Part shown: positions 1 through 64,000 of the stretch, piece after piece
Numbering within the stretch: the stretch's first letter is position 1
Layout: every line of letters starts with the position of its first letter
Virus record (IMG/VR): IMGVR_UViG_3300042478_001433
Source: an uncultured virus (IMG/VR IMGVR_UViG_3300042478_001433)
Taxonomy: Duplodnaviria; Heunggongvirae; Uroviricota; Caudoviricetes
DNA length: 64,000 bases
Reading direction: 5' to 3' (one strand)
Translations under genes and position numbers: made by a program
Notes under the pieces: generated by a model
Told to the model about the DNA's origin: nothing
Database searches by the model: none
What the model saw: only the letters and a program-made list of their open reading frames with translations

Positions 1-126
1 CTGCGGTTTCGGCCTCGCGGGCGAGGGCGTTGCGGGTGATGTCGTCCATGGGATCTCCGGTTGGTGGGTGAGCCCCCGGCGGGACTCATGGGTGCCGGGT
101 GAAGGCCACCACCGGAGCGGGACGAC
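1..126 (+). repeat. Exact 126-bp direct repeat of 44924-45049
   Basis: Identical up to position 126; first mismatch is 127 (G) vs 45050 (T). Confidence 0.95.
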
Positions 127-275
127 GCCCGCGAGTATTCAGTTTTCAAGGATCAATGTTGTGCCGGGCCAACCGGCGGTGCAGGCTTACTTAGGCCGTG
201 TTGGGCTCGTGGTAACGCGTCGTGTACCCGGTTCCGCGGAGGTTCGGTTTTGCGAGGGATCCTCTCCCCTCGTGA
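51..275 (-). promoter_or_regulatory. Structured 5' leader of the leftward early operon, with boxB/boxA-like element
   Basis: Several hairpins; GATCCTTGAAAACTGAATA (136-154, minus strand) follows hairpin 163-177; conserved at 44974-45198. Confidence 0.6.
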
Positions 276-279
276 TGCC

Positions 280-307
280 ACTGTACACCATGCGCCGCCG
301 TGGTCAG
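280..307 (-). promoter_or_regulatory. Sigma70-type early promoter CTGACC-N16-TACAGT
   Basis: Same ATGGTGTA-containing motif recurs at 44404, 45203 and 54970. Confidence 0.65.
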
Positions 308-660
308 CCCTGTGCAACATCTCTTAACAATGCCTCTGCATCGCTGACCGAGCGCGCCACACCAGCAATGCCGCCAGCCGCCTGGACTGCATCCAGCCAC
401 TGCTGCTGCTCAGGGCGCAGTCTGCCGGTAGCGGTCTTGACCTCTATAGAGGTGAACACGGCCACCTGCTGACCGACCATCTCTGGCGTGATGGTGACCG
501 TGCGCCAGCCGATCAGGTCAGCGCTGCCCTTGCATAGGCCGAACTGCACTGGGCGACCGTTGGCGTCCTTGAGCGTGCCGGTGTTGTTGCGGAACAGGCG
601 CGTGTCACCGTTGCTGCAGGCAATGCGGATGTGCTGCTGGATGGATTGTTCAGAAAGCAC
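304..660 (-). CDS. VRR-NUC domain nuclease
   Basis: RLFRNNTG...GSADLIG...IEVKTATGRLRPEQ motifs; GTG start inferred from the B homolog. Confidence 0.85.
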   Translation of the reverse strand: MLSEQSIQQHIRIACSNGDTRLFRNNTGTLKDANGRPVQFGLCKGSADLIGWRTVTITPEMVGQQVAVFTSIEVKTATGRLRPEQQQWLDAVQAAGGIAGVARSVSDAEALLRDVAQG

Positions 661-1138
661 TGCTATTTGATGGCGAAAAATAAAAGGCAAAAACACGCTT
701 ATGAGCATTTGCAAGTGTTTTATTTTCCATTTCAACCCACTCAACTATATCGCTGGCGTAATTGCAAATATCATTTGCGTTTATAACTGCCCATTCAAAT
801 GGCAGCAAAACCCATTTTGATTTGCCGCGCTCATCAACATGCGTCAATCGAGGCCGAAAGCGTTGACCGTCCCACCTGGGGCCCATGCTCCATTCTTGGT
901 CGCATCCATAAAAAGTAGATTCTCTAAGCAATCGTTCCCATGGGCTGCCATCATAATTTAAGCCATGAAAATTAATTGATTTATAAAATGAACATGCCGC
1001 GTAATCTGTCGCGGATTGCGCATTGCCTGGCAGCTCATCCGCGCCATCTATATCTTGCGCTTCGCACCAAGCCTCAACAACTGCGGCAATAGCATCAGGC
1101 AGCATCATGCCTTCAAGATCAATGCAAAACTTGCTCAC
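650..1138 (-). CDS. Hypothetical protein, AT-rich, present only in A
   Basis: GTG overlaps the helicase stop; absent between the same genes in B. Confidence 0.65.
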   Translation of the reverse strand: MSKFCIDLEGMMLPDAIAAVVEAWCEAQDIDGADELPGNAQSATDYAACSFYKSINFHGLNYDGSPWERLLRESTFYGCDQEWSMGPRWDGQRFRPRLTHVDERGKSKWVLLPFEWAVINANDICNYASDIVEWVEMENKTLANAHKRVFAFYFSPSNSSAF

Positions 1139-2496
1139 TTGACTTTGCTCCACTGTCCTTTGGTTTGGCGTGCGGCTAAGACGTGCTTTGCCCATGCGAC
1201 TGGATTTTTGTATCCCCGCTGCTGACCTAGTGCGATCAACTGCTGCAGCGTTTGAGCGCCGCTTTGCTCACGCCGCTTGGCGCGCATGGCTAGCTCCACC
1301 AGCTCCCCATCCACCTGCTGCAGCTCGCGTGCCTCGGCAGCGAACATATGCCCACACTCACCGCATTGCTTGGCCTGGCTGGCCATGGCGGCAAAGCAAC
1401 TGGGGCACACCTTGACGCTGGGTGCTTTCTCCCGATCCCGCTTGCGCTCGCCGTCCAAGCTCCACTCGCGCGGCTCTAGGTGATGGCCAAGCCGGAGCGT
1501 ATTGCCGACGTGATCCAGCACCACTGCTGCAGCCTTGCCGGGCGATGGCCTAAGGCACCGGCCGATCATCTGCAGGTGCAGGCTGGTGGATGCAGTGGGT
1601 CTGAGCAGGATGCAGCCGCCGACTGATGGAACATCGACGCCCTCGCCGATCAGTGCGCAGCTGGTGAGCACCTTGATCCGGCCAGTGCCTAGCGCCTGCA
1701 GCAGGTCACGCCGCTGCTCGCTAGTCATGCTGCCGTCAATACTGGCCGCGGCGATGCCTGCTGATTGGAAGAGTGCTGCCACTGCTTCCGCGTGCGCCAC
1801 AGAGCAGCAGAACGCGATTGCAGTCTGGCCCGATAGGTGCTTGCGGTAGTGGCCTAGGCAGTCGCCCATGATCGTGCCGACACGGTGCTCCGCCTCACGG
1901 GCGTCAAAGTCACCCATCCGCTTGCGCAGGCCGGTGGTGTCAAAACCCGGTGGCGCTAGCACCTTGGCCGCGGCGAGGTAGCCGTTGTCGGTTAGCCAGG
2001 CAGCGCTGGGACCTTCCACCATGACCTGATAGTGCTCGCCAAGGCCGCGGCCGTCGAGCCTGATCGGGGTTGCGGTGACGCCCAGCAGATGCGATTGGTG
2101 GAAATGCTCCAGCGTTTTGGCCCAGGTGCCGGCATTGCTGTGGTGGGCCTCGTCGATGATCACCAGCTGAAAGAAATCAGGCGGCAGTTTGTGCAGCCTG
2201 CGGGCAAGCGTCTGGACGCTGGCAACCTGCACTGCTGCGGATAGATCCATGCCGCGGTTGGCGGCGATCACGCCATGCGGCATCGGCAGTGAACGGCAGG
2301 CTTGATCCAGCAGCTCCTGCCGGTGAACGGCGATCAACACGCGGTTGCCCTTGCGAGCAGCGGATTGGGCGATGTGGCTGAAAATCACCGTCTTGCCGCC
2401 GCCGGTCGGCAGCACTGCCAGCACCTTGCGGTGGCCTAGCTGGTATTGCAGGCGGATGGCGGTGATCAGCTGTTGCTGGTAGGGGCGGAGGTTCAT
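1135..2496 (-). CDS. SF2 DEAH-box helicase with C-terminal Zn ribbon
   Basis: PTGGGKT, DEAH, TAT and QMIGR motifs, plus CPSC...CGEC. Confidence 0.92.
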   Translation of the reverse strand: MNLRPYQQQLITAIRLQYQLGHRKVLAVLPTGGGKTVIFSHIAQSAARKGNRVLIAVHRQELLDQACRSLPMPHGVIAANRGMDLSAAVQVASVQTLARRLHKLPPDFFQLVIIDEAHHSNAGTWAKTLEHFHQSHLLGVTATPIRLDGRGLGEHYQVMVEGPSAAWLTDNGYLAAAKVLAPPGFDTTGLRKRMGDFDAREAEHRVGTIMGDCLGHYRKHLSGQTAIAFCCSVAHAEAVAALFQSAGIAAASIDGSMTSEQRRDLLQALGTGRIKVLTSCALIGEGVDVPSVGGCILLRPTASTSLHLQMIGRCLRPSPGKAAAVVLDHVGNTLRLGHHLEPREWSLDGERKRDREKAPSVKVCPSCFAAMASQAKQCGECGHMFAAEARELQQVDGELVELAMRAKRREQSGAQTLQQLIALGQQRGYKNPVAWAKHVLAARQTKGQWSKVK

Positions 2497-2825
2497 AGAG
2501 GCAGCTCCAATTGCGTGCCATCTGCAGGTGTTCCGTGCATGGCAATTTGGGCCATAGTCACGGCACGGCGTTGCCGCTCGTATGCAGGCCGCGCATAGCC
2601 CAGCTGGTAAAGGTGCAGATCGTTCTGCAGCAAGGCAATGGCGACAGCTCGCCATGACGGCGCGCGGCCTGACGCAGCTACTTTGGCCGGCACCTCATCT
2701 GGAATCTCGTGCGAATAACAACGGGCTTTCCACGTGCGCACGTATTCCGAGACTCTGGCGGTAGCGCATCTCCCAGGCGCGAATGGCTCGATCCGCTTGT
2801 TGGTTTGCCAATGTCCGTTGCTCAT
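2493..2825 (-). CDS. Small protein resembling the DUF3440/IbrA C-terminal segment
   Basis: YVRTWKARCY..IPDE...APSWRAVAIALLQND parallels IRYWGRVG...SWKRFAITMLKND in 4027-5346. Confidence 0.65.
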   Translation of the reverse strand: MSNGHWQTNKRIEPFAPGRCATARVSEYVRTWKARCYSHEIPDEVPAKVAASGRAPSWRAVAIALLQNDLHLYQLGYARPAYERQRRAVTMAQIAMHGTPADGTQLELPL

Positions 2826-3120
2826 CGGTCAAAAGTCCCCATGCTTGTCTAATGATGTCTTCAGGGCATCGAAGGGCCAGCGCGCAGGCTGCGTGCCCGA
2901 TCCATGCTTTGCGGTTGAGGTTGTAGTCAGTCAGTGCATTGATGCAGCTGTTGGGCCATTCCACGGTGACCCGTTGCATGTAGCGCCCGTAAAGGCGGTG
3001 ATTGCCGGTGAAGATCTGTGCGCGATACAGAGCAATGCGTCGATTTGGCACATCGCCCCACATGTTGTAGCCGATCTCTTCCCAAGTATCAATGGGCAAC
3101 CAGATCCTTTTGAGCTTCAC
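2695..3120 (-). CDS. Hypothetical protein in the IbrAB-like cassette
   Basis: Overlaps both neighbours; Trp-rich (WEE...WPNSC...NRKAWIGHAAC); GTG start inferred. Confidence 0.7.
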   Translation of the reverse strand: MKLKRIWLPIDTWEEIGYNMWGDVPNRRIALYRAQIFTGNHRLYGRYMQRVTVEWPNSCINALTDYNLNRKAWIGHAACALALRCPEDIIRQAWGLLTDEQRTLANQQADRAIRAWEMRYRQSLGIRAHVESPLLFARDSR

Positions 3121-4030
3121 GTTCGAGATCCTCTGTGATGTTGTCGATCTGCTCAACGTCCCATGCCTTGCTGAAATCCTTGCCAAGGAATAGCGAGGCT
3201 AGACCGGTCACCTGTTTCAGGCGCAACAGCTCATCAGGGCTCATGCCAATATGCTTGCAAATCCATGCATCGCCTTTGCCCATCTCGATCAATTCGGCAA
3301 CGATCACGCTCATCAGTTCGATGTTGTGTGAACCACGAGCGCGGTTGTGACGGATGGTTGACGCCATGCGGTCATGGAGCTCCTTGCGGAGTACAACCAC
3401 TGGCAAGCGGCCACCTTCGCGTTCACGGATGCGTTGGCTGTTTTTTAGCGTCAGGTATCGATGAAAACCGTCAACGACCACATAAAGGTCACGCTCGGCA
3501 TCATGCACGACAACGACAGGTTGCGTGTAACCATCTTCCCAGATGGATGTTTCGAGTAGCGCCATTTCAGGCGGCGCCACAGAGTTGGGGTTGTAATCGT
3601 TGGCGGTAACTTTCTCAATAGGAATACTGCGAACAGAATAGACCGGGGATCGCCAAGGGTAAGAGTCGTTCTCGTCATGGAGTTCATTGCCTTTAAGGGG
3701 TGGGTTGAATACGCAGATCAACGTGGTGGGCTCTAAGGCTTCAAACGTGTGAGCATCGTGCTTGTCAAGCACGTAGGTCACGTCAGGGCCAATCGCGATG
3801 ATTTCTTGCGTGGTTTCATTGATCAGCAGACCTTTGCCGCTGACGCAGTAGCACGTTTCAAGGTGGTGTTGATAGTGCCAGCGGTGCGGCTTGCCAGGGT
3901 GAATAACGGTTTTAGTCATGCTGTAGCCCATGCCGTCGGTTTCGACGACAAGCCGATGACTGGTGAAACCACCACGTGGGCATTGCACAACGCGGTCATC
4001 AGGAAGTTGTGCGGCGTTCAGGATCTTCAT
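3089..4030 (-). CDS. EctC-like cupin fused to IbrB/ParB-like domain
   Basis: N-terminal HYQHHLETCYCVSGKG, YVLDKHDAH and CVFNPPLKGNELH match ectoine synthase; C-terminal ANDYNPNSVAPPEM, VVDGFHRY and STIRHNRARG match IbrB/YbdM. ATG overlaps the IbrA stop. Confidence 0.88.
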   Translation of the reverse strand: MKILNAAQLPDDRVVQCPRGGFTSHRLVVETDGMGYSMTKTVIHPGKPHRWHYQHHLETCYCVSGKGLLINETTQEIIAIGPDVTYVLDKHDAHTFEALEPTTLICVFNPPLKGNELHDENDSYPWRSPVYSVRSIPIEKVTANDYNPNSVAPPEMALLETSIWEDGYTQPVVVVHDAERDLYVVVDGFHRYLTLKNSQRIREREGGRLPVVVLRKELHDRMASTIRHNRARGSHNIELMSVIVAELIEMGKGDAWICKHIGMSPDELLRLKQVTGLASLFLGKDFSKAWDVEQIDNITEDLEREAQKDLVAH

Positions 4031-5346
4031 TTGGCGGAACGGTTGAGGACTTGGCTGTACTTGCGTTGGATTGATCTCTGGCGGCGCTGCTGCTCTTGCG
4101 TTGGCGCCAGGCCCAAGTATTTGCAGGTGTGGTCGTTCTTGAGCATTGTGATAGCAAACCTCTTCCAAGATGTGACCATGCTGTTGTGGCATGGCAGATC
4201 ATCAAGGTGGTCAGGCGGCACCTTGATCACTACGCGGCGCAAATTGTTGCCGCCGTGGCGCGTGGTGCCATTGATGTAAAAGCGAATGCCAATACGGCCA
4301 AGAGCTTCAATAATGGCATCAGGAAGACCGCGCCCCACCCTGCCCCAGTAGCGGATTGACTGGATGAAGCGCTGCTTAAAATTTGCGCTTGACTGATCCG
4401 GCAAGGTGGCCAGCAGGAACTTCACAAAGGATTTCCAAGTGTGGCCTGCGGGCAGCTTAAAGGATTTGTAATCAAGCTGTTTGCCGTAGGTAGCCATGAA
4501 GTTAGCACCGCCAACTCTCGCGCAAAGCCTCGCCCAGACCTGCGGGTCGATTACCCGATACATAGCAAGACTGGATTTGGACTCTGACATAAACGGAGAA
4601 GCAACCCGCATCTTTTTGATAGGAATGCCAGCCATGTAAAACACGTCATAAAGGTTGTTGTAATCCCATCCAAATTTGGCGTTAGCGGTCCAGATGTCCT
4701 CTGTGCGCCAGTCATAGATCGGATAGCAGTTGTAGGTATGCGCCGTGTTTTTCTTGGTCCACATGCGGCCAAGCATGGTCTCTTTCTCTTGATTCAGGAT
4801 GGCCCGAAAACGGTTGAGCGATTCAACGGTGCGAATGCCGATCAAGTTTGCGCAAGGCTCGCCATGGCTGTACCACTCCGCAAACATGTCCCAGAAAGTG
4901 GCGTAATCCATGTTCTCGATGAACAGGTCGCCAAAGGGATGGTTTTGGAGATTGACGATGTAATCCTGCTGCGGCATGGGGCGAATCCAGCGGTGACGGT
5001 CGGCTTCGCCCCAGCACTGCCAGTCAATTTCGTAGGAGGAAACGGTGCAAGGCAGGGTGATGGGCAGGCAGCACCAATAGATGTCAAGGATGTCCCGGTT
5101 GGCTTGGAGGATGCGATGCATGAACTCCTCGCTATGGGTGTAATTGGCCTCGTTGTCCATAATCTGAACGCCAATTTTGATCGGCAGCTTGCGCTCTCGC
5201 ACGTAGTCGCAAACAAGATTCAGAAGAACTCCGCTGTCCTTGCCACCAGAGAAGGAGACGTACACACGGGTAAAATGCTGAAAGATAAAGTCGAGCCGCT
5301 CAATAGCGGCGTCGTAAACATTTTGCTCTAAATAGGTTCTGCTCAT
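4027..5346 (-). CDS. IbrA/YbdN-like PAPS-reductase-fold (PP-loop) protein with DUF3440
   Basis: SFSGGKDS, GIRTVESLNR, YPIYDW and MRVASPF motifs. Confidence 0.9.
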   Translation of the reverse strand: MSRTYLEQNVYDAAIERLDFIFQHFTRVYVSFSGGKDSGVLLNLVCDYVRERKLPIKIGVQIMDNEANYTHSEEFMHRILQANRDILDIYWCCLPITLPCTVSSYEIDWQCWGEADRHRWIRPMPQQDYIVNLQNHPFGDLFIENMDYATFWDMFAEWYSHGEPCANLIGIRTVESLNRFRAILNQEKETMLGRMWTKKNTAHTYNCYPIYDWRTEDIWTANAKFGWDYNNLYDVFYMAGIPIKKMRVASPFMSESKSSLAMYRVIDPQVWARLCARVGGANFMATYGKQLDYKSFKLPAGHTWKSFVKFLLATLPDQSSANFKQRFIQSIRYWGRVGRGLPDAIIEALGRIGIRFYINGTTRHGGNNLRRVVIKVPPDHLDDLPCHNSMVTSWKRFAITMLKNDHTCKYLGLAPTQEQQRRQRSIQRKYSQVLNRSAK

Positions 5347-5513
5347 GAGTTGGGTAGATACTCTTTTGTTACGTCTTGAATTTCAAGAAGATCGCAACCT
5401 TTGTATGATTTGGCAAAGCCAATCCGCAATTCCGCCTCAGTAGCGAATTGAGTGGTGTTAACCACGCATTTGCCCCAAGGGCGTTGGTAGGTGATTCGGT
5501 AAATAGGGTTCAC
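5343..5513 (-). CDS. Small hypothetical protein
   Basis: Stop overlaps the IbrA start; GTG start inferred. Confidence 0.5.
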   Translation of the reverse strand: MNPIYRITYQRPWGKCVVNTTQFATEAELRIGFAKSYKGCDLLEIQDVTKEYLPNS

Positions 5514-5536
5514 AAGCAGGCGCAGCCGTGGGGTGC

Positions 5537-5572
5537 CTTGCAACCTTAGCGACTTTGGCTAAGCTTGGCAAG
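5537..5572. promoter_or_regulatory. Palindromic divergent promoter/operator
   Basis: TTGCAA-N16-TAAGCT on + overlaps TTGCCA-N17-TAAGGT on -; counterpart at 49315-49350. Confidence 0.6.
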
Positions 5573-5587
5573 CTTTCAGCCGAAGCC

Positions 5588-5725
5588 GTGCACCCCATCT
5601 CAGTTTTGTTCACGCCGCAACAGATGCAGTGGCTAGACCGGCAACGCGCTGCTGGCCTGTCCCGCAGCGCAGTAATCCGCCTTGTGGTTGAGGAAGCCAT
5701 GCGCCGCGCCAAGGAGTCCGAGTGA
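5588..5725 (+). CDS. Ribbon-helix-helix (CopG-like) regulator
   Basis: ISVLF...WLD...SRSAVIRLVV pattern; stop overlaps the primase start. Confidence 0.7.
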   Translation: MHPISVLFTPQQMQWLDRQRAAGLSRSAVIRLVVEEAMRRAKESE

Positions 5726-7791
5726 ACCTGCGCGATGAGTTAAACCGCCTGCCCGATGGGTGGGGATACGTTGCTGTTGACGGCCAGAAGCGGCCGTATC
5801 AACTCAAGTGGCAGGACAACCCACTAGATAAAGCCAGCCTGCAGGCCGAACTTGATTCCGGTCGCGCTCGTGCTATCGGTGTTTGCTGTGGTGTGCCATC
5901 TGGTGGCCTGCTGTTCCTAGACCACGACGGCCGCAGCGCTAGCACCATCCTTCGCGACTGGGGTTGTCCCATGTCGTCGTTGCCGCGTTCGTGGACTGTT
6001 ACCTCCGGTCGTGACGGCAGGTTTCAGGTCATCTACCGCGTACCAGAGGAGTATTGGCATGGCATCGCCACACGCAAATACAAGTCAGGTGTCACCGACT
6101 CCGACGGCAAGCCCGAGCAGGTGGAGCTCCGTTGGACCGGCTGCCAGTCTGTTGTAGCCGGCGCGCACCCAACCACCAGCGGTTACCGCTGGGTAGCCAA
6201 ATACAGCCCCGAAGACCTCGACCTAGCCGAGGCGCCGCTTTGCCTGATCGAGCGGATGCTTAAGCCAGTGGCCGAACCGGTGGTCTTGCCACCAGTAGCG
6301 CATGGCGCTGACGATGCCGCCCGGGCGCGTTCTTACCTCGAAGCCCTGGCCAGCAGTCGCGCTGATGACTACGACGACTGGCTAGCCGTTGGGATGGCGC
6401 TCCATAGCGTTGGCGATGACGCCTTGCTAGACGACTGGGAGCAGTGGTCAGCGCAGTCCGGCAAGCACAAGCCCAGTGATTGCCAGCGCAAATGGCGCAG
6501 CTTCAAGAAATCCGGCATCAGCCTTGGCACCCTTGGCGACATGGCCAAGAAAGACGGCTGGCGACCCCATCGGCGTGAGCCGCAGCGCAGGGTTGCGACA
6601 GGCGGCGGCAGTGGTGACAGCGATGCCAATGCGCCGATCATCACGAAACCGGAAAAGCTGGAAACCGCAGAGCTATTGGCACTGCTACGCAGTCAAACCG
6701 ATGAGATCCGCTACAACGTCTTCACCCAACAGATCGAAATCAAGGGCAAGGTCATTGATGGCGCCGACCGCTTTTACCTGAAGCTGGCAGAGATGGGCTA
6801 CAAGGTCGGCAAGGAGCTGGCTATTGACTGCCTTGTGCAGGTCGCCAACGAGAACCCCTACGACCCCGTAACCGAGTACCTGACCCATTGCGAGCAGCAC
6901 GTTCAGCCGGCTTACATCGACGGCCTTGCTACCGCATACCTTCGCCCAGAGGACCAAGGCGGTGAGACCACGATCTACGACGAGATGCTTAAGCGCACCA
7001 TGATCGGTGCTGTTGCTCGTGCCTTTGATCCTGGTTTCAAGCATGATACCGCTTGCGTGATCATGGGCGATCAAGGTGCATACAAATCCAGCTTCTGGGG
7101 CTGTTTGGGTGGTCCGTTTTACTCAGATGCGTTGGGTGACATCAGCACCAAAGACGACGTAATGGTGCTCCATCGGTCATGGATAATGGAATGGGCGGAG
7201 CTTGATCACATCACCAATCGCAAGCACGCTGGACAAGTCAAGGCGTTTTTATCGCAGGCGGTAGATCTGCTCCGCGTGCCATATGGCAAGGCTGTTGAAG
7301 CATTCCCAAGGCGTGGCATCATTGTTGGCACCACCAATAAAACCGCTGGTTTTCTTGTAGATGAAACCGGCAACCGTCGTTTTTGGGTGATACCAACAAC
7401 CCGCACACAGGTGGATCAAATCAATACCGCCATGCTCTTAATGGAACGTGATGCCATCTGGTCTGCAGCGGTTCATGCCTACCGCAACGGTGAAACCAGC
7501 CGGCTGCCGGCTGCCATGGAGCTTGCCGTTCAGCAGGAAAACGATGCCTACATGATCGAGTCGCCATGGCGTGCCGCCATCCTTTCCTACCTCGCTGATC
7601 GCCGCAGCACTGACCTGCTGACCTCCGAGGAGATCCTCGCCAAGGCCATCCAGAAACCCATGGAGCGCCAGTCCAAGGCCGACCAGATGCAGGTGGCTTC
7701 GATCCTGAAGGAGCTGGGTTGGGCGAAACGCCGCGAATCGACCGGCAAGAGGCGCTGGTACTACCAGTTGGACGGCCAACATGCCGGCTAG
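5722..7791 (+). CDS. Primase-polymerase + PriCT-2 + VirE-type helicase
   Basis: FLDHDG Prim-Pol motif, YDDWLAVGMALH PriCT-2 motif, GDQGAYKS Walker A, DETGNRRF. Confidence 0.9.
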   Translation: MNLRDELNRLPDGWGYVAVDGQKRPYQLKWQDNPLDKASLQAELDSGRARAIGVCCGVPSGGLLFLDHDGRSASTILRDWGCPMSSLPRSWTVTSGRDGRFQVIYRVPEEYWHGIATRKYKSGVTDSDGKPEQVELRWTGCQSVVAGAHPTTSGYRWVAKYSPEDLDLAEAPLCLIERMLKPVAEPVVLPPVAHGADDAARARSYLEALASSRADDYDDWLAVGMALHSVGDDALLDDWEQWSAQSGKHKPSDCQRKWRSFKKSGISLGTLGDMAKKDGWRPHRREPQRRVATGGGSGDSDANAPIITKPEKLETAELLALLRSQTDEIRYNVFTQQIEIKGKVIDGADRFYLKLAEMGYKVGKELAIDCLVQVANENPYDPVTEYLTHCEQHVQPAYIDGLATAYLRPEDQGGETTIYDEMLKRTMIGAVARAFDPGFKHDTACVIMGDQGAYKSSFWGCLGGPFYSDALGDISTKDDVMVLHRSWIMEWAELDHITNRKHAGQVKAFLSQAVDLLRVPYGKAVEAFPRRGIIVGTTNKTAGFLVDETGNRRFWVIPTTRTQVDQINTAMLLMERDAIWSAAVHAYRNGETSRLPAAMELAVQQENDAYMIESPWRAAILSYLADRRSTDLLTSEEILAKAIQKPMERQSKADQMQVASILKELGWAKRRESTGKRRWYYQLDGQHAG

Positions 7792-7992
7792 ACGGTCAGA
7801 CGCCTTGCGCTGCAGTCGATCTCAGCCGCCTAACCAGCGGACCGACCCACTTCCCTTACAGAGTTACCCCGTACTCCCCCCCTACCCCCTCTTTACTTAC
7901 TTACTACTAGAGGTTAGGAGGTTAGACGGTTAGGAGAAGCCTTGGCCCGCAAGGAATCTCGCCGTCCTAACCCCAAAACCCTGGTTGGACGT
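7785..7992. repeat. Putative replication origin with TAGGA/TAGACGG direct and inverted repeats
   Basis: gaggttaggaggttagacggttaggag plus inverted ccgtcctaacc; equivalent array at 51558-51782. Confidence 0.55.
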
Positions 7993-8009
7993 ATGCTGCC
8001 GCCTCACCC

Positions 8010-8303
8010 ATGGAACCAATGCAAGAAATCAAAGTCCGCTTCCAGCCCGAAGACCTCACCGCCTTGGATCAGCAGGCCGCATCACTCGGCACCAGCCGCG
8101 CGCAGCTGATCCGTGACCGTTCCTTAAGCAGTGGGGTTGCAGGGTTGACCACAGCCGACTACCATCGCCTCGTGTCCGGTGCTGCTGCCCACATGCGTGG
8201 TGATCTGTCGCACCGACACGTTGAGCATCTCGTTGCGTATGTCATCACAAGACTCGATCAGCATTCCCGCCAAGCAGTCGCCGGTGATCAACCGGCTTCA
8301 TGA
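8010..8303 (+). CDS. RHH-like DNA-binding protein
   Basis: EIKVRF...LDQQA...SRAQLIR; homolog at 51821. Confidence 0.65.
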   Translation: MEPMQEIKVRFQPEDLTALDQQAASLGTSRAQLIRDRSLSSGVAGLTTADYHRLVSGAAAHMRGDLSHRHVEHLVAYVITRLDQHSRQAVAGDQPAS

Positions 8304-8451
8304 ATCCATCACCCAGGCATTGGCTTACGCCCATGCCATCCGCGACAACGCACAGGACGACAGCCAGCCGATCCCGTTGGAACTCGTTGGTTCGTTTCAA
8401 GTTGATTGCGACGCCATCATCAACGCCTTATCCGAAGCTGCTGCACAATGA
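8239..8451 (+). CDS. Conserved hypothetical protein
   Basis: Homolog at 52044-52253 (IPAKQxPVINRLHE). Confidence 0.7.
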   Translation: MSSQDSISIPAKQSPVINRLHESITQALAYAHAIRDNAQDDSQPIPLELVGSFQVDCDAIINALSEAAAQ

Positions 8452-9494
8452 AATTCACCTGCTCACAGGCCGACCTGTCCCATGCTCTCCGCGCTGTATC
8501 CCGCGCTGTAGGCACCGGGCGCTCTGGCCATCCGATCCTTGCTGGCGTACTCCTCGCTGCTGATGCCGGCGCCGTACGCATCACCGCTTACGACCTCGAC
8601 CTTGGCATCAGCACCGCCATCACCGCTGCTGTAAACACCGCTGGCGCTTGCGTGGTACCCCATCGGCTCCTGGCGGACATCACAGGCCGTCTGGACGCTT
8701 CTGAGGCGCTGTCGCTGGCTGTGGACGGTACACGCATCACGCTGACCGCTGCAGGCGGCTCCTACAGCCTCTCCGTGGCCTCTGCGGAGGATTTTCCTGC
8801 ATTGCCCGTGGTGGATGCTGCTGCAGGCGCTGCTGTGGACCTCACAGCGCCATTGGCGGCCGTATTGCCTGCTGCTGCCACCGACGCGTCTAAGCAGCTG
8901 CTGACCGGCGTGCACGTCACCATCGCAAGCGGTGCCTTGCGCCTTGAGGCCACAGACGGCCATCGACTTGCCGTGCGTACCGCCGACACCGATGCCGCAG
9001 ACCTCGACCTCGTGTTACCCGCTCGCACCCTGCAGCAGATCCGTCAGCCGGCCACCATCACCGCAGACAAGCATCAGGCCGCTATCGCCCTTGCTGATGG
9101 CACCATGATCGTCTCGCGGTTGCTGGATGGCATCTACCCCAACGTGCAAGCGCTGGTACCCGCCAGCTACGAGCACACGGCTACCGTTAGCCGCCTTGCC
9201 ATGCTGGCTGCACTTGAGCGCGTAGCCGTCATTGCCGACAGCCACAACAGCGTCGTCAAGCTCACCACCAAAGCCAAGCGACTCACCATTGCCGCCGAGG
9301 CCGAAGCCAACAGCGGCTCAGAGTCCATTGCCATGGATGGCACGCTGCCCACGCTTGCCTTCAACGTGCATTACCTCATTGATGCCTTTAAGCATCTCGA
9401 CGGTGATACTGCTACTATCAGCGGCAACACCTCAACTACCCCTGTAGTATTTGAGCCTGGTCTTACACTGGTAATGCCAGTTCAGGTACGCTGA
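8448..9494 (+). CDS. dnaN: DNA polymerase III beta sliding-clamp homolog
   Basis: HPILAGVLL, EATDGHRL, SRLLDGIYP, FNVHYLID and LVMPV motifs. Confidence 0.9.
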   Translation: MKFTCSQADLSHALRAVSRAVGTGRSGHPILAGVLLAADAGAVRITAYDLDLGISTAITAAVNTAGACVVPHRLLADITGRLDASEALSLAVDGTRITLTAAGGSYSLSVASAEDFPALPVVDAAAGAAVDLTAPLAAVLPAAATDASKQLLTGVHVTIASGALRLEATDGHRLAVRTADTDAADLDLVLPARTLQQIRQPATITADKHQAAIALADGTMIVSRLLDGIYPNVQALVPASYEHTATVSRLAMLAALERVAVIADSHNSVVKLTTKAKRLTIAAEAEANSGSESIAMDGTLPTLAFNVHYLIDAFKHLDGDTATISGNTSTTPVVFEPGLTLVMPVQVR

Positions 9495-9498
9495 TCAC

Positions 9499-9846
9499 AT
9501 GGCACGGTCAAAGACCAAAGAGAAAACCCACTACACTCACGAAGAGCTGTTGTGCATTTGGTCTGAATTGGCCGAGATAGTAGCTGCTGGCTCGAACGGC
9601 ATATCAATCCCAAAGCTCATTATTGAAAAATGGGGGGTGTGCCGTCCGACCGCAGATAAGTGGTACGACTGCGCCAAACAGTTGTTGTATCAAACGTGGG
9701 ATAAGTCAACGCTGGCCGAAATAAAGGCAAAGCGACTGCAAACGCTAGAGATGACAATTGAACGCGGAATGAGAACTAACCAGCTTGGTTCCGTTATCGG
9801 CGCTGTCCGCCTGCAAGCTGAAATGCTTGGCCTTGTTGGCAAGTGA
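9499..9846 (+). CDS. Probable terminase small subunit
   Basis: Directly upstream of and overlapping TerL; HTH-like WGVCRPTADKWY. Confidence 0.6.
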   Translation: MARSKTKEKTHYTHEELLCIWSELAEIVAAGSNGISIPKLIIEKWGVCRPTADKWYDCAKQLLYQTWDKSTLAEIKAKRLQTLEMTIERGMRTNQLGSVIGAVRLQAEMLGLVGK

Positions 9847-11189
9847 GCTGCATTGAAGCTGATCTGCTTTTGCGATCAGCATTGCAATTAGATGAATCCA
9901 ACGAGCTGGATTTAGCCGAGCGCCTGGCCGCCATCCGCGCAGACCTGCACCCAGGGCAGCTTGCGTTTGTGGATGACACCGCAACGCAGATTCTTGGTAT
10001 CTCTGCCGGGTATGGCGCCGGCAAGACTAGGGCGCTATGCGCCAAGGCGGTAATGCTGGCCGCAGCCAATCAAGGCTTTATCGGCGCCGTGATGGAACCC
10101 ACTGGCCCACTGATCCGTGACATCTGGCAGAACGACTTTGATGATTTCCTAGAGGCGTATGACATTCCGTACACCTTCAGAGCTAGTCCGCTGCCGGAAT
10201 ACACGCTGCACCTACCGCAGGGTGACACCAAGATCCTTTGCCGGTCGTTTGAGAACTGGTCACGGATTATCGGCTTGAACCTTGCCTGGGTGTTGGCTGA
10301 CGAGATCGATACGGTGACGCCCAGCATTGCCAACAAGGCATTTCCCAAGATCCTTGGTCGTTTGCGCTCGGGCAATGTCCGGCAGTTTGCCGCGGCCAGC
10401 ACGCCAGAGGGTTTCCGCTGGATGTGGAACACGTTTGGCAGTGATGACGCAAAAGCGCGGCCAGATCGGCATCTGATCAAGATGCGCACCGTAGACAACC
10501 CACACTTGCCACCGGACTTTATTGAGCGACTGCAGGCCAACTACGATCCAAGCTTGCTCAAGGCGTATCTAGACGGCGAATTCGTCAACCTCACCACTGG
10601 CCAGGTGTATGACCGCTTTGATCGCAGCAAACATGTATTGGCAACCATGCCAGACATCAGTAAAGAGCCGCTCAGGGTTGGCGTTGACTTTAACGTTGGC
10701 AACATGTCAGCCGTAATTGCCATCCGGCAGGGCAGCAGCCTGTTAGTAATAGATGAGATCTCAGGTGCGCATGACACTGACGCCCTGGCGCAGTCGATCA
10801 AATCCAGATACCCGACGCATCGCATCTATGTTTACCCTGACGCCAGTGGCGGCAACCGCAGCACCAACGCTGCACAAACAGACATCCAAATCCTTGAGTC
10901 GTACGGCATGTCAAACCAATCGCCGCGCAGCAATCCTCCCGTCCGCGATCGCGTGGCTGCTGTTCAAGCTTTGCTGGAAAACGGCAAAGGCCAAGTTCGG
11001 CTACAGGTAGCAAGCGGCTGCCGCAAAGTGATTGAGTGCCTTGAGTTGCAGTCCTACAACGAGAAAGGTGAGCCTGACAAGGACGCAGGCTATGACCACA
11101 TGAACGATGCACTTGGCTACATCATCTGGCGTGAGTTCAACCCACTGCACGCCAATGCTGGACGAAGCACTGGCATCAGGCTATATTAA
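9843..11189 (+). CDS. terL: Terminase large subunit
   Basis: AGYGAGKT, LADEID, GVDFN and DHMNDALGY motifs. Confidence 0.93.
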   Translation: MSCIEADLLLRSALQLDESNELDLAERLAAIRADLHPGQLAFVDDTATQILGISAGYGAGKTRALCAKAVMLAAANQGFIGAVMEPTGPLIRDIWQNDFDDFLEAYDIPYTFRASPLPEYTLHLPQGDTKILCRSFENWSRIIGLNLAWVLADEIDTVTPSIANKAFPKILGRLRSGNVRQFAAASTPEGFRWMWNTFGSDDAKARPDRHLIKMRTVDNPHLPPDFIERLQANYDPSLLKAYLDGEFVNLTTGQVYDRFDRSKHVLATMPDISKEPLRVGVDFNVGNMSAVIAIRQGSSLLVIDEISGAHDTDALAQSIKSRYPTHRIYVYPDASGGNRSTNAAQTDIQILESYGMSNQSPRSNPPVRDRVAAVQALLENGKGQVRLQVASGCRKVIECLELQSYNEKGEPDKDAGYDHMNDALGYIIWREFNPLHANAGRSTGIRLY

Positions 11190-11213
11190 ATCCGCTATCT
11201 ATTTACTGCACTC

Positions 11214-11531
11214 ATGCTGACCGGCGCTGAACTACTGTCGAAAGTCAAAGAAGCTGGGCACCTTAACAAGACCGAGCTGGTCCGTGAATGCGGCTACATC
11301 AAAGGCGAAAAGCTTTGCTTCACCGCGTTTTACGAAGCGCTCCTCGAGGCCAAGGGCATTGCATTGGCTGGCCCTAAAAAGGCAGGTCGCACCTTGACCT
11401 ACAAAACCAAGGTGCAGTTCAACGGCAAGCTGTCCATTGGTGAAGGGTACGTCAAGGAGATGGGCTTCAACCCTGGCGATGAGTTTGAAATTAAGGTAAC
11501 CCGCAACAGCGTTACACTGACTGCAGCTTGA
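11214..11531 (+). CDS. Cyanobacterial-type AbrB transcription regulator
   Basis: LTGAELLSKVKE...ELVRECGY...FYEALLEAKG...VQFNGKLSIG...PGDEFEIK. Confidence 0.88.
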   Translation: MLTGAELLSKVKEAGHLNKTELVRECGYIKGEKLCFTAFYEALLEAKGIALAGPKKAGRTLTYKTKVQFNGKLSIGEGYVKEMGFNPGDEFEIKVTRNSVTLTAA

Positions 11532-11539
11532 CATATGAC

Positions 11540-12985
11540 ATGTACACGGGTTTCAACTACTACGACCGGCCTACGGCAGAGCGTAAGGTCACCCGTGTGC
11601 AGGATGCAAACTCCACGTGGTACGCGCAAGAGGCGCATTGGATTCTGATTGAAGACTTGCTGGGCGGAACTTACGAGATGCGCCGCAAGCACCGCCGCTA
11701 CCTGCCGCAAGAGCCACGCGAGCAAGACGAGTCCTACGACAACCGTCTTGCTCGCAGCGTGGTGCCGCCGTACTACCAACGCCTAGAGCGACTGCTGGCT
11801 GGGATGTTGACCCGCAAGCCGGTGCGGTTGATCGATACCAGTGACACCATCCGTGAGCAGTTGTTTGACGTTGACCTCAACGGCAACGACCTCAACGTGT
11901 GGACCTATGAGACCGCGCGCAAGATGGTGCGCTATGGCCACATTGGCACGCTAGTAGATGCACCTGCTGATGGCGGCAGGCCGTATTGGGTGACCTACAC
12001 ACCACGCGACATCCTTGGATGGCGCACTGAGGCAAAGGAAGGCAAGCAGCAGCTGACCATGCTGCGCCTGCAGGAGCTGGCCAGCGTGCCTGATGGTGAG
12101 TACGGCGAGAAGGTGGTGCAGCAGGTGCGTGTATTGACGCCTGGCGAGTACCAGATCCACCAAAAGGATGACAAGGGCGACTTCCGCATTGTGGACGAAG
12201 GCCGCACCAGCCTTAGCGAGATCCCATTCAGCGTTGCCTATGCCAACCGCGTGGGCTTTATGGAATCACGGCCGCCGCTGGAGGATATTGCCGAGCTAAA
12301 CCTGAAGACCTATCAGATTCAGTCTGACCTTGATAACCAGTTGCACATCTCAGCGGTGCCAATGCTGGCGTTTTATGGATTCCCAAGCAGTGCCGAGGAA
12401 GTATCAGCAGGCCCCGGTGAAGCGATTGCATTTCCTGCAGAAGGCCGCGCTGAGTACATCGAACCCGGCGGTACCAGTTTTCAGCATCAGTTCCAGCGGC
12501 TAGAGCAGCTTGCATTGCAGATCAATGAGCTTGGCCTGTCGGCAGTGCTAGGCCAGAAACTGACTGCCGAGACCGCTGAAGCAAAGCGCATCAATCGCAG
12601 TCAAGGTGACAGCACCATGATGGTGATTGCGCAAAATATGCAGGATATGATCGACAACTGCCTGCAGTTCCATGCGCAGTACCTCGGCCAGAATGAAGCC
12701 GCCGGCAGCTGCCATGTGAACCGTGACTTTATGGGTATCCGGCTTGACCCGCAGGAGATTACCAGCCTGCGCGAGCTTTACACTGCTGGCACCATCACTC
12801 AAGAAACCCTGCTGCAGCAACTGGCTGATGGCGAGGTCTTGGGCGATGATTTCGACGTTGAACAAGAACTGGAGGCCACGGCTAATGCGGGAATGGACCT
12901 ACAACCTGCTGGACAGGCTGACCGACTGGCTAGTGGATCTGATGATTATGTTGGAACCGAAGAGGCCACGCCGCCAAGAGCTTGA
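11540..12985 (+). CDS. Portal protein (DUF4055-like)
   Basis: YLPQEPRE..ESYDNRL motif; position after TerL; homolog at 56078. Confidence 0.88.
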   Translation: MYTGFNYYDRPTAERKVTRVQDANSTWYAQEAHWILIEDLLGGTYEMRRKHRRYLPQEPREQDESYDNRLARSVVPPYYQRLERLLAGMLTRKPVRLIDTSDTIREQLFDVDLNGNDLNVWTYETARKMVRYGHIGTLVDAPADGGRPYWVTYTPRDILGWRTEAKEGKQQLTMLRLQELASVPDGEYGEKVVQQVRVLTPGEYQIHQKDDKGDFRIVDEGRTSLSEIPFSVAYANRVGFMESRPPLEDIAELNLKTYQIQSDLDNQLHISAVPMLAFYGFPSSAEEVSAGPGEAIAFPAEGRAEYIEPGGTSFQHQFQRLEQLALQINELGLSAVLGQKLTAETAEAKRINRSQGDSTMMVIAQNMQDMIDNCLQFHAQYLGQNEAAGSCHVNRDFMGIRLDPQEITSLRELYTAGTITQETLLQQLADGEVLGDDFDVEQELEATANAGMDLQPAGQADRLASGSDDYVGTEEATPPRA

Positions 12986-13205
12986 TTATCACGTCAGTGT
13001 GCTGCCAGATGAAATCTTGGCAATCATCCGCATTAGCTGGTACAAAGATGGCAAGCCCGATTCAATTGATGAGGTGGTATTGATGGAAGACGGCCAAAAC
13101 GGGTATGACGCGTTTGCGGAAGTCGTGACTAGCGCGCTGCATCGCGGCGCCAATTTAAGCATCCGCTCTGGCTATAGCGCAACAGACTTGGGCATCATGC
13201 AATGA
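12885..13205 (+). CDS. Conserved hypothetical protein overlapping the portal 3' end
   Basis: GGAGG 9 nt upstream of ATG; homolog 57423-57743 has the same 101-nt overlap. Confidence 0.75.
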   Translation: MREWTYNLLDRLTDWLVDLMIMLEPKRPRRQELDYHVSVLPDEILAIIRISWYKDGKPDSIDEVVLMEDGQNGYDAFAEVVTSALHRGANLSIRSGYSATDLGIMQ

Positions 13206-14392
13206 CAACACCAGCCAGGCTGTACCGCAACGCGATTGACCTGAATCGCTATAGCAATAGCGTGGCTCGGCGTGTCATCAACGCATACAACGACATCATC
13301 ATTGATGCAGTCAATCAGCTGCGCACCATTGATGATTTGGCAGCGCCGGTCAAGGCTGCCAGGTTGCGCGCCATCTTGGCGCAGCTCAAGGATTCACTGG
13401 CTGGCTGGGCTGGTGATGCAACAGAGTTAACGGTCACTGAGCTGCAAGGCTTGGCTGAGCTGCAGTCTGAATTTGTAGCCGAAGAGCTACGCAAGGCGCT
13501 GCCAGCTGGTGCGCGCACGGCGGTCAATACCGTGGAAATCAGCCCGCAGTTTGCGCAAAGCGTGGTCACAACCGACCCAACGCAAATCAACGTGGTTGCG
13601 CTATCGGATGATCTGTTTGCAGCAGTGCAAGGCGCACCGCAGACATTCAGCCTCACTGCTGCGCAAGGTGCCACCATTACGCTGCCCAATGGCGAGGTAG
13701 TCAGCAAGGCGTTCAGGGGCATTGCCGTTGATCAGGCTGAGCGATTTTCGCAGGTGGTGCGGCAAGGATTGCTGACAGGTGAAACCACGCCAGACATCGC
13801 CAAGCGCTTGATTGGCAGCCTGCAATTTGGCGAGCAGGCCAAGACCGTAGGGCAGCTTGTGGCAGCAGGCGGCCAGGCAACTGCCGTGGCCGACAACCAA
13901 GTCATGGCTCTAGTGCGCACCAGCATCAATCAAGTGGCCAATAGCGCCAGCCAGCAGGTGTATGAGGCCAATCAAGACATTACCAAGAAATATCGCTACG
14001 TTGCCACGCTTGATACCCGCACCACCGCAATCTGTCGTGCATTAGATGGCCGCGAGTTTGAATACGGCAAAGGGCCAATGCCGCCGCAGCACTTCAACTG
14101 CCGCTCAACCACGGTGCCCATCATTGATCCAGACATCCTGCCGCCGTCTACTACTGCAACCCGCGCTAGCAAGGATGGCCAAGTGCCAATCAACCAAAGC
14201 TATGGCGAGTGGCTAGCCAAGCAACCACGCAGCGTGCAGGCTGAAGCATTAGGACCAGAGAAAGTGCCATACTTCAACCGGCTTGCCAATAAGTACGGCC
14301 CGCGCGATGCAATTGCAAAGCTAGTCCGTGATGACGGTTCAGAGGTAACCTTGGAGCAGCTACGCAAACGATATGGACCTGCCAAGCCTTAG
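13202..14392 (+). CDS. Minor head morphogenesis protein (SPP1 gp7/Mu F)
   Basis: ATLDTRTTAIC...PPQHFNCRS motif. Confidence 0.9.
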   Translation: MTTPARLYRNAIDLNRYSNSVARRVINAYNDIIIDAVNQLRTIDDLAAPVKAARLRAILAQLKDSLAGWAGDATELTVTELQGLAELQSEFVAEELRKALPAGARTAVNTVEISPQFAQSVVTTDPTQINVVALSDDLFAAVQGAPQTFSLTAAQGATITLPNGEVVSKAFRGIAVDQAERFSQVVRQGLLTGETTPDIAKRLIGSLQFGEQAKTVGQLVAAGGQATAVADNQVMALVRTSINQVANSASQQVYEANQDITKKYRYVATLDTRTTAICRALDGREFEYGKGPMPPQHFNCRSTTVPIIDPDILPPSTTATRASKDGQVPINQSYGEWLAKQPRSVQAEALGPEKVPYFNRLANKYGPRDAIAKLVRDDGSEVTLEQLRKRYGPAKP

Positions 14393-14675
14393 GCATTTCC
14401 AAAATGGCCTGATCGTCAGCGATCCTGTCGAAGCCTTTATTGACGGCAATTGGATTGCTGCAGTGCTATGCCAACGTGATGATGGCAGCCAATACTGGGC
14501 AACGCTTGACATGGCTAAGCTTGCATCAGTAACTGAGTGGCGCGATGCCGTTAAAGAAGGGCAAGTCACAGGCTGCAGTATCAGCCAACATCAAGACCGA
14601 GATGAAAAAGGGCAAACCGCAAAAGCAATCCGTGGCAATCGCGCTGTCAAAAGCCGGAAAAGCAAGGAAGCGTAA
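14373..14675 (+). CDS. Conserved hypothetical protein
   Basis: Homolog at 58941-59240 ([15 protein letters not shown]). Confidence 0.6.
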
Positions 14676-14679
14676 GTGA
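14545..14679 (+). CDS. Small basic protein ([28 protein letters not shown]...)
   Basis: 44 aa, translated by hand; near-identical ORF at 59110. Confidence 0.8.
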
Positions 14680-14849
14680 TGGCCAAGAAACCTGGGCTTT
14701 ACGCCAACATCAATGCCAAGCGCGAGCGCATTGAGCGTGGCAGCAACGAACGCATGGCACGCAAGGGTGAAGAGGGCAGGCCATCTGCTGCTGCATTTAA
14801 GGCTGCAGCTAAGACTGCCAAGAAACGCAAGCGCAAAGGCGTAAAGTAG
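14679..14849 (+). CDS. Small basic protein ([18 protein letters not shown]...)
   Basis: 56 aa, coupled by TGATG; homolog at 59247. Confidence 0.8.
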   Translation: MAKKPGLYANINAKRERIERGSNERMARKGEEGRPSAAAFKAAAKTAKKRKRKGVK

Positions 14850-14877
14850 GAGCGCACTCTATCCCTGCGGGATACGC

Positions 14878-15549
14878 ATGTCTGACGAAAACCAGACCCA
14901 GGAGCCTGCGGCAACTGGTGACACTGAAGCGCTGCAACGTAGCGTTGAAGCGCTAGAACGCAAGAATCAAGAATTGATCGCCGAGCTGCGATCAGCAAAG
15001 AAATCACCGAAGCTACCCGATGGCGTCAACATCGACGAGCTGCTTGATTTCAAGCGCAAAGCCGAACAAGCCGAACTTGAGCAACAAGGAAAATACTCCG
15101 AAGCAAGGCAAGCTTTGGAGCAGCAGTACCGCGAGGCGACGGCGCAGAAGGACCAGCGCATCGCAGAACTCGAGTCCCGTGTCCGTGAGTTGGAGCTGGT
15201 CACACCAGCCGTGACCGCATTGGCGGACATCGTGCATGACCCCGACTTGGTGCTCAAGACCAAGCTGAGCAGTGATCAGATTGAGCGTGACCCTGATGGC
15301 ACGGTGGTAGTCGTCGATGGCTACCAGCGCACACCTGTTAGCGAATGGGCCAAGACGCTACCCGCCTGGATGCAAAAGCAACCCAAGCCGCAGGGTAGTG
15401 GCGCACCATCTGGCCGCAGTAACGGTGACGCCACTTTTGGCATCAAAAACCCGTTCCTGCAAGAGTCATTCAATTTGACCGAGCAATCACGCCTGTTCCG
15501 CACCGACCGTGATATGTACAACCGATTGAAAGCTGCAGCAGGACGTTAA
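14878..15549 (+). CDS. Capsid scaffolding protein
   Basis: Coiled-coil, GSGA linker and NPF...NLTEQ C-terminus, upstream of the capsid gene. Confidence 0.8.
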   Translation: MSDENQTQEPAATGDTEALQRSVEALERKNQELIAELRSAKKSPKLPDGVNIDELLDFKRKAEQAELEQQGKYSEARQALEQQYREATAQKDQRIAELESRVRELELVTPAVTALADIVHDPDLVLKTKLSSDQIERDPDGTVVVVDGYQRTPVSEWAKTLPAWMQKQPKPQGSGAPSGRSNGDATFGIKNPFLQESFNLTEQSRLFRTDRDMYNRLKAAAGR

Positions 15550-15621
15550 TATATTTGCAACCGGCTGCGCTGGGTATCTAAGGGCTGCGCCCACAATCAA
15601 CCAATCCCCTGAGGTTTCATC

Positions 15622-16644
15622 ATGGCGACCCTTCGCTCTGATGTCATCATCCCCGAGATTTTCACGCCTTACGTCATTGAGCAAACCACACTGCGTGATG
15701 CCTTCTTGGCATCCGGCGTGGTGCAGCCCATGGCTGAGCTGAACGCTGCAGAGGGTGGTGACTACATCAACGTTCCCTTCTGGAAGGCCAACCTGTCCGG
15801 CGATTTTGAAGTGCTGACTGACAGCACCTCGCTGACGCCTGGCAAGATCACTGCCGACAAACAAGTTGGCGTGATCCTGCACCGCGGCCGCGCCTTTGAG
15901 TCCCGTGACCTTGCAGCCCTTGCTGCTGGCGCTGACCCGATGGCTGCCATCGGCGCCAAGGTTGCCTCTTATGTGGCCAACCAGCGCCAGAAGGACCTGA
16001 TCAAAACGCTGGAAGGCGTGTTTGGCGGTCTGACCTCCAACTCCGGCGCTGCTTTTGCTCCGCTGTCGTTTGACCTGAGCGGCATGACTGCCCTTGGCCC
16101 CCGCCAAGTGGCCAAAGCTCGTGCGCTGTTGGGCGATCAAGGCGACAAGCTCACCGCCGTTGCCATGCACTCTGCGGTCTATTACGACCTCGTTGAGCGC
16201 AAGGCCATCGACTACGTGACCAACACCGAAGCACGCGGTGGCGGCACTGTGGCTACCACTGGCATTGCTCCTGTGTTTGCAGGCAGCATCGCTGGTGCTT
16301 ACGGCGGCGACAACCCCGTGCCCGCCTACATGGGCCTGCGTGTGATCGTCTCTGACGACCTGGCGCCCACCAGCACCAACTACCCCGTCTATTTCTTCAC
16401 CCAAGGCGCTATCGCCAGCGGTGAGCAAATGGCGATGCAGACCGAAACCGACCGTGACATCCTCGCCAAGAGCGATGCCATGTCCATCGACCTGCACTAC
16501 TGCTACCACCCTGTGGGCGCTAAGTGGGCCGTCACGACCCCCAACCCCACCCAAGCTCAGCTTGCCACCGTCGGCAACTGGACCAAGGTGTACGAAACCA
16601 AGAACCTTGGTATCGTCCGTGGCACCGTCACTTCTAACTTCTGA
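15622..16644 (+). CDS. Major capsid protein
   Basis: SDVIIPEIFTPY, INVPFW and ETDRDIL motifs; position in the head operon. Confidence 0.88.
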   Translation: MATLRSDVIIPEIFTPYVIEQTTLRDAFLASGVVQPMAELNAAEGGDYINVPFWKANLSGDFEVLTDSTSLTPGKITADKQVGVILHRGRAFESRDLAALAAGADPMAAIGAKVASYVANQRQKDLIKTLEGVFGGLTSNSGAAFAPLSFDLSGMTALGPRQVAKARALLGDQGDKLTAVAMHSAVYYDLVERKAIDYVTNTEARGGGTVATTGIAPVFAGSIAGAYGGDNPVPAYMGLRVIVSDDLAPTSTNYPVYFFTQGAIASGEQMAMQTETDRDILAKSDAMSIDLHYCYHPVGAKWAVTTPNPTQAQLATVGNWTKVYETKNLGIVRGTVTSNF

Positions 16645-16655
16645 GGTAACTAACC

Positions 16656-17057
16656 ATGGCGCAACCCTCCCAGTTTGAAATCAGCACTGAGCAGTACATC
16701 ACTGCCAGTCATTTCATCGCCTCTTCTGTGGCTGACGTGCAGTTCTTCACCGCTCCGGTGAAGTGCGAAGTGGTAGCAGTGCGCGAGATCCACACTGTTG
16801 CTGGCACCGATGGCAGTGCCGTCACTGGCACCATCCGCCGCTGCCAAGGCACCGAAGCTGCTACAGCTGGCGATGATCTCCTCGGCGATACCAAGCTCGA
16901 CCTCAAGGGCACTGCCCTGACCGAGCAGGCTCCTGCCCTGACCGCCACTAATGGCAACTTGGTGCTGGAAGCCGGCAACCGCTTGGCACTTGACGTGACA
17001 GGCACCACCACATCTCTGGCTGGTGTGATCCTGACCGTGCTGCTCAAGCGCGTCTGA
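16656..17057 (+). CDS. Probable head decoration protein
   Basis: Beta-rich small protein after the capsid gene; homolog at 61882. Confidence 0.55.
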   Translation: MAQPSQFEISTEQYITASHFIASSVADVQFFTAPVKCEVVAVREIHTVAGTDGSAVTGTIRRCQGTEAATAGDDLLGDTKLDLKGTALTEQAPALTATNGNLVLEAGNRLALDVTGTTTSLAGVILTVLLKRV

Positions 17058-17233
17058 TGGGGCTGTTCGCTTTCCGGCGACTGCGTGATCAAGAGGCTGC
17101 CTCTTCGGAGGTGGCCTCATTTTCTATTGCAGAGCCAATGCCTACACTAGATGTAACGGAGCCTGACGATGGCAATCACGATCATCGCAACGCCAAACGC
17201 GGCAGACGCAAACTCATACCTGACGTTGGCTGA
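17057..17233 (+). CDS. Small conserved hypothetical protein (MGLFAFRRLR)
   Basis: Coupled by TGATG; homolog at 62280. Confidence 0.6.
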   Translation: MGLFAFRRLRDQEAASSEVASFSIAEPMPTLDVTEPDDGNHDHRNAKRGRRKLIPDVG

Positions 17234-17732
17234 TGCGCAGGCCATCATTGATGGCATGGTGCTAGATGCTGACGTGACAGCCTGGGCTGCCGCAACCACG
17301 GACAACAAAAACCGTGCGTTGTATTCCGCTGCGCAGAGGCTAGATCGTGAACGCTTTCTTGGTGCTCGCTCTACTGATACCCAGTCAATGCAATGGCCGC
17401 GAACTGGTGTTCGTAAGCCCGATACCTATATCAATACCTACGCGGTGGGATTTCCGTTTCGCATTACCACCGACTATTTTGCCGACAACGAAATCCCAGA
17501 TCAAATCAAGCGCGCGCAGGTGGTGCTGGCCGTTTACCTTAACAACAACCCAGACGGCCTTGGCCTTAGCGGGCTGGAAGACTACAAAAACGTCAAAATC
17601 GGCAGCCTAGACGTGACGCCTAACCTTGGCTATGGCGCCGTTGGCGTTGACAAGGTACCGCCGATCATGGAGCGCTATTTGACAGGGCTTAGAATCAGCG
17701 GACCAGGTAACGTTGCGATCAAACGGAGCTGA
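17169..17732 (+). CDS. Head-tail adaptor (DnaT-like family)
   Basis: ANSYLTLADA...QWPR...IPDQIKRAQ pattern; homolog at 62395. Confidence 0.75.
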   Translation: MAITIIATPNAADANSYLTLADAQAIIDGMVLDADVTAWAAATTDNKNRALYSAAQRLDRERFLGARSTDTQSMQWPRTGVRKPDTYINTYAVGFPFRITTDYFADNEIPDQIKRAQVVLAVYLNNNPDGLGLSGLEDYKNVKIGSLDVTPNLGYGAVGVDKVPPIMERYLTGLRISGPGNVAIKRS

Positions 17733-17734
17733 CC

Positions 17735-17965
17735 ATGGATCGGTCTTACAGCATCGGTTTTGAGTACATCGACGATACCGCTGCGCATGCCGGCCGCTTC
17801 TGGCAGATCTACGCCGTGGCTGATGCAGTAATCGCCAGCGCTGTGATCGAAAACCAGACTGGCAATACGTTTGCATCAGTGCCACTCAAGGCGGGCGATT
17901 CGGTCTCTGGTGTGTTCACCAGCGTTACCCTTGCTTCCGGCAAAGTTGTTGCATACAAGGTATGA
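17735..17965 (+). CDS. Small virion protein, paralog 1
   Basis: YIDDTAAH.GRF...GVFTSVTL.SG.VVAY; homolog at 62955. Confidence 0.7.
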   Translation: MDRSYSIGFEYIDDTAAHAGRFWQIYAVADAVIASAVIENQTGNTFASVPLKAGDSVSGVFTSVTLASGKVVAYKV

Positions 17966-17967
17966 AC

Positions 17968-18216
17968 ATGAGCGACTCCAACGTCTTAGGCATTGACTAC
18001 GGCAAAGGCGGAACGTTTATTGGCGACACGACAACGCGAACCGGCCGTTGGTGCGCAATCCACTTTACGACTAACACGCACATCGACACTATTGTCTCGG
18101 CGAACTACGACGGCAGTACGTTGTCAGGGCAAAGCTTCAGCGCCTCAACTACGCTATATGGCGTGTTTACCAGCATTAAGCTACAAAACGGCCACTGCGT
18201 TGCATACAAGCTCTGA
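17968..18216 (+). CDS. Small virion protein, paralog 2
   Basis: FIGDTTTRTGRW...GVFTSIKLQNGHCVAYKL, similar to the preceding ORF. Confidence 0.7.
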   Translation: MSDSNVLGIDYGKGGTFIGDTTTRTGRWCAIHFTTNTHIDTIVSANYDGSTLSGQSFSASTTLYGVFTSIKLQNGHCVAYKL

Positions 18217-18572
18217 TGTCCTTAGCCAACCCGCTACGTAAGGTTGCTGGCAAACTGATGGCACGGTTTGGCGGTGAGGCGACCATCCGCCGCGTCACGA
18301 TGGGCAGCTACAACCCAGTGACTGGCGCTGCTGTTGAGACCACGACTGACACAGCAGTTCAAGGCGTGCTGGAAGATGTCGCCTTGCGCGAGGTCAATGA
18401 TTTGATCCAAGCAGGCGACAAGCGGCTGATCATTGCAGCGGCTGATCTGGCCAACGCACCTACCACAGCTGATCGCGTCGTCATCGGTGGCCGCAGCTTG
18501 CAAGTGATCGAGGTGCGAACTGTCGAGCAAGACAATACCGCGATCACCTATGAGCTGATCCTGAGGGACTGA
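18216..18572 (+). CDS. Head-closure/stopper protein
   Basis: YNPVTG...LIQAGDKRL pattern; position. Confidence 0.7.
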   Translation: MSLANPLRKVAGKLMARFGGEATIRRVTMGSYNPVTGAAVETTTDTAVQGVLEDVALREVNDLIQAGDKRLIIAAADLANAPTTADRVVIGGRSLQVIEVRTVEQDNTAITYELILRD

Positions 18573-18982
18573 TGGCACGCACCATACGAATTGGCGATAT
18601 TGGCGATTACGCCAGCCAGCAGATGGAGAAGCTGTTGCGTGCATCGGTGCTAGAAACTGACGCGTTGCTCAAAGCCGCCAGCCCAGTGGATACGGGTAGG
18701 TTTCGCTTTAGCTGGCAGGTTGGTGAAAATACCACTGGACGCCCACCTGACTATTACGGCAACGAAGGAGGACCAAATGCCAACATTCCACCGCTCGTAA
18801 AGCTGAACTATCAAAACGAGCGCATTGGCAATGTCTACAGCGTCCACAACAACCTGCCATATGCGGAGCCATTGGCTAATGGCAGCAGCAAACAGGCATC
18901 TGCCGGCTGGATCCAAGGCATCGCCAAGGACGTGCAAGGCCGGGTCAGAATTGCGGCAGATCGCATCGGCAGGGAATCATGA
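18572..18982 (+). CDS. HK97 gp10-like neck protein
   Basis: SPVDTGRFRFSW...NNLPYAEPL.NG.S.QA motif. Confidence 0.8.
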   Translation: MARTIRIGDIGDYASQQMEKLLRASVLETDALLKAASPVDTGRFRFSWQVGENTTGRPPDYYGNEGGPNANIPPLVKLNYQNERIGNVYSVHNNLPYAEPLANGSSKQASAGWIQGIAKDVQGRVRIAADRIGRES

Positions 18983-19401
18983 GCAGCACCATCAATGATG
19001 TCCGTGCTGCCATTGAAGGGCGCATTGCTACGCACATGGCAATTGCACCGGCATATCCGGTGAGTTACCAGAACGTGCCATTTACGCCACCAAACAATGC
19101 ACCGTGGCTGCAGGCATTCATCCGCTTTGGCGACAATGCCTATGCCACGCTTCTGCCTACAGGTAGCGCAGGGTTTAACCGGCATAATGGCGTGCTGACC
19201 GTGAACATCTTCACGCCTATTGGCGTTGGCACTGTTGCTAACTTCACCATTGCCGAGAGGATCAAGAATCTGTTTGACCGTGTGACTGTATCAGGCATCA
19301 TCTTTGACCCAGTATCTGGTCCGGCACAGGTAACGCCTGCTGCGCCACAGCCGTATTACCAGACCCAATTGACCGCAACGTTTGAAGCCTATTTAGACTG
19401 A
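18979..19401 (+). CDS. Tail terminator-like protein
   Basis: Position before the tail tube gene; NVPFTPP...G.L.VNIFTP.G.G. Confidence 0.7.
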   Translation: MSSTINDVRAAIEGRIATHMAIAPAYPVSYQNVPFTPPNNAPWLQAFIRFGDNAYATLLPTGSAGFNRHNGVLTVNIFTPIGVGTVANFTIAERIKNLFDRVTVSGIIFDPVSGPAQVTPAAPQPYYQTQLTATFEAYLD

Positions 19402-19424
19402 GCGCAGCCACTACCGTTCACAAC

Positions 19425-20183
19425 ATGGCTGTTACTGTTCTGTCCGGTACGTCCGGCGCCCTCTACTACAAACCCGCCGGCACCAACGGCAACTTCCCCG
19501 AGTCTGGAGTTAATGCCAGCACGGATGTTATCACCGTTCAGCCGTACCTGAATTTCAAGGCTGGCGATCCGGTCAAGTTCCGCGTCATCAACAGCCAGAC
19601 TGGCGGATCCGGCACTGGTACGCTGCCGTCTCCCATTGATGCAGCCACCACCTACTACGTGCTGTCCTACACGGCTGCGACTGGTGCGCTGACCGTCTCC
19701 ACGTCGGCTGGTGGCACCATCCTTGCCATCACTGACGACGGCACGGCAGTGGCGCCCAACGAGTTTGAGGTGTACTACGCCGATTTTGCTGCCGTTGGGC
19801 AAGTGCAGTCTTGGTCTTTTGAGATCAGCCGCGCTGAGATTGACGTGACCACTATCGGCCAAGCCGCTGGGCAGTATGCACCCTTCCGTGCCTACATCCC
19901 TGGTTTTGCCGACGGCAATGGCACTGCTACCGTCTACGTGACCAACGAAGACGCTGCACTGTCTAACCGCATGGTGGAAGACGTGCTGCAGCGTCAGCAG
20001 GTAGGTTGCGCGTTCAAGCTGTACACCGACAAGCAGGGGACTGAGGCGCTGAGCCGCAGTATCGCCATGGATGCAGTGCTGACCTCGGCCAGCCTGAACG
20101 TCAACCCTGACGATGCCCAGCAGGTGGAGATCGCCTTCCGTCCGGCTGGCGTGCCGACGTTTGACTTCAGCACCAGTGCCTGA
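19425..20183 (+). CDS. Major tail tube protein
   Basis: VQSWSFEISRAEIDVTT motif; followed by a terminator and the chaperone gene. Confidence 0.8.
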   Translation: MAVTVLSGTSGALYYKPAGTNGNFPESGVNASTDVITVQPYLNFKAGDPVKFRVINSQTGGSGTGTLPSPIDAATTYYVLSYTAATGALTVSTSAGGTILAITDDGTAVAPNEFEVYYADFAAVGQVQSWSFEISRAEIDVTTIGQAAGQYAPFRAYIPGFADGNGTATVYVTNEDAALSNRMVEDVLQRQQVGCAFKLYTDKQGTEALSRSIAMDAVLTSASLNVNPDDAQQVEIAFRPAGVPTFDFSTSA

Positions 20184-20193
20184 TAGCAAAATC

Positions 20194-20219
20194 GCCCCGG
20201 CTTGCGCTGGGGCTTTTTT
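20194..20219 (+). terminator. Rho-independent terminator
   Basis: GCCCCGGC-TTGC-GCTGGGGC followed by T6. Confidence 0.85.
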
Positions 20220-20251
20220 GTGTTTAGAGTACACCTAACTCATCAACTTTT

Positions 20252-20608
20252 ATGGGATCCGCGCTTGCACGCCTCAAAAAAGCAGCCAACCTGACGCCAA
20301 CCAAGCGGGTTGTAACGCTAACAGATGGCAGTGTGTTTGAGTTTTACGCTGCGCCACTCACGATGGCCGAGCGTGAGCGCGCACAAAAAATGCCTGGCGG
20401 CGATGACACCAATGGCTTTGCATTGAACTTGCTAGTTACGAAGGCCGTGGACGACACCGGCAAGCGCTTGTTTGCAGCTGGCGAAATTGCCGAACTCAAG
20501 GAAGAGGTGCTAGATGCTGACCTGCAAGGCATGATGTTGGCGATCATCACCAACCCAGAGGACGCAGAACAGCTGGACATGAAAAGCATTAAAGAAGGAG
20601 CTAAGTAA
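20252..20608 (+). CDS. Tail assembly chaperone (gpG-like)
   Basis: Lies between the tail tube and tape measure genes. Confidence 0.75.
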   Translation: MGSALARLKKAANLTPTKRVVTLTDGSVFEFYAAPLTMAERERAQKMPGGDDTNGFALNLLVTKAVDDTGKRLFAAGEIAELKEEVLDADLQGMMLAIITNPEDAEQLDMKSIKEGAK

Positions 20609-20768
20609 AGACAATCTGCTACTGCTACAGCTTGGCGTTGCAAAGGAGCTTGGCTATAGCTTGGCCAGGCTCAATCAAGAGGTGACGCTAGAGGAGCTGC
20701 TGATTTGGAGCAGCTACTTTGAGCTTCAAAACGAGGAGCAGGAGCGTAGAATGAAGCAAAGGCGGTAG
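20583..20768 (+). CDS. gpT-like extension of the tail chaperone (+1 frame)
   Basis: Open frame KALKKELSKDNLLLLQLGVAKELGYSL...EELLIWSSYF with no N-terminal ATG. Confidence 0.6.
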   Translation, partial: KALKKELSKDNLLLLQLGVAKELGYSLARLNQEVTLEELLIWSSYFELQNEEQERRMKQRR

Positions 20769-20777
20769 GGTTGCGCT

Positions 20778-23549
20778 GTGTCTGTCGTCGCTAATGTTGC
20801 CATTAACGTTGACAGCCGCAATGCTGTTAGCAAACTGCGCGAGGTACAGTCGCAGGCAAGCGCGACGGAGAAGGCATTTGGTGCGCTGCAGTCCGCTTTG
20901 GGCGCCTTGGGCGCTGGCTTTGCGCTGACAAAGGTCATTGCAGATGTTAAAGAATTAGATACCAATCTGCGGCGTCTAAGCACTGTCGGCGTTGATGTAG
21001 GCAAGATCAGTCCAGCTCTTTCAAAGCTAAGTGCTGAGCTAGGCGGTGTCGCAAGCAAAGCTGAATTAGCGGCAGCCTCGTATCAAGCGGCATCCGCAGG
21101 TTTTAGTGATACTGCAGGCAATGTCAATATCCTGCGCGCTGCAACCAAGGCTGCCGTTGGCGGCCTGGCTGATACGCAAGCTGTAACCGAAGTTCTAGTC
21201 AAGACTTTGAACAGTTATGGAATGTCTGGCAACCAAGCCATACAAGTAACTGACAGTATTTCTAAAGCGGTAGAGCTTGGCAATCAAGAATGGTCGGACT
21301 ACACTAGCCAGTTAGGCCGTGTTGCATCTATTGCAGCGCTTGCTGGTGTCAGCCTTAATGAAGTCAATACATTTATTGCTGCTGCTACCAAGAATGGCGC
21401 CACGGCTGAAATTGCATTTACCGGCCTTGGCGCAACTCTGAACACACTGCTACAACCTACCAAGGAAAGCCAAGAGGCTGCCGCGCAACTGGGCATTCAA
21501 TGGAACTACAGCGGGTTGCAAGCCAAAGGATTTACAGGCTTAATGGCTGAACTGGCTGTAGCTATTGAAAAAGACAAAGAAGCATCTGCGCGTCTACTTG
21601 GAAGCCAAGAAGCAATGCGTGGTGCATTTGCCGCTGCATCCAAAAATGGCGCAGACTTCAAAAAAATTCTTGAGCAAATTGGCGACGCATCTGGTAAAAC
21701 AGACGCTGACTTTCAAACCATGAAAGGCAGCCTTGAGAATACACTCAAGGCATTAGACACGGCATTCAAAAATCTTAGCGAAGCATTAGGCAAAGCCTTT
21801 GGGCCAACACTTGTCATTGTTATTCAAGACGTCACCAAAGGCGTAAATGCTTTTGCCGGTGCAATGAATGCCGTGCCGCAACCTGTAATGGACGCAGCCG
21901 GTGCGGCAGCAAAGGCAGTGGCTCAAATGCTGCTACTTAAAAAAGCCATTGAAGCCATTATTGCATTGCGGCTTGGCATTGCCGCAATGTTTGCTGCCAC
22001 TGCAACAGGTGCGGCGACTGCTGCCACTGCAGCATCTGGTTTGAGTATGAATATGCGATATCTGCAAGGTTCTATGGCGGCGGCGCAAACGCAGGCCACT
22101 GGATTAGTTGGCGTACTTAAAAATCTGGCTGCATTTGGTATCATTACAGTTGGCATCAATCTTGCGGTTAGCGGCTTGCAGCAAGTTATTGCAGCCAACT
22201 TGGAAATTGCAAGGTTGCGTGGCGAGCGGCAGGCCGGTGGGGCTGCGGCAATTTATCAAGGCGCCGCACCGATTGAATCTAAACAAGCTGCACAATCCAC
22301 GCTTGCTGCCATACAAAAAGAGCGCCAGCGGCTCAACTCTGCCGGAACAATTGCCACGGGAATGCTTGGCCCTCTAGCGCCACTTGTTGGCGGCATGTCA
22401 CCAGGCGCTAGGGCTGATCGCTTGGGTGTATTGCGTGAACGCGAGTTACGTGCTGCCGGAACAGCTGCGCTACCCACCCGCGTGGCACCCAATGCCATGG
22501 GTACGCAAGTCGACGACATGGTAGGTGGCGGCAATGGCGGTGGCGGTGCAGGTGGTGGCCGCGGTGGCGCAGCAAGCAAAGCAGCCAACGAAGCAGAACG
22601 CGCCGCAAAAGCAGCAGCCCAAGAAGCCGCAAGGGTCAAAGATGTCATCCGCGATAGGTTGGCAGAGGGCCAATTTATGCGTTTTAAATCGGAGATGCAG
22701 GACAGAATTGCAAATGCAGAAATTGCTGGCGACAAAATGCTGGCAGCGCGATTGAATGGCGCACAGCGTGAACTGGACATTCAATACCAATATGCGCAAG
22801 AGTTAGCAAAAGAAAAAGACATAGACGCTCAAAGGGCAATTATCTTTGAAGGCCAAGTCGCCTTGGTCGCCAATCAGCGCGAGGTTCAGCGAGAACTGAA
22901 TAAACTGCAACAGCAAAACGACCAAGACAGGCTTGCATCGCTGCAAAAAGCCATTGAAAAACAATATGAACTTAATGCAGCTGTGCAAAATCAACTGCGG
23001 CTTGCCGATGGTGTTGCCAATACGCTGGGCGAAGGATTGGGATCAGCCTTTAATGCCTTGATTGCTGGCGCGCAAGGATGGGAAAAAAGTCTGCAGCAAA
23101 TTGCGTCTGGTGTTCTTCTTGATATTGCCAATCAACTAATCAGGATCTTTGTCATTGAGCAGGCAATCAATGCCATCAAGGCATTCCTTACGCCGTTTAG
23201 TCCAGCAACGCCACTTGGCGCAGGCGGCGGAACGGTTGGCAAGTTTGGAACACTTGGCCCGAACTATGGCATCCCACAGCGCGCCAAAGGCGGCCCGGTA
23301 TCCAGCGGCCAAACCTACATGGTGGGCGAGCGTGGCCCTGAACTGTTCGTGCCTGGCCGCAGCGGGTCCATCGTGCCCAACGACAAGCTGGGCAGCGGCG
23401 GCAGCACCAGCGTTGTAGTAAACGTCGATGCCAGCGGCAGTAAAGTAGAAGGCAACGACCAACAGGGCAACCAACTGGGCCGCGTCATTGCTGCCGCCGT
23501 CCAGCAAGAACTCATCAAACAAAAACGCCCTGGAGGCTTGCTGGTGTAA
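20778..23549 (+). CDS. Tape measure protein
   Basis: 923 aa, Ala-rich helical, TP901-like core, C-terminal GGPV..YMVGERGPELFVP. Confidence 0.9.
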   Translation: MSVVANVAINVDSRNAVSKLREVQSQASATEKAFGALQSALGALGAGFALTKVIADVKELDTNLRRLSTVGVDVGKISPALSKLSAELGGVASKAELAAASYQAASAGFSDTAGNVNILRAATKAAVGGLADTQAVTEVLVKTLNSYGMSGNQAIQVTDSISKAVELGNQEWSDYTSQLGRVASIAALAGVSLNEVNTFIAAATKNGATAEIAFTGLGATLNTLLQPTKESQEAAAQLGIQWNYSGLQAKGFTGLMAELAVAIEKDKEASARLLGSQEAMRGAFAAASKNGADFKKILEQIGDASGKTDADFQTMKGSLENTLKALDTAFKNLSEALGKAFGPTLVIVIQDVTKGVNAFAGAMNAVPQPVMDAAGAAAKAVAQMLLLKKAIEAIIALRLGIAAMFAATATGAATAATAASGLSMNMRYLQGSMAAAQTQATGLVGVLKNLAAFGIITVGINLAVSGLQQVIAANLEIARLRGERQAGGAAAIYQGAAPIESKQAAQSTLAAIQKERQRLNSAGTIATGMLGPLAPLVGGMSPGARADRLGVLRERELRAAGTAALPTRVAPNAMGTQVDDMVGGGNGGGGAGGGRGGAASKAANEAERAAKAAAQEAARVKDVIRDRLAEGQFMRFKSEMQDRIANAEIAGDKMLAARLNGAQRELDIQYQYAQELAKEKDIDAQRAIIFEGQVALVANQREVQRELNKLQQQNDQDRLASLQKAIEKQYELNAAVQNQLRLADGVANTLGEGLGSAFNALIAGAQGWEKSLQQIASGVLLDIANQLIRIFVIEQAINAIKAFLTPFSPATPLGAGGGTVGKFGTLGPNYGIPQRAKGGPVSSGQTYMVGERGPELFVPGRSGSIVPNDKLGSGGSTSVVVNVDASGSKVEGNDQQGNQLGRVIAAAVQQELIKQKRPGGLLV

Positions 23550-23890
23550 TGGCTACCTTTCCCAACTACAAACCGACGTATTCGGCCACCAAAAGCAGCG
23601 AGCCAAAGATTCGTACTACGCAATTTGGCGACGGCTACCAACAACGCATCACCTTCGGCCTCAACCAAAACCCCAAGGAATGGCGACTGTCTTTTAACGT
23701 CACCGACGATGACGCCGACGTCATCGAAGCATTCCTAGACGCTCGGGCTGCTGATGCCGCTTCTTTCACTTGGACCCCTCCAGGTGAAGCCGTCAGCTAC
23801 AAGTGGATTTGCCCTAGCTGGACGCGCGAGCTATTTGATTTTGATCGCAGCAAGATTGACGCGACCTTCACGCAGGTATTTGAGCCGTGA
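23549..23890 (+). CDS. Minor tail protein, lambda gpM-like
   Basis: FGDGYQQR..GLN...FTWTPP...ATFTQVF motif. Confidence 0.88.
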   Translation: MATFPNYKPTYSATKSSEPKIRTTQFGDGYQQRITFGLNQNPKEWRLSFNVTDDDADVIEAFLDARAADAASFTWTPPGEAVSYKWICPSWTRELFDFDRSKIDATFTQVFEP

Positions 23891-24609
23891 CCGTCCCCGT
23901 TTCTGATCTTCAGGCAATCGCGCCCAGCGCCGTTATCGAGCTATTCGTGCTGGAGTTGAACGTCCCGCAACACGGCGTAGCCGACATTTACCGCTTCCAC
24001 GCTGGCACCAACCTGAACGCCAACGGTGAGCTGGTATGGGCCGGCAATAGCTACCTCCGCTTTCCCATTGAGGCAGACGGTTTTGCTTATGAAGGCAAGG
24101 GTTCCCTGCCTCGTCCACGCCTGCGCTGCAGCAACATCATGGGCACCATCACCGCAATCTTGCTGACCTTGCCAAAGGGCCTGGAAGGTGCCAAGGTGTC
24201 CCGGATCCGCACCCTAGCCCGGTACATCGACGCTGTGAATTTCCCCGGTGGCGTCAACCCTTACGGCACCCCGGACCCGACAGCAGAGTTTCCACGCGAG
24301 GTCTACTACATCGACCGCAAGTCAGTCGAAACCCGCGATGCGGTGGAGTTTGAACTCGCAGCGGCGTTCGATCTGATCGGGGTACGTGCACCCCGACGCC
24401 AGTGCATCAGCAACATTTGCCAGTGGGCCTACAGGTCTGCAGAGTGTAGCTACACCGGCACTTCCTACTACAACGAAAACGATCAAAGCGTCGCCACCGC
24501 GCCAGAAGATGTCTGCGGCAAACGATTGAGCAGCTGTCAAATCCGCTTTGGCTCAACAGCCCCGTTGCCCTTTGGCTCATTCCCCGGCGTGGGCACATAT
24601 TCCTCATGA
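23887..24609 (+). CDS. Minor tail protein, lambda gpL-like
   Basis: [12 protein letters not shown]...[12 protein letters not shown] Cys cluster. Confidence 0.88.
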
Positions 24610-25325
24610 CCTGGCGTACCGCAGCACTTGATCACGCCAAGGCCGAGGATCCACGCGAAGCCTGCGGGCTGCTGGTGGTGGTCAAAGGCCGCGAACGCTA
24701 CTGGCCGTGCCAGAACCTCTGCACCGGTGCAGACCAGTTCATCCTCAACCCGGATGACTACGCAGCCGCCGAAGATGCCGGCGAAATCATCGCGGTGGTC
24801 CATAGCCATCCGGTCACCCCGCCACAACCCAGCGGCCCTGATCTGGTGGCCTGCGAAAACAGCGGCCTACCGTGGCATATCGTCAACCCCAAAACCGAGG
24901 TGTGGGGCGGCTGCGAACCATCCGGCTACAAGGCACCCCTAGTCGGCCGCGAATGGGCATGGGGCATTACCGACTGCTGGACGCTGGCCCGTGACTGGTA
25001 CGTCGAGCATGGCCTGCAACTACCCGACTGGGAGCGCCCGCTGACGCCAGAGGCATTTGAGGCAGATCCCCTGTTTGATCGCTACTGGAAAGAAGCCGGC
25101 TTCCGCGAGCTGGACGAAGAGGAAGAGCTGCAGCCCGGCGATGCGCTACTGATGAGCATCAGCGGTTCCGGCCTCAATCACGTCGGCGTTTACATCGGCG
25201 ACCAGCTGGTGCTGCACCACATTCGCGGCCGGCTCAGTAGTCGCGACATGTACGGCGGCTGGCTGCAGAAATGCACTGGCCGCCGTCTCCGCCATTACGA
25301 TGCAGGGAGGCTAGAGCTGACGTGA
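24606..25325 (+). CDS. Tail tip protein, lambda gpK-like (JAB + NlpC/P60)
   Basis: EACG...VHSHP and DCWTL...NHVGVY motifs. Confidence 0.9.
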
Positions 25326-25921
25326 TGTTGCGCACAATCCGCATCTACGGGCGCTTGGCCAAGTTCCTGAAGCGCCGCAAGTTTGAAGCCGAAGTCTCCA
25401 ACGCAGCCGAGGCTGTGCGCTTCCTTGTAACCAACTTCCCCCAGCTGGAACGCCACATGGCAGAACAGCATTACCGCGTAAGCGTCGGCACCTACGATCT
25501 GTCACTCGACGAGATCCACGATCCAGCCGGCAGCCAAGAAATCAAGATCGTGCCAGTGGTGACCGGCGCTGGCGCTACGGGGCGAATTATTGCCGGAGTG
25601 GCGTTGGTAGCGCTGGCTTTCGCTAGCGGTGCTGGTTTCTTGGGAGCGGCATTCGCCAAAAATATCGGATTATTTACGGCCTTAAAAGGCGTAGGCGCCG
25701 TTCTTGCTCTCGGCGGCGTATCTCAGCTACTCACACCTGTCCCAACACTTAGCGCCCCTTCAACGGTTGACACCGCCAAGGACCCCCGCAAAAGCTATTC
25801 CTTTAGTGGAATACAAAACACCAGCCGTCAAGGCACTCCAGTGCCCATCGTTTACGGCGAGACACTGGTGGGCTCAATTGTGATTTCAGCAGGCATCGAC
25901 ACTGAGCAGGTAACAGCATGA
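25325..25921 (+). CDS. Tail assembly protein, lambda gpI-like
   Basis: SYSFSGIQNTSRQGTPVPIVYGE motif. Confidence 0.88.
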   Translation: MLRTIRIYGRLAKFLKRRKFEAEVSNAAEAVRFLVTNFPQLERHMAEQHYRVSVGTYDLSLDEIHDPAGSQEIKIVPVVTGAGATGRIIAGVALVALAFASGAGFLGAAFAKNIGLFTALKGVGAVLALGGVSQLLTPVPTLSAPSTVDTAKDPRKSYSFSGIQNTSRQGTPVPIVYGETLVGSIVISAGIDTEQVTA

Positions 25922-28900
25922 AACGGATTGGCGGTTCTGGTGGCGGTGGCGGTGGCGGCAAAGGCCGCAGCAGTGGCGGTGGCCCGCAGACCTATACGCC
26001 CACCGAAGCTGCCGACACGCTCAACTCAAGGCAATACGCCAACCTCATCGACCTCATCAGCGAAGGCGAAATCCAAGGGCTCAAAGACGGCCACAAATCG
26101 ATCTTCATCAATAACACTCCCCTACAAAATCAAGACAACTCATACAACTTCAACAACGTAACAGTCTGGACACGCAACGGAACCCAGAACCAGGATTACA
26201 TCCCAACCGTTGACGCTGTTGAGAACGAAGTTGCCGTTGGCGTAACAGTTCTCCAGGCAACGCCAGTCGTTCGCAGTATCACAGACACCGCAGTCGATGC
26301 CGTCCGCGTCACCATCAACATTCCTGCCCTGCAGCGAATCACAGATCAGGGTGACATTGTTGGCAGTGTTTTCAGATTTCAGATCTCCACGCAATACTCA
26401 AGCGGTGGTTATACCGTTGTTGTTGATGACGTAATTAGAGGCCGGACAGCCGATCTATACCAGCGCGACTACCTAATCACCCTGACGGGATCCAAACCTG
26501 TCAATATCAAGGTGACTCGCGTCACCGACGACAACTCAGAGCAAGACGCACCAGGCGGTGAATCCGCAAAAATCACAAACGCATTCAGTTGGTCGAGTTA
26601 CACAGAACTTACCTATGCAAAGCTGCGCTATCCCAACAGCGCATTAGTAGCAGTACGCATCGACGCTGAGCAGTTCAACTCCATCCCTTCGCGCACCTAC
26701 TTGGTGCGTGGCATCAAGGTCCGCATTCCCAATAACGCCACCGTCGATTCAGTCACCGGCCGCCTGATCTATGCAGGCATATGGAATGGCAGCTTTAACG
26801 CCGCGCAATGGTGCAGCGACCCCGCCTGGATCCTGTGGGATCTGCTCACCTCCCGCTACGGATTCGGCCAGCACATCAGCGCCGCCCAGCTGGACAAGTT
26901 TGCTTTCTACTCCGCCAGCCAGTATTGCGCTGAATTGGTACCTGACGGCTTCGGCGGTCAAGAGCCCCGTTTCTCCTGCAACATCAACATCCAAACGCAG
27001 GAAGACGCCTACAAGTTGATCAATGACATGTGTTCGGTGTTCCGGGCCATGCCCTACTGGAGCACTGGTGCGCTAACCATTAGCCAAGACCGCCCCGCTG
27101 ACTCCGCCTATCTGTTCACGCTGGCAAACGTCTCCGAGGAAGGCTTCAGCTATTCGGGCAGCAGTCTAAAGACACGGCCAAATGTAGCCGTGGTCAGTTA
27201 CCTTGACCTAGAGCTGCGGGACGTTGCCTACGAGGTCGTCGAGGATCAAACCTCGATCAGCAAATACGGCGCCATCACCACCGAGATCAGCGCCTTTGCC
27301 TGCACCAGTCGTGGGCAAGCCGGTCGAATTGGGGAGTGGCTCCTCTACTCCGAGCAATACGAAGGCGAGGTAATCAGCTTCTCCGCCAGCATTGACGCCG
27401 GCGTGATGGTGCGGCCTGGCCAGATCATCGAGGTTAGCGACCCCGTGCGAGCTGGTGCCCGCCGCGGTGGCCGCATCGCCTCCGCAACTACCACGGCAAT
27501 CACCGTCGATGACGCAACCGGCCTGACATCAAGCGGCGCCACGCTGTCGGTCATTCTGCCGGATGGCACGGTGGCCGCCCGCAGCGTCGCCAGTATCGCC
27601 GGCAAGGTCATCAACCTGACATCCGCACTACCCACGGCACCCAATGCCAACAGCATCTGGATCCTTGAAACCGCTTCAATCCAGACCTCGACCTGGCGCG
27701 TGATCAGCGTTGCTGAACAAGATCAGGCCACCTACCAGATATCGGCCCTCGCCTACAACTCGAGCAAGTACGCCTACGTGGAGCGAGGCCGGCCGCTTGA
27801 GGTTCGCGACATAACCGATCTCAACGAGATACCCGATGCACCAGCCAGCCTCTCGTTTGAGGAGGCGCTCTACAGCTACCAAAACCAGATCCGCGCCAAG
27901 GTAATTGTTTCTTGGCCGGCGGTACTTGGCATTGCCCAGTACCGGGTGAAATGGCGCAAAGACAGCGCCAACTGGGCTGTGGTCGATGTGCTGACCAACG
28001 ACTACGAAATCCTCGACATCACGCCTGGGTTGTTTGAGGTGCAGGTGTTCTCCATGAGCGCCGCCCTAAAGTTGTCCACCACAGCAGCCACCGGCAGCAT
28101 CACGGCGCTTGGCAAGACAGCCCCGCCGTCCAACGTGACCGGCTTCTCATCGATCCTCGATGGCAACATCGGTGCCACCCTGATCTGGAACCCCGTCCCC
28201 GACTTAGACCTCAGCGAATACGAAATCAGGCAGGGCACAGTCTGGGCGTCCGCCACCTTCGTCACCAACGTGGCTGCCACCAGCTACAAACTCGGCCAGC
28301 TGGCTCCCGGTACGCGCAGCTACATGATCCGCGCCATCGACACCTCAGGTGTCTACAGCGCCGCAGCTGCCAGCACCACCGTCACCATCACTTCACCCTC
28401 AACACCGAGCGTCACCGCCACAGTGGCCGGCGACTTGGTGACACTCAGTTGGCCAGCATCCACCGCCAGCTATGCCATTGCCGCCTATGTGGTCCGGTCC
28501 AGCGCCGGTGCCATTGGCGAAATCAAGACCACCACCACCTCGCTACCGATCATCTGGAACGGCGTGCGGACTTTCTACGTGAAAGCGGTGGACTTGGCCG
28601 GCAACGAGAGTGCCGAAGGTTCAGCAGCAGTCACAATCACCCAAGCCGCCGCGCCAACTGTCTCGGTTTCTTACACAGGCCAAAACGCCGTACTGACTTG
28701 GAGCGAAGTAAACGGTACGACAAAAACGCGCTTTTACCGAATTGCACGCAACGACGCAACTGTTGCAATTTTGCAATCTACAAACTACACCACGCGTATT
28801 GACTGGACAGGTTCGCAGACATTCACTGTCCAAGCTGTTGACGCAAACAACAATCTTGGCGCTGCTGCAACTGTTGCTATCGGCCCCACGGTGCCGCCAG

Positions 28901-30141
28901 CTCCTAATGTGCAAAACGCTTTCAGGGGTGAACAGGTCCTGTTGAGCTGGGATCCCGTGCAGGGCAGCCTTGAAACGGCCTACTACAAAGTGCTCAGGGG
29001 CAGCACCTTTGCATCAGCTACCACATTGGCTGAAATCAAATCCACTGCCTACAGCCTGAAGGTTGATTGGACCGGCACGCAGCGATTCTGGGTAGCGGCA
29101 GTTGACGTTATTGGCAACCAGGGCCCCGAGCAATTCCAAGACGTGGTGGTCACGTCGCCATCGGCACCTGTGATCAGCCAGCAAGTGATTGACAACAACG
29201 TGTTGCTGCGCTGGACCGACTCCACGCAAACGCTGCCCATCGTCTATTACGAACTGCGCCGCGGCACCACCTACGCAAGCGGCACCTCGGTCGGCACCAA
29301 GCAGGGGCTGTTCACCACGGTATTTGAGACCGTCTCTGGCACCTACACCTACTGGCTGGCGGGCATTGACAGTGCAGGCAACGTTGGCACCCCGGCCAGC
29401 GTCTCCGCCCTCGTTAACCAGCCTCCGGATTACATCCTGCGCTCGGACATCAACAGCACCTTTAGCGGCACCTCCACCAACCTGACGCCCAATGGCACGG
29501 GCCTGCTGGCAACGGTAGATACGACAGAAACTTGGCAGTCGCACTTCACCTCCCGCGGCTGGAGCACACTGCAGGACCAAGTGAGCGCTGGCTTCACCAT
29601 CTACGCCATGCCGTCTACCACCACCGGCAGCTACGTCGAGGAGTTCGACTACAGCACCGTGCTGGCTGGCACGAAAATCACCTCAACGCTCACGCGTCAG
29701 ACGGTGGCCGGTTCTGTGACGGTAACCCCAACGCTCAGCGTAAAAACCGCATCTGGCGACCCTTGGACCGACTACGCAAACCAAGAGTCCATCTATGCCA
29801 CCAACTTCCGCTACGTGAAGGTCCGTTACGACTTCACCAGCACAGGCGGCGATGACCTGCTGCAGCTCAGTGGACTGAACGTCCGCCTCGACATCAAGAT
29901 CAAGAACGACATGGGCAATGGCACGGCAAACTCTGCGGATACTGGTGGAACGACGGTCAACTTCAATGTGCCGTTTGTGGACATTGAAAGCATTGGTGTC
30001 ACACCAAGCGGAACGACGCCCAGAATCGCGATCTATGATTTTGTGGACGTCGCCAATCCCACCAGCTTCAAGGTGCTGCTGTTCGACACTGCGGGCAACC
30101 GTGTGAGCGGCGCCTTCAGCTGGCAAGCCCGAGGAAGCTAA
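25918..30141 (+). CDS. Central tail fibre/host specificity protein, lambda gpJ-like
   Basis: DLISEGEIQGL, WCSDPAWIL and EPRFSCN motifs, then several FnIII-like repeats. Confidence 0.9.
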   Translation: MKRIGGSGGGGGGGKGRSSGGGPQTYTPTEAADTLNSRQYANLIDLISEGEIQGLKDGHKSIFINNTPLQNQDNSYNFNNVTVWTRNGTQNQDYIPTVDAVENEVAVGVTVLQATPVVRSITDTAVDAVRVTINIPALQRITDQGDIVGSVFRFQISTQYSSGGYTVVVDDVIRGRTADLYQRDYLITLTGSKPVNIKVTRVTDDNSEQDAPGGESAKITNAFSWSSYTELTYAKLRYPNSALVAVRIDAEQFNSIPSRTYLVRGIKVRIPNNATVDSVTGRLIYAGIWNGSFNAAQWCSDPAWILWDLLTSRYGFGQHISAAQLDKFAFYSASQYCAELVPDGFGGQEPRFSCNINIQTQEDAYKLINDMCSVFRAMPYWSTGALTISQDRPADSAYLFTLANVSEEGFSYSGSSLKTRPNVAVVSYLDLELRDVAYEVVEDQTSISKYGAITTEISAFACTSRGQAGRIGEWLLYSEQYEGEVISFSASIDAGVMVRPGQIIEVSDPVRAGARRGGRIASATTTAITVDDATGLTSSGATLSVILPDGTVAARSVASIAGKVINLTSALPTAPNANSIWILETASIQTSTWRVISVAEQDQATYQISALAYNSSKYAYVERGRPLEVRDITDLNEIPDAPASLSFEEALYSYQNQIRAKVIVSWPAVLGIAQYRVKWRKDSANWAVVDVLTNDYEILDITPGLFEVQVFSMSAALKLSTTAATGSITALGKTAPPSNVTGFSSILDGNIGATLIWNPVPDLDLSEYEIRQGTVWASATFVTNVAATSYKLGQLAPGTRSYMIRAIDTSGVYSAAAASTTVTITSPSTPSVTATVAGDLVTLSWPASTASYAIAAYVVRSSAGAIGEIKTTTTSLPIIWNGVRTFYVKAVDLAGNESAEGSAAVTITQAAAPTVSVSYTGQNAVLTWSEVNGTTKTRFYRIARNDATVAILQSTNYTTRIDWTGSQTFTVQAVDANNNLGAAATVAIGPTVPPAPNVQNAFRGEQVLLSWDPVQGSLETAYYKVLRGSTFASATTLAEIKSTAYSLKVDWTGTQRFWVAAVDVIGNQGPEQFQDVVVTSPSAPVISQQVIDNNVLLRWTDSTQTLPIVYYELRRGTTYASGTSVGTKQGLFTTVFETVSGTYTYWLAGIDSAGNVGTPASVSALVNQPPDYILRSDINSTFSGTSTNLTPNGTGLLATVDTTETWQSHFTSRGWSTLQDQVSAGFTIYAMPSTTTGSYVEEFDYSTVLAGTKITSTLTRQTVAGSVTVTPTLSVKTASGDPWTDYANQESIYATNFRYVKVRYDFTSTGGDDLLQLSGLNVRLDIKIKNDMGNGTANSADTGGTTVNFNVPFVDIESIGVTPSGTTPRIAIYDFVDVANPTSFKVLLFDTAGNRVSGAFSWQARGS

Positions 30142-30144
30142 GCC

Positions 30145-32403
30145 ATGGCCAACTGGTCCAATCCGCTGCTAACCAGCACGTACACCAACTTCGTGACGGA
30201 AATAAAGGACCGTGACACGGACCTGGCGCTGCAGTTTGACGGCACAACCAGTAGCAACATCCCCACAAACGCCATCCGCTGGAACAGCTCGGTCAACCGC
30301 TGGCAGAAGTGGAACGGCAGCAGCTGGGCAGAGCTAACCAGCACCTATGCGCTAACTGGTCTCAGCACCACCAGCAATGCCACCATTGGCGGCACATTGG
30401 GTTCTGGGGCGATCACCAGCACGGGCAGCGTCACAGGCACGGCGCTGATCCCCAGCGGCAGCTCGGCGCCAACCAACGGGCTCTACTTGGCGGGCAGCAA
30501 CATAATTGGCTTGGCCACGAACAGCGCGGGCCGGGTGTTCATCGATGCTGCTGGCGAGGTGGGCATCGGCACCGCCACGCCAGGAACATGCCTTGATGTC
30601 ACGCTGGCAACTGCAAGCGCAACGGTCGGCAACATTCGTATTGCCCCAAGTTCTGCCGGCCAAGCTCGCTACCACCTATTTAACGGCGGCGGTATTGCTG
30701 AATGGTTGTTTGGTCAAAAAACAGGATCCAGTCATAACTTCATCCTGAGCAAAAGCGTCGCGGGTTCAGAGTCTGATTACCTGACAGTTGACACCGCTGG
30801 TCGCGTTGGCATCGGTACGCTGTCGCCGGCCAGCGGGCTGCATGTGCTGGAAGACGGCAACGCGCAGATCAACATCAGCGCAACAAATGCTGGGAGCAAT
30901 AGCGCCGGCATTTCATTTGAGAATCAAGGACAACGCAATTGGCAGATCTGGGCTGATCGCGCAACAGACCAGTTCAGGATTGGCAACAACAGCCGAGGAT
31001 CAACAAACCTTGCAATTAACAGTTCTGGCAACCTCGGCCTAGGGACGACTGCCCCTTATAGCCGCTTCACTGTTGTCCCGTCATCCACGCCTTCAACTCC
31101 GGCAACGGCCAATCAAATCACCGTTGGCGAGTCATCTGGGAATGGCGCCTATCGATTGCAGCTCGGGTATCTCTACGACACGCTGGGTCGCGGCTCCATC
31201 CAGGCTTATGACAACGGCAACGCAAGCCCCCTAATACTCAATGGCGCGGGTGGAAACGTAGGAATCGGGACGAGTAGTCCTAGTTACATACTGGATCTCA
31301 ACAGTGGAGGAGCAACTCCCGCACAGATTGGTACAACAGTAAACTGGAATTTCCCTGGTTTTATATTGCGGCGCAACGCTTCAAATGTATCAACAGCAAA
31401 AATGCTGAGCATGATGCTGCAAGGTGATACGGATAGTGACACTACTCTTACTAACCACCTCAATATCTGGGGCACTTATAGCGCAGCTCCAACTACTGGC
31501 TCAACAACTGCTGGACTTAGCGGTGTCTTGAACATTGGCGCGCCGTCTGGCATTGCAGCGCATGTCAACGGAAGCCAGCGCTGGATCGTCACCTCAGCCG
31601 GCCGCTTTGGCTTGGGTACCACAGCCCCTGGAACAAGCTTCGATGTTGCGCTGGCTGCACCTTCGGCCACGATTGGCAACATCCGCATTACGCCAAGTTC
31701 TCCTGGCCAGGCCCGGTATCACCTCTACAACGGAGGAGCCACAGCTGAGTGGGTGTTTGGCCAAGCCACTAGCACCAGCCACGACTTCACCTTCAGCAAG
31801 TCCGTTGGCGGCAGTGAAAGCGAGTACCTGCGCATCGGCGCCTCCGGCCAGATCGGCATCGGCGGCGCCAACTACGGCACCAGCGGCCAAGTGCTCACCA
31901 GCAACGGCTCCGGTGCGTCGCCGTCGTGGACCACTGTTACCGCACTGACCGCTGGCACTGCCGTAAGTGCGACAGGCACTGCCGTTGATTTCACCGGCAT
32001 TCCATCATCGGCAAAGCGCATCACCGTGATGATCGACGCCGTGAGCACGGATGCCACTGCCACACTCGCAGTTCAGCTAGGAGATAGTGGCGGCATTGAA
32101 ACTTCTGGCTATACCGGAGGCCTTGCATGGACAGGTCCAAACACAGGCAGCAGCGGATCGGCCAGCACATTCCCACTTGCTGTAGGAGCCGCGAGTGATA
32201 CCGTTTCTGGTCACGCTGTTATTACTAAAGTTTCTGGCAACACATGGGTACTATCCAGCACAGTAGCCCGTGACAATGATGACCTTGTATTTATCAGCGG
32301 TGGATCAAAAGGCCTCTCTGCAACATTGGATCGCATCCGCATTACCACAACAGGCGGCAGCGCATCCTTTGACGCAGGCACTGTGAACATTCTGTATGAG
32401 TGA
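30145..32403 (+). CDS. Tail fibre protein with repeated G(N/R)VGIGT modules
   Basis: Gly/Ser/Thr-rich; YGTSGQVLTSNGSG motif; internal duplication. Confidence 0.8.
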   Translation: MANWSNPLLTSTYTNFVTEIKDRDTDLALQFDGTTSSNIPTNAIRWNSSVNRWQKWNGSSWAELTSTYALTGLSTTSNATIGGTLGSGAITSTGSVTGTALIPSGSSAPTNGLYLAGSNIIGLATNSAGRVFIDAAGEVGIGTATPGTCLDVTLATASATVGNIRIAPSSAGQARYHLFNGGGIAEWLFGQKTGSSHNFILSKSVAGSESDYLTVDTAGRVGIGTLSPASGLHVLEDGNAQINISATNAGSNSAGISFENQGQRNWQIWADRATDQFRIGNNSRGSTNLAINSSGNLGLGTTAPYSRFTVVPSSTPSTPATANQITVGESSGNGAYRLQLGYLYDTLGRGSIQAYDNGNASPLILNGAGGNVGIGTSSPSYILDLNSGGATPAQIGTTVNWNFPGFILRRNASNVSTAKMLSMMLQGDTDSDTTLTNHLNIWGTYSAAPTTGSTTAGLSGVLNIGAPSGIAAHVNGSQRWIVTSAGRFGLGTTAPGTSFDVALAAPSATIGNIRITPSSPGQARYHLYNGGATAEWVFGQATSTSHDFTFSKSVGGSESEYLRIGASGQIGIGGANYGTSGQVLTSNGSGASPSWTTVTALTAGTAVSATGTAVDFTGIPSSAKRITVMIDAVSTDATATLAVQLGDSGGIETSGYTGGLAWTGPNTGSSGSASTFPLAVGAASDTVSGHAVITKVSGNTWVLSSTVARDNDDLVFISGGSKGLSATLDRIRITTTGGSASFDAGTVNILYE

Positions 32404-32451
32404 TGTTGTCTATCCGGCAGCAGCTACACTTTCACCATCTAACCCCACTCC

Positions 32452-32607
32452 ATGCCCGAGTCCAAGCAAAAGCTGGTTGAGCTGATCGAGGCTTACGCCA
32501 CCGCAAAAGCCACCGGCAATGCCCTACTGGTCCAGTCCGCTGGCGCCACGTTGGTCGGCTACCTAGAAAGCGTTGAGATCACCGAATCCGAGCAAACCGA
32601 TGACTGA
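32452..32607 (+). CDS. Small hypothetical protein (MPESKQKLVELIEAYA...)
   Basis: 51-aa ORF translated by hand; stop overlaps the next start. Confidence 0.6.
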   Translation: MPESKQKLVELIEAYATAKATGNALLVQSAGATLVGYLESVEITESEQTDD

Positions 32608-32920
32608 CATCACCTACACCTGGGTCATTCCCCAGCTGGACTGCGCTCCCCACGAAAACGGCCTAGACGACGTGGTGAAGACGATCCACTGGCGTTACCA
32701 AGCCACCGACGGCGCCTACACCGCCGATTGCTACGGCACCGTTGGCGTGGGCGACGTGGACCCCGACGCTTTCACGCCCTATCCCGATCTAACCAAAGAT
32801 CAAATCGTCGAGTGGCTGGAAGCCAATCTGGACGTTGAATCGCTGGAGCAAGGGCTTGCAGCCGAGCTGGCCGACCTGGCCAATCCGCCGATCGTGTCGC
32901 CCGCCCTGCCATGGCAGTAA
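32600..32920 (+). CDS. Tail-fibre-associated protein (possible chaperone)
   Basis: Acidic; YTWVIPQLD...VVKTIHW...FTPYPDLT; position. Confidence 0.6.
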   Translation: MTDITYTWVIPQLDCAPHENGLDDVVKTIHWRYQATDGAYTADCYGTVGVGDVDPDAFTPYPDLTKDQIVEWLEANLDVESLEQGLAAELADLANPPIVSPALPWQ

Positions 32921-33047
32921 AAGCGAAAGCCGGTCTTTCTGGCACCATCCGCAAGGAATCGGTGCCCAAGACCACCAGCATTGGTTACGGCGCCCGCAGT
33001 CGTCCCGGCGACGCGGGAAGAAACCCCTTAAAGGCCAAGGACGCTAA
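32911..33047 (+). pseudogene. Small basic protein gene with apparent 1-bp frameshift
   Basis: MAVKAKAG...GARSRP continues in the -1 frame as RRRGKKPLKGQGR* if one C is added at 33004-33006. Confidence 0.5.
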
Positions 33048-33056
33048 GCTGAAGTT

Positions 33057-33395
33057 ATGGCTATCTCGCCCGGCACTTACAACATCAGCCTGCAGCGCCG
33101 GGCGGACTACAGCATCACGCTGCAGTTCAAAGACAGCACTGACGCAGCAATCAACTTGACCGGCTGGACTGTCGCCGCCCAAGCCTGGAACCAAGCCCGC
33201 ACCAGCAAATACGCCGACTTTACGGTTACCTACACAAACCGCGCTACTGGTACCGTCGCCATCGCCCTGACCGACGACCAGACAACAATCTTTCCCAACG
33301 AGGCGTACTACGACGTTCTGCTGACCAACCCCTCCGGCCTAAGGGAGTATTACCTCGAGGGCGCTATTTACGTGTCCGAGGGTTACACCGCATGA
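33057..33395 (+). CDS. Putative virion structural protein
   Basis: INLTGWTVAAQ...YYDVLLT..G..EYYLEG pattern. Confidence 0.65.
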   Translation: MAISPGTYNISLQRRADYSITLQFKDSTDAAINLTGWTVAAQAWNQARTSKYADFTVTYTNRATGTVAIALTDDQTTIFPNEAYYDVLLTNPSGLREYYLEGAIYVSEGYTA

Positions 33396-33724
33396 CCACT
33401 GTCAACGTCAGCGCTGTAACCAATACCGTCACCGTTACCGAAAACGGCAGTAGCACCGTAGTTACGGTTCCCGTAACTTCCACGGTCACTGCAATCACCG
33501 TCGGGCCTCAAGGTCCACAAGGTGTTGTTGGCGCTGGCTACGACTTCATCCAATCCAGCTCTGCATCTACCTGGACCATCAACCACAACCTCGGCTATAA
33601 GCCCAGCGTTGATGTGTACGACAGTGGCAGCCAGCAGATCCAGGCTGAGGTTTCGCATCCCAGCACTAACCAGACGGTTATCCTATTGACAGCACCTACC
33701 GCCGGCTTTGCGAGGCTGACTTGA
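33392..33724 (+). CDS. Putative virion protein with a short collagen motif
   Basis: GPQGPQG, then WTINHNLG. Confidence 0.65.
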   Translation: MTTVNVSAVTNTVTVTENGSSTVVTVPVTSTVTAITVGPQGPQGVVGAGYDFIQSSSASTWTINHNLGYKPSVDVYDSGSQQIQAEVSHPSTNQTVILLTAPTAGFARLT

Positions 33725-33725
33725 A

Positions 33726-34517
33726 ATGGCCAAGAAGATCTTTACAGACTTCGACTTTCAATCAGTTAGCAAGGTCACCAACCTCCCATCGCCAAGTTCA
33801 GCTGGCGACGCCGCACCCAAGTCCTACGTTGACAGTTTGGTCGAAGGGCTTGCCTGGAAGGACAGCTGCCGCGTCTCCACCCAGGCCAACCTCGACCTGA
33901 GCAACCCTGGCGCCACCATCGACGGCATCACGATGGCTAGCCAAGATCGCGTGCTGGTACGGGCGCAATCCACGGCATCCGAGAACGGCATTTATGTGTG
34001 GAACGGCTCTGCCGTAGCGCTAACCCGCTCGCTGGATGCAAGCACCTTCGCCGAGCTGGAGCAGGCGGTCACCACCGTCGAGGAAGGCACCAGCGCTGCT
34101 ACAACATGGCGCCAAGATCAAATCAACGGCACCATTGGCAGCAGCTCAATCAGCTGGGTTGCATTTGGTACGTCGGCACCGTCCGCCAGTGAATCCACTG
34201 CTGGCATCGCCGAGTTGGCAACGCAAGCCGAAACCGACACTGGCACTGACGACGCCCGCATCGTCACCCCACTCAAGCTGGCCAACTGGTCCGGCCGCCT
34301 GCGCAAGGTATCCAGCAACGTAGGCGATGGCAGCGCCACCAGCTATACCGTGACTCACAACCTGAACACTCGCGACGTACTCGTCCGCGTATTCCCCAAC
34401 AGCGGCCAGTACGACGACGTGGAAGTAGACGTGCAACGCACAGGCGTAAACACCGTGGCTGTGGTGTTTGCCACCGCCCCTGCCTCTAACGCCTACCGCG
34501 TAGTGGTGCTTGGCTGA
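33726..34517 (+). CDS. Putative virion fibre protein
   Basis: DAAPKSYVD, DRVLVRAQ..SENGIYV, ELATQAE and THNLNTRDV motifs. Confidence 0.7.
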   Translation: MAKKIFTDFDFQSVSKVTNLPSPSSAGDAAPKSYVDSLVEGLAWKDSCRVSTQANLDLSNPGATIDGITMASQDRVLVRAQSTASENGIYVWNGSAVALTRSLDASTFAELEQAVTTVEEGTSAATTWRQDQINGTIGSSSISWVAFGTSAPSASESTAGIAELATQAETDTGTDDARIVTPLKLANWSGRLRKVSSNVGDGSATSYTVTHNLNTRDVLVRVFPNSGQYDDVEVDVQRTGVNTVAVVFATAPASNAYRVVVLG

Positions 34518-35188
34518 TGAGCCGTAACTTTCTCACACCCATTGTCCTGCCTGCTGGCACGACATCAAACGCACCGCTCAACCTGCAATCAGGCACCAAC
34601 CTGACGACAGCAGCAGCTGGCGCTGTCGAGTTTGATGGCAAGGTGCTTTACACCACGCCAGTCAGCCGTGGCGTGTCGCCATCGATGATGTTCTATCGGT
34701 TAAATAGTAACTATGCCGGGGCAAATAGTTCTACGGCGCAGTCGCTGTTCAATGTTGGCGTTTCACTAGATGCGGGCACTGTTTACGCCTTTACGTCTGA
34801 CTTTTTGCTTTCAAGAACAGCGGGCACAACAAGCCACACACTTGGAATACTGTTTGGCGGCACCGCTACTCTTAACAACATTTTTTACACTGCCTATGTG
34901 ACAGGAGCCACTGTTGCCCCTCCAACCGTTGGCACAGGCACTACATCTGCTGCTCATATTACTGTTGCGACGATTGCAAACCTTACATCAGCAACCGCCC
35001 TATCTACAATTCAATATGGATACACTTATTATGGCACGGTAAGCATTGATGCAGGCGGCACTTTTGTTCCCCAGTACAAGCTTTCAGCGGCTCCGGGTGG
35101 GGCCTATTCCACAATCGCGGGGTCTTTTTTTGCCATCTGGCCCATCGGCGCAGCTGGTGCCAACACCTCCGTGGGGCCTTGGGCTTGA
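34517..35188 (+). CDS. Putative virion fibre/receptor-binding protein
   Basis: GAVEFDG motif; Thr/Ala-rich; coupled by TGATG. Confidence 0.6.
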   Translation: MSRNFLTPIVLPAGTTSNAPLNLQSGTNLTTAAAGAVEFDGKVLYTTPVSRGVSPSMMFYRLNSNYAGANSSTAQSLFNVGVSLDAGTVYAFTSDFLLSRTAGTTSHTLGILFGGTATLNNIFYTAYVTGATVAPPTVGTGTTSAAHITVATIANLTSATALSTIQYGYTYYGTVSIDAGGTFVPQYKLSAAPGGAYSTIAGSFFAIWPIGAAGANTSVGPWA

Positions 35189-35232
35189 GCACTGAGCAGC
35201 CGCTAGGCTACTACTGAGGCGTAATTGTTCCC

Positions 35233-35499
35233 ATGCCACCAGCCGACGATGTCTCGCATGGAGACATTTACCACAAGCTTGGATCGCTCGAAGGCAAGCT
35301 CGAGACCGTGCTGATCCAGCTCAGCGAAAAACGCGGCGACATGGCTGCTGCGTTCTCCCGACTCCGCGAAATCGAAACCCGCGTCGCCATTGGCGTCGGC
35401 CTCGCCATCGGCTTGAGCTTCCTCATCCCGTTCGCAATCAACGCAGCAGCACCCAAACTGCACTTTGAACACAGCCCATCTACTCAGGTTGGCAAGTAG
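35233..35499 (+). CDS. Coiled-coil plus single-TM protein of the lysis region
   Basis: Hydrophobic VAIGVGLAIGLSFLIPF segment. Confidence 0.6.
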   Translation: MPPADDVSHGDIYHKLGSLEGKLETVLIQLSEKRGDMAAAFSRLREIETRVAIGVGLAIGLSFLIPFAINAAAPKLHFEHSPSTQVGK

Positions 35500-35523
35500 T
35501 CTTAAGACACCGATCTAAGCACA

Positions 35524-35664
35524 ATGAGCCCCGAGACTGCCGCCATCATCGCCATCGTCATCGCTGCTGGCAGCGAGATCATCGCGATCAGCCCGCTCAA
35601 GTCCAATAGCTGGATTCAGCTGCTGCTGCAGGCCGGGCGTCTGGTGTTCCCCAAGAACCGTTAA
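35524..35664 (+). CDS. Putative holin
   Basis: 46-aa hydrophobic MSPETAAIIAIVIAAGSEIIAISPLKSNSWIQLLL directly before the endolysin. Confidence 0.6.
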   Translation: MSPETAAIIAIVIAAGSEIIAISPLKSNSWIQLLLQAGRLVFPKNR

Positions 35665-35667
35665 TCA

Positions 35668-36717
35668 ATGAGCAACTTCCTCGCTGCCGCCAAGTGGACC
35701 GATAAGCAGGCGCCACAGCCACATCAAATTGCGGCGTGGAATACGGCATGGCAATGGCTCACCCTTGGGCAGCAGGCGGAATTCCTAGAAATGTTCCGTG
35801 CTGCACCGGTAATGCCTGCAGCGCCATGGCTTGAGCCAGCGCTCAAGGTCATCCGCGAATTTGAAGGCTTGCGGCTTGAGGCATACCGATGCCCAGCTGG
35901 CGTGCCAACCATCGGCTATGGCTCCACGCGGTTGATTGATGCACCAGTGCGCATGGGCGACAAGATCACGCAGCAGATGGCCGAGGAGCTGCTTTGCGAT
36001 CAAGTCGAAAACCTATTCGCCCCTGGCCTATTTGGCCTACTGCCTTTGATGAAGGCATGGAAACCCAATCAGCAAGCTGCGCTGGTGTCTTGGGCTTTCA
36101 ATGTAGGACTTGGTGCCGTAGAGGAGTCCACGTTGCGCAAGCGGCTGGCGGCTGGCGAGGCGCCCAGCGTAGTTGTGCCAGAGGAATTGCCCAAGTGGGA
36201 TAAAGCTGACGGCAAAACGCTAGAAGGGCTGGCGAGGCGCCGTGCCGCTGAGGTGCGGTTATTTACTGGCAATCTTGAGCATCAACAGCAACCGGCCAAG
36301 TTGACGCCATCTAGTTCGTTTGCATCGCGCATCACGCCACACATCACGCTAGGTGAATTCGCATTGAACCAAGAGGCGCGGCGCTTTGATGCGCAGCATC
36401 AAGTGAACACAGCGGCCGAGCTTGCTGCATTCATGGAGCGGGCACGGTCTGCATTTGGTGGCAAGCCTGTGATCATCACCAGCGGCTATCGGCCAGCGGC
36501 AATCAACCGATCAGTAGGTGGCGCCAGTAGCTCAGAGCACCTGTACAACGCGCCTAACGTGGGCGCCGTGGACTTTTACATCCAAGGCGTTGACATCAAT
36601 AAGCTGCAGGCATGGTGCGACAAGGAATGGCCGTATAGTCTTGGCTACGGCGCACCCAAGGGCTTTGTGCATCTTGGCATTCGCGCTGGCCGCCCTAAAG
36701 TCCGCTGGGATTATTGA
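35668..36717 (+). CDS. Endolysin: GH24 lysozyme + peptidase M15A
   Basis: EFEGLRLEAYRCPAGVPTIGYG...GLARRRAAE, then ITSGYR..N..VGGASSSEH..AVD..FVHLG. Confidence 0.9.
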   Translation: MSNFLAAAKWTDKQAPQPHQIAAWNTAWQWLTLGQQAEFLEMFRAAPVMPAAPWLEPALKVIREFEGLRLEAYRCPAGVPTIGYGSTRLIDAPVRMGDKITQQMAEELLCDQVENLFAPGLFGLLPLMKAWKPNQQAALVSWAFNVGLGAVEESTLRKRLAAGEAPSVVVPEELPKWDKADGKTLEGLARRRAAEVRLFTGNLEHQQQPAKLTPSSSFASRITPHITLGEFALNQEARRFDAQHQVNTAAELAAFMERARSAFGGKPVIITSGYRPAAINRSVGGASSSEHLYNAPNVGAVDFYIQGVDINKLQAWCDKEWPYSLGYGAPKGFVHLGIRAGRPKVRWDY

Positions 36718-37232
36718 TGATCATTCCTGACCACGAGATTTGCCGCCTGTGCAAGCAACATGCAATGGTGGTGCCGTATAACGCAGAACTGCAGAACCCA
36801 TCATCCCTTGATGTGCTGCTCGGCGACAACCTAATGGTGGAAGTGGAGCACACTGCAGACCTGCAATTGCTAAGCATTGCGCACCATACAGAGGCGGATC
36901 CTTACTGGCTGGCGCCTAGTGAGTTTGCGCTAGCTGAGACGCAGGAGTTTTTTAACCTGCCAGATCACATTGCCGCGCAGTTTGTACTGAAGTCCAGCCG
37001 CGCAAGGTCTGGCCTAGAGCACCTGCTTGCTGGATACTGTGACCCAGGCTGGCACGGCAGTCGGCTCACATTAGAACTACACAACAGCCGTCGTTATCAC
37101 AACATTGCATTGTGGCCCGGCATGAAGATTGGCCAGATGGTGTTTCATGCCATCGCTGGCACGCCAGAGCGCACCTATGCAGTAACCGGACGGTATAACA
37201 ACGATTCAATCGTCACTGCCTCGCGCGGATAA
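36717..37232 (+). CDS. dcd: dCTP deaminase
   Basis: NPSSLD, KSSRARSG, AGYCDPGWHG, TLEL and PGMKIGQM motifs. Confidence 0.9.
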   Translation: MIIPDHEICRLCKQHAMVVPYNAELQNPSSLDVLLGDNLMVEVEHTADLQLLSIAHHTEADPYWLAPSEFALAETQEFFNLPDHIAAQFVLKSSRARSGLEHLLAGYCDPGWHGSRLTLELHNSRRYHNIALWPGMKIGQMVFHAIAGTPERTYAVTGRYNNDSIVTASRG

Positions 37233-37370
37233 GTACATGTCACAAGCTTGCTGATAGTGCCACTGCGCCTGCCAGTCTTGCTTGTGCTCCTTTACCATTC
37301 CTGCATAAGTGACGCGCCATATATCGCCAACCTGCTCTAGTGTTGGCGGTAGCAGGTTGTTGTTAGTCAT
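37206..37370 (-). CDS. Small hypothetical protein (…WRVTYAGMVKEHKQDWQAQWHY)
   Basis: 54-aa ORF translated by hand; fills the gap between dcd and the next gene. Confidence 0.5.
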   Translation of the reverse strand: MTNNNLLPPTLEQVGDIWRVTYAGMVKEHKQDWQAQWHYQQACDMYLSARGSDD

Positions 37371-37626
37371 GTCTTGGGGCCAGTGGATGATTGTGGAACT
37401 ATCAGTAGAGGATCAACTACGGATAGAAGGGCAGGCAAGAGCTGCCCTTGCCCATGATGACCCTAGCCAAGTGGCACATTTATGCGCGTCGCTGATTCGT
37501 CAAAATGCGTATCAATCTAAGCTAATCCAGCAGGCAACTGGTCATATTGCCAAACTAGAAATGGAGCAGTTTTTAAGCTGCTCCAAACCAAAGCGATGGT
37601 GGCAGCGACTGCTACGCCACCAGTGA
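37369..37626 (+). CDS. Helical protein, candidate NblA-like
   Basis: ELSVEDQL...SQ...L...L.RQ spacing resembles NblA. Confidence 0.45.
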   Translation: MSWGQWMIVELSVEDQLRIEGQARAALAHDDPSQVAHLCASLIRQNAYQSKLIQQATGHIAKLEMEQFLSCSKPKRWWQRLLRHQ

Positions 37627-38499
37627 TGGCTGCAGAATCAGCCTTAGCTTGCGTTGCGCACGTTGCGCACGCTGTCTGACGCGCTCTCTGCATACACCAA
37701 GATTGCGGCCAATTTCGGCATAACTTTCTGGTGTTTCACAGCCAATGCCATAGTTTCTACGCACAACATCCCTATCAAAGGGATCTAGGCGAAAAAAAGC
37801 CAGCTGCAGCTGCTCAACGCGCTCACAAATCTCTTCAGGGTTGTGGTCTTCATCAATGCCGTACTCGTCGGCAATCATGTCCAGTATTGTGCTACCATCT
37901 TCGGTGATCAGTGCATCTAGGCTTCGGTGTGGCCTATTGCGCTCCATCAGCATCAATAGCTCATCTGTTTTGATGTTGAGGATGTCGGCCACTTCGCGGA
38001 CAGTAGGCGTGCGGCCATTGGCTTGCGCAAACTCACGTTGGGTTTTGGCAGCAGCGTAAGTTTTCTCTAGCGCGTGTTGCGGCACTCGAATCAACCGCTC
38101 TTTGGTATCAATGGCGCGGGTAATGGCTTGGCGAATCCACCAGTAGGCATAAGTAGAAAACTTATACCCTTTAGTGCCGTCAAACATCTCCGCGGCACGA
38201 TGCAGGCCCAGTGCTCCTTCTTGGATCAAGTCCATTAGATCCATGTTGTTGGACTGCAGCCGGGTGACGTACCGCTTGGAGATATGAACCACCAAGCGCA
38301 AGTTGCAATTGATGATCATGTCACGCGCGCGAATGCCAACGCGGATCTCGCGTTGTTCTTGCTTGGTGCGTTCGCCTTTGGCGTCACGCAGCTCAAGGTA
38401 TCGCCGCACTTGACGCGACAGTTGAATTTCCTGCTCAGCCGACAGCAATGGATATCGGCCGATGGCGGTGAGGTACTGCTTGAACGAGTCGGGCGTCAT
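37612..38499 (-). CDS. RpoD/group-2-like sigma70 factor
   Basis: YLTAIGRYPLLSAEQE, NLRLVV, DLIQEG, KGYKFSTYAYWWIRQAITRAI and RERVRQ motifs. Confidence 0.93.
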   Translation of the reverse strand: MTPDSFKQYLTAIGRYPLLSAEQEIQLSRQVRRYLELRDAKGERTKQEQREIRVGIRARDMIINCNLRLVVHISKRYVTRLQSNNMDLMDLIQEGALGLHRAAEMFDGTKGYKFSTYAYWWIRQAITRAIDTKERLIRVPQHALEKTYAAAKTQREFAQANGRTPTVREVADILNIKTDELLMLMERNRPHRSLDALITEDGSTILDMIADEYGIDEDHNPEEICERVEQLQLAFFRLDPFDRDVVRRNYGIGCETPESYAEIGRNLGVCRERVRQRAQRAQRKLRLILQPSLVA

Positions 38500-38609
38500 T
38501 TCGGGGTGTTATGCTGTTGATCCAATGACTTTCGGAGTCACTGGGCATTCCGTAGTTGGGAGAGGCTGCGGTGAGGCTGGCACCTCGTGAGGACCGGCCA
38601 CCTTTCCCC

Positions 38610-38843
38610 CTAATTAGTGGCGTCGCAGTGGTCAAAGTAAAACCCCTGCAACCGTTGAACGATATCATGCGCAGCCGTTAGCTGCTGAAAAAAGTCATCG
38701 TTTACAAGGTAGCTAGTGCTGCGCTCTTGGCAGTCGTAGCACTCATGTCGCCTGCGCTTGGCGCGGTTGTTGTAGGTGCGCTCTTGCAATACCAGCCGCA
38801 TCCGGCCATTGCATTTAGGGCACCGCTGCTCGCCAATGTTCAT
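38610..38843 (-). CDS. Zn-ribbon protein (NrdR N-terminal-like)
   Basis: CPKC...RRRHECYDC..R.TSY motif. Confidence 0.7.
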   Translation of the reverse strand: MNIGEQRCPKCNGRMRLVLQERTYNNRAKRRRHECYDCQERSTSYLVNDDFFQQLTAAHDIVQRLQGFYFDHCDATN

Positions 38844-38929
38844 GGCAGCAGCTTCGACGCCAGCCATAGCGCCAGGCAGCACGTCACGACGTAGACGACC
38901 AGAAGCTCGAACATCAGGGGCAGCGTCAT
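38840..38929 (-). CDS. 29-aa hydrophobic peptide
   Basis: ATGA overlaps at both ends; MTLPLMFELLVVYVVTCCLALWLASKLLP. Confidence 0.5.
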   Translation of the reverse strand: MTLPLMFELLVVYVVTCCLALWLASKLLP

Positions 38930-39081
38930 TGCCCCTCCAGCTTGGTGACAGCAGTCTTCAGCTCTTGCATCTCGCGGTAGATGAAATAATCCTCAGGGTC
39001 GTCATAGTTCCGGTCCAGCGCCTGGTCTACTGCAGTCTGAGCTAAGAACAACAGTCTGTCGATCAGTTCGCGGTCAGTCAT
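38926..39081 (-). CDS. Hypothetical protein
   Basis: Coupled small ORF MTDRELIDRLL. Confidence 0.6.
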   Translation of the reverse strand: MTDRELIDRLLFLAQTAVDQALDRNYDDPEDYFIYREMQELKTAVTKLEGQ

Positions 39082-39274
39082 TGGCACCCTCCAGCTCGGC
39101 GGCGATGGCGATGAGTTCATCTGCATCGCACTCCCACACGTCATGGCCGTGGTTTTGCTGGGTGCAAGCAACAGCAGCGCGAAGGGCACCGGCAATAGAT
39201 GGCCCATCCATAAGAGTTGGCACAGCGCGAAACCCATTCAACACCGCCTGTGCAGCGGGAGATAGCTCAGTCAT
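39074..39274 (-). CDS. MT(E/D)LSPAA-family protein
   Basis: Paralog of 40536-40793. Confidence 0.7.
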   Translation of the reverse strand: MTELSPAAQAVLNGFRAVPTLMDGPSIAGALRAAVACTQQNHGHDVWECDADELIAIAAELEGAND

Positions 39275-39717
39275 CACTCACCCTCCTCCTGCGGCACCGG
39301 CAGCGCCCAGTGGGGGAGCCAGTGGGAGAAGGCGTACTTGAGCTGGGGCACTCCAGGATTGTCGATACTGATCAACCTCCAATCTCCATCAACCTTTCCG
39401 CACATCCAGCATCTTCCCTGATCATCGCAATCCTCCGGCCCCGGCAGGCGCTCAGCGACGGGCACCGGCTCGATGGCGGGGCGGCCCCAGCGGACGAGGG
39501 CTTCTTGGATTACCCATTCAACCGACTTGTTTCCTTTAACGCAGTGAAGTGCTAGGTCTTGCATCTCCGCATCACTCGGCCCCTGCGGCTCGGGCTGGGC
39601 CAGGGAAGCGCGAGCGGTATCAAGGCAGATCTCGAAGAGAGTTTTATGCCGCAATGGCCAATTAGCTTTTTCTAAACAGTCAGCAAGCTCAGCGCACAGC
39701 GCACGAAAGTCAGTCAT
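39274..39717 (-). CDS. Hypothetical protein (MTDFRALCAEL...HWLPHWALP)
   Basis: Coupled ORF; ERLP...HWLP resembles DUF551-like ends. Confidence 0.7.
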   Translation of the reverse strand: MTDFRALCAELADCLEKANWPLRHKTLFEICLDTARASLAQPEPQGPSDAEMQDLALHCVKGNKSVEWVIQEALVRWGRPAIEPVPVAERLPGPEDCDDQGRCWMCGKVDGDWRLISIDNPGVPQLKYAFSHWLPHWALPVPQEEGE

Positions 39718-39989
39718 TAGTTCAAATCCTCGTCATAAACTTTGCAGATAAACATCCCATCTTTTGCAAAACCACGCGCAGCAGCACCGCTTATCGCTGC
39801 ATTCGCGTGTTCGCAAAGTGGCAGCAAGCGCTCAGCAATCTCGGCTAACCCGTAGAAGTCAACACCGAAGTCGTTGATGCATTTCTGCTTAAGCGCTTCA
39901 GTCTCCTCATCGGTCTCAGGTTCAGGTTTGCCGATCATTGCAGCAAACAATTCGATAGCTTCAAAGTCGTGAACAGTTGTTTTACGCAT
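39717..39989 (-). CDS. Hypothetical protein
   Basis: Coupled ORF MRKTTVHDF. Confidence 0.6.
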   Translation of the reverse strand: MRKTTVHDFEAIELFAAMIGKPEPETDEETEALKQKCINDFGVDFYGLAEIAERLLPLCEHANAAISGAAARGFAKDGMFICKVYDEDLN

Positions 39990-40299
39990 CGAGATTCTCC
40001 GATTTGTAGGGTCCAGTGGGTTGGCCGTGTTCGTCAGTAAAACCAGCTTCAAAAAGAAACTGCCTGGCAGCATCCTTATCGCCAGCTAAGGCGCGTTCCA
40101 TCAGTGTTGGAGCGGTAAGCTCAACGGCCATGTCTTCTAAGGTTGAACACCGAACACCTACAAGGGTGGTGTCATCGCTGTAGCTCTCCCAAGCGTCAGC
40201 CAAAAGAGTAAGTACATTAGCGATGCCATGGCGCGTGTCCTGGCCGTATTCAAACTCTTCAATCAAGCGCTGAGCGCGTTGGGTTAGGTGGTCAGTCAT
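39982..40299 (-). CDS. Hypothetical protein
   Basis: Coupled ORF MTDHLTQRAQ. Confidence 0.6.
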   Translation of the reverse strand: MTDHLTQRAQRLIEEFEYGQDTRHGIANVLTLLADAWESYSDDTTLVGVRCSTLEDMAVELTAPTLMERALAGDKDAARQFLFEAGFTDEHGQPTGPYKSENLDA

Positions 40300-40543
40300 T
40301 TTGAGCGGCAGCAAATAGGTTGGTAGCAATCTGATTGCGATGCTTCTGTGTTTTCCAGACAAGCTCGATGTAAGCATTTATGACGGAAGCGGCAAGAAGA
40401 CGGTCTTCCATGCCAAAGCAGTAATCCTTTCGTGTGTACCTGAGCGCGTGCTCCAAGTCACGCAGTCGGCTACCAGGAATGGGCCATACCGTTCCATCAA
40501 AGTGAACAAACGGACTGCCTTCATGGATGGTGAAATCAGCCAT
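40292..40543 (-). CDS. Hypothetical protein
   Basis: Coupled ORF MADFTIHEGS. Confidence 0.6.
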   Translation of the reverse strand: MADFTIHEGSPFVHFDGTVWPIPGSRLRDLEHALRYTRKDYCFGMEDRLLAASVINAYIELVWKTQKHRNQIATNLFAAAQND

Positions 40544-40793
40544 TGCACTTACCCTCCAGCTCGGCGGCGATAACGAGAAGCTGATCGCGCACCTTGCAAC
40601 GATTGCGAATGGCGGCAAGTGAAAAGGATCCTTTGTCGATGTCATTAGGCTCCGGCACCACTTGATCCGCAGCGGCACGGAGGGCGGCGGCGAGGCAGGC
40701 CTCCTGCCAGTTGCCCTCAAGAGGACCGAGCAACTCATGTCGCTCATCAAACGCTTGCACAATGGTGCGCGCGGCGGGGGAGAGGTCAGTCAT
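40536..40793 (-). CDS. MT(E/D)LSPAA-family protein
   Basis: Shares LSPAA, ALRAA and IAAELEG with 39074-39274. Confidence 0.7.
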   Translation of the reverse strand: MTDLSPAARTIVQAFDERHELLGPLEGNWQEACLAAALRAAADQVVPEPNDIDKGSFSLAAIRNRCKVRDQLLVIAAELEGKCNG

Positions 40794-40998
40794 CGAGCTG
40801 CTCCGCTTTGATGCCGTGCTTGAGAATCCACTCTGTTATCTCACCCATCTCGTCGGTAGTAACTAGCCGCTCTACTTGAACTCGAACGAGTTGGTCGGGT
40901 TCAACAAGCAAGCGAAGTCCTATAACGGCTTTGTGCGAAATGCCGAAAGCATCAAGCAGCCCTCGTATTTCTTGGCTGTGGCCTGACATGTAAGTCAT
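40786..40998 (-). CDS. Hypothetical protein
   Basis: Coupled ORF. Confidence 0.6.
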   Translation of the reverse strand: MTYMSGHSQEIRGLLDAFGISHKAVIGLRLLVEPDQLVRVQVERLVTTDEMGEITEWILKHGIKAEQLDD

Positions 40999-41330
40999 TC
41001 AGGTAGCGCCTCCAGTGCGCGGCGGATGGGTTCGGCCATTGCTATCGCTCCCTCCGTGGGAATAAGAGCAATCAAGCGGTCAAGCTCTACTTGAGCCTGT
41101 TCCTTCAAGCTCGGTGGCTTGGGGCGGCGGGATGCACGTAGGGGTACGGTGTAGCCCCTACTGGCAAACCACTCACAGCAAGCTTCTAGCTCTTGGTCGG
41201 CGCCCCATTGGGCGGCGCGAGCGGCGATGTGTTCGTCGCTCAATGCAACTCGAACTGGTGTTCCTTCATGCCAGATTTCGGCCACCCACGCCTGCATCAG
41301 CTCAGTCGGTGGGGTAATAGGATGAGTCAT
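40995..41330 (-). CDS. Hypothetical protein (MTHPITPP...WGADQELEACC)
   Basis: Coupled ORF. Confidence 0.65.
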   Translation of the reverse strand: MTHPITPPTELMQAWVAEIWHEGTPVRVALSDEHIAARAAQWGADQELEACCEWFASRGYTVPLRASRRPKPPSLKEQAQVELDRLIALIPTEGAIAMAEPIRRALEALPE

Positions 41331-41569
41331 TTCCTGGCCTCCTGCTCAAGCCACTCGGCCGCCTCGAGCAGCAGCCGGCGCATGTACCAATCGGCTTTGC
41401 CAAGATCTTCTACGGCATTGCCCTTGTGCTCAGCACGCCATAGGTACTTAAACACTTGGCCCTTGCAGTAAGCCTTAAAACCTTCGGTGCCAAGTGCAGC
41501 CTTAATGGCCTGGATGCATTCAATGTCGCCTTGCTTGTAATGCGGTGGGTGGTTTACTAGGTCGGTCAT
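41327..41569 (-). CDS. DUF3310 (SaV-like) protein
   Basis: DLVNHPPHY...IECI.AI...KYLWR..HK...EDL.KA.WY motif. Confidence 0.88.
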   Translation of the reverse strand: MTDLVNHPPHYKQGDIECIQAIKAALGTEGFKAYCKGQVFKYLWRAEHKGNAVEDLGKADWYMRRLLLEAAEWLEQEARK

Positions 41570-41603
41570 TGTGGAAAGGTGGCCGTTAGGCCACCAGTGC
41601 GCG

Positions 41604-41756
41604 TTAGTTGTCGGTCAAGTTAGGCAGTGCTTCACTGCGCAGTAGCCATGCAGCAAATGCAACGTGGCTAGCAACAGCTTGCTTATTCACTGGTGCCATT
41701 GGGTAAGACTCTGCCCACCAGCGGCGGAATAGCGCCTCAAGATCTGCTTCGCTCAT
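41604..41756 (-). CDS. Small hypothetical protein (MSEADLEALFRRWWAESYP)
   Basis: 50-aa ORF coupled to the ssb stop. Confidence 0.6.
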   Translation of the reverse strand: MSEADLEALFRRWWAESYPMAPVNKQAVASHVAFAAWLLRSEALPNLTDN

Positions 41757-42100
41757 CAGAATGCAGGCTCCTCAACTTGCGTGGCGCGAGGCAGAAACTC
41801 AAACCGCTGCACATTAAGCACATGCTTGCTGCGCTTGCCGCCGGTTTCTTTGTCGTTCCACTCTTGGCGCCGGACGTTGCCCGTCACCATGATGGAATCA
41901 CCCTTCTTGCAACGATCAACAACAAGCTCTGCAGACTTGCCCCACATTTCAATGTCAATCACATTATTGATGTAATTGCCATCCTTGTCCTTGCCCTCTT
42001 GAATGCCACCTGCAAAGTTGGCAACCATGCTGCCGCTTTCAAAAGCACGCAGCTGAGGATCAGAAATGATGCGAACGATACCGGATGCGTAAAGGCTCAT
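41756..42100 (-). CDS. ssb: Single-stranded DNA-binding protein
   Basis: OB fold (DPQLR, WGKSAE, KKGD.I.VTG, W.DKETG) with acidic C-terminus EEPAF. Confidence 0.88.
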   Translation of the reverse strand: MSLYASGIVRIISDPQLRAFESGSMVANFAGGIQEGKDKDGNYINNVIDIEMWGKSAELVVDRCKKGDSIMVTGNVRRQEWNDKETGGKRSKHVLNVQRFEFLPRATQVEEPAF

Positions 42101-42309
42101 GGCAGTGGTGTGATGTTATTGGCCTCTTCAAAGGCCAGGATTTGAGATAGCGGGTACCGCACCCGTGGCGTACCGGCTGGAAAGCCGATGCGCGGGATGG
42201 TGTAGTACCTAGGGCCAATGCCGCGCGCGCGTTGGTTTTTGATGGCTGATGGCTTCAGCCCCCATCGCGTGGCCAATTGATCATTGGTCAGGTACGGCTC
42301 AGTTATCAA
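42097..42309 (-). CDS. HTH_17/excisionase-like DNA-binding protein
   Basis: YLTNDQLATRWG...R..G.GPRY...VRY; start uncertain (TTG). Confidence 0.7.
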   Translation of the reverse strand: MITEPYLTNDQLATRWGLKPSAIKNQRARGIGPRYYTIPRIGFPAGTPRVRYPLSQILAFEEANNITPLP

Positions 42310-43042
42310 ATGGATCCTCAATAGCGGGCTCTAGCTCAGCCTCCTTGGCCAGTGCTAGTTCTATGAGCTGCTGGTTCTGCTCATCGTTTAGATCAGGCTT
42401 GCGCTTGTCCATGCGTGCAACAACCTCTTGCAGCTTGTCCATCGTGTCGGCTTTGGCAATAGCAGCCTTGCCGGCTTGGAACAGCTTGGCATCGCCTGCA
42501 GGCGATGCGGCAACCGTGACTGGTTGCACTTCGGCCTGTTCCATCTCGTCGGTGCTGTAGACACCTGAGAGGTCAGCAGGAAATGCCTTGCGCAACGCAA
42601 GCGCCTCGCTGCACTTAGCGATCATTGCGGCGGGCATCTTGGACCACAGGCCCTGTCCGGCGTTGTAGTCGGCAAACCGCGCCACACCGACAAACGGATG
42701 GCTGGCACCCTTGCGGTGAATGATCGTCTTGGCCGCGGCAGGTGGCTTGCTGCCAAGCCACACGTCAGCCCATTGGCCATCTTCGCCACACCAGTACGTC
42801 TCTGAGCCGTCGAGCTGGCCGGTACGTTCGGCGATGCTGCGGAGGCCGTCGATGCCGGCCTGGATGGTCATGCGCCCACTGCGTCGGATGGCGTAGATCT
42901 GCTTTGAAAACGGATCCAAACCTGTCCGCTGGCAGGCATAGGCGAACAGGCGCAGCTCGTCAACGCTGCAGCCTGGCGCGATTGTGGTGCTGATCAGTTG
43001 CGTCTGCTCTGGGGTCCAGAGCGCAAGTGAGCTAGAAGTCAT
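42299..43042 (-). CDS. bet: Phage recombinase Bet (single-strand annealing protein)
   Basis: GLDPFSKQIY, GIDGLRSIAERTG, W.KMP..MIAKC.EA.ALRKAFP motifs. Confidence 0.9.
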   Translation of the reverse strand: MTSSSLALWTPEQTQLISTTIAPGCSVDELRLFAYACQRTGLDPFSKQIYAIRRSGRMTIQAGIDGLRSIAERTGQLDGSETYWCGEDGQWADVWLGSKPPAAAKTIIHRKGASHPFVGVARFADYNAGQGLWSKMPAAMIAKCSEALALRKAFPADLSGVYSTDEMEQAEVQPVTVAASPAGDAKLFQAGKAAIAKADTMDKLQEVVARMDKRKPDLNDEQNQQLIELALAKEAELEPAIEDPFDN

Positions 43043-43820
43043 CAGATGTCATGGTTGGGGTAGTGCCAAGTGCCCAGCTGGGCAAGCTCAGCGTTTCGCA
43101 GATGGTGCTATAGCCAGGCCACTCATCAATGGCACGGCAGTCGGCAATGGTCTGCAGGTTCTGGCGCCGTAGCGCTTCACCTGCCTTCATCGCCTCCGCA
43201 TCCAGCTCGTAGACGGCGACACAGAACGGATAGGTCTTCTCCACTGCGATGAAGAGAAACCGATCTGCGGGAACACCGGCCAAGTAGTGGTCGGCTTGGA
43301 CATGGTAGCGGAAGGATGCGACAGATCGCGCAAAGGCTGCCGGGCTGGCATCCGTGGTGGTCTTGAGGTCAACCACTGTCGAGCCATCAAACCAGTCCGG
43401 GCGGCACTTGCAGCGCAAGCCGGATTGCGCATCATCAAACCAAAAGGATTGCTCGGCCTTGCCATGGGACAGCAGTGCCGCGGCGTAAGGGTGCTGACGC
43501 ACCGCAGACGCCATAGCCATGGCCTGCTCCATGTCGGATGCAGTCACGGCCTCGATGCCGGATGCTTCCATCTCGGCAGCCATCTCCTTGCCAGCTTTGG
43601 TATTACGCGGCAGGCAGACGGCATAGCGCTTGGCTAGCTCGTCTGGCTCGAGTACAGCGCAATGCACCAAGCTGCCTAGCTTCATCGCTGCGGTCTGCAC
43701 CGACGGCGGCCGCTGCGGGTTGAGATACCGAGCCCAGTAGTGATAGGGGCTGGCGGCAACGGCGTGCAGGTGGCTAGCGCTAACGGCTGGATCAGCGTGG
43801 TATTCAGCGTTGCTGGTCAT
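43032..43820 (-). CDS. RecE/exonuclease VIII-like PD-(D/E)XK nuclease
   Basis: EYHADPAVSAS, CKCRPD, VDLKTT, YHVQA..Y and AVEK motifs. Confidence 0.88.
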   Translation of the reverse strand: MTSNAEYHADPAVSASHLHAVAASPYHYWARYLNPQRPPSVQTAAMKLGSLVHCAVLEPDELAKRYAVCLPRNTKAGKEMAAEMEASGIEAVTASDMEQAMAMASAVRQHPYAAALLSHGKAEQSFWFDDAQSGLRCKCRPDWFDGSTVVDLKTTTDASPAAFARSVASFRYHVQADHYLAGVPADRFLFIAVEKTYPFCVAVYELDAEAMKAGEALRRQNLQTIADCRAIDEWPGYSTICETLSLPSWALGTTPTMTSDDF

Positions 43821-44008
43821 GCTGCTCTCAGCTGGCGGTGCAGGTGCGTTTGCGGGCCGTAGCACTGCTGCAGTTCTGGGAATGCAAGCAGCACACGCTG
43901 TTTGTTTTCAGGATCGGCGTGCAGTGTCGCCTCAGCCAAGCGGCGGTAGAAACCGCCGCTGTGGTGGATAGCCGTCTGCAGCGTCCAGTAGGTGTCGTTG
44001 GTGGTCAT
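43817..44008 (-). CDS. Hypothetical protein (GGFY..LAEA..HADPENK.R...AFPE)
   Basis: Coupled ORF. Confidence 0.7.
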   Translation of the reverse strand: MTTNDTYWTLQTAIHHSGGFYRRLAEATLHADPENKQRVLLAFPELQQCYGPQTHLHRQLRAA

Positions 44009-44130
44009 GGCTTCAGCTGCTGCTGGCAAGCGTGGTGAGCCTGCACCTGCTGTTTGCCGGTGTCATATGCCATGGCAGCAATGCCAAAGATGATGGCCAG
44101 CATTGCGAGTCGGTCGATGGTCTTGATCAT
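44005..44130 (-). CDS. Small membrane peptide (MIKTIDRLAMLAIIFGIAAMAY)
   Basis: 41-aa ORF coupled to the downstream gene. Confidence 0.6.
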   Translation of the reverse strand: MIKTIDRLAMLAIIFGIAAMAYDTGKQQVQAHHACQQQLKP

Positions 44131-44150
44131 GGTTCTCGAGTTGGGGTGAT

Positions 44151-44180
44151 GCCGGATTGGGTGCGGCTCCGGCGGGCCGC
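44151..44180 (-). promoter_or_regulatory. H-type RNA pseudoknot
   Basis: GCGGC-CC-GCCGGA-GCCGC-ACCCAA-UCCGGC: perfect 5-bp and 6-bp stems. Confidence 0.6.
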
Positions 44181-44187
44181 GTGGGGG

Positions 44188-44361
44188 TCAGCTTGCTAGG
44201 CGCTTAGCGCGGGCTGCCATTGCGCCAGCCATGATATAGGTGTCGTATTCGCGCTGATAGCGGTGGTAGTCGGCCATGCTCGGCCACCGCAGTGAAGTGC
44301 CAAATTGCTCCTTGCGAAGCTGAGCGCAGTGGAGAATGTTGTGCCAGTCAGAGGCGTTCAT
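44188..44361 (-). CDS. Small hypothetical protein (MNASDWHNILH)
   Basis: 57-aa ORF downstream of promoter 44404-44431 and a GNRA hairpin at 44379-44394. Confidence 0.55.
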   Translation of the reverse strand: MNASDWHNILHCAQLRKEQFGTSLRWPSMADYHRYQREYDTYIMAGAMAARAKRLAS

Positions 44362-44403
44362 GTCTTTCGGTTTGGGGTGGAGGCTTTCGCCTCCTGTCCC
44401 AAT

Positions 44404-44431
44404 ATCCTACACCATGCGCCGCCCCGCTCAA
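44404..44431 (-). promoter_or_regulatory. Early promoter TTGAGC-N16-TAGGAT
   Basis: Shares GGCGGCGCATGGTGTA with the promoter at 280-307. Confidence 0.65.
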
Positions 44432-44616
44432 CCGTGGGCAGTCACAATCCGTTGCACACGGCTGCGGCTGATGCCTAGGTGGTCAGCAATGCGGCGTTGC
44501 GTCCAGCCGTAGCTGCGCAGCCGCTTGGCGCGTTGCTCAGTGGACTCAGTGGCCCACAGGATGATGATGATCGGCAGGAGTAGCAGCGCTGCGATCAGTG
44601 CGAGTGTGGTGCTCAT
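44428..44616 (-). CDS. Membrane-anchored HTH protein
   Basis: N-terminal TM helix LALIAALLLLPIIIILW, then GWTQRRIADHLGISRSRVQR. Confidence 0.75.
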   Translation of the reverse strand: MSTTLALIAALLLLPIIIILWATESTEQRAKRLRSYGWTQRRIADHLGISRSRVQRIVTAHG

Positions 44617-44774
44617 GATTCTCGGTTTGGGGTGTTGCGGTGATTGGGATGCCTCTGTGATCGCAGCTCGCTGAGGTGGTAAAAGCTGGCTGTTCTCTTG
44701 TCCACAGCGGAGAATCCGGGGCGCGCTATCCGGCTTATGGCCTAAATCATTGTGCCCCCGAAGGGGCGGTGCCC

Positions 44775-44972
44775 TTAGAACCATTCCTCAAGCGCGGCCT
44801 GGGCGTTGCCCAGATCGTGCTCGATTGAGTCAGCCAGCGCGATGGCTTCTTGGGCCATTGCGAGCAGCTGCTCGGTGGAGCGGCTCCACGCCTCGAAGGC
44901 CGCATCCACCTCAGCGATTAACGCTGCGGTTTCGGCCTCGCGGGCGAGGGCGTTGCGGGTGATGTCGTCCAT
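44775..44972 (-). CDS. Small acidic early protein
   Basis: GGAG RBS; first gene after the leader; its 5' end is also present at 1-50. Confidence 0.7.
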   Translation of the reverse strand: MDDITRNALAREAETAALIAEVDAAFEAWSRSTEQLLAMAQEAIALADSIEHDLGNAQAALEEWF

Positions 44973-45202
44973 GGGATCTCCGGTTGGTGGGTGAGCCCCC
45001 GGCGGGACTCATGGGTGCCGGGTGAAGGCCACCACCGGAGCGGGACGACTCCCGCGAGTATTCGGTTTTCAAGGATCAATGGTGTGCCGGGCCAACCGGC
45101 AGTGCAGCCTTACTTAGGGCGTGTTGGGCTCGTGGTGACGCGTCGTGTACCCGGTTCCGCGGAGGTTCGGTTTACCGAGGGATCCTCTCCCCTCGTGATA
45201 CC

Positions 45203-45230
45203 ACTGTACACCATGCACCGCCCTGATCAA
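45203..45230 (-). promoter_or_regulatory. Early promoter TTGATC-N16-TACAGT (unit B)
   Basis: Ortholog of 280-307. Confidence 0.65.
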
Positions 45231-45583
45231 CCCTGTGCAACATCTCTTAACAATGTCTCCGCATCACTGACCGAGCGCGCCACGCCCGCAATGCCGCCAG
45301 CCGCCTGGACTGCATCCATCCACTGCTGCTGCTCAGGGCGCAGCCTGCCGGTTGCGGTCTTGACCTCTATGGATAGGAATACCGCCACGGTGCTGCCGAC
45401 CATCTCGGGCGTAATGGTGACGCGCTTCCAGCCGATCAGGTCAGCGCTGCCCTTGCACAGGCCGAACTGAACCGGGCGGCCATTGGCATCACGCAGCGTG
45501 CCGGTGTTGTTGCGGAACAGGCGCGTGTCACCGTTGCTGCAGGCGATGCGGATCTCTTGCTGGATGGTTTGCTCAGATGCCAT
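45227..45583 (-). CDS. VRR-NUC nuclease (B)
   Basis: Near-identical to 304-660. Confidence 0.85.
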   Translation of the reverse strand: MASEQTIQQEIRIACSNGDTRLFRNNTGTLRDANGRPVQFGLCKGSADLIGWKRVTITPEMVGSTVAVFLSIEVKTATGRLRPEQQQWMDAVQAAGGIAGVARSVSDAETLLRDVAQG

Positions 45584-46919
45584 GCCTCTTAGCCAGTCGC
45601 GCCTGGTAGACACGTTCCGCCCATCCTCGCTTGTAGCCGCGTTGCTGCGCTAGCTCGCGGAGTGCATCCAGGTCGCGGGCTGAGGATTGCTCACGCCGCT
45701 TAGCCACTGCCATCTCCACCAACTCACCATCCACCTGCTGCAGCTCGCGGCGTTCCTGCGGCGCAAACACATGGCCGCACTCGCGGCATACCTGCGCAGC
45801 ACTGGCGCTGGTGGCGAAGCACTGCGGGCAGACCTTGACCGATGGCGCTACCTCGCGGTCGCGTTTTTTGATGCCGTCTAGGGTCCAGTCTCGTGGTTCT
45901 AAGTGGTGTCCCATCCTGAGCGTGTTGCCGACATGATCGAGCACCACGGCGCGCTTGCCGGGTTGCGGGCGCAGACATCGGCCGATCATCTGTAGGTGGA
46001 GGCTGGTGGATGCCGTGGGGCGCAGCAGGATGCAGCCGCCGACGCTTGGCACGTCCACGCCTTCCCCGATCAGCGCGCAACTGGTGAGCACTTTGATTCG
46101 ACCTATTGCCAGATCAGCCAATAGCTGCCTTCTATTGGCTGCATCCATGCTGCCGTCAATACTTGCAGCTGAGATGCCTGCTGACTGGAAGAGTGCTGCC
46201 ACTGCCTCCGCGTGCGCCACTGAGCAGCAAAACGCGATCGCCGTCTGACCTGGCAGGTGCTTGCGGTAGTGGCCAAGGCAGTCGCCCATGATCGTGCCGA
46301 CGCGCTGCTCAGCCTCCTTGGGGTCGAAATCACCCATCCGCTTACGCAAGCCGGTGCTATCGAATCCCGGCGGTGCCAGCACCTTGGCAGCCGCAAGGAA
46401 TCCGGCATCTGTGAGCTGCTGTGCCGTTGGGCCTTGCACCATGGATTGATAGTGCTCGCCAAGGCCGCGGCCATCCGAGCGGATCGGTGTTGCGGTGACG
46501 CCGAGCAGCTTGGCGGCTGCAAAGTGCTGAACCACCTTGGCCCACGTGCCAGCCGTGGTGTGGTGTGCCTCATCCACCACTAGGAGCTGGAAGAAATCAC
46601 GCGGCAGCAGGTGCAGCCGGCGAGCAACGGTTTGCACGCTGGCAATCTGCACGGCATGGCTGAGATCCATGCTGCGGCCAGCGCTGATACGGCCATGCGG
46701 CATGGGCATAGCGCGGCTGGCCTGATCCAGCAGCTCTTGCCGGTGCACAAGCACCAGCACGCGGTTGCCCTTGATGCTGGCTTGCTCTGCGATGTAGCTG
46801 AAGCACACTGTCTTGCCGCCGCCGGTCGGCAGCACCGCAAGCACAGATTTATGCCCTAGCTGATACTGCAGGCGGATGTCGTTGATCAGTTGTTGTTGGT
46901 AAGGGCGGAGGTTCATCAT
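45573..46919 (-). CDS. SF2 DEAH helicase (B)
   Basis: Same motifs as 1135-2496. Confidence 0.92.
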   Translation of the reverse strand: MMNLRPYQQQLINDIRLQYQLGHKSVLAVLPTGGGKTVCFSYIAEQASIKGNRVLVLVHRQELLDQASRAMPMPHGRISAGRSMDLSHAVQIASVQTVARRLHLLPRDFFQLLVVDEAHHTTAGTWAKVVQHFAAAKLLGVTATPIRSDGRGLGEHYQSMVQGPTAQQLTDAGFLAAAKVLAPPGFDSTGLRKRMGDFDPKEAEQRVGTIMGDCLGHYRKHLPGQTAIAFCCSVAHAEAVAALFQSAGISAASIDGSMDAANRRQLLADLAIGRIKVLTSCALIGEGVDVPSVGGCILLRPTASTSLHLQMIGRCLRPQPGKRAVVLDHVGNTLRMGHHLEPRDWTLDGIKKRDREVAPSVKVCPQCFATSASAAQVCRECGHVFAPQERRELQQVDGELVEMAVAKRREQSSARDLDALRELAQQRGYKRGWAERVYQARLAKRHGI

Positions 46920-47040
46920 TGGATTCAATGACTTTCGTAATTCGGTTCATCTGGCAAATAACAACGCCGCCACATTGAAAGCCATCTGTGCATCATGTTG
47001 ATCTTTGCTTCTGAGCAGTTTTGCGTCAACGATTGATTGC

Positions 47041-49299
47041 TCACACCAGCTCCCCCTGACGGTTGCTGGCCACCTCAACCAGGTTCTTGACCGCGCAGTT
47101 GAAATACGAAGGCTTCAGCTCAAAGCCGACAAATTGGCGCCCGGCTTGGATGCTGCAGTAACCCTCGCTGCCGATGCCGGCGAATGGGCTGAGCACCACG
47201 TCGCCAGGGTTGCTCCATAGCTGTAGGCCGCGGCGGATCACCTCAAGTTGCAGCGGGCAGATGTGACGCTCATCCTCATTGGCGCGTGCGCTGCGGTATT
47301 GCAGCGTGTCGGATGGGTTGATGTCCATCCACACCGGGCTGGCGTAACGCTGCCAGATGTTGATCGAGTCCTTAATCGGGTCGCCGCTTTTGGCTGGCGG
47401 GTTCTCACCAGCAAACTCCGTGAACGGGCCAGCCACCGGCTCTGGGTTGTCGCCCAGCTTGCGCACGGTCACGAGGTAGTCAGGGATGCCCTGGCGGCTG
47501 AGTGCTGAATCCTTACGCACTTGCTTATGCAGCAGGCCGATTGCCTTGGTGCGCTGCATTGCGGTGACGGGATCCTTCCAGATGCACACCTCGCTATGAA
47601 AGACAAAACCAGCAGCCTGGAAGATGCGCAGCATATCGCCGCGGAAATCCTTCACACCGATGAAACCATCGCGTTCTTTGCTGCTGGGCAGGTTCATGCA
47701 GTGGAAGCTGATCAACCGGCCAGGCATCATCACGCGATGCAGCTCGCTGGCAAGGAATCCAAAGTGATCAAAGAACTCCTGCTCAGTGCGGCTGTTGCCC
47801 ATATCGCGGTCGCTGTTGCTGTAGGTGTAGAGCGACGCAAACGGCGGGCTGAAAATGCTGTAGTGGATGGAGTTACTGTCGAGCTGCTTGATGCTCTCCA
47901 CGCAATCGCCCATATACATATCCCATCCATCACCGGACTTGTGCTCAGTGATGTGCGGCGCCACTTGGCGTTGGATCTTTTTGAGTTGCTCCATTGTTTG
48001 TTGCTTCATGATTTCAACCATTGATTGAGCCATTTGGATGCTGTCCGCTTCCTTGCGGCGGATGTTGTCGATCACGCGACCTTCAGCCACGTCGTAGATG
48101 ATGTGAGCGTTGACGGGTTGCTCTTGCCCAAACCGCCAGCACCTACGGATGGCTTGATAAAAAGCCTCATAGCTGTGACTCAAGCCAACAAATGCGACGT
48201 TGTGGCAGCGCTGGAAGTTGAGGCCAAAGCCAAAGATGCTCGGCTTGCTGACCAGTACGCGAATCTTGCCGTCTTGGAAGTCAATGGCGGCCTGCCGCTT
48301 GTGGTCGTCGCTGTCGCTGCCTGACACCTCAACCGCGCCATCAATGGCAGCAGTAAGCGCCTTTGATTCATCGTTCAGGTCACACCAGATCAACCACTGC
48401 TCGGTGTTGCTGTTGGCGAGCTTGGCAGCGGCTGCAACGCGGAGGCTGAGTGATGCCTTGCGCACCTTGCGTTGATCGTTAAGCGTGCGGGCCTCCATGG
48501 CAAATAGCGCCATCTGGCCGTCATCACCTGCTGTTGCCTCGCGTGGTGTCTCGACCGTGCAGTCTTGGATCTGCAGTGCCGGCAGGATGAAGCTGCCATC
48601 GTCGTAGCCAAGGTCTGATGGCTTGCGGATCGTGACTGCCCAGCTGCAGACCCACTCCCAGAACTTGTCCCGCGCGTGACCCTTGAGCCGCCACTTAGCA
48701 GTGTCGCCGCCGTCATGCACAAAGAACATGGCCAGCATCTCAGTGCGGGTCATCACGCCGATGAACTCGGCATGGTTACCAAGCTCCATGTGGTCATTGG
48801 GTGCTGGCGTGGCGGAGCAGGCCAGGCGGAATGGAGTGAGGCTGAATGACTCGATGATCTGGTTGCGGATCTTGCCGGTGTATGCCTTGAGGATGCTGCT
48901 CTCATCCAGCACCACGCCATCGAAGGCGGATGGGTCGAAGTGGCTCAGCTTCTCGTAGTTGGTGATCGTGATGCCGGGCTTGACCTCGGCCTGCGTGGCA
49001 GCGAACGCGCATGGGATGCCGAACTTGCTGCCCTCGCGCACGGTCTGATGTGCAACGGCAAGCGGTGCCAGCACTAGCACGTTGGCGCCAGTGTGCTGAT
49101 GCACCTGATGCGCCCACTCAAGCTGCATGGCGGTTTTGCCCATGCCGCAGTCGGCCCAGATACAGAACTTGCCAACGCGGCAAGCCATGGTCACGATGTC
49201 CCGCTGAAACGGGAACAGCGGCGCGGTGAACTGCTGCGGGTCAAAGCCGGCAACAGGTGCTGCAGTGGATTTGGAAGCTAGGAAGTCTTGGTAGGTCAT
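47041..49299 (-). CDS. SNF2-like helicase fused to N4/N6 DNA methyltransferase
   Basis: DCGMGKT, LDESS, SATPAPN and QAIRRCWRFGQ, then FSPPF (motif IV) before SPFAGIGS (motif I). Confidence 0.9.
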   Translation of the reverse strand: MTYQDFLASKSTAAPVAGFDPQQFTAPLFPFQRDIVTMACRVGKFCIWADCGMGKTAMQLEWAHQVHQHTGANVLVLAPLAVAHQTVREGSKFGIPCAFAATQAEVKPGITITNYEKLSHFDPSAFDGVVLDESSILKAYTGKIRNQIIESFSLTPFRLACSATPAPNDHMELGNHAEFIGVMTRTEMLAMFFVHDGGDTAKWRLKGHARDKFWEWVCSWAVTIRKPSDLGYDDGSFILPALQIQDCTVETPREATAGDDGQMALFAMEARTLNDQRKVRKASLSLRVAAAAKLANSNTEQWLIWCDLNDESKALTAAIDGAVEVSGSDSDDHKRQAAIDFQDGKIRVLVSKPSIFGFGLNFQRCHNVAFVGLSHSYEAFYQAIRRCWRFGQEQPVNAHIIYDVAEGRVIDNIRRKEADSIQMAQSMVEIMKQQTMEQLKKIQRQVAPHITEHKSGDGWDMYMGDCVESIKQLDSNSIHYSIFSPPFASLYTYSNSDRDMGNSRTEQEFFDHFGFLASELHRVMMPGRLISFHCMNLPSSKERDGFIGVKDFRGDMLRIFQAAGFVFHSEVCIWKDPVTAMQRTKAIGLLHKQVRKDSALSRQGIPDYLVTVRKLGDNPEPVAGPFTEFAGENPPAKSGDPIKDSINIWQRYASPVWMDINPSDTLQYRSARANEDERHICPLQLEVIRRGLQLWSNPGDVVLSPFAGIGSEGYCSIQAGRQFVGFELKPSYFNCAVKNLVEVASNRQGELV

Positions 49300-49314
49300 G
49301 GCAGTGTGCAGCCA

Positions 49315-49350
49315 CTTGCAACCGTAGCAGCTGTTGCTACGCTTTGCAAG
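49315..49350. promoter_or_regulatory. Palindromic divergent promoter/operator (B)
   Basis: CTTGCAACCGTAGCA-GCTGT-TGCTACGCTTTGCAAG. Confidence 0.6.
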
Positions 49351-49366
49351 CCTGTAGTCGAAACCA

Positions 49367-49504
49367 GTGCGCCTTAGCCATCCAACGCATATACGCCTGA
49401 CTCCAGACCTATTGCGGCAACTGGATTATTGGCGTGGTGATCGCATGAACCGCGCCACCGCCATCCGACTGCTGCTGGAGCAGGCACTCAAGGAGTCCAA
49501 GTGA
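49367..49504 (+). CDS. RHH regulator (B)
   Basis: THIRLTPDLLRQLD...NRATAIRLLL; coupled to the primase gene. Confidence 0.7.
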   Translation: MRLSHPTHIRLTPDLLRQLDYWRGDRMNRATAIRLLLEQALKESK

Positions 49505-51567
49505 GCCTGCAGCAAGAATTGGCCCGCCTGCCCGACGACTGGGGTTATGTCGCTGTTGATGGCCAAAAGCGCCCGTATCAGCCGGCATGGCAAGACAACC
49601 CACTTGATAAGGATGCGCTGCTGGCCGAACTGAGCAGCGGTCGCGCGCGTGCCATTGGTGTTTGCTGCGGCGTGCCGTCTGGTGGTCTGTTGTTTTTGGA
49701 CCACGACGGCAAGTCAGCCAGCACGCTCCTAGCCGAGTGGGATCTGCCGCTGTCATCCCTGCCGCGCAGCTGGGTGGTCAAATCAGGCCGCGATGGCCGG
49801 ATGCAAATCATCTACCGCGTGCCTGAGCAGTACTGGGATGCGATCGCCACGCGCAAATACAAGACCGGCGTCATTGATGACGACGGCAAGGCCGAGCAAG
49901 TGGAGTTGCGCTGGAACGGCTGCCAGTCCGTCGTAGCCGGTGCGCACCCGCAAACCACCGGCTACTACTGGGTGCCAGGTCATGGGCCAGGCGACCGCGA
50001 CATAGCAGAAGCGCCGCTTGGATTGATTGAGCGGATGCTCAGACCGCAGCCGCAGCCGGTGCGCGCCGAGCTAGTCCAGCTGCCTGACCCGCAGGGCGAT
50101 GCAGATCGCGCGCGGTCATACCTCGCCGCATTGGATGCCAACCGCGCTGACGACTACGACGACTGGCTTGCGGTTGGCATGTCGCTTCACAGCGTCGGTG
50201 ATGACAGCCTGCTCGATCAATGGGAGCAGTGGTCGGCGCAGTCCGCTAAGCACAAACCCAGCGACTGCCAACGCAAATGGCGGAGCTTTAAGAAATCCGG
50301 CATCACGCTCGGCACCCTTGGCGACATGGCCAAGAAAGACGGATGGCGTAGCGCCAACCCGATACGGCGTGAGGCTGGTGGCCGCACCGCTGAACCCGAA
50401 CCACGGCCTGGTGGACGTGCGCCAGTAGGCGGCAGCCCGCAAAAGCTAGAGGCCGCCGAGTTGCTGGAGTACCTGCGTCGCAATGCCGGCGACATCAGGC
50501 TCAACATCTTTACGCAGCAGATCGAGGTCGATAACCAAGTGATCGAAGGCGTCGACCGCTATTACCTCAAGCTGGCAGAGCAGGGCTACAAGGTCGGCAA
50601 GGAGCTTGCCATTGATTGCTTGGTCCAAGTGGCAAGCGAGAAGCCATACGACCCGGTGCGCCTTTACTTGGAACACTGCGCTGACCATGTTGCGCCGACC
50701 TACATCGACAGGCTGGCCACCGCTTACCTACGGCCGTGTGATGCCGCGCTGCCAGAGCCGACCATCTATGACGAGATGCTCAAGCGCACGCTGATCGGTG
50801 CTGTGGCGCGTGCCTTCAATCCTGGCTGCAAGCACGACACCGCCTGCGTATTGATGGGCGATCAAGGTGCCTACAAGTCCAGCTTTTGGGGTTGCCTAGG
50901 TGGCCCGTTCTTCTCGGATGCACTCGGTGACATCTCAACCAAAGACGACGTGATGGTGCTCCATCGGTCGTGGATGATGGAATGGGCGGAGCTTGACCAC
51001 ATCACAGGTAGGCGTCATGCCGGACAGGTAAAAGCCTTTCTTTCGCAGGCTATTGATCTAATGCGCGTGCCCTATGGCAAGGAAGTTGAGTCATTCCCAA
51101 GGCGTGGCATCATCGTTGGCACAACTAATAAAACCACTGGGTTTCTAGTGGATGAAACCGGCAACCGCCGCTTCTGGGTCATCCCGACCACTAAGACGCA
51201 GCAGGACCAAATTGATACCGCTTCGCTAATGCTTGAACGCGATGCGATTTGGTCCGCCGTTGTACATGCCTGCAGGGCAGGTGAGACTAACCGGCTACCT
51301 GTTGAGATGGAAGTCAAGGTGACCGAAGAGAATGATAACTACGTGATTGACTCGCCATGGCGTAGTGCCATTGAGGAATACCTTGCCCGCAGGCGTTCTA
51401 GTGATGTGCTCACGATTGAGGACGTTCTTACTAACGGAATCAAAAAGCCACTGGAGCGCCAGAACCGGTCGGATCAGATGCAGGTGGCCGCGATTCTCAA
51501 GGATCTCGGGTTGGTCCGCAAACGAGAGGCGACAGGCAAGAGACGCTGGCACTACGCCCCGTCCTAA
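49501..51567 (+). CDS. Primase-polymerase/PriCT-2/VirE helicase (B)
   Basis: Homolog of 5722-7791. Confidence 0.9.
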   Translation: MSLQQELARLPDDWGYVAVDGQKRPYQPAWQDNPLDKDALLAELSSGRARAIGVCCGVPSGGLLFLDHDGKSASTLLAEWDLPLSSLPRSWVVKSGRDGRMQIIYRVPEQYWDAIATRKYKTGVIDDDGKAEQVELRWNGCQSVVAGAHPQTTGYYWVPGHGPGDRDIAEAPLGLIERMLRPQPQPVRAELVQLPDPQGDADRARSYLAALDANRADDYDDWLAVGMSLHSVGDDSLLDQWEQWSAQSAKHKPSDCQRKWRSFKKSGITLGTLGDMAKKDGWRSANPIRREAGGRTAEPEPRPGGRAPVGGSPQKLEAAELLEYLRRNAGDIRLNIFTQQIEVDNQVIEGVDRYYLKLAEQGYKVGKELAIDCLVQVASEKPYDPVRLYLEHCADHVAPTYIDRLATAYLRPCDAALPEPTIYDEMLKRTLIGAVARAFNPGCKHDTACVLMGDQGAYKSSFWGCLGGPFFSDALGDISTKDDVMVLHRSWMMEWAELDHITGRRHAGQVKAFLSQAIDLMRVPYGKEVESFPRRGIIVGTTNKTTGFLVDETGNRRFWVIPTTKTQQDQIDTASLMLERDAIWSAVVHACRAGETNRLPVEMEVKVTEENDNYVIDSPWRSAIEEYLARRRSSDVLTIEDVLTNGIKKPLERQNRSDQMQVAAILKDLGLVRKREATGKRRWHYAPS

Positions 51568-51782
51568 GTGGGTGCGGACGGCGAGATCCATTGCGGTGAC
51601 TGGGTTTTGAGCCGTCCTATCCCCGTCTGGTCCTACATAGGGTTTAAGAGTTTCCTAATCCCCCTCCCCCTCCCCCTCTTTATCCCATTTTATTAAGAGG
51701 TTAGGACGGTAGGACGGTAGGACAAGCCCAGTGGCCGCAAGGCGTCTCACCGTCCGAACCCCGCAAACTGCGTTAGGACGCC
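51558..51782. repeat. Putative origin with TAGGACGG iterons (B)
   Basis: gttaggacggtaggacggtaggac plus inverted ccgtccta copies. Confidence 0.55.
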
Positions 51783-51820
51783 GCTTTTTGCCTATGCTCC
51801 GCCTCGATTGGAACCACTGA

Positions 51821-52102
51821 ATGCCCGAAATCAAGATCAATGTCACCGCTGACGACCTGGCGCGGTTGAACGCTGAAGCAGCAGCACATGGCATCCCGCG
51901 CGCGCACCTGATCCGGCAGCGTGCTTTGAGCGGTGGGGTTGTTGCAGGATTGACCACGGCGGCTTACCATGCGCTGGTGGCGGACGCCTGCGCCTTCATG
52001 CGTGGTGACCTGAACCGCCGTCACGTTGAAACTCTCGTTGCATATGTCATCGCTCATTCACATTCCAGCCAAGCAGCAACCGGTGATCAATCGGCTGCAT
52101 GA
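51821..52102 (+). CDS. RHH-like protein (B)
   Basis: Homolog of 8010-8303. Confidence 0.65.
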   Translation: MPEIKINVTADDLARLNAEAAAHGIPRAHLIRQRALSGGVVAGLTTAAYHALVADACAFMRGDLNRRHVETLVAYVIAHSHSSQAATGDQSAA

Positions 52103-52253
52103 GACCATGACCCAAGCAGTGGCGTACGCCGCAGCCATTGCCGACAACGCCATTGATGACGGCGTACCGCTACCCATGGAGCTTGTGGATAGCTTCGCCG
52201 CTGATTACGAACGCATCATCACCAGCCTCGTCACTGCCGCCACCGTCAAATGA
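52044..52253 (+). CDS. Conserved hypothetical protein (B)
   Basis: Homolog of 8239-8451. Confidence 0.7.
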   Translation: MSSLIHIPAKQQPVINRLHETMTQAVAYAAAIADNAIDDGVPLPMELVDSFAADYERIITSLVTAATVK

Positions 52254-53290
52254 AAGCCGTCACCTGCCAAGCTGATCTCGATCACGCGCTGCGCACCATC
52301 GCGCCAGCCGTTGGTCATCGCAGCAGCCATCCGATCCTTGATTGCTGCCTGATCCAAGCCGCTGGTGGCGCCATGACCGTCACCGGCTTCAACCTTGACC
52401 TCGGCATTACCGTCACCATTCCAGCCGCAGTGGACACCGATGGCGCTGTAGCGCTGCCGTATCGGCTGCTGGCTGGCCTTGTGAGCCGCTTTGACGGCGA
52501 TGAGGCTCTGACCCTTGCAGATGGCGCTCTGACCGCTTCTGCGGGCTCCTACGGGCTTGCAGCGGCTGATGCGGCGGATTACCCCGCGCTGCCGGTTGTG
52601 GACGCTGCTACGAGCGAGCTGCACCTATCCGCTGGAATCCGTGCCTGCATGGCAGCTGCCAGCACCGACGCCAGCAAGCAGATGCTCCAAGGCATTCACC
52701 TCGGCAGCGGCCACATGGAGGCCACTGACGGGCATCGCTTGATGCGTTATGCCATTGATCTGCCAGATGGCCTAGACCTCGTGCTGCCCGCCAGCACCAT
52801 GCGCCTGCTGCAGGATCGCGTGGTGACCATCGCCGTTGCCAAAGGGCAAGCCGTGATTGACGCAGGTGACGGCATCACCATCTACAGCCGCATCATGGAT
52901 GGCACTTACCCAGACGTGGCCAAGCTGGTACCCGCTGAGTTCAAAAGCACCATCACCGCCGACCGCCGCCGTCTGACCCGTGCACTGGAGCGTGTCGCCA
53001 TCATTGCCGATGCGCACAACTCCGTGGTGAAGCTGGAAGCCGCAGGTGGCACCATCGCCATCACTGCTGAAGCCGATGCCAACAATGGCAAGGAGTTGCT
53101 CAAGGTGGAAGGCACCGCCAATGGCGCGTGGGCGTTTAACGTCCACTACCTGCTAGATGGCATCAAGGCGTTCAAGCCCGCAGAAGCCATCACGCTGCAC
53201 GCCAATACGGCAACCACACCCGTCGTGTTGACACCTAGTGGCGTGGACGGTGTAACTTATCTGGTAATGCCTGTGCAAGTCCGCAACTAA
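52250..53290 (+). CDS. dnaN: Beta sliding-clamp homolog (B)
   Basis: EATDGHRL, FNVHYLLD and YLVMPV motifs. Confidence 0.9.
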   Translation: MKAVTCQADLDHALRTIAPAVGHRSSHPILDCCLIQAAGGAMTVTGFNLDLGITVTIPAAVDTDGAVALPYRLLAGLVSRFDGDEALTLADGALTASAGSYGLAAADAADYPALPVVDAATSELHLSAGIRACMAAASTDASKQMLQGIHLGSGHMEATDGHRLMRYAIDLPDGLDLVLPASTMRLLQDRVVTIAVAKGQAVIDAGDGITIYSRIMDGTYPDVAKLVPAEFKSTITADRRRLTRALERVAIIADAHNSVVKLEAAGGTIAITAEADANNGKELLKVEGTANGAWAFNVHYLLDGIKAFKPAEAITLHANTATTPVVLTPSGVDGVTYLVMPVQVRN

Positions 53291-53293
53291 TAC

Positions 53294-53617
53294 GTGGCAA
53301 AGAAGAGCACCAAGGATGAGATTCAGAACCGCGTCAACGTGGTTTATGACCTCATCCTGCGTGCTCACAGCCACCATCAGATCGTTCAACACGGTTCCGA
53401 GCTGTGGGGAGTTAGCGAGCGCCAAGTGCGCGATTACATGGCGGAAGCGCGCAAGCTGATTGCCCTTGACTCAGAGCTGGAGCGTCCGCAATGGCTGCAA
53501 GCCGCACTAGCAAGGTTGCAGGATTATGAGCGTGAAGCACGCGCTAAAGGCAATCTCAGCATTGCAATCAAAGCGCTAGAAGATCAGGCCAAGCTGTTGC
53601 GGTTTGAGATGTCATGA
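53294..53617 (+). CDS. Probable terminase small subunit (B)
   Basis: WGVSERQVRDY HTH; overlaps the TerL start. Confidence 0.6.
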   Translation: MAKKSTKDEIQNRVNVVYDLILRAHSHHQIVQHGSELWGVSERQVRDYMAEARKLIALDSELERPQWLQAALARLQDYEREARAKGNLSIAIKALEDQAKLLRFEMS

Positions 53618-54963
53618 GCTTGCTCGCCGGCATCTGCCAACCCGGCAGCTTGCTTGGGTTTATGGATGTTGCAACGCAAGAGGACACGGGCGATCTGCTG
53701 CAACGCATCCGCGCTGATCTGCACCCTGGCCAGCTTGCGTTTGTAGACGACAGCGACACGCAGATCATTGGCATCTCAGCTGGTTATGGCGCCGGTAAAA
53801 CACGTGCGCTGTGCGCTAAGGCGGTGATGCTGGCCGCGGCCAATCAAGGCTTCATCGGTGCAGTGATGGAGCCGACTGGCCCGCTGATCCGCGACATCTG
53901 GCAGAACGACTTTGAGCAGTTCTTGGAGGCGTATGAGATCCCCTACACATTCAGGGCGAGCCCGTTGCCTGAATACATGCTGCACCTCCCAGGCGGTGAT
54001 ACCAAGATTCTGTGCCGCAGTTTTGAGAACTGGAGCCGCATCATCGGCTTGAACCTTGCATGGGTGCTGGCCGATGAGATTGACACAGTGACGCCATCTA
54101 TCGCCAACAAGGCATTCCCCAAGATCCTTGGCCGCTTGCGCTCCGGCAACGTGCGGCAGTTTGGCGCTGCATCCACGCCGGAGGGTTTCCGCTGGATGTG
54201 GAACACATTCGGCAGCGAGGACGCCAAAGGGCGTGCGGATCGCAAGCTCATCAAGATGCGGTCAGCAGATAACCCGCACCTGCCGCCGGACTTCATTGAG
54301 CGGCTAGAGGCCAACTACGACCCAAACCTGCTGCGGGCGTACTTGGATGGAGAGTTCGTCAACCTCACCACTGGCACCATCTACGACCGCTTCAGCCGCG
54401 ACAAGCACGTGGTGGCTGAGCTGCCAGGCCTAGATCGCGAGCCGCTGCGCATTGGCGTTGATTTCAACGTTGGCAACATGTCCGCCGTGATCGGCATCCG
54501 CACTGGCAGCAGCCTGCTAGTGATTGATGAGATCAGCGGCGCTCATGACACCGACGCATTGGCGCAAGAGATCCAAGCGCGTTACCCGCAGCGGCGCATC
54601 TACATCTACCCAGATGCCAGCGGCGGCAACCGCAGCACCAACGCAAGCCAGACCGACATCCAGATCCTGGAGTCCTACGGCATGTCAAACCAGTCGCCAC
54701 GTGCAAATCCTCCCGTCCGTGATCGCGTGGCTGCTGTTCAGGCTTTGCTGGAAAACGGCAAGGGTCAGGTCAGGCTCACCATCCACCAGCGCTGCAAGCG
54801 GCTGATCGAATGCTTAGAGCTGCAGTGCTACACCGACAAGGGCGACCCGGACAAGGATGCCGGCCATGACCACATGAATGACGCACTGGGCTACCTGGTC
54901 TGGCGTGAATTCAACCCATTGCACGCAGGTGCTGGGCGCACGACCGGCGTGCGGATTTACTGA
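53614..54963 (+). CDS. terL: Terminase large subunit (B)
   Basis: Homolog of 9843-11189. Confidence 0.93.
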   Translation: MSLLAGICQPGSLLGFMDVATQEDTGDLLQRIRADLHPGQLAFVDDSDTQIIGISAGYGAGKTRALCAKAVMLAAANQGFIGAVMEPTGPLIRDIWQNDFEQFLEAYEIPYTFRASPLPEYMLHLPGGDTKILCRSFENWSRIIGLNLAWVLADEIDTVTPSIANKAFPKILGRLRSGNVRQFGAASTPEGFRWMWNTFGSEDAKGRADRKLIKMRSADNPHLPPDFIERLEANYDPNLLRAYLDGEFVNLTTGTIYDRFSRDKHVVAELPGLDREPLRIGVDFNVGNMSAVIGIRTGSSLLVIDEISGAHDTDALAQEIQARYPQRRIYIYPDASGGNRSTNASQTDIQILESYGMSNQSPRANPPVRDRVAAVQALLENGKGQVRLTIHQRCKRLIECLELQCYTDKGDPDKDAGHDHMNDALGYLVWREFNPLHAGAGRTTGVRIY

Positions 54964-54969
54964 GCAAGG

Positions 54970-54997
54970 TTGCCAAGGGCTGCAAATGGTGTACAGT
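54970..54997 (+). promoter_or_regulatory. Promoter TTGCCA-N16-TACAGT driving the B-specific insertion
   Basis: Same ATGGTGTACAGT as the early promoters. Confidence 0.65.
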
Positions 54998-55020
54998 ATG
55001 GGAACTCCAAACCAAGAGAC

Positions 55021-55347
55021 ATGGGCTACACCGCAATCTGCACCGACGACAGCATCACCACTTGCGACTGCTGCGGGCGCACCAACCTGAAAGCCACAGT
55101 GCTGATGCAGTCTGATCTCGGCGAGATGGTCCACTTCGGCCGCACTTGCGCCGCGCGCAACACCGGCAAAAGCAGCCAGCAGATCACCAAGGAGATCCGT
55201 GTTGAGCGCGATGCCGCTTTTGGTCGCGCCAGCAACCGACTGATAAGCCTGCGCCGCGCCAACACCCAGATCACCCGTGACCTGATCCGCGAAGTGGCGG
55301 CCACGTTCCGCGCTGATGCAAATCTGCTGATCCAGCAATGGGTGTGA
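55021..55347 (+). CDS. Cys-rich (Zn-binding) hypothetical protein, B only
   Basis: TCDCCGR...HFGRTCA motif. Confidence 0.75.
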   Translation: MGYTAICTDDSITTCDCCGRTNLKATVLMQSDLGEMVHFGRTCAARNTGKSSQQITKEIRVERDAAFGRASNRLISLRRANTQITRDLIREVAATFRADANLLIQQWV

Positions 55348-55502
55348 TCTGCGCTGATTGCGGCGGTCCTATCGGCCAAGACAAAGGACCGCCAGATGGA
55401 TGGCAACTTGAAAACGACAGAACTGTATGCCACTCCTGCTGCGTCGCGGACTTTTGCAAACTGGTCGATATTGCACTTTTGTTAAGCGATGAGTTCAAAT
55501 AA
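55344..55502 (+). CDS. Small Zn-finger protein, B only
   Basis: CADC...DGW...VCHSC; GTGA coupling. Confidence 0.6.
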   Translation: MICADCGGPIGQDKGPPDGWQLENDRTVCHSCCVADFCKLVDIALLLSDEFK

Positions 55503-55506
55503 CACT

Positions 55507-55695
55507 ATGAGATTTTTAAGAGCTTTCATCCGCAGCGCAGCGCTAGTCATTTGGTTTTTCATTGGGGTCATGGCAGTGCATTTCATTGCCGCCGCAGGCT
55601 TTGCGCTAGGCGGACCACTACTGGCGCTTGCTGTTTACCTATTCTTCATTGCGGTATTTCTGGGCGGCTTGATGGTTGCAGCGGACGTTGATTGA
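55507..55695 (+). CDS. Small two-TM membrane protein, B only
   Basis: Two hydrophobic helices. Confidence 0.6.
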   Translation: MRFLRAFIRSAALVIWFFIGVMAVHFIAAAGFALGGPLLALAVYLFFIAVFLGGLMVAADVD

Positions 55696-55730
55696 GCTAC
55701 ACTCCATCAGTCCAACCATTAACTCTACCC

Positions 55731-56051
55731 ATGCTCAAGGGCGTCGAACTACTCGCTAAGGTCAAAGAACTGGGCAATGCGCCTAAGTCCGAACTGGTGC
55801 GCGCTTGCGGCTACGTGATCAAGGATCGCGTGGCATTCACGCAGTTCTATGAGGCGCTGCTGGAAGCCAAAGGCGTTGACCTAGGCAGCAAGACAGCAAA
55901 GCGTGGCCGCGGCCTGACCTATAAGGCCAAGGTGCAATTCAATGGCAAGCTGCAAATCGGTGATGGCTACCTGCGCGAGATGGGTTACGAGCCCGGCGCT
56001 GAGTTTGACATCAAGATTGGCCGCAATAGCATCACGCTGATTGCTGCCTAA
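55731..56051 (+). CDS. Cyanobacterial-type AbrB regulator (B)
   Basis: Homolog of 11214-11531. Confidence 0.88.
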   Translation: MLKGVELLAKVKELGNAPKSELVRACGYVIKDRVAFTQFYEALLEAKGVDLGSKTAKRGRGLTYKAKVQFNGKLQIGDGYLREMGYEPGAEFDIKIGRNSITLIAA

Positions 56052-56077
56052 ACTGCACCTATGACTGCGGCGCTGTA

Positions 56078-57523
56078 ATGTACACCGGCTTTAACAACTA
56101 CGACCGGCCGATTGCGCAGCGCCGCGTTACTCGCGTACAGGATGCCAACTCATCGTGGTATGCAATGGAGCCGCATTGGGTTCTCATCGAGGATCTACTG
56201 GGCGGCACCTATGGGATGCGCCGCAAGCATCGGCGTTACCTGCCGCAGGAGCCAAGGGAGTTAGATGAAAGCTATGACAATCGACTGGCGCGATCAGTTT
56301 GCCCGCCGTTCTATCAGCGTCTAGAGCGGATGCTGGCTGGCATGTTGACGCGCAAACCAGTGCGGCTTGATGACACAGCAGATGTGATCAGCGAACAGTT
56401 GTTTGATGTTGACCTACAAGGCAATGACCTCAACGTCTGGACCTACGAAACCACCCGCAAGATGGTCCGTTATGGCCACATTGGTGTACTGGTGGATGCA
56501 CCTGCTGATGGGGGTAGACCCTACTGGGTGACCTACACGCCACGGCAGATCCTTGGTTGGCGTGCTGAGCAGCAGGAAGGCCGGCAGGTGTTAACGCAGT
56601 TGCGACTAGCCGAGACGGTCACCGTGCCTGATGGTGAGTTTGGCGAGAAGGCAGTGGAGCAAATCCGTGTGCTGACGCCAGGTGAATTCCAACTGCATCA
56701 GAAGCAAGACAACGGCGACTTTAAGGTTGTCGACGAGGGCCGCACAAGCCTTTCTGAGATTCCTTTCTCAGTTGCCTATGCGCAGCGCCATGGCTTTATG
56801 GAGTCACGGCCGCCGCTGGAGGATATCGCTGAGCTGAACCTCAAGGCTTATCAAATCCAAAGCGATCTCGATAACCAGCTTCACATCAGCGCTGTGCCGA
56901 TGCTGGCGTTTTATGGCTTCCCATCTGCAGCAGAGGAAGTCAGCGCTGGGCCTGGCGAGGCGATCGCATTCCCTGCTGATGGCCGCGCTGAATATATCGA
57001 GCCAGCCGGCCGCAGTTTTGATTATCAGTTTCGCAGGCTTGAGCAGCTTGCACTGCAGATCAATGAGCTAGGTCTGTCGGCAGTACTGGGCCAGAAGCTA
57101 TCTGCTGAAACTGCTGAGGCAAAGCGCATTGATCGCAGCCAAGGCGACAGCACCATGATGGTGATTGCGCAGAATGTGCAGGACATGATCGACAACTGCC
57201 TGCAGTTTCATGCGCAGTACATCGGCAACAACACATCCCCTGGCAGCAGCTACGTCAACCGTGACTTCCTTGGCACACGCCTTGAACCGCAGGAGATTCA
57301 AGCGCTGCTGCAGCTTTACACCGCAGGCACCATCACGCAAGAAACCTTACTGCGTGAGCTTGCCGAAGGCGATGTACTAGGCGACGACTTTAACGTGGAT
57401 GAGGAGCTTGAAGCTACGGCCAATGCGGGGCTTGATCTACAACCTGCTGGATTGGGTGACCGACCGCTTAGTGGACCTGATGATCTGGATGGAACCGAGG
57501 AAACCGAGGAGGCAAGAGCTTGA
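56078..57523 (+). CDS. Portal protein (B)
   Basis: Homolog of 11540-12985. Confidence 0.88.
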   Translation: MYTGFNNYDRPIAQRRVTRVQDANSSWYAMEPHWVLIEDLLGGTYGMRRKHRRYLPQEPRELDESYDNRLARSVCPPFYQRLERMLAGMLTRKPVRLDDTADVISEQLFDVDLQGNDLNVWTYETTRKMVRYGHIGVLVDAPADGGRPYWVTYTPRQILGWRAEQQEGRQVLTQLRLAETVTVPDGEFGEKAVEQIRVLTPGEFQLHQKQDNGDFKVVDEGRTSLSEIPFSVAYAQRHGFMESRPPLEDIAELNLKAYQIQSDLDNQLHISAVPMLAFYGFPSAAEEVSAGPGEAIAFPADGRAEYIEPAGRSFDYQFRRLEQLALQINELGLSAVLGQKLSAETAEAKRIDRSQGDSTMMVIAQNVQDMIDNCLQFHAQYIGNNTSPGSSYVNRDFLGTRLEPQEIQALLQLYTAGTITQETLLRELAEGDVLGDDFNVDEELEATANAGLDLQPAGLGDRPLSGPDDLDGTEETEEARA

Positions 57524-57743
57524 TTATCACGTCAGCGCTCTGCCGGAACAGGTCTTAGCCATCGTGCGCATCAGCTGGTACAAGGAAGGCAGGCCAGATG
57601 AGATTGACGAAACGATCTTGTACGAAGACGGGCAAAATGGTTACGACGCATTCGCTGCATTGGTCACTACTGCATTGAACCGCGGCGCTAATGTCAGCAT
57701 CCGCAGCGGCTATCAACCGGAAGATCTTGGCATTGAACGATGA
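57423..57743 (+). CDS. Conserved protein overlapping the portal end (B)
   Basis: Homolog of 12885-13205. Confidence 0.75.
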   Translation: MRGLIYNLLDWVTDRLVDLMIWMEPRKPRRQELDYHVSALPEQVLAIVRISWYKEGRPDEIDETILYEDGQNGYDAFAALVTTALNRGANVSIRSGYQPEDLGIER

Positions 57744-58954
57744 GCACACCAGAAGCGCTCTACCGCAATGCAATAGACCTCAACCGCTACAGCAATAGCG
57801 TTGCGCGGCGTGTCATCAATGCTTACAACGACATCATCATTGATGCGGTCAATCAGCTGCGCACGATTGACGAGCTGTCCGCACCAGTCAAAGCGGCACG
57901 GCTGCGTGCAATTCTTGCTCAGTTGAAGGACAGCCTGGCAACCTGGGCAGGCGATGCAACTGAGCTGACAGCATTAGAGCTGCAAGGCATTGCAGAGCTG
58001 CAGTCGGAGTTTGTGACCGATCAACTGCGGCGTGCATTGCCAGCAGGTGCACGTGATGCGGTGCGCACCGTTGAGATCAGCCCGCAGTTCGCGCAGTCAG
58101 TGGTGACCACTGATCCAACGCAGATCAATGTGGTGGCGTTGTCGGACGACTTGTTCAAGTCTGTCTATGGCGCGGAAGCCCTAGCGCAGCAGGCTGGCAC
58201 CGGCACGTTCAGCCTCACCGCTGCCAAAGGCGCCACAATCACACTGCCCAATGGCGAAGTGGTCACCAAAGCATTTCGCGGCATTGCCGTTGATCAGGCT
58301 GAGCGGTTTAGCCAAGTCGTGCGGCAAGGCTTGCTGACTGGTGAGCCGACGCCAGCCATTGCCAAGCGGCTGATCGGAAACCTTGAATTTGGCGAAGAAG
58401 CCAAAACCGTGAAGCAGCTAGTTGCAGCAGGCGGCCAAGCAACAGCAGTTGCCGACAATCAGATCGTTAGCCTTGTGCGCACCAGTATCAACCAAGTAGC
58501 CAATGCAGCTAGTCAGCAAGTATATGAAGCCAATCAAGACATCACTAAGAAGTATCGCTATGTGGCAACACTGGATACCCGCACCAGCAGCATTTGCCGT
58601 GCATTGGATGGCCGCGAGTTTGAATACGGCAAGGGTCCGACTCCGCCGCAGCATTTCAACTGCCGCAGCACGACAGTGCCGGTGATTGACTACGACGAAC
58701 TAGGTTTCACGCCACCACCGCCAGCAAAGCGTGCATCAGCAGGCGGCCAAGTGCCGGCAGATCAAACCTACGGGCAGTGGCTGGCAAAGCAGAACCTTGA
58801 AACCAAGGCCAAGGCATTGGGCGCCAACAAGGTGCCGTATTTCAACCGGCTTGCCGACAAATACGGCCCGACTGATGCTATCGCCAAGCTAGTTCGTGAT
58901 GACGGTTCAGAGCTAACCTTGGATCAGCTTCGTGCACGATATGGACCTGCCTAG
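57740..58954 (+). CDS. Minor head protein gp7/F (B)
   Basis: PPQHFNCRS motif. Confidence 0.9.
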   Translation: MSTPEALYRNAIDLNRYSNSVARRVINAYNDIIIDAVNQLRTIDELSAPVKAARLRAILAQLKDSLATWAGDATELTALELQGIAELQSEFVTDQLRRALPAGARDAVRTVEISPQFAQSVVTTDPTQINVVALSDDLFKSVYGAEALAQQAGTGTFSLTAAKGATITLPNGEVVTKAFRGIAVDQAERFSQVVRQGLLTGEPTPAIAKRLIGNLEFGEEAKTVKQLVAAGGQATAVADNQIVSLVRTSINQVANAASQQVYEANQDITKKYRYVATLDTRTSSICRALDGREFEYGKGPTPPQHFNCRSTTVPVIDYDELGFTPPPPAKRASAGGQVPADQTYGQWLAKQNLETKAKALGANKVPYFNRLADKYGPTDAIAKLVRDDGSELTLDQLRARYGPA

Positions 58955-59240
58955 CCTGCGGCATTTTGAGAATCGCGGCATCTTTTTTGTTAGCTCTGAT
59001 CCAGTTGAAGCCCTGCACGGCGAGGCATGGGTGCCAGCTATTTACACCGACAAGGGCTGGGCAACGGCAGACGGCTCTACACTGTTAACAGGTATTGAGG
59101 AATGGCGCGATGCCGCTGAAGCGGGGCAAGTCGCAGGCTGCAGTATCAGCCAACATCAAAACCGAGATGAAAAAAGGCAAGCCGCAAAAACAAGCGGTGG
59201 CAATCGCGCTCGCAAAAGCCGGCAAGTCACGCAAGGGTAA
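58941..59240 (+). CDS. Conserved hypothetical protein (B)
   Basis: Homolog of 14373-14675. Confidence 0.6.
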   Translation: MDLPSLRHFENRGIFFVSSDPVEALHGEAWVPAIYTDKGWATADGSTLLTGIEEWRDAAEAGQVAGCSISQHQNRDEKRQAAKTSGGNRARKSRQVTQG

Positions 59241-59247
59241 GAAGTGA
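59110..59247 (+). CDS. Small basic protein MPLKRGKS... (B)
   Basis: Homolog of 14545-14679. Confidence 0.8.
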   Translation: MPLKRGKSQAAVSANIKTEMKKGKPQKQAVAIALAKAGKSRKGKK

Positions 59248-59402
59248 TGGCTAAGAAGCCTGGCCTATACGCCAACATTGCCGCTAAGCGCAAGCGCATT
59301 GCGGCCGGCAGTAACGAGCGCATGGCACGCAAGGGTGAAGCCGGCAGGCCTACTGCTGCTGCGTTCAAGGCTGCGGCTAAGACTGCGAAGAAAAAGAAAT
59401 AA
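59247..59402 (+). CDS. Small basic protein [10 protein letters not shown]... (B)
   Basis: Homolog of 14679-14849. Confidence 0.8.
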   Translation: MAKKPGLYANIAAKRKRIAAGSNERMARKGEAGRPTAAAFKAAAKTAKKKK

Positions 59403-59442
59403 TCAGCACGGCTAGAATGCGATTATGAATTCATAAAAGCCA

Positions 59443-59790
<348 letters not shown>

Positions 59791-60036
59791 TCAGTCCGCA
59801 AGAAAGTCATCCCAGCTTCCAAGCTGCTCCATGACAGCTTGCGCGTGATCAGTGATCAGGAGTATGTCGCCATCCTCGTCACGAGCAATGGCGACAACTC
59901 TTGATAGGTGCAAATTTCCAACAGCGGCAAACATCTTTGTTTCGTTGCCGTCTTCATCGATGTCAATCACACGGGACAATGCAGATCGAATATCGCGTGA
60001 GCCAATCCCTTCTGGATTGTGCTTGATGATTTCCAT
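59791..60036 (-). CDS. Small acidic protein, B only
   Basis: Convergent with 59443-59790; the two stop codons abut. Confidence 0.6.
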   Translation of the reverse strand: MEIIKHNPEGIGSRDIRSALSRVIDIDEDGNETKMFAAVGNLHLSRVVAIARDEDGDILLITDHAQAVMEQLGSWDDFLAD

Positions 60037-60085
60037 TCCAGTTAATTCACTAAACTAATAGCGTAACTGACCCTGCGGGTTATTC

Positions 60086-60754
60086 ATGTCTGAAGAAAAC
60101 CAGATCCAGGAGCCTGCGGCAACTGGTGATACTGAAATGCTGCAGCGCAGCGTTGAAGCCCTAGAACGCAAGAATCAAGAGCTGATTGCTGAGCTGCGTG
60201 CAGCAAAGAAATCCAAGACGCCTGATGGGGTCAATGTTGATGAACTGCTGGAGTTCAAGCGCAACTACGAGCAGCAACAACTCGAATCTCAAGGCAAATA
60301 CCAAGAGGCACGACAGGCTTTGGAGCAGCAGTTCCGTGAGGCGACGGCTGAAAAGGACCAGCGCATTGCAACACTTGAAGCCCGCGTCCGCGAGCTAGAG
60401 CTGGTCACACCAGCAGTCACGGCATTGGCTGACATCGTGCATGACCCTGACCTCGTGCTGAAGACCAAGCTGTCGCCTGATGCGATCCAGCGCGAACCCG
60501 ACGGCACCGTGGTCGTTGTGGACGGCTACGAGCGCAAGCCTGTCGCTGAATGGGCCAAAACACTGCCGGCATGGATGCAGAAGCAACCCAAGCCACAAGG
60601 CAGCGGCGCACCAACCGGCGGCAGCAATGGCACCATTCCGGCTGGCATGAGCAATCCATTCAACCGCGATAGCTTCAACCTCACAGAGCAGTCGCGGCTA
60701 TTCCGTACAGACCGCGACCTATATGAGCGGATGAAAACTGCAGCCAACCGTTAG
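60086..60754 (+). CDS. Scaffolding protein (B)
   Basis: Homolog of 14878-15549. Confidence 0.8.
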   Translation: MSEENQIQEPAATGDTEMLQRSVEALERKNQELIAELRAAKKSKTPDGVNVDELLEFKRNYEQQQLESQGKYQEARQALEQQFREATAEKDQRIATLEARVRELELVTPAVTALADIVHDPDLVLKTKLSPDAIQREPDGTVVVVDGYERKPVAEWAKTLPAWMQKQPKPQGSGAPTGGSNGTIPAGMSNPFNRDSFNLTEQSRLFRTDRDLYERMKTAANR

Positions 60755-60838
60755 TATTTGAGTGTCTGCTCGTGATGGCTGCGCCACATAGAGCCTGGGG
60801 CTGCGCCCACATCCGTAAACCCTTTTTGAGGATTAGTC

Positions 60839-61870
60839 ATGGCGACTCTTCGCTCTGACATCATCATCCCCGAGGTATTTACGCCTTACGTCATTGAGCA
60901 AACCACTCAGCGCGATGCCTTCCTGGCTTCCGGTGTGGTGCAGCCTCTGGCGGAGCTGAATGCCACCGAGGGCGGTGATTTCATCAACGTTCCCTTCTGG
61001 AAAGCAAACCTTTCCGGCGATTTCGAGGTGCTGACCGACAGCACCAGCCTCACACCTGGCAAGATCCAAGCTGACAAGCAAGTTGGCGTGATCCTGCACC
61101 GTGGCCGTGCTTTTGAGTCGCGCGACCTGGCTGCTCTTGCTGCCGGTTCTGACCCTATGGCCGCCATCGGCGCCAAGATCGCTGATTACATCGCTAACCA
61201 GCGCCAGAAGGATCTGCTGTCCTGCCTTGGCGGTGTGTTCGGCAGCCTGGGATCCACCTCCAGCTCTGCTGCCTTCTTTGGCCTGACCATTGATGGCGAG
61301 TCTGGTGATACTCCCACCACGCTGAGCCCCCGTCACGTTGCTGAAGCCCGCAGCCTGCTGGGCGATCAAGGCGACAAGCTGGCTGCTGTTGCCATGCACT
61401 CCAAGGTCTATTACGACCTGGTTGAGCGCAAGGCCATCGACTACGTGACCGAGACAGACGCACGTCTAACCTCTAGCGTCACTGACTTCGTTGGCGGCAG
61501 CATCGCTGGTGCCTACGGTCCCGTGAGCGTGCCGACCTACATGGGTCTGCGCGTGATCGTGTCTGACGATGTGCAGACCGATGGCAGCGGTTCTTCGACC
61601 GAATACGCCACCTATTTCTTCACCCAAGGCGCTGTTGCCAGCGGTGAACAGATGGCGATGCAGACCGAAACCGATCGTGACATCCTCGCCAAGAGCGATG
61701 CCATGTCAATCGACCTGCACTACTGCTACCACCCCGTTGGCGCTAAGTGGGCGGTGACTACTGCCAACCCCACTCGCGCTCAGCTGGAAACGGTTGCTAA
61801 CTGGTCAAAGGTGTACGAGCTGAAAAACCTAGGTGTCGTACGTTCGACGAATACCTCCAATTTTGACTGA
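60839..61870 (+). CDS. Major capsid protein (B)
   Basis: Homolog of 15622-16644. Confidence 0.88.
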   Translation: MATLRSDIIIPEVFTPYVIEQTTQRDAFLASGVVQPLAELNATEGGDFINVPFWKANLSGDFEVLTDSTSLTPGKIQADKQVGVILHRGRAFESRDLAALAAGSDPMAAIGAKIADYIANQRQKDLLSCLGGVFGSLGSTSSSAAFFGLTIDGESGDTPTTLSPRHVAEARSLLGDQGDKLAAVAMHSKVYYDLVERKAIDYVTETDARLTSSVTDFVGGSIAGAYGPVSVPTYMGLRVIVSDDVQTDGSGSSTEYATYFFTQGAVASGEQMAMQTETDRDILAKSDAMSIDLHYCYHPVGAKWAVTTANPTRAQLETVANWSKVYELKNLGVVRSTNTSNFD

Positions 61871-61881
61871 GGTAACTAACA

Positions 61882-62280
61882 ATGGCACAACCCTCCCAGT
61901 TTGAACTGTCCACCGAGCAGTACCTCGAAGCCACTTTTTACGGTGCATCCTCGATTGCCGACGTGCAATTCTGGACTGCTCCGGTGAAGTGCGAGGTGGT
62001 TGCAGTGCGTGAAGTTCACGCCACTGCCGGCAACGATGCTGGCGCCGTAACTGGCACCGTTCGTCGTTGCCAAGGCACTGAAGCCGCCACCGCTGGTGAC
62101 GACCTTCTGAGCGCCACCATCAACTTCAAAGGCACTGCTCTTACTGAGCAAACCCCTGCTCTGACCACCACCAACGGCGATCGCATCCTTGAGGCTGGCA
62201 ACCGCCTGGCTCTTGATGTCACCGGCACCACCACCACTCTGGCTGGTGTGATCCTGACCGTGCTGCTGAAGCGCGTCTGA
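61882..62280 (+). CDS. Probable head decoration protein (B)
   Basis: Homolog of 16656-17057. Confidence 0.55.
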   Translation: MAQPSQFELSTEQYLEATFYGASSIADVQFWTAPVKCEVVAVREVHATAGNDAGAVTGTVRRCQGTEAATAGDDLLSATINFKGTALTEQTPALTTTNGDRILEAGNRLALDVTGTTTTLAGVILTVLLKRV

Positions 62281-62477
62281 TGGGCATGTTCGCCTTTCGG
62301 CGACTGCGTGAACTGGAGGCTGCTTCTAACGAGGCAGCCTCTCTTTCTATTGCAGAGCCCACACTTAAACTTGAGATGACGGAGCCACCCAACGATGGCA
62401 ATAGCAATCAACGCAACCGTAGGGTCGGCAAGCGCAAACTCCTACCTGACGCTGGCAGCAGCGCAGGAGATCATTGA
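62280..62477 (+). CDS. Small conserved hypothetical protein (B)
   Basis: MGMFAFRRLR; homolog of 17057-17233. Confidence 0.6.
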   Translation: MGMFAFRRLRELEAASNEAASLSIAEPTLKLEMTEPPNDGNSNQRNRRVGKRKLLPDAGSSAGDH

Positions 62478-62958
62478 TGGCTTTGTGCAAGATGCTGATG
62501 TGACGGCATGGGCATCAGCTACTACTGACCAAAAGAATCGAGCGCTGTTTACCGCTACCCAACGATTGGACCGTGAGCGGTTCCTAGGCGCCCGCGCTAC
62601 TGACACGCAGGCGCTGCAGTGGCCGCGTACTGGCGTGCGCAAGCCTGATACCTACATCAATACGTACGCTGTTGGCTTTCCGTTTCGCATCACGACGGAT
62701 TACTACACCGACACTGAGATTCCGCAACAGGTGCAGTATGCACAGGTTGTGCTGGCCACTTATCTCAACAACAACCCTGATGGCATTGGGCTAAGCGGGT
62801 TGGAAGACTACAAGAACGTCAAGATTGGCAGCATTGACGTGACTCCTAACCTCGGTTACGGCGCTGTTGGTGTTGACAAGGTGCCGCCGCTGATGGAGCG
62901 ATACTTGACCGGGCTTAGAATTAGCGGACCAGGCAACTTTGCAATCAAGCGGTCATGA
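62395..62958 (+). CDS. Head-tail adaptor (B)
   Basis: Homolog of 17169-17732. Confidence 0.75.
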   Translation: MAIAINATVGSASANSYLTLAAAQEIIDGFVQDADVTAWASATTDQKNRALFTATQRLDRERFLGARATDTQALQWPRTGVRKPDTYINTYAVGFPFRITTDYYTDTEIPQQVQYAQVVLATYLNNNPDGIGLSGLEDYKNVKIGSIDVTPNLGYGAVGVDKVPPLMERYLTGLRISGPGNFAIKRS

Positions 62959-63182
62959 GTTACAAGTATCCCGGCGCCGAATATATCGACGACACTGCAG
63001 CGCATACCGGCCGCTTCGGCAAAATCGTTGCCCTTGAAGACACGGTGATCGCTAGCTTGGCTGCAATGGATTGGACTGGCAACGCACTCAGCGCCATCCC
63101 GTTTAAGGCAAGCACCGAACTTGAAGGCGTGTTTACCAGCATCACATTGACCAGCGGCACTGTTGTTGCTTACAGGCTCTGA
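62955..63182 (+). CDS. Small virion protein (B)
   Basis: Homolog of 17735-17965. Confidence 0.7.
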   Translation: MSYKYPGAEYIDDTAAHTGRFGKIVALEDTVIASLAAMDWTGNALSAIPFKASTELEGVFTSITLTSGTVVAYRL

Positions 63183-63391
63183 TGGCTTACGTTCTTCCTG
63201 GTGGTGGTGATGCGGTAGCACGCGATGGGCTCGAAATCCCTACGCATGATTGCATTGTCAATACATACGACGGCGCAAATAACTTGCTAACTGCAACGTA
63301 CAAACGTGGCGGTACAAGCGGCAAAACCGTAGCAGTGCTGACAATGACCTATGATGGCAACAATAATCTGCTTACCGTTGTTCGGAGCTGA
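63182..63391 (+). CDS. Hypothetical virion protein, B only
   Basis: Internal repeat TYDGANNLLT / TYDGNNNLLT. Confidence 0.65.
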   Translation: MAYVLPGGGDAVARDGLEIPTHDCIVNTYDGANNLLTATYKRGGTSGKTVAVLTMTYDGNNNLLTVVRS

Positions 63392-63394
63392 GCA

Positions 63395-63928
63395 ATGGCC
63401 TTTAAGCTCAATCCGTTCACAAGTGGTCTTGATACAGTCCGCAACCAAATGTTGTGGGGGTCGTTTTATGACACGACTCAGCAGATTGCAGCGGCTGCTA
63501 ACACTGCCTATTCGATTGGCATTAATTCAACGGATGCTGATAGCCGTGGGATAAGCATTGCCTCTGGCTCACGAGTCACCTTTTCTAGGGCAGGCGTTTA
63601 CAGCGTCACTTACTCTGTCCAGTTTGTGAACACAAGCAACTCGATTCACGACATCAATATCTGGCTGCGCAAGAACGACAACGGCGCCAGCGGCGACGTG
63701 CCGGCTAGCGACAGTAAGTTCAGCATCATTTCAAGTCATGGCAGCGTTGATGGCCACGTTATTGGTTGCGTCAATTACGTTTTAAAACTTGCCGCTAACG
63801 ACTATCTAGAGTTAATTTGGTCTACCACAAATGTAGCCGCTAGCATCCAATCATTGCCATCATCGCCATCGGGACCAGCGCATCCCTCCATCCCTGGCAT
63901 TATCCTGACTGCAGTGCAGGTGGCCTAA
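63395..63928 (+). CDS. Beta-sandwich (C1q-like) putative virion protein, B only
   Basis: GSFYDTT...AGVYSV.YS.QF...IWLRKN...L.ANDYLEL pattern. Confidence 0.65.
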   Translation: MAFKLNPFTSGLDTVRNQMLWGSFYDTTQQIAAAANTAYSIGINSTDADSRGISIASGSRVTFSRAGVYSVTYSVQFVNTSNSIHDINIWLRKNDNGASGDVPASDSKFSIISSHGSVDGHVIGCVNYVLKLAANDYLELIWSTTNVAASIQSLPSSPSGPAHPSIPGIILTAVQVA

Positions 63929-64000
63929 TGGCATTAGCTAGTCCGCTACGCAAGGTTGCCAGCAAGCTGATGGCAAAGTTTGGCGGCGAAGCAACGATCC
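63928..64000 (+). CDS. Head-closure protein (B), truncated by the window end
   Basis: MALASPLRKVASKLMAKFGGEATI matches 18216. Confidence 0.75.
   Translation, partial: MALASPLRKVASKLMAKFGGEATI

Follow-up and report, generated by a model that had tools for sequence, protein, structure and literature searches.

What does a gene cassette do for a phage when it occupies the place in which close relatives keep a DNA methyltransferase? The question is raised by phage A, an uncultured lake phage, in the 64,000-nucleotide stretch of DNA analysed here (the window). On the minus strand, positions 2493-5543 form one translationally coupled operon in the order orf66, IbrA, a fusion of an EctC-like cupin with an IbrB-type ParB/Srx domain, g3, and g4, followed by an SF2 helicase; the five coupled cassette genes are read from an early replication operon. 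ATGA overlaps join the orf66 stop to the IbrA start, the IbrA stop to the ATG of the fusion, and the g4 stop to the helicase start. The original prediction listed four minus-strand genes, all of which are real and show conservation far above chance expectation; however, their boundaries needed correction, and a fifth small ORF, orf66 (5343-5543, minus strand, with a putative start codon), heads the operon. For the fusion, a candidate extent of 3089-4192 was rejected in favor of 3089-4030, because the longer upstream frame is interrupted by in-frame stop codons in Mycobacterium phage Gaia and Pseudoalteromonas phage XCL1123. By tblastn, all 16 of the orf66 hits lie in IbrAB-bearing relatives, of both cassette types, and the ORF had no match in the methyltransferase-type loci, Gaia, XCL1123, Amjad_SA, or 34 genome loci; it also had no match in Pfam, PHROG, or PADLOC.

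The slot that holds these genes is bordered on the left by the helicase (1135-2496, minus strand; ResIII/Helicase_C, Pfam ResIII 2.1e-29), whose true start is the ATG at 2496, and on the right by a PriCT/VapE primase-helicase (5722-7791, plus strand; Pfam VapE-like 2.8e-60, PriCT_2 7.2e-20), near which lies a small ribbon-helix-helix (RHH)-like ORF (5528-5725). The divergent promoter that had been proposed for this region was based on gene orientation, and no sigma-70-like site turned up in a consensus scan of it. The contents of the slot in phage A (2497-5709) and in phage B (46917-49488) are non-homologous, and in both phages they are bordered by homologous genes, the helicase (77% at the nucleotide level) and the primase, with the A/B homology starting exactly at 2496 and resuming at 5710. 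In phage B, the occupant is indeed a helicase/methyltransferase, namely, a 752-aa SF2 helicase::N6_N4 DNA methyltransferase fusion (47041-49299, minus strand) that matches Pfam N6_N4_Mtase (2.4e-13), Helicase_C, and ResIII, as well as PADLOC MTase_II (2e-20).

This exchange is real and far more general than one pair of phages. Among 80 relatives fetched via the primase, 49 have an intact helicase-primase slot; in these related, and hence non-independent, phages (loci L008 and L009 represent the phage of the window itself), a DNA methyltransferase fills 24/49 slots and IbrAB 13/49, neither is present in 12/49, and none of the 49 holds both, in line with mutual exclusivity of the two sets within this lineage. 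The 24 methyltransferase slots comprise four architectures (18 SNF2::MTase fusions, 4 split SNF2 plus MTase, 1 stand-alone N6_N4, and 1 MT-A70); Pfam was applied to phage B's gene for the SNF2::MTase type and to a single representative of each of the other three. The 13 IbrAB slots are of the cupin type (11) or the ParB::g3 type (2), and the remaining 12 contain an unknown 343-aa protein (3), HNH only (3), nothing (5), or an unclassified content (1). Beyond the slot, PF01555 (N6_N4), PF02086 (D12), and PF00145 (C5) matched 0/3 complete IbrAB-type genomes, DUF3440 matched 0/5 methyltransferase-type genomes (four of them complete), and no methyltransferase was found among the 59 scanned ORFs of phage A. 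Slot sharing is nevertheless context and not function, and may reflect no more than a place where accessory genes tend to insert, as the 12/49 slots with neither set illustrate.

IbrA (4027-5346, minus strand, 439 aa) combines a PP-loop ATP-pyrophosphatase domain (PAPS_reduct; PAPS-reductase fold) with DUF3440 (Pfam DUF3440 1.4e-53, 181.8 bits against a cut-off of 25; PAPS_reduct 1.2e-8; phrog_2302 at 2.1e-109). In a 26-sequence alignment, the PP-loop residues Ser33, Gly35, Lys36, Asp37, and Ser38 (motif SGGKDS) are invariant, as are Arg172, Glu175, Ser176, Arg179, and Cys408; judged by the invariant PP-loop and phosphate-binding positions, a complete PP-loop ATP-pyrophosphatase site is kept. 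Cys408 is the single invariant cysteine, the alignment contains no Fe-S cysteine cluster, and genes for a sulfur donor or another obvious group donor are absent. The top Foldseek matches of the IbrA model (AF2 pLDDT 82.8) are the PAPS domain of FAD synthase, CysH, CysD, TilS, and TtuA.

The next gene (3089-4030, minus strand, 313 aa) fuses an EctC-like cupin (nt 3641-4030, about aa 1-130) to an IbrB-type ParB/Srx part (nt 3089-3640, about aa 131-313). It matches Pfam Ectoine_synth (2.6e-36), NCBIfam NF009806 (132.5 bits; cut-off, 128), and phrog_2159 (6.5e-78), whereas its ParB_N score of 22.4 bits is under the cut-off of 26.3; the ParB part also matches the ParB-MTase family phrog_498 (1.2e-9). 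The cupin aligns along the whole chain of ectoine synthase EctC (P. lautus, 5ONM-5ONO; S. alaskensis, 5BXX), with an E value of 6.1e-23 against PDB 5bxx. Residue roles for the comparison were taken from PMC6344544. Glu58, Tyr86, and His94, which correspond to the EctC iron ligands Glu57, Tyr84, and His92, are invariant across 54 fusion proteins, and EctC residues Arg25, Thr40, Tyr52, Ser23, Cys104, and Phe106 are also retained. By contrast, EctC Trp21 is replaced by a Phe that is invariant in the 54 proteins, and Asn38, which contacts the carboxylate, is replaced by Thr in at least 90% of them; unlike EctC, the window's cupin also carries a ParB part. By this residue comparison, the EctC iron site is kept, while the substrate pocket is altered by two fixed changes. 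Since ectA and ectB are absent from the scanned ORFs of phage A, ectoine is an unlikely product.

The third gene, g3 (2695-3120, minus strand, 141 aa), had been described as a Trp-rich unknown; the gene is real and has 7 Trp among its 141 residues, but its extent had to be corrected to one with a GTG start. Its N-terminal stretch is conserved in Gaia. The g3 protein corresponds to the C-terminal domain of long IbrB proteins, here encoded on its own, and its family comprises 625 representatives at an E value of ≤1e-3, none of which matched a Pfam family. The model is all-alpha, with seven helices (AF2 pLDDT 94), and its fold had no match in the PDB. IbrA adjoins g3 in 34/34 genome loci and ParB does so in 32/34, the other two being cut at the contig end; g3 is fused to ParB in 12 of these 34 loci, one g3::IbrA fusion occurs (in L099), and one g4::IbrA fusion was found. 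Together, this adjacency and these fusions support the formation of a complex by the encoded proteins. In the 16/34 loci with enough flanking DNA for a neighbor survey, the neighbors are replication and recombination genes (clamp, DnaB, SSB, RecT, ERF, and Pol III alpha).

The last gene, g4 (2493-2825, minus strand, 110 aa), had been predicted to be DUF3440-C-like, and this holds: it matches phrog_15645 (1.6e-4) and, by BLASTP, IbrA residues 378-414 (E value, 0.002), and it aligns with type-2 IbrA tails. Its homologs occupy the same position in Gaia and XCL1123. The 5' end of g4 and the 3' end of g3 share 131 dual-coding nucleotides (2695-2825), in which the first 44 codons of g4 overlap the last 43 codons of g3 in a different frame. 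In the window as in Gaia and XCL1123, neither frame is interrupted by a stop codon, and the MS[NK]xxWQ start is conserved. Consistent with dual coding, wobble-site diversity among eight sequences is lower inside the overlap than outside it (0.154 versus 0.352 for g3; 0.235 versus 0.457 for g4).

The g4 protein ends in the hexapeptide QLELPL (2496-2513), a putative beta-clamp-binding motif. Such a motif (Q-h-x-h-[FLW] or Q-h-x-h-x-h; QLxLF/QLxLxL) lies within the last 12 residues, behind a variable linker, in 52/55 g4 homologs, and it is also enriched on g3-family tails (25/150, against 3/843 body windows; with the tails shuffled, the mean was 2.1 and the highest value 6). From its sequence, g4 is thus a free copy of the IbrA C-terminal tail with a conserved peptide of the clamp-binding type at its end. 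Phage A encodes a DNA polymerase III beta sliding clamp (8448-9494, plus strand; Pfam DNA_pol3_beta domains 1-3), and in locus L088 the clamp gene is directly upstream of IbrA. In our complex model, g4 residues 99-110 sit in the phage clamp cleft (ipSAE 0.62, a mark reached by 116/157 solved complexes and 2/215 mismatched pairs; best of three controls, 0.00), where they contact clamp residues 169-174 and 343-348, the cleft being formed by the TDGHRL loop and the C-terminal MPVQVR residues. Three runs share at least 82% of contacts, although the fold of the partner itself is modeled with little certainty (pLDDT 46-48); further, because clamp-peptide complexes have already been solved, the docking result may reflect likeness to known structures. 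We propose the phage clamp as the docking partner of g4. Clamp-tethered DNA enzymes with QL[SD]LF or QLxLxL motifs include Pol II/IV/V, Hda, and MutS, with DNMT1-PCNA as an analogy. The terminal short linear motif behind a variable linker is likewise found in g4, whereas here it resides on a small adaptor protein (in relatives, on g3 or IbrA tails) and its binding is modeled. The tail points to replicating DNA as the substrate, and clamp tethering would also fit a role in repair or replication.

The cassette is already known as an object and is of a widespread type, so that its description as a candidate new system was overstated. Gaia (gp103-gp107; also Nebkiss) and XCL1123 share the gene order IbrA, EctC::ParB, g3, and overlapping g4, annotated there as "PAPS reductase" and "ectoine synthase/ParB multidomain protein," and the fusion family comprises 318 database clusters. 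Identity to the window is 64% (Gaia gp104) and 58% (XCL1123) for the fusion, 56-57% for g3, and 44-48% for g4. In Gaia, one more gene (gp105) separates the fusion from g3, and g4 lacks the terminal QLxL motif; in XCL1123, the cupin and ParB are encoded by two separate ORFs, and the unannotated g4 ends in QMEMF. In a wider circle, IbrA/IbrB of E. coli (ECOR-9 island; YbdN/YbdM in K-12) and phage pairs (PHROG 2302 plus 2159) share a PAPS_reduct plus DUF3440 protein beside a ParB/Srx protein, and 227 phage records have an IbrB relative, many annotated as IbrA/IbrB. Compared with these pairs, the window's cassette (i) adds an N-terminal EctC cupin to IbrB, (ii) encodes the IbrB C-terminal domain separately, as g3, (iii) adds a second, free tail module, g4, with the clamp motif, and (iv) has an IbrA of a distinct subtype, in which 27 residues are inserted and the tail has diverged. 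In the literature searched, we found no functional study of the Gaia or XCL1123 cassette, no biochemistry of IbrAB, and no modified base or backbone in any IbrAB phage.

A comparison with DndC/SspD had been drawn for IbrA, and it stands at the superfamily level. DndB/DndC (and SspD, BrxP), like DpdA/DpdB in 7-deazaguanine insertion, pair a ParB-family NTPase with a DNA-modifying enzyme, which in Dnd has a PAPS-reductase/PP-loop fold and DndB as its partner (PMC10853773, PMC12839542). Moreover, IbrA is locally similar to DndC (PADLOC, 28.5 bits over aa 168-231; TIGR03183, 21.5 bits) and BrxP (17.6 bits). At the family level, the analogy fails, the TIGR03183 score being far under its cut-off of 290.4, and it is very unlikely that IbrA puts sulfur into the DNA backbone in a Dnd/Ssp-like phosphorothioation: IbrA lacks a Cys cluster and keeps a single invariant Cys, the scanned ORFs of phage A include no cysteine desulfurase, DndD, DndE, or SspB/C partner, there is no TGT enzyme, and phosphorothioate chemistry offers no place for a cupin. 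Dnd and Dpd also reside in host defense islands, whereas IbrAB is found on phages, within replication modules. An enzyme set for counter-defense, in which IbrA adenylylates and the cupin cyclizes or hydrolyzes a soluble metabolite or nucleotide, making an inhibitor or destroying a host signal or cofactor, with ParB/Srx as an NTPase and not a DNA reader, would suit several features, since FMN adenylyltransferase/FAD synthase and the ATP sulfurylase CysD, among the best structure matches of IbrA, are small-molecule enzymes, as is EctC, whose entire catalytic core is kept, and since PMC10853773 discusses ParB/Srx proteins as effectors that degrade nucleotides. We nonetheless consider it unlikely, because the clamp tail of g4 and its enrichment on g3 tails are hard to fit to a soluble-metabolite pathway, and because the cassette alternates with DNA methyltransferases in the slot and is steadily embedded in replication modules.

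The IbrA/IbrB family reportedly owes its name to a genetic effect on prophage gene expression (eib activation), and the ParB family includes DNA-sliding regulators; both would suit a transcriptional co-activator, with IbrB as a ParB-type DNA clamp that acts jointly with IbrA to turn on genes of the phage or a prophage and leaves DNA chemistry unchanged. This role is slightly less probable again, as the full enzymatic sites of IbrA and the cupin are invariant, the genes belong to a replication operon, with translational coupling to the helicase, and they alternate in the slot with methyltransferases, not regulators; an effect on expression could also be secondary to DNA modification. To a replication or repair accessory, in which a clamp-tethered enzyme removes, repairs, or nicks nascent DNA and leaves no protective mark, we assign a small chance only. 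The motif and docking model of g4, the neighboring helicase, VRR-NUC, RecT, and PD-(D/E)XK nuclease genes, and the nuclease or nicking activity reported for ParB/Srx members in PMC12839542 favor it, but the slot is dispensable (empty in 5/49), its other occupants are methyltransferases and not repair enzymes, and a PP-loop adenylating enzyme with an EctC-type cupin is no known repair combination.

The reading that we prefer, with about even confidence, is that the cassette encodes a multi-subunit, replication-coupled DNA-modifying machine, most likely one that lays down a covalent mark and so does the job of the slot's methyltransferases. Because it sits in the methyltransferase slot and includes a small protein with a clamp hook, it probably marks phage DNA that has just been copied. 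In such a machine, IbrB and g3 would engage DNA as a ParB/Srx-type NTPase module, and g4 would hook the complex to a beta clamp, phage-encoded or host, so that it would travel with the fork. IbrA may adenylate an oxygen atom, whether in a base, in the backbone, or in a precursor, and the cupin may make or mature an amidine or amide-type substituent through condensation or hydrolysis; the product would shield the phage DNA from restriction.

In phage A (1-44923 of the window), the slot between the SF2 helicase gene, with its start codon at 2496, and the divergent PriCT/VapE primase gene (5722..7791) is filled by a minus-strand cassette spanning 2493-5543. All four genes of the original prediction proved real, although three of their boundaries required correction, and the observation as a whole was confirmed. 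From the head of the operon, the genes are (i) orf66 (5343-5543), a fifth ORF, whose 16 database hits all lie in IbrAB-bearing relatives; (ii) IbrA (4027-5346), with PAPS_reduct and DUF3440 domains (phrog_2302, 2.1e-109); (iii) the EctC-cupin::ParB/Srx fusion, IbrB (3089..4030; 313 aa), starting at the ATG at 4030; (iv) g3 (141 aa), starting at the GTG at 3120; and (v) g4 (2493-2825; 110 aa), which resembles the IbrA tail. A longer version of the fusion, with a 54-codon extension to 4192, was rejected because the same frame contains stop codons in the phages Gaia and XCL1123. The GTG start of g3 is preceded by AGAGGA, the N-terminal residues that it adds are conserved in Gaia, and most database homologs are called at the corresponding length. 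ATGA overlaps join orf66 to IbrA, IbrA to the fusion, and g4 to the helicase, while the fusion and g3 overlap by 32 nt and g3 and g4 by 131 nt. Inside the cassette, no terminator-like site was found on the minus strand. A promoter scan of 1000-6000 returned one promoter-like site where 2.2 were expected, and the divergent region had none; this absence of a host-type consensus may be explained by the phage's own sigma-70-family factor (37612-38499, minus strand), which is complete, with regions 1.2, 2, 3, and 4.

Window positions 1-45031 match a 45,032-bp IMG/VR virus record at 99.99%, and this record, which has a terminal repeat of 108 bp, carries a completeness rating of 100%, so phage A represents a whole phage genome of ∼44.9 kb. 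It is a tailed phage with terminase, portal, capsid, tail, and lysis genes, and it also encodes RecT, a PD-(D/E)XK nuclease, a VRR-NUC nuclease, and, for replication, the SF2 helicase, the PriCT/VapE primase-helicase, and a DNA polymerase III beta clamp (8448-9494); family scans of its ORFs recognized neither an integrase nor a DNA polymerase. Phage B (44924-64000), a relative collinear with A and 69-92% identical to it in nucleotide sequence, is represented by its first 19 kb. The two are joined at a 108-bp stretch that is identical in both (1-108 and 44924-45031). Word depth differed two- to eight-fold between the A and B parts in all four runs compared, and none of the contig pieces listed across 41000-49500 (8.5 kb) bridges the junction or the whole stretch; the two phages may thus have co-occurred and been linked by an assembly artifact, rather than forming a true tandem. 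In lake-water metagenome runs dated 2020-2024, DNA of the window was seen again: 20 runs contain 50% or more of the words sampled, and none is recorded as RNA. A megablast of positions 1-9000 against isolate phages gave no match. Outside the slot, a 181-aa ORF without a family (650-1195, minus strand), located between the VRR-NUC and helicase genes of A, is missing from B, a second small indel that sets A 655-1263 against B 45578-45686. A dCTP-deaminase-like gene (36714-37232, plus strand), which follows the lysis genes, was ruled out as a partner of the cassette, as it occurs in relatives of both slot types.

The exchange of slot content between the two phages was borne out. Homology between A and B ends at the helicase start codon (2496) and returns at 5710, 12 nt before the primase start, and in the same interval B carries a 752-aa SF2-helicase::N6_N4 methyltransferase that matches PF01555 (N6_N4_Mtase) at 51 bits over residues 480-737 (cut-off 26.7) and the PADLOC MTase_II model at 2e-20. 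To place this exchange among related phages, we collected 80 IMG/VR relatives through their primase and classified the interval from helicase start to primase start by tblastn with representative proteins (E≤1e-8, ≥50% identity, and ≥40% coverage), with a Pfam check on examples of each slot type, including B's own gene. Both borders were present and divergent in 49 loci, the other 31 being cut at a contig end or differing in gene order. Methyltransferases occupy the slot as an SNF2::N6_N4 fusion (18/49 loci), a split SNF2 plus a 321-aa N6_N4 enzyme (4/49), a 385-aa N6_N4 enzyme (1/49), or an MT-A70 enzyme (1/49). The cupin-type IbrAB cassette was found in 11 of the 49 loci, two of them the window's own phage, and a second IbrAB type, with an IbrA at 36% identity and a ParB::g3 fusion, in two. 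The remaining slots hold a 343-aa protein without a Pfam family (three loci), an HNH gene alone (three), nothing at all (five), or content that we could not classify (one). The 343-aa protein (L017:5682-6713, with further copies at L081 and L083) constitutes a third kind of slot occupant.

The original prediction had called for a survey of related phages for mutual exclusivity of cassette and methyltransferase at this locus, and none of the 49 loci contains both. Further, PF01555, PF02086, and PF00145 were absent from all three complete IbrAB-type genomes, and DUF3440 from all five methyltransferase-type records, four of which are complete; an MT-A70 family search of three genomes left even its control without a match. 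This alternation, observed in loci that are interrelated, is the strongest contextual support for the proposal that the cassette modifies DNA. Nevertheless, any hot spot would give one cassette per slot, and one slot in four lacks both gene sets.

IbrA combines a DUF3440 region (PF11922, residues 240-421, 181.8 bits, cut-off 25) with a PAPS-reductase-type domain (PF01507, 35.6 bits, cut-off 22.5), and its partner, the ParB/Srx fusion gene, begins on the IbrA stop codon. We aligned 26 sequences, chosen from 30 complete ORFs recovered for 31 loci, with L091, L097, L099, and L103 dropped for long N-terminal extensions or fusions and L107 likewise for an extension. In the PP-loop, SGGKDS (residues 33-38), Ser33, Gly35, Lys36, Asp37, and Ser38 are invariant in all 26 sequences, as are Asp64, Glu66, a block formed by Gly170, Arg172, Glu175, Ser176, and Arg179, and the residues Asn206, Tyr208, Pro209, and Asp212. 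While a search against PDB sequences gave no hit, the N-terminal domain of an AlphaFold2 model (pLDDT 82.8) matches the PAPS domain of FAD synthase, as well as CysH, CysD, TilS, and TtuA; only this domain, and not the DUF3440 part, found a Foldseek match. The invariant PP-loop residues and these fold matches identify IbrA as an adenine-nucleotide alpha-hydrolase, which most likely adenylates a substrate.

Which known PP-loop enzyme IbrA might resemble was assessed against the sulfur-handling members of this fold. The catalytic motif at the C terminus of CysH is ECGLH, whereas IbrA contains no ECG or CGLH string and its tail reads NDHTCKYLG. An analogy with DndC/SspD, which the original prediction had drawn, held at superfamily level only: IbrA falls far below the family cut-off (TIGR03183, 21.5 versus 290.4 bits), PADLOC matched DndC at 28.5 bits over only 64 residues and BrxP at 17.6 bits, and the sulfur-relay or Fe-S cysteines of DndC, SspD, and BrxP have no clustered counterpart, Cys408 in the tail being the sole invariant cysteine of the 26 sequences. 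Moreover, no cysteine desulfurase turned up in the 59 ORFs that were scanned from phage A.

The N-terminal part of IbrB is a cupin that passes the family thresholds for ectoine synthase, EctC (NCBIfam NF009806, 132.5 bits versus 128; Pfam PF06339, 125.1 versus 27), and is alignable along the whole EctC chain (5bxx, E 6e-23). A study of EctC, with P. lautus numbering, lists Glu57, Tyr84, and His92 as iron ligands and Trp21, Arg25, Asn38, Thr40, Tyr52, and Glu57 as residues that bind N-gamma-ADABA (PMC6344544). Glu58, Tyr86, and His94 of the cupin align with the iron ligands listed there and do not vary across 54 fusion proteins of 64-85% identity. Among the listed substrate residues, four are kept, but Trp21 is replaced by Phe (Phe22, invariant in the 54 proteins) and the carboxylate-binding Asn38 by Thr (Thr39, in at least 90% of them); the kept residues include Arg26, Thr41, and Tyr53 of the substrate site and, beyond it, Ser24, Cys106, and Phe108, and apart from Thr39 all of the residues named are invariant. 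The 59 ORFs scanned in phage A include no acetyltransferase or aminotransferase family, as an ectA/ectB context would supply. Judged from these residue patterns, the metal-dependent condensation or hydrolysis chemistry of the cupin is probably intact, whereas its substrate would not be N-gamma-acetyl-diaminobutyrate. The C-terminal part matches the ParB/Srx family phrog_2159 (6.5e-78) and retains Asp187, Gly188, Phe189, His190, and Arg191 in all 54 proteins, that is, the DGxHR string that we take to define the ParB N-terminal/Srx loop. It also retains an RHNRARG block and matches the ParB-methyltransferase family phrog_498 (1.2e-9), while Pfam ParB_N alone scored 22.4 bits, under its cut-off of 26.3.

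The third component, g3, belongs to no Pfam, PHROG, NCBIfam, or PADLOC family, yet 625 representatives were found at E≤1e-3 in a library clustered at 50% identity. Its AlphaFold2 model, built from 91 sequences, comprises seven helices (pLDDT 94, pTM 0.85); comparison with the PDB yielded at best an E of 1.3 by Foldseek and a Z of 4.2 by VIA-align, which does not by itself make the fold new, and an ESM Atlas search gave no usable hit. Scanning a single genome for each prokaryotic species located g3 at 34 loci in MAGs ranging from Planctomycetota to Clostridia, Saccharibacteria, and Thorarchaeota. IbrA neighbors g3 at all 34 loci, and ParB at 32, the other two being cut at a contig end. A cupin accompanies only four of these loci (L088, L094, L096, and L113), each time in the gene order of the window and followed by a free g4.

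At 12 of the loci, ParB and g3 fall within a single alignment in one frame, denoting a fusion, as they also do at the viral loci L010 and L020. In addition, g3 is joined to the IbrA N terminus in a single open frame in a Coxiellaceae MAG (L099:420-1994), and a g4-like module is joined in the same manner to the IbrA N terminus in a Chlamydiae MAG (L097:5338-6906). The IbrA adjacency and the ParB::g3 fusions indicate that g3, a core third component of the system, is the C-terminal domain of long IbrB proteins in a form that can be detached, and its fusion to either partner points to a single physical complex of g3, IbrB, and IbrA, together with the g4-like module. In Microcystis phage Mwe-JY13, a g3 homolog between ParB and IbrA (L123:4560-4985) is annotated as "ParB/sulfiredoxin," a label in keeping with a derivation of g3 from the C terminus of long IbrB proteins.

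The last gene, g4, aligns with the final ∼70 residues of the common (type-2) IbrA through W..RGY...IPDEAP...PSWRR...LLRND....LG. In the IbrA of the window (type 1), this tail has diverged and the protein carries an insert of 27 residues, so that type-1 systems possess the tail module twice, once as free g4 and once within IbrA. The start and first 44 codons of g4 lie inside the last 43 codons of g3 in another frame (2695-2825, 131 nt). Gaia and XCL1123 share with the window two open frames at this position and the conserved MS[NK]xxWQ start; across eight related phages, third-position diversity is lower within the overlap, dropping from 0.352 to 0.154 in g3 and from 0.457 to 0.235 in g4. This dual-coding overlap is common to phages of Actinobacteria and Gammaproteobacteria.

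Bacterial beta-clamp-binding peptides take two classic forms, QL[SD]LF and QLxLxL, and g4 ends in QLELPL. Among 55 g4 homologs (56-95% identical), 52 contain Q-h-x-h-[FLW] or Q-h-x-h-x-h within their last 12 residues, most commonly as QLELF (20) or QLELPL (14), after a freely variable linker; the remaining three have QFELPL, QHDLF, and QHRLF-type ends. In the g3 family, the motif occurs in the last 20 residues of 25 of 150 representatives, compared with 3 of 843 body windows, and 200 shuffles of the tails gave 2.1 on average and never more than 6. Strings of the QLKIF, QINLL, or QITLW type are found at the C terminus of several type-2 IbrA proteins. In other systems, the clamp motif thus sits on a different subunit. 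At L088, a clamp gene immediately precedes IbrA. A model of the phage clamp with g4 reached an ipSAE of 0.62 (0.60, 0.62, and 0.64 in individual runs), versus 0.00 for the best of three controls, a level that 116 of 157 solved complexes attain, as do 2 of 215 mismatched pairs; since clamp-peptide complexes have already been solved, this pass may reflect likeness to known structures. Contacts agree by at least 82% between runs and place g4 residues 99-110 against clamp residues 169-174 and 343-348, with a partner pLDDT of at least 46 and an uncertain g4 fold. The model supports a predicted binding of g4 in the clamp cleft.

Similar terminal peptides are present on other slot occupants as well, namely QLGLGL at residues 376-381 of the 385-aa methyltransferase (L052:3729-4886), an N-terminal MQQISLL on the 343-aa protein (L017:5682-6713), and an N-terminal MADQLQLAL on the ParB::g3 fusion of the second IbrAB type (L010:5430-6602). 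None was found at the ends of the SNF2::methyltransferase, the 321-aa methyltransferase, or the MT-A70 protein.

A tblastn search of 50,697 phage records with the fusion identified relatives in 227. In four of these, the match extends over 80% or more of the fusion: two records of Mycobacterium phage Gaia and one of Mycobacterium phage Nebkiss (64% identity), and one of Pseudoalteromonas phage XCL1123 (58%). In Gaia, gp103 is annotated as "PAPS reductase" and gp104 as "ectoine synthase/ParB multidomain protein." XCL1123 is annotated likewise, but with cupin and ParB as two adjacent ORFs (L002:5142-5534 and 5536-6072), a natural split or a frameshift. Homologs of g3 and g4 lie farther along in both phages. 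A pairing of g3 with Gaia gp105 and of g4 with gp106 was discarded for lack of similarity, the true partners being gp106 and gp107, respectively; the annotated start of gp107 is too late, and g4 of XCL1123 (record 22845-23075) is unannotated. A large collection of proteins contains 318 clusters of fusion length with a match to the cupin part, and nearly all of the 120 clusters listed combine PF06339 with PF02195. With the same cassette already on record in Gaia and XCL1123, and so many clusters for the fusion, the claim of a candidate new system goes too far: the cassette belongs to a known, unsolved family and does not by itself represent a new type of system. Because cultured phages, namely Gaia on M. 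smegmatis and XCL1123 on Pseudoalteromonas marina, carry the same genes, it offers a good entry point to an old question.

The interpretation given in the original prediction is supported in part and can be sharpened. We consider the chances about even that the cassette is a replication-coupled, clamp-tethered DNA-marking machine that alternates with methylases. Early in infection, the operon would be read along with the helicase. IbrB and g3 would form a DNA-engaging NTPase module, for which DndB of Dnd and DpdB of Dpd systems, as described in two papers (PMC10853773, PMC12839542), may serve as analogs. IbrA would act as the ATP-dependent activating enzyme, and the cupin would make or mature the group to be transferred. 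Finally, g4 would hook the assembly to the sliding clamp, such that newly made phage DNA is marked, much as maintenance methylation in eukaryotes is recruited by the clamp, and the mark would stand in for the protection that methyltransferases give in sister phages. We put forward more tentatively, as a possibility short of probable, that IbrAB cassettes are fork-coupled hypermodification machines, in which clamp-docked ParB/PP-loop adenylation of nascent phage DNA would be followed, in the present cupin subtype, by an EctC-type iron enzyme that builds or closes an amidine-type substituent, an undescribed class of modification interchangeable with methylation as an anti-restriction mark.

Other roles were weighed against the same evidence. 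A cassette serving a soluble-metabolite or nucleotide pathway is unlikely, as the clamp tail and the alternation with methyltransferases both weigh against it. The same two features speak against a transcriptional co-activator, a role carried in the family name, which we consider quite unlikely. Papers that mention the IbrA/IbrB genes offer the "co-activator" label only (PMC4490671, PMC8813620), and in the literature covered by our search we found no paper on IbrA/IbrB biochemistry or on an EctC::ParB fusion. An accessory role in replication or repair would suit neither the empty slots nor the type of the other slot occupants and appears very unlikely, while Dnd-like phosphorothioation is highly improbable, given the failed tests of DndC membership. 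The reading of a clamp-tethered, DNA-marking cassette is the one that we favor.

IbrA/IbrB pairs are carried by hundreds of sequenced phages and prophages, where they are usually labeled "PAPS reductase," "ParB partition protein," or "co-activator of prophage gene expression." The window presents a natural experiment, in which sister phages differ mainly in whether the slot contains a DNA methylase or an IbrAB cassette, and the conserved clamp-docking tail provides a mechanistic handle that, combined with this contrast, yields a specific and testable hypothesis. If true, it would reveal a new enzyme logic for phage anti-restriction, namely a PP-loop enzyme, a ParB protein, and a cupin operating on the clamp, and would correct a widespread misannotation of these genes as part of sulfur metabolism.

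Follow-up and report, generated by a model that had tools for sequence, protein, structure and literature searches.

The window, i.e. the whole stretch of 64,000 nucleotides from an uncultured virus of the class Caudoviricetes, encodes a protein whose N-terminal domain is a true member of the ectoine synthase (EctC) family and whose remainder is, judging from its alignments, a complete IbrB-type ParB protein (Table 1). Based on phylogeny, this EctC domain is placed in a separate phage clade, whose members occur both fused to IbrB and as split proteins. The gene belongs to a cassette inside the replication module, between primase and helicase. We favour, as a serious possibility that falls a little short of probable, the reading that the EctC domain acts as a tailoring cyclase in a replication-coupled cassette (IbrA, EctC-IbrB, a 141-aa protein, a clamp-motif protein and a helicase) that would modify nucleic acid.

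Table 1 Features of the window discussed in this study
Feature	Position	Strand	Remarks
EctC-IbrB fusion gene	3089..4030	-	313 aa, open reading frame P0001
EctC (ectoine-synthase-type cupin) domain of the fusion	3653..4030	-	residues 1-126; Pfam, NCBIfam, structure matches
IbrB-type ParB/Srx-fold part of the fusion	3089..3652	-	residues 127-313 and stop codon; phrog_2159
IbrA-like PP-loop enzyme (PAPS_reduct and DUF3440)	4027..5346	-	439 aa; Pfam, phrog_2302
Third cassette gene	2695..3120	-	141 aa from GTG (or 122 aa from ATG at 3063), all-helical
Fourth cassette gene, small overlapping ORF	2493..2825	-	<=110 aa; DUF3440 C-terminal-like
SF2 helicase (ResIII and Helicase_C)	1135..2496	-	Pfam, phrog_16
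DNA polymerase III beta sliding clamp, phage-encoded	8406..9494	+	Pfam, all three beta-clamp domains
Helicase fused to N6/N4 DNA methyltransferase, second related phage unit	47041..49299	-	Pfam, PHROGs

The initial annotation of this DNA had proposed an in-frame fusion of EctC to IbrB, which was confirmed by the open reading frame, by independent coverage and by the architecture shared with relatives. All 30 bins of positions 2600-5400 were covered by contigs of three lake-water runs, which are other than the possible sources of the window, with no indels and no joints. Both Pfam domains (PF06339 and PF02195), a combination for which the same annotation had suggested searching, are present in 118 of the 120 relatives among the matches listed. 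More than 120 database proteins have the EctC-ParB architecture, a metagenome protein search with the fusion yielded at least 8000 scored matches, and 256 viral loci are related to it. An assembly or frameshift artefact was ruled out by the coverage in three runs without indels and by the many relatives of the same architecture. In the RNA run X20 nothing mapped to the region; the three RNA runs together contain only 6% of the sampled words.

The claim that no EctC-ParB fusion had been described has to be withdrawn, since GenBank phage records already carry this architecture under the label 'ectoine synthase/ParB multidomain protein'. The label is found in Mycobacterium phage Gaia (KJ567043), where gp104 has borne it since 2014, and in Pseudoalteromonas phage XCL1123. 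The fusion is thus not new as an annotation; the cassette is widespread among phages, annotated but never characterised, and our literature search, which included Gaia, Nebkiss and XCL1123, found no paper on an EctC-ParB fusion or on the function of the cassette.

Comparison of residues 15-126 with Pfam Ectoine_synth (PF06339) yielded an E-value of 2e-36 and 125.5 bits, which is above the cut-off of 27, and NCBIfam PRK13290 'ectoine synthase' was matched with 132.9 bits (cut-off 128). The solved EctC structure 5bxx was matched by sequence at 6e-23. When the AlphaFold model was compared with the PDB, the best matches were EctC structures (5bxx_B: E 1.4e-13, TM on target 0.94, rmsd 1.0 A), with generic cupins coming next at about 1e-7. 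Assignment to a generic cupin was ruled out by the Pfam and NCBIfam cut-offs together with the closest fold. The EctC signature that had been read from the sequence is therefore borne out by family models and fold alike, and every motif quoted in its favour is present in the translation.

The metal ligands Glu57, Tyr84/85 and His92/93 of EctC correspond to E58, Y86 and H94 of the fusion protein, as had been predicted, and are invariant in 122 of 122 fusion proteins. The residues S24, R26, T41, Y53, H56, E58, Y86, H94, C106 and F108 are retained in 121-122 of these 122 proteins. Ten of the 12 residues of the catalytic core are kept in the phage clade, the exceptions being Trp21 to Phe and His/Asn38 to Thr. 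The predicted replacement of Trp by Phe was verified at Phe22 of the fusion protein and is fixed across the clade (Phe in 114 of 120 fusion proteins). Position 38, which contacts the carboxylate and is Asn in P. lautus and His in S. alaskensis, is Thr39 here and Thr in 121 of 122 fusion proteins. In contrast, canonical EctC proteins encoded beside EctD (n = 42) have Trp at position 21 in 40 cases, and at position 38 His in 39 and Asn in three. Trp21, which positions the substrate, is reported to be invariant among 437 EctC proteins from ect clusters and to be needed for activity, with the W21A mutant retaining 9.7% activity (PMC6344544).

In the EctC tree, obtained by a quick tree search, one branch with an SH-aLRT support of 100 divides canonical from phage-type EctC, and fused and stand-alone proteins are interleaved inside the phage clade. 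Compared to bona fide EctC of P. lautus (5onm, 5onn, 5ono) and S. alaskensis (5bxx, 5by5), the domain shares the cupin fold, is 36% identical and retains the Fe ligands Glu, Tyr and His as well as Ser23, Arg25, Thr40, Tyr52, His55, Cys104 and Phe106. It differs from them in positions 21 and 38, in its separate clade and in the lack of ectA and ectB; moreover, phage EctC is either joined to IbrB or encoded next to it, within an IbrA cassette. The pocket of EctC is small and closed off by a C-terminal lid, which is conserved in the fusion family.

No aminotransferase or acetyltransferase match, as expected for ectB or ectA, was obtained among the 78 window ORFs scanned with Pfam, in agreement with the claim of a solitary EctC. 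EctA was above the cut-off in none of the three MAGs that carry the cassette, which are incomplete, and the Pfam scan of the window ORFs found nothing in the cassette for making diaminobutyrate or an acyl donor. Among the loci inspected, no EctC of the phage clade lies outside an IbrA/IbrB cassette. The clade-specific changes at two substrate-contacting positions and the fixed place in the IbrA/IbrB cassette fit the earlier proposal of an EctC repurposed as a cyclase or dehydratase. A nucleotide- or DNA-linked amino-acid adduct, as suggested there, would be a putative substrate.

Pfam ParB_N (PF02195) matches the remainder of the protein weakly (22.7 bits), which is below the cut-off of 26.3, while PHROG 2159 'ParB-like partition protein' is matched at 4e-78. 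Over 168 residues, this half shares 63% identity with IbrB of Streptococcus phage CHPC1230, a free-standing protein, with the alignment beginning at query residue 126, and Foldseek matched the half to KorB (8qa9, 1e-7). Residues 126-313 are by these comparisons a complete IbrB-type ParB protein; the PHROG match and the identity to the CHPC1230 protein uphold the type assignment made initially. Other N-terminal add-ons of IbrB are HNH, pyrophosphatase and DUF4942 domains. In the model of the fusion (pTM 0.42), the two domains are not placed in a defined contact, and the model thus does not show channelling between them.

The upstream gene encodes an IbrA-like protein with matches to DUF3440 (1.4e-53), PAPS_reduct (1.2e-8) and phrog_2302 (2e-109). 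It contains the PP-loop motif SGGKDS, and Cys93, Cys100, Cys275 and Cys408 are invariant in the alignment. Its TGA overlaps the ATG of the fusion gene as ATGA, and IbrA is the gene immediately preceding the fusion gene in 80 of 81 related loci, the exception being a locus that is cut 58 bases upstream of the gene. PADLOC gave weak DndC/BrxP matches for IbrA and nothing for the fusion protein.

The third cassette gene shares 32 bases with the 3' end of the fusion gene and was found in all 81 related loci, including those with different flanking genes. In the phage collection it accompanies only EctC-bearing records and Pseudomonas phage Amjad_SA. The protein has 528 homologues, all unnamed, its N-terminal extension is conserved, and its structure was modelled with a pLDDT of 90.4 and a pTM of 0.83. 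No match was found in Pfam, PHROGs or PADLOC; with the model, Foldseek against the PDB gave a best E of 1.5, a wide VIA-align search a best Z of 3.8 and the ESM Atlas no usable match.

The small fourth ORF resembles the C-terminal part of DUF3440, i.e. the tail of IbrA (BLASTP E 0.002), and its copies in related loci have weak DUF3440 matches of 3.7e-5 to 7.8e-5. Homologues of it were found in 91 of the 93 loci examined. The product ends in Q-L-E-L-P-L, a peptide resembling beta-clamp-binding motifs, and 63 of the 91 tails fit the pattern Q-x-x-L/M (more by eye), which is a raw count without a chance control and with many close relatives. The phage-encoded beta clamp may possibly be the docking site of this C-terminal peptide. 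The TGA of the small ORF overlaps the helicase ATG as ATGA, a junction that was read directly; the ATG at 2496 is likely the true helicase start, with translation coupled to the small ORF. The helicase homologue of the second unit (unit B) is 451 aa long and is without the N-terminal extension. In that unit, the slot between helicase and primase is occupied by the helicase-methyltransferase, which is the positional counterpart of the cassette and has helicase domains, a match to Pfam N6_N4_Mtase (2.4e-13) and matches to phrog_67 and phrog_498 'DNA methyltransferase'. SNF2 or SF2 helicases are recurrent neighbours of the cassette, and the gene before IbrA is SNF2-related in 32 of 80 cellular loci.

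EctC and IbrB are separate genes in XCL1123, in the related locus L093 and in a Gallionella MAG (L099). Fusion and fission of the two are shown to have occurred repeatedly. Three related cassettes (L093, L090 and L096) carry a gene for a homologue of ectoine hydroxylase (EctD). In L093 and L090 this gene is flanked by IbrA and EctC, and in L096 it follows IbrA. Comparison with TIGR02408 yielded 284.5 bits (8e-85) for L093 and 172.8 bits (9e-51) for L090, which are below the equivalog cut-off of 336.5. The protein of L093 (P0513) matches EctD 3emr at 1.2e-76. Of the 17 signature residues of EctD given in PMC5924519, 16 are present in L093 and 15 in L090. In L090, a MycE/TylE-like O-methyltransferase domain (3ssm, 3e-29) is inserted between EctC and IbrB. 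A viral scan with a single EctD-like protein recovered only this protein itself, and a scan with an alignment of two sequences recovered three loci. The metagenome scan for EctD found 80 canonical EctD loci, 59 of them with a canonical EctC upstream and none with IbrA or IbrB.

Among cultured phages, gp104 of Gaia and Nebkiss has the same architecture and is 67.9% identical over residues 1-293, with 63.1% for XCL1123. These cassettes (gp103-gp106 in Gaia) have the same PAPS-reductase-like gene upstream and share the third gene, which is 56% identical in Gaia (gp106) and 57% in XCL1123. However, Gaia has an additional gene, gp105, between the fusion gene and the third gene, XCL1123 encodes EctC and ParB as two CDS, and the hosts belong to other phyla. 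Phage and prophage IbrA/IbrB pairs, such as that of CHPC1230 (PHROGs 2302 and 2159), likewise have IbrA upstream of IbrB and often a helicase nearby, but are without an EctC domain.

The pairing of IbrB with IbrA resembles DndB/DndC and DpdA/DpdB, in which a ParB/Srx-fold partner works beside a DNA-modifying enzyme. DndB and DpdB, which belong to the phosphorothioation and 7-deazaguanine insertion systems, have been assigned roles as ParB-like partners of such enzymes (PMC12839542). The Dnd enzyme DndC is PP-loop/PAPS-reductase-like, whereas the Dpd enzyme DpdA is a transglycosylase. IbrA is nevertheless distinguishable from DndC, with 21.5 bits for TIGR03183 against a cut-off of 290.4 and PADLOC DndC matches that are weak and local. 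No homologues of DndA, DndD, DndE or DpdA, and no cysteine desulfurase or SMC-like gene, were found among the window ORFs scanned. Dnd and Dpd systems are also without EctC or EctD.

In the favoured reading, the fusion would combine an active, iron-dependent cyclodehydratase of the EctC type with a complete IbrB and would act in a translationally coupled cassette of IbrA, EctC-IbrB, the 141-aa protein, the small clamp-motif protein and the helicase. The target of the cassette would be nucleic acid, with phage DNA at the replication fork as the most likely candidate. IbrA would adenylate a carbonyl or carboxyl group and thereby install or activate a side chain, IbrB would contribute DNA or NTP binding, and the EctC domain would convert an N-acyl-diamino-acid-like side chain, by ring closure, to a cyclic amidine resembling ectoine. 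This ring could then be hydroxylated by an EctD-like enzyme and capped by an O-methyltransferase in some relatives. The fusion protein is not expected to produce osmolyte ectoine for salt stress.

DNA as the target is suggested by the methyltransferase fusion in the same slot of the sister phage, by the SNF2-related gene before IbrA in cellular loci, by the clamp-motif-like tails of the small ORF in a phage with its own beta clamp, and by the precedents of DndB and DpdB (PMC12839542). In its most specific form, the proposal would be a DNA hypermodification in which the side chain installed by IbrA is closed by EctC into a tetrahydropyrimidine ring on a phage base, by a clamp-tethered complex at the fork, and is hydroxylated by the EctD homologue and O-methylated in some phages. 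We consider this full version rather unlikely. In the literature searched, no report of an unusual base in Gaia or XCL1123 was found. A DNA-borne substrate would be sterically demanding for a small, closed pocket with a conserved lid, and the domain may therefore act on a free small molecule before transfer. Against nucleic-acid modification in general, the GenBank label of IbrA and IbrB, 'co-activator of prophage gene expression', would fit a regulatory rather than a modifying role.

This label also speaks for a different target, namely RNA, the dNTP pool, a protein or a host immune signal, with an anti-defence or regulatory cassette in which EctC processes that substrate. Substrates within the PP-loop superfamily also include tRNA and small molecules, TtcA and CysD are among the weak NCBIfam matches of IbrA, and PHROGs places IbrA in the category 'moron, auxiliary metabolic gene and host takeover'. 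However, the cassette lies between primase and helicase, is coupled to the latter by ATGA, has a DNA methyltransferase in the same slot of the sister phage, is recurrently accompanied by SNF2/SF2 helicases and includes the small ORF with its clamp-binding-like tail; we judge another target to be unlikely. It is improbable that EctC, together with the EctD-like enzyme where present, converts a precursor supplied by the host to free ectoine, hydroxyectoine or a close analogue, with this compound serving as an auxiliary metabolic function, cofactor or inhibitor and the fusion to IbrB merely providing co-regulation or co-localisation. The score above the ectoine synthase cut-off, the entire metal site and the conserved core would agree with this, and the EctD homologue, which retains 16 of the 17 signature residues, points to a ring very similar to that of ectoine. 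Small molecules are described as fitting the pocket of EctC (PMC6344544), and a solitary EctC of P. syringae is reported to have complemented an ectC mutant (PMC5924519). On the other hand, the clade has Phe in place of Trp21, which is reported to be needed for activity (PMC6344544), ectA and ectB are missing from the phage, EctA did not exceed the cut-off in the incomplete carrier MAGs, the phage comes from lake water, where a need for osmoprotection is unlikely, and EctC of this clade was always found inside the IbrA/IbrB cassette among the loci inspected.

A non-catalytic role, in which EctC serves as a dimerisation module or small-molecule sensor for an IbrB that lacks the C-terminal dimerisation domain of partition ParB proteins, appears quite improbable. 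It would be consistent with the head-to-tail dimer described for EctC (PMC5924519), with the many phages whose IbrB is without EctC, which make EctC an add-on, and with the other N-terminal add-ons of IbrB. However, the invariance of metal ligands and pocket residues in 121-122 of 122 proteins is what a functional active site would show, EctC is equally often a separate protein, and the EctD-like enzyme and O-methyltransferase of relatives are sensible only if a product is made and then processed.

Synthesis of ectoine and hydroxyectoine has EctC and EctD as its accepted hallmark enzymes, which are routinely used to call osmolyte producers and viral 'auxiliary metabolic genes'. The loci described here instead contain a distinct clade of EctC and EctD embedded in a phage replication-module cassette with a PP-loop enzyme, a ParB-like protein, a helicase and a clamp-motif protein. 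As the phage EctC clade keeps no ectoine-pathway context, ectoine synthesis and salt stress should be avoided as labels in its annotation. A role of the cassette in DNA modification, if confirmed, would represent a new hypermodification chemistry, with Gaia on M. smegmatis mc2 155 and XCL1123 as cultured test beds, and the long-unexplained IbrA/IbrB pairs would gain a function. Were the hypermodification reading true, enzymes of a compatible-solute pathway would have been recruited for nucleic-acid chemistry.

Solitary EctC-type genes without ectAB, whose function was left unresolved, have been described previously (Czech et al. 2018, PMC5924519). That survey dealt with complete cellular genomes, and its account of these genes mentions neither ParB fusions nor phages. 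The basal 'group 1' of M. abscessus proteins described there is a candidate match to the prophage clade reported here.

The EctC-IbrB fusion protein (P0001) has a length of 313 aa, and its ATG shares bases with the TGA of the upstream gene in an ATGA junction. A longer frame of 367 aa was rejected, being not in use among relatives; among the matches listed, most full-length relatives are 296-320 aa long. Both Pfam domains were found in 118 of the 120 relatives listed (66-97% identity), and a scan of viral contigs yielded 256 loci encoding relatives. Each of 17 lake-water metagenome runs from 2020-2024 contained at least half of the words sampled from the region; three of these runs are possible sources of the window. 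In three runs other than these possible sources, contigs spanned window 2600-5400 completely (30 of 30 bins) and showed neither indels nor joints there; the differences are substitutions, often three bases apart. The initial annotation had seen an EctC domain and a ParB-type domain in one protein, which is confirmed by the domain matches, the lake-water contigs and the relatives. These three runs and the 118 two-domain relatives rule out an artefact.

The N-terminal part of P0001 matched Pfam Ectoine_synth at residues 15-126 (2e-36, 125.5 bits, cut-off 27) and NCBIfam PRK13290 'ectoine synthase' with 132.9 bits, which is above the cut-off of 128. Four EctC proteins of solved structure match it at about 1e-22. 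In an AlphaFold model derived from 39 family members, the EctC part has pLDDT values of 80-96. EctC structures rank first among the PDB matches of this model (5bxx_B, E 1.4e-13, TM on target 0.94, rmsd 1.0 Å), followed by generic cupins at about 1e-7. The possibility of a generic cupin, which had been raised against the assignment, therefore fails on both profiles and structure.

The C-terminal half matched Pfam ParB_N weakly (22.7 bits, cut-off 26.3) and PHROG 2159 at 4e-78. Free-standing IbrB from Streptococcus phage CHPC1230 aligns with it at 63% identity (168 residues), and the start of this IbrB coincides with the end of the EctC domain of P0001. In the model, the two domains do not touch in a fixed way (pTM 0.42). 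Among IbrB relatives in a 50%-identity library, P0168 carries an N-terminal inorganic pyrophosphatase domain (4.3e-36), which would fit a PPi-releasing PP-loop partner; others carry HNH, LAGLIDADG or DUF4942, and P0259 is fused to IbrA.

The initial annotation knew of no described fusion of this kind, a claim of novelty that is not supported. Mycobacterium phage Gaia (KJ567043, gp104) and Pseudoalteromonas phage XCL1123 have proteins already labelled 'ectoine synthase/ParB multidomain protein' in GenBank. Our literature searches found no paper describing an EctC-ParB fusion. The accessible portion of a review of ectoine genetics (PMC5924519) treats 'solitary EctC-type proteins' as unresolved and does not mention a ParB fusion. 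P0001 adds to a family that is annotated but uncharacterised, and its cassette is a variant of IbrA/IbrB modules.

According to PMC6344544, the metal ligands of P. lautus EctC are Glu57, Tyr84 and His92, the substrate contacts Trp21, Arg25, Asn38, Thr40, Tyr52 and Glu57, and the product contacts Ser23, Asn38, Tyr52, Glu57 and Phe106; Trp21 is reported there to be invariant among 437 EctC proteins encoded in ect clusters, with 9.7% activity left in W21A. Positions were mapped onto 122 fusion proteins via alignments with solved EctC sequences. The core Ser, Arg, Thr, Tyr, His, Glu, Tyr, His, Cys and Phe are kept in 121-122 of the 122, the Trp21 position is Phe in 114/120 and position 38 is Thr in 121/122. 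Canonical EctC encoded just upstream of canonical EctD features Trp at position 21 (40/42) and His or Asn at position 38 (42/42). The Phe/Thr signature is shared by stand-alone EctC-like proteins of about 125 aa, which are 50-61% identical to the EctC domain of P0001.

In a quick IQ-TREE tree, one branch (SH-aLRT 100) parts canonical from phage-type EctC. Fused forms alternate with stand-alone ones, and well-supported branches require at least three changes; split EctC and IbrB were seen directly in XCL1123, the viral locus L093 and one Gallionella MAG. In our reading of these sequences, EctC was repeatedly joined to and parted from IbrB, and phage-type EctC is probably an active enzyme with an altered substrate; a non-catalytic domain is the rival. 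The earlier idea of a repurposed EctC is supported in outline by the conserved core, the two fixed changes and the cassette setting. The stand-alone EctC of L093 (L093 4872..5396) shares His at position 38 with canonical EctC, carries Ser in place of the conserved Cys104, and keeps Phe at the Trp21 position.

Features of the cassette and its genomic setting
Feature	Window	Strand	Remarks
Unit A	1..~45030		apparently complete phage genome, about 45 kb
Fourth cassette gene	2493..2825		small ORF overlapping 3' end of third gene
Third cassette gene	2695..3120		141 aa from GTG start
EctC-IbrB (P0001)	3089..4030	-	
IbrA	4027..5346	-	
ORF directly upstream of IbrA	5343..5543	-	66 aa
Primase	5722..7791		
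Beta clamp	8406..9494		phage-encoded
dCTP-deaminase-like gene; sigma-70 factor	36714..37232; 37612..38499	+; -	
Unit B	~45500..64000		apparent start (~19 kb) of another, related phage
SF2-helicase / N6-N4 DNA methyltransferase fusion	47041..49299	-	752 aa; unit B, slot of unit A IbrA cassette

IbrA lies directly upstream of the fusion gene in 80 of 81 related loci, the sole exception being cut 58 bases before the gene, and a further gene lies directly downstream in all 81. This arrangement is kept even in loci with a different or rearranged helicase and primase. In IbrA, a Cys cluster (residues 92-111) has invariant C93 and C100, with C92 and C111 in at least 90%, and Cys408 in the C-terminal tail is invariant. 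Sites of this kind are reminiscent of Fe-S sites and of the PAPS reductase catalytic Cys, so IbrA may perform sulfur chemistry. The 66-aa ORF is kept by the closest relatives and is absent from more distant cassette carriers.

The third gene has a conserved N-terminal extension and 528 homologues, all unnamed. Pfam, PHROG and PADLOC searches of its protein gave no match, and structure searches with its confident, all-helical model (pLDDT 90.4) gave no convincing one. Within the phage collection it is confined to the four fusion-bearing records and Pseudomonas phage Amjad_SA, where it lies between an EctC-less ParB gene and IbrA. Homologues of the fourth gene, which resembles the C-terminal part of DUF3440 (the IbrA tail), were found in 91 of 93 loci examined, some being the same contig counted twice. 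An ATGA junction joins the stop codon of this gene to the start codon of the SF2 helicase, and its protein ends in Q-L-E-L-P-L. Tails of relatives vary, mostly Q-x-x-L/M-F or Q-L-x-L-x-L; a script pattern flagged 63/91 (a raw count without chance control), and more fit by eye. We take this pattern to match the beta-clamp-binding consensus, as a candidate clamp motif.

Variant cassettes encode additional enzymes. In L093, a 324-aa gene between IbrA and the stand-alone EctC matches TIGR02408 'ectoine hydroxylase' (8e-85, 284.5 bits, short of the equivalog cut-off, 336.5) and solved EctD 3emr (1.2e-76), and agrees with the EctD signature quoted in PMC5924519 at 16 of 17 positions. The EctD-like copy of L090 is more divergent (9e-51, 15/17 positions), and in the EctC-IbrB protein of this locus there is an inserted domain that resembles the sugar O-methyltransferases MycE and TylE (3ssm, 3e-29). 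L096 features the small genes, IbrA and an EctD-like gene in a different order before the contig ends. Judged by homology, a cassette that combines cyclase, hydroxylase and O-methyltransferase looks like a series of steps tailoring an ectoine-like ring.

Pointing to DNA, the cassette is located in the replication module, divergent from the primase and coupled to the helicase, and its slot is occupied in unit B by the methyltransferase fusion. Dnd and Dpd offer precedents for a ParB-like partner of a DNA-modifying enzyme (PMC12839542); the cassette differs from Dnd, as the DndC model scored 21.5 bits on IbrA against a cut-off of 290. Of 80 cellular loci encoding an IbrB relative, 75 have IbrA and only 3 have EctC; in 32, an SNF2-related gene precedes IbrA. 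This gene (419 aa) occurs before IbrA-IbrB in gut Alphaproteobacteria and other MAGs (L100-L127 and others), and in Bacteroidales a 137-aa gene without Pfam match takes that place (30/80 loci).

As a mechanism, IbrA would adenylate a carbonyl or carboxyl group, IbrB would bind DNA or NTP, and EctC would close an N-acyl-diamino-acid-like side chain to a cyclic amidine, with phage DNA at the replication fork as the putative target. Against DNA modification stand the small, lidded EctC pocket, the lack of a precursor-making gene and of a fixed inter-domain contact in the model, and the lack of any reported modified base; the corresponding rival is a non-DNA target. EctC might instead yield a free ectoine-like metabolite, but the lake-water habitat, the absence of EctA from 3/3 carrier MAGs (all incomplete) and the loss of Trp21 argue against a simple osmolyte function. 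The chemistry of the cassette is open to testing in cultured phages.

Unit A is near-identical to the virus record G001 (45,032 bp, terminal repeats) and appears to be followed directly by unit B, in which helicase, primase, beta clamp, terminase and portal have the same order. The dCTP-deaminase-like gene (Pfam DCD, 2.3e-29) adjoins lysis genes, and the sigma-70 factor is a full four-region protein.
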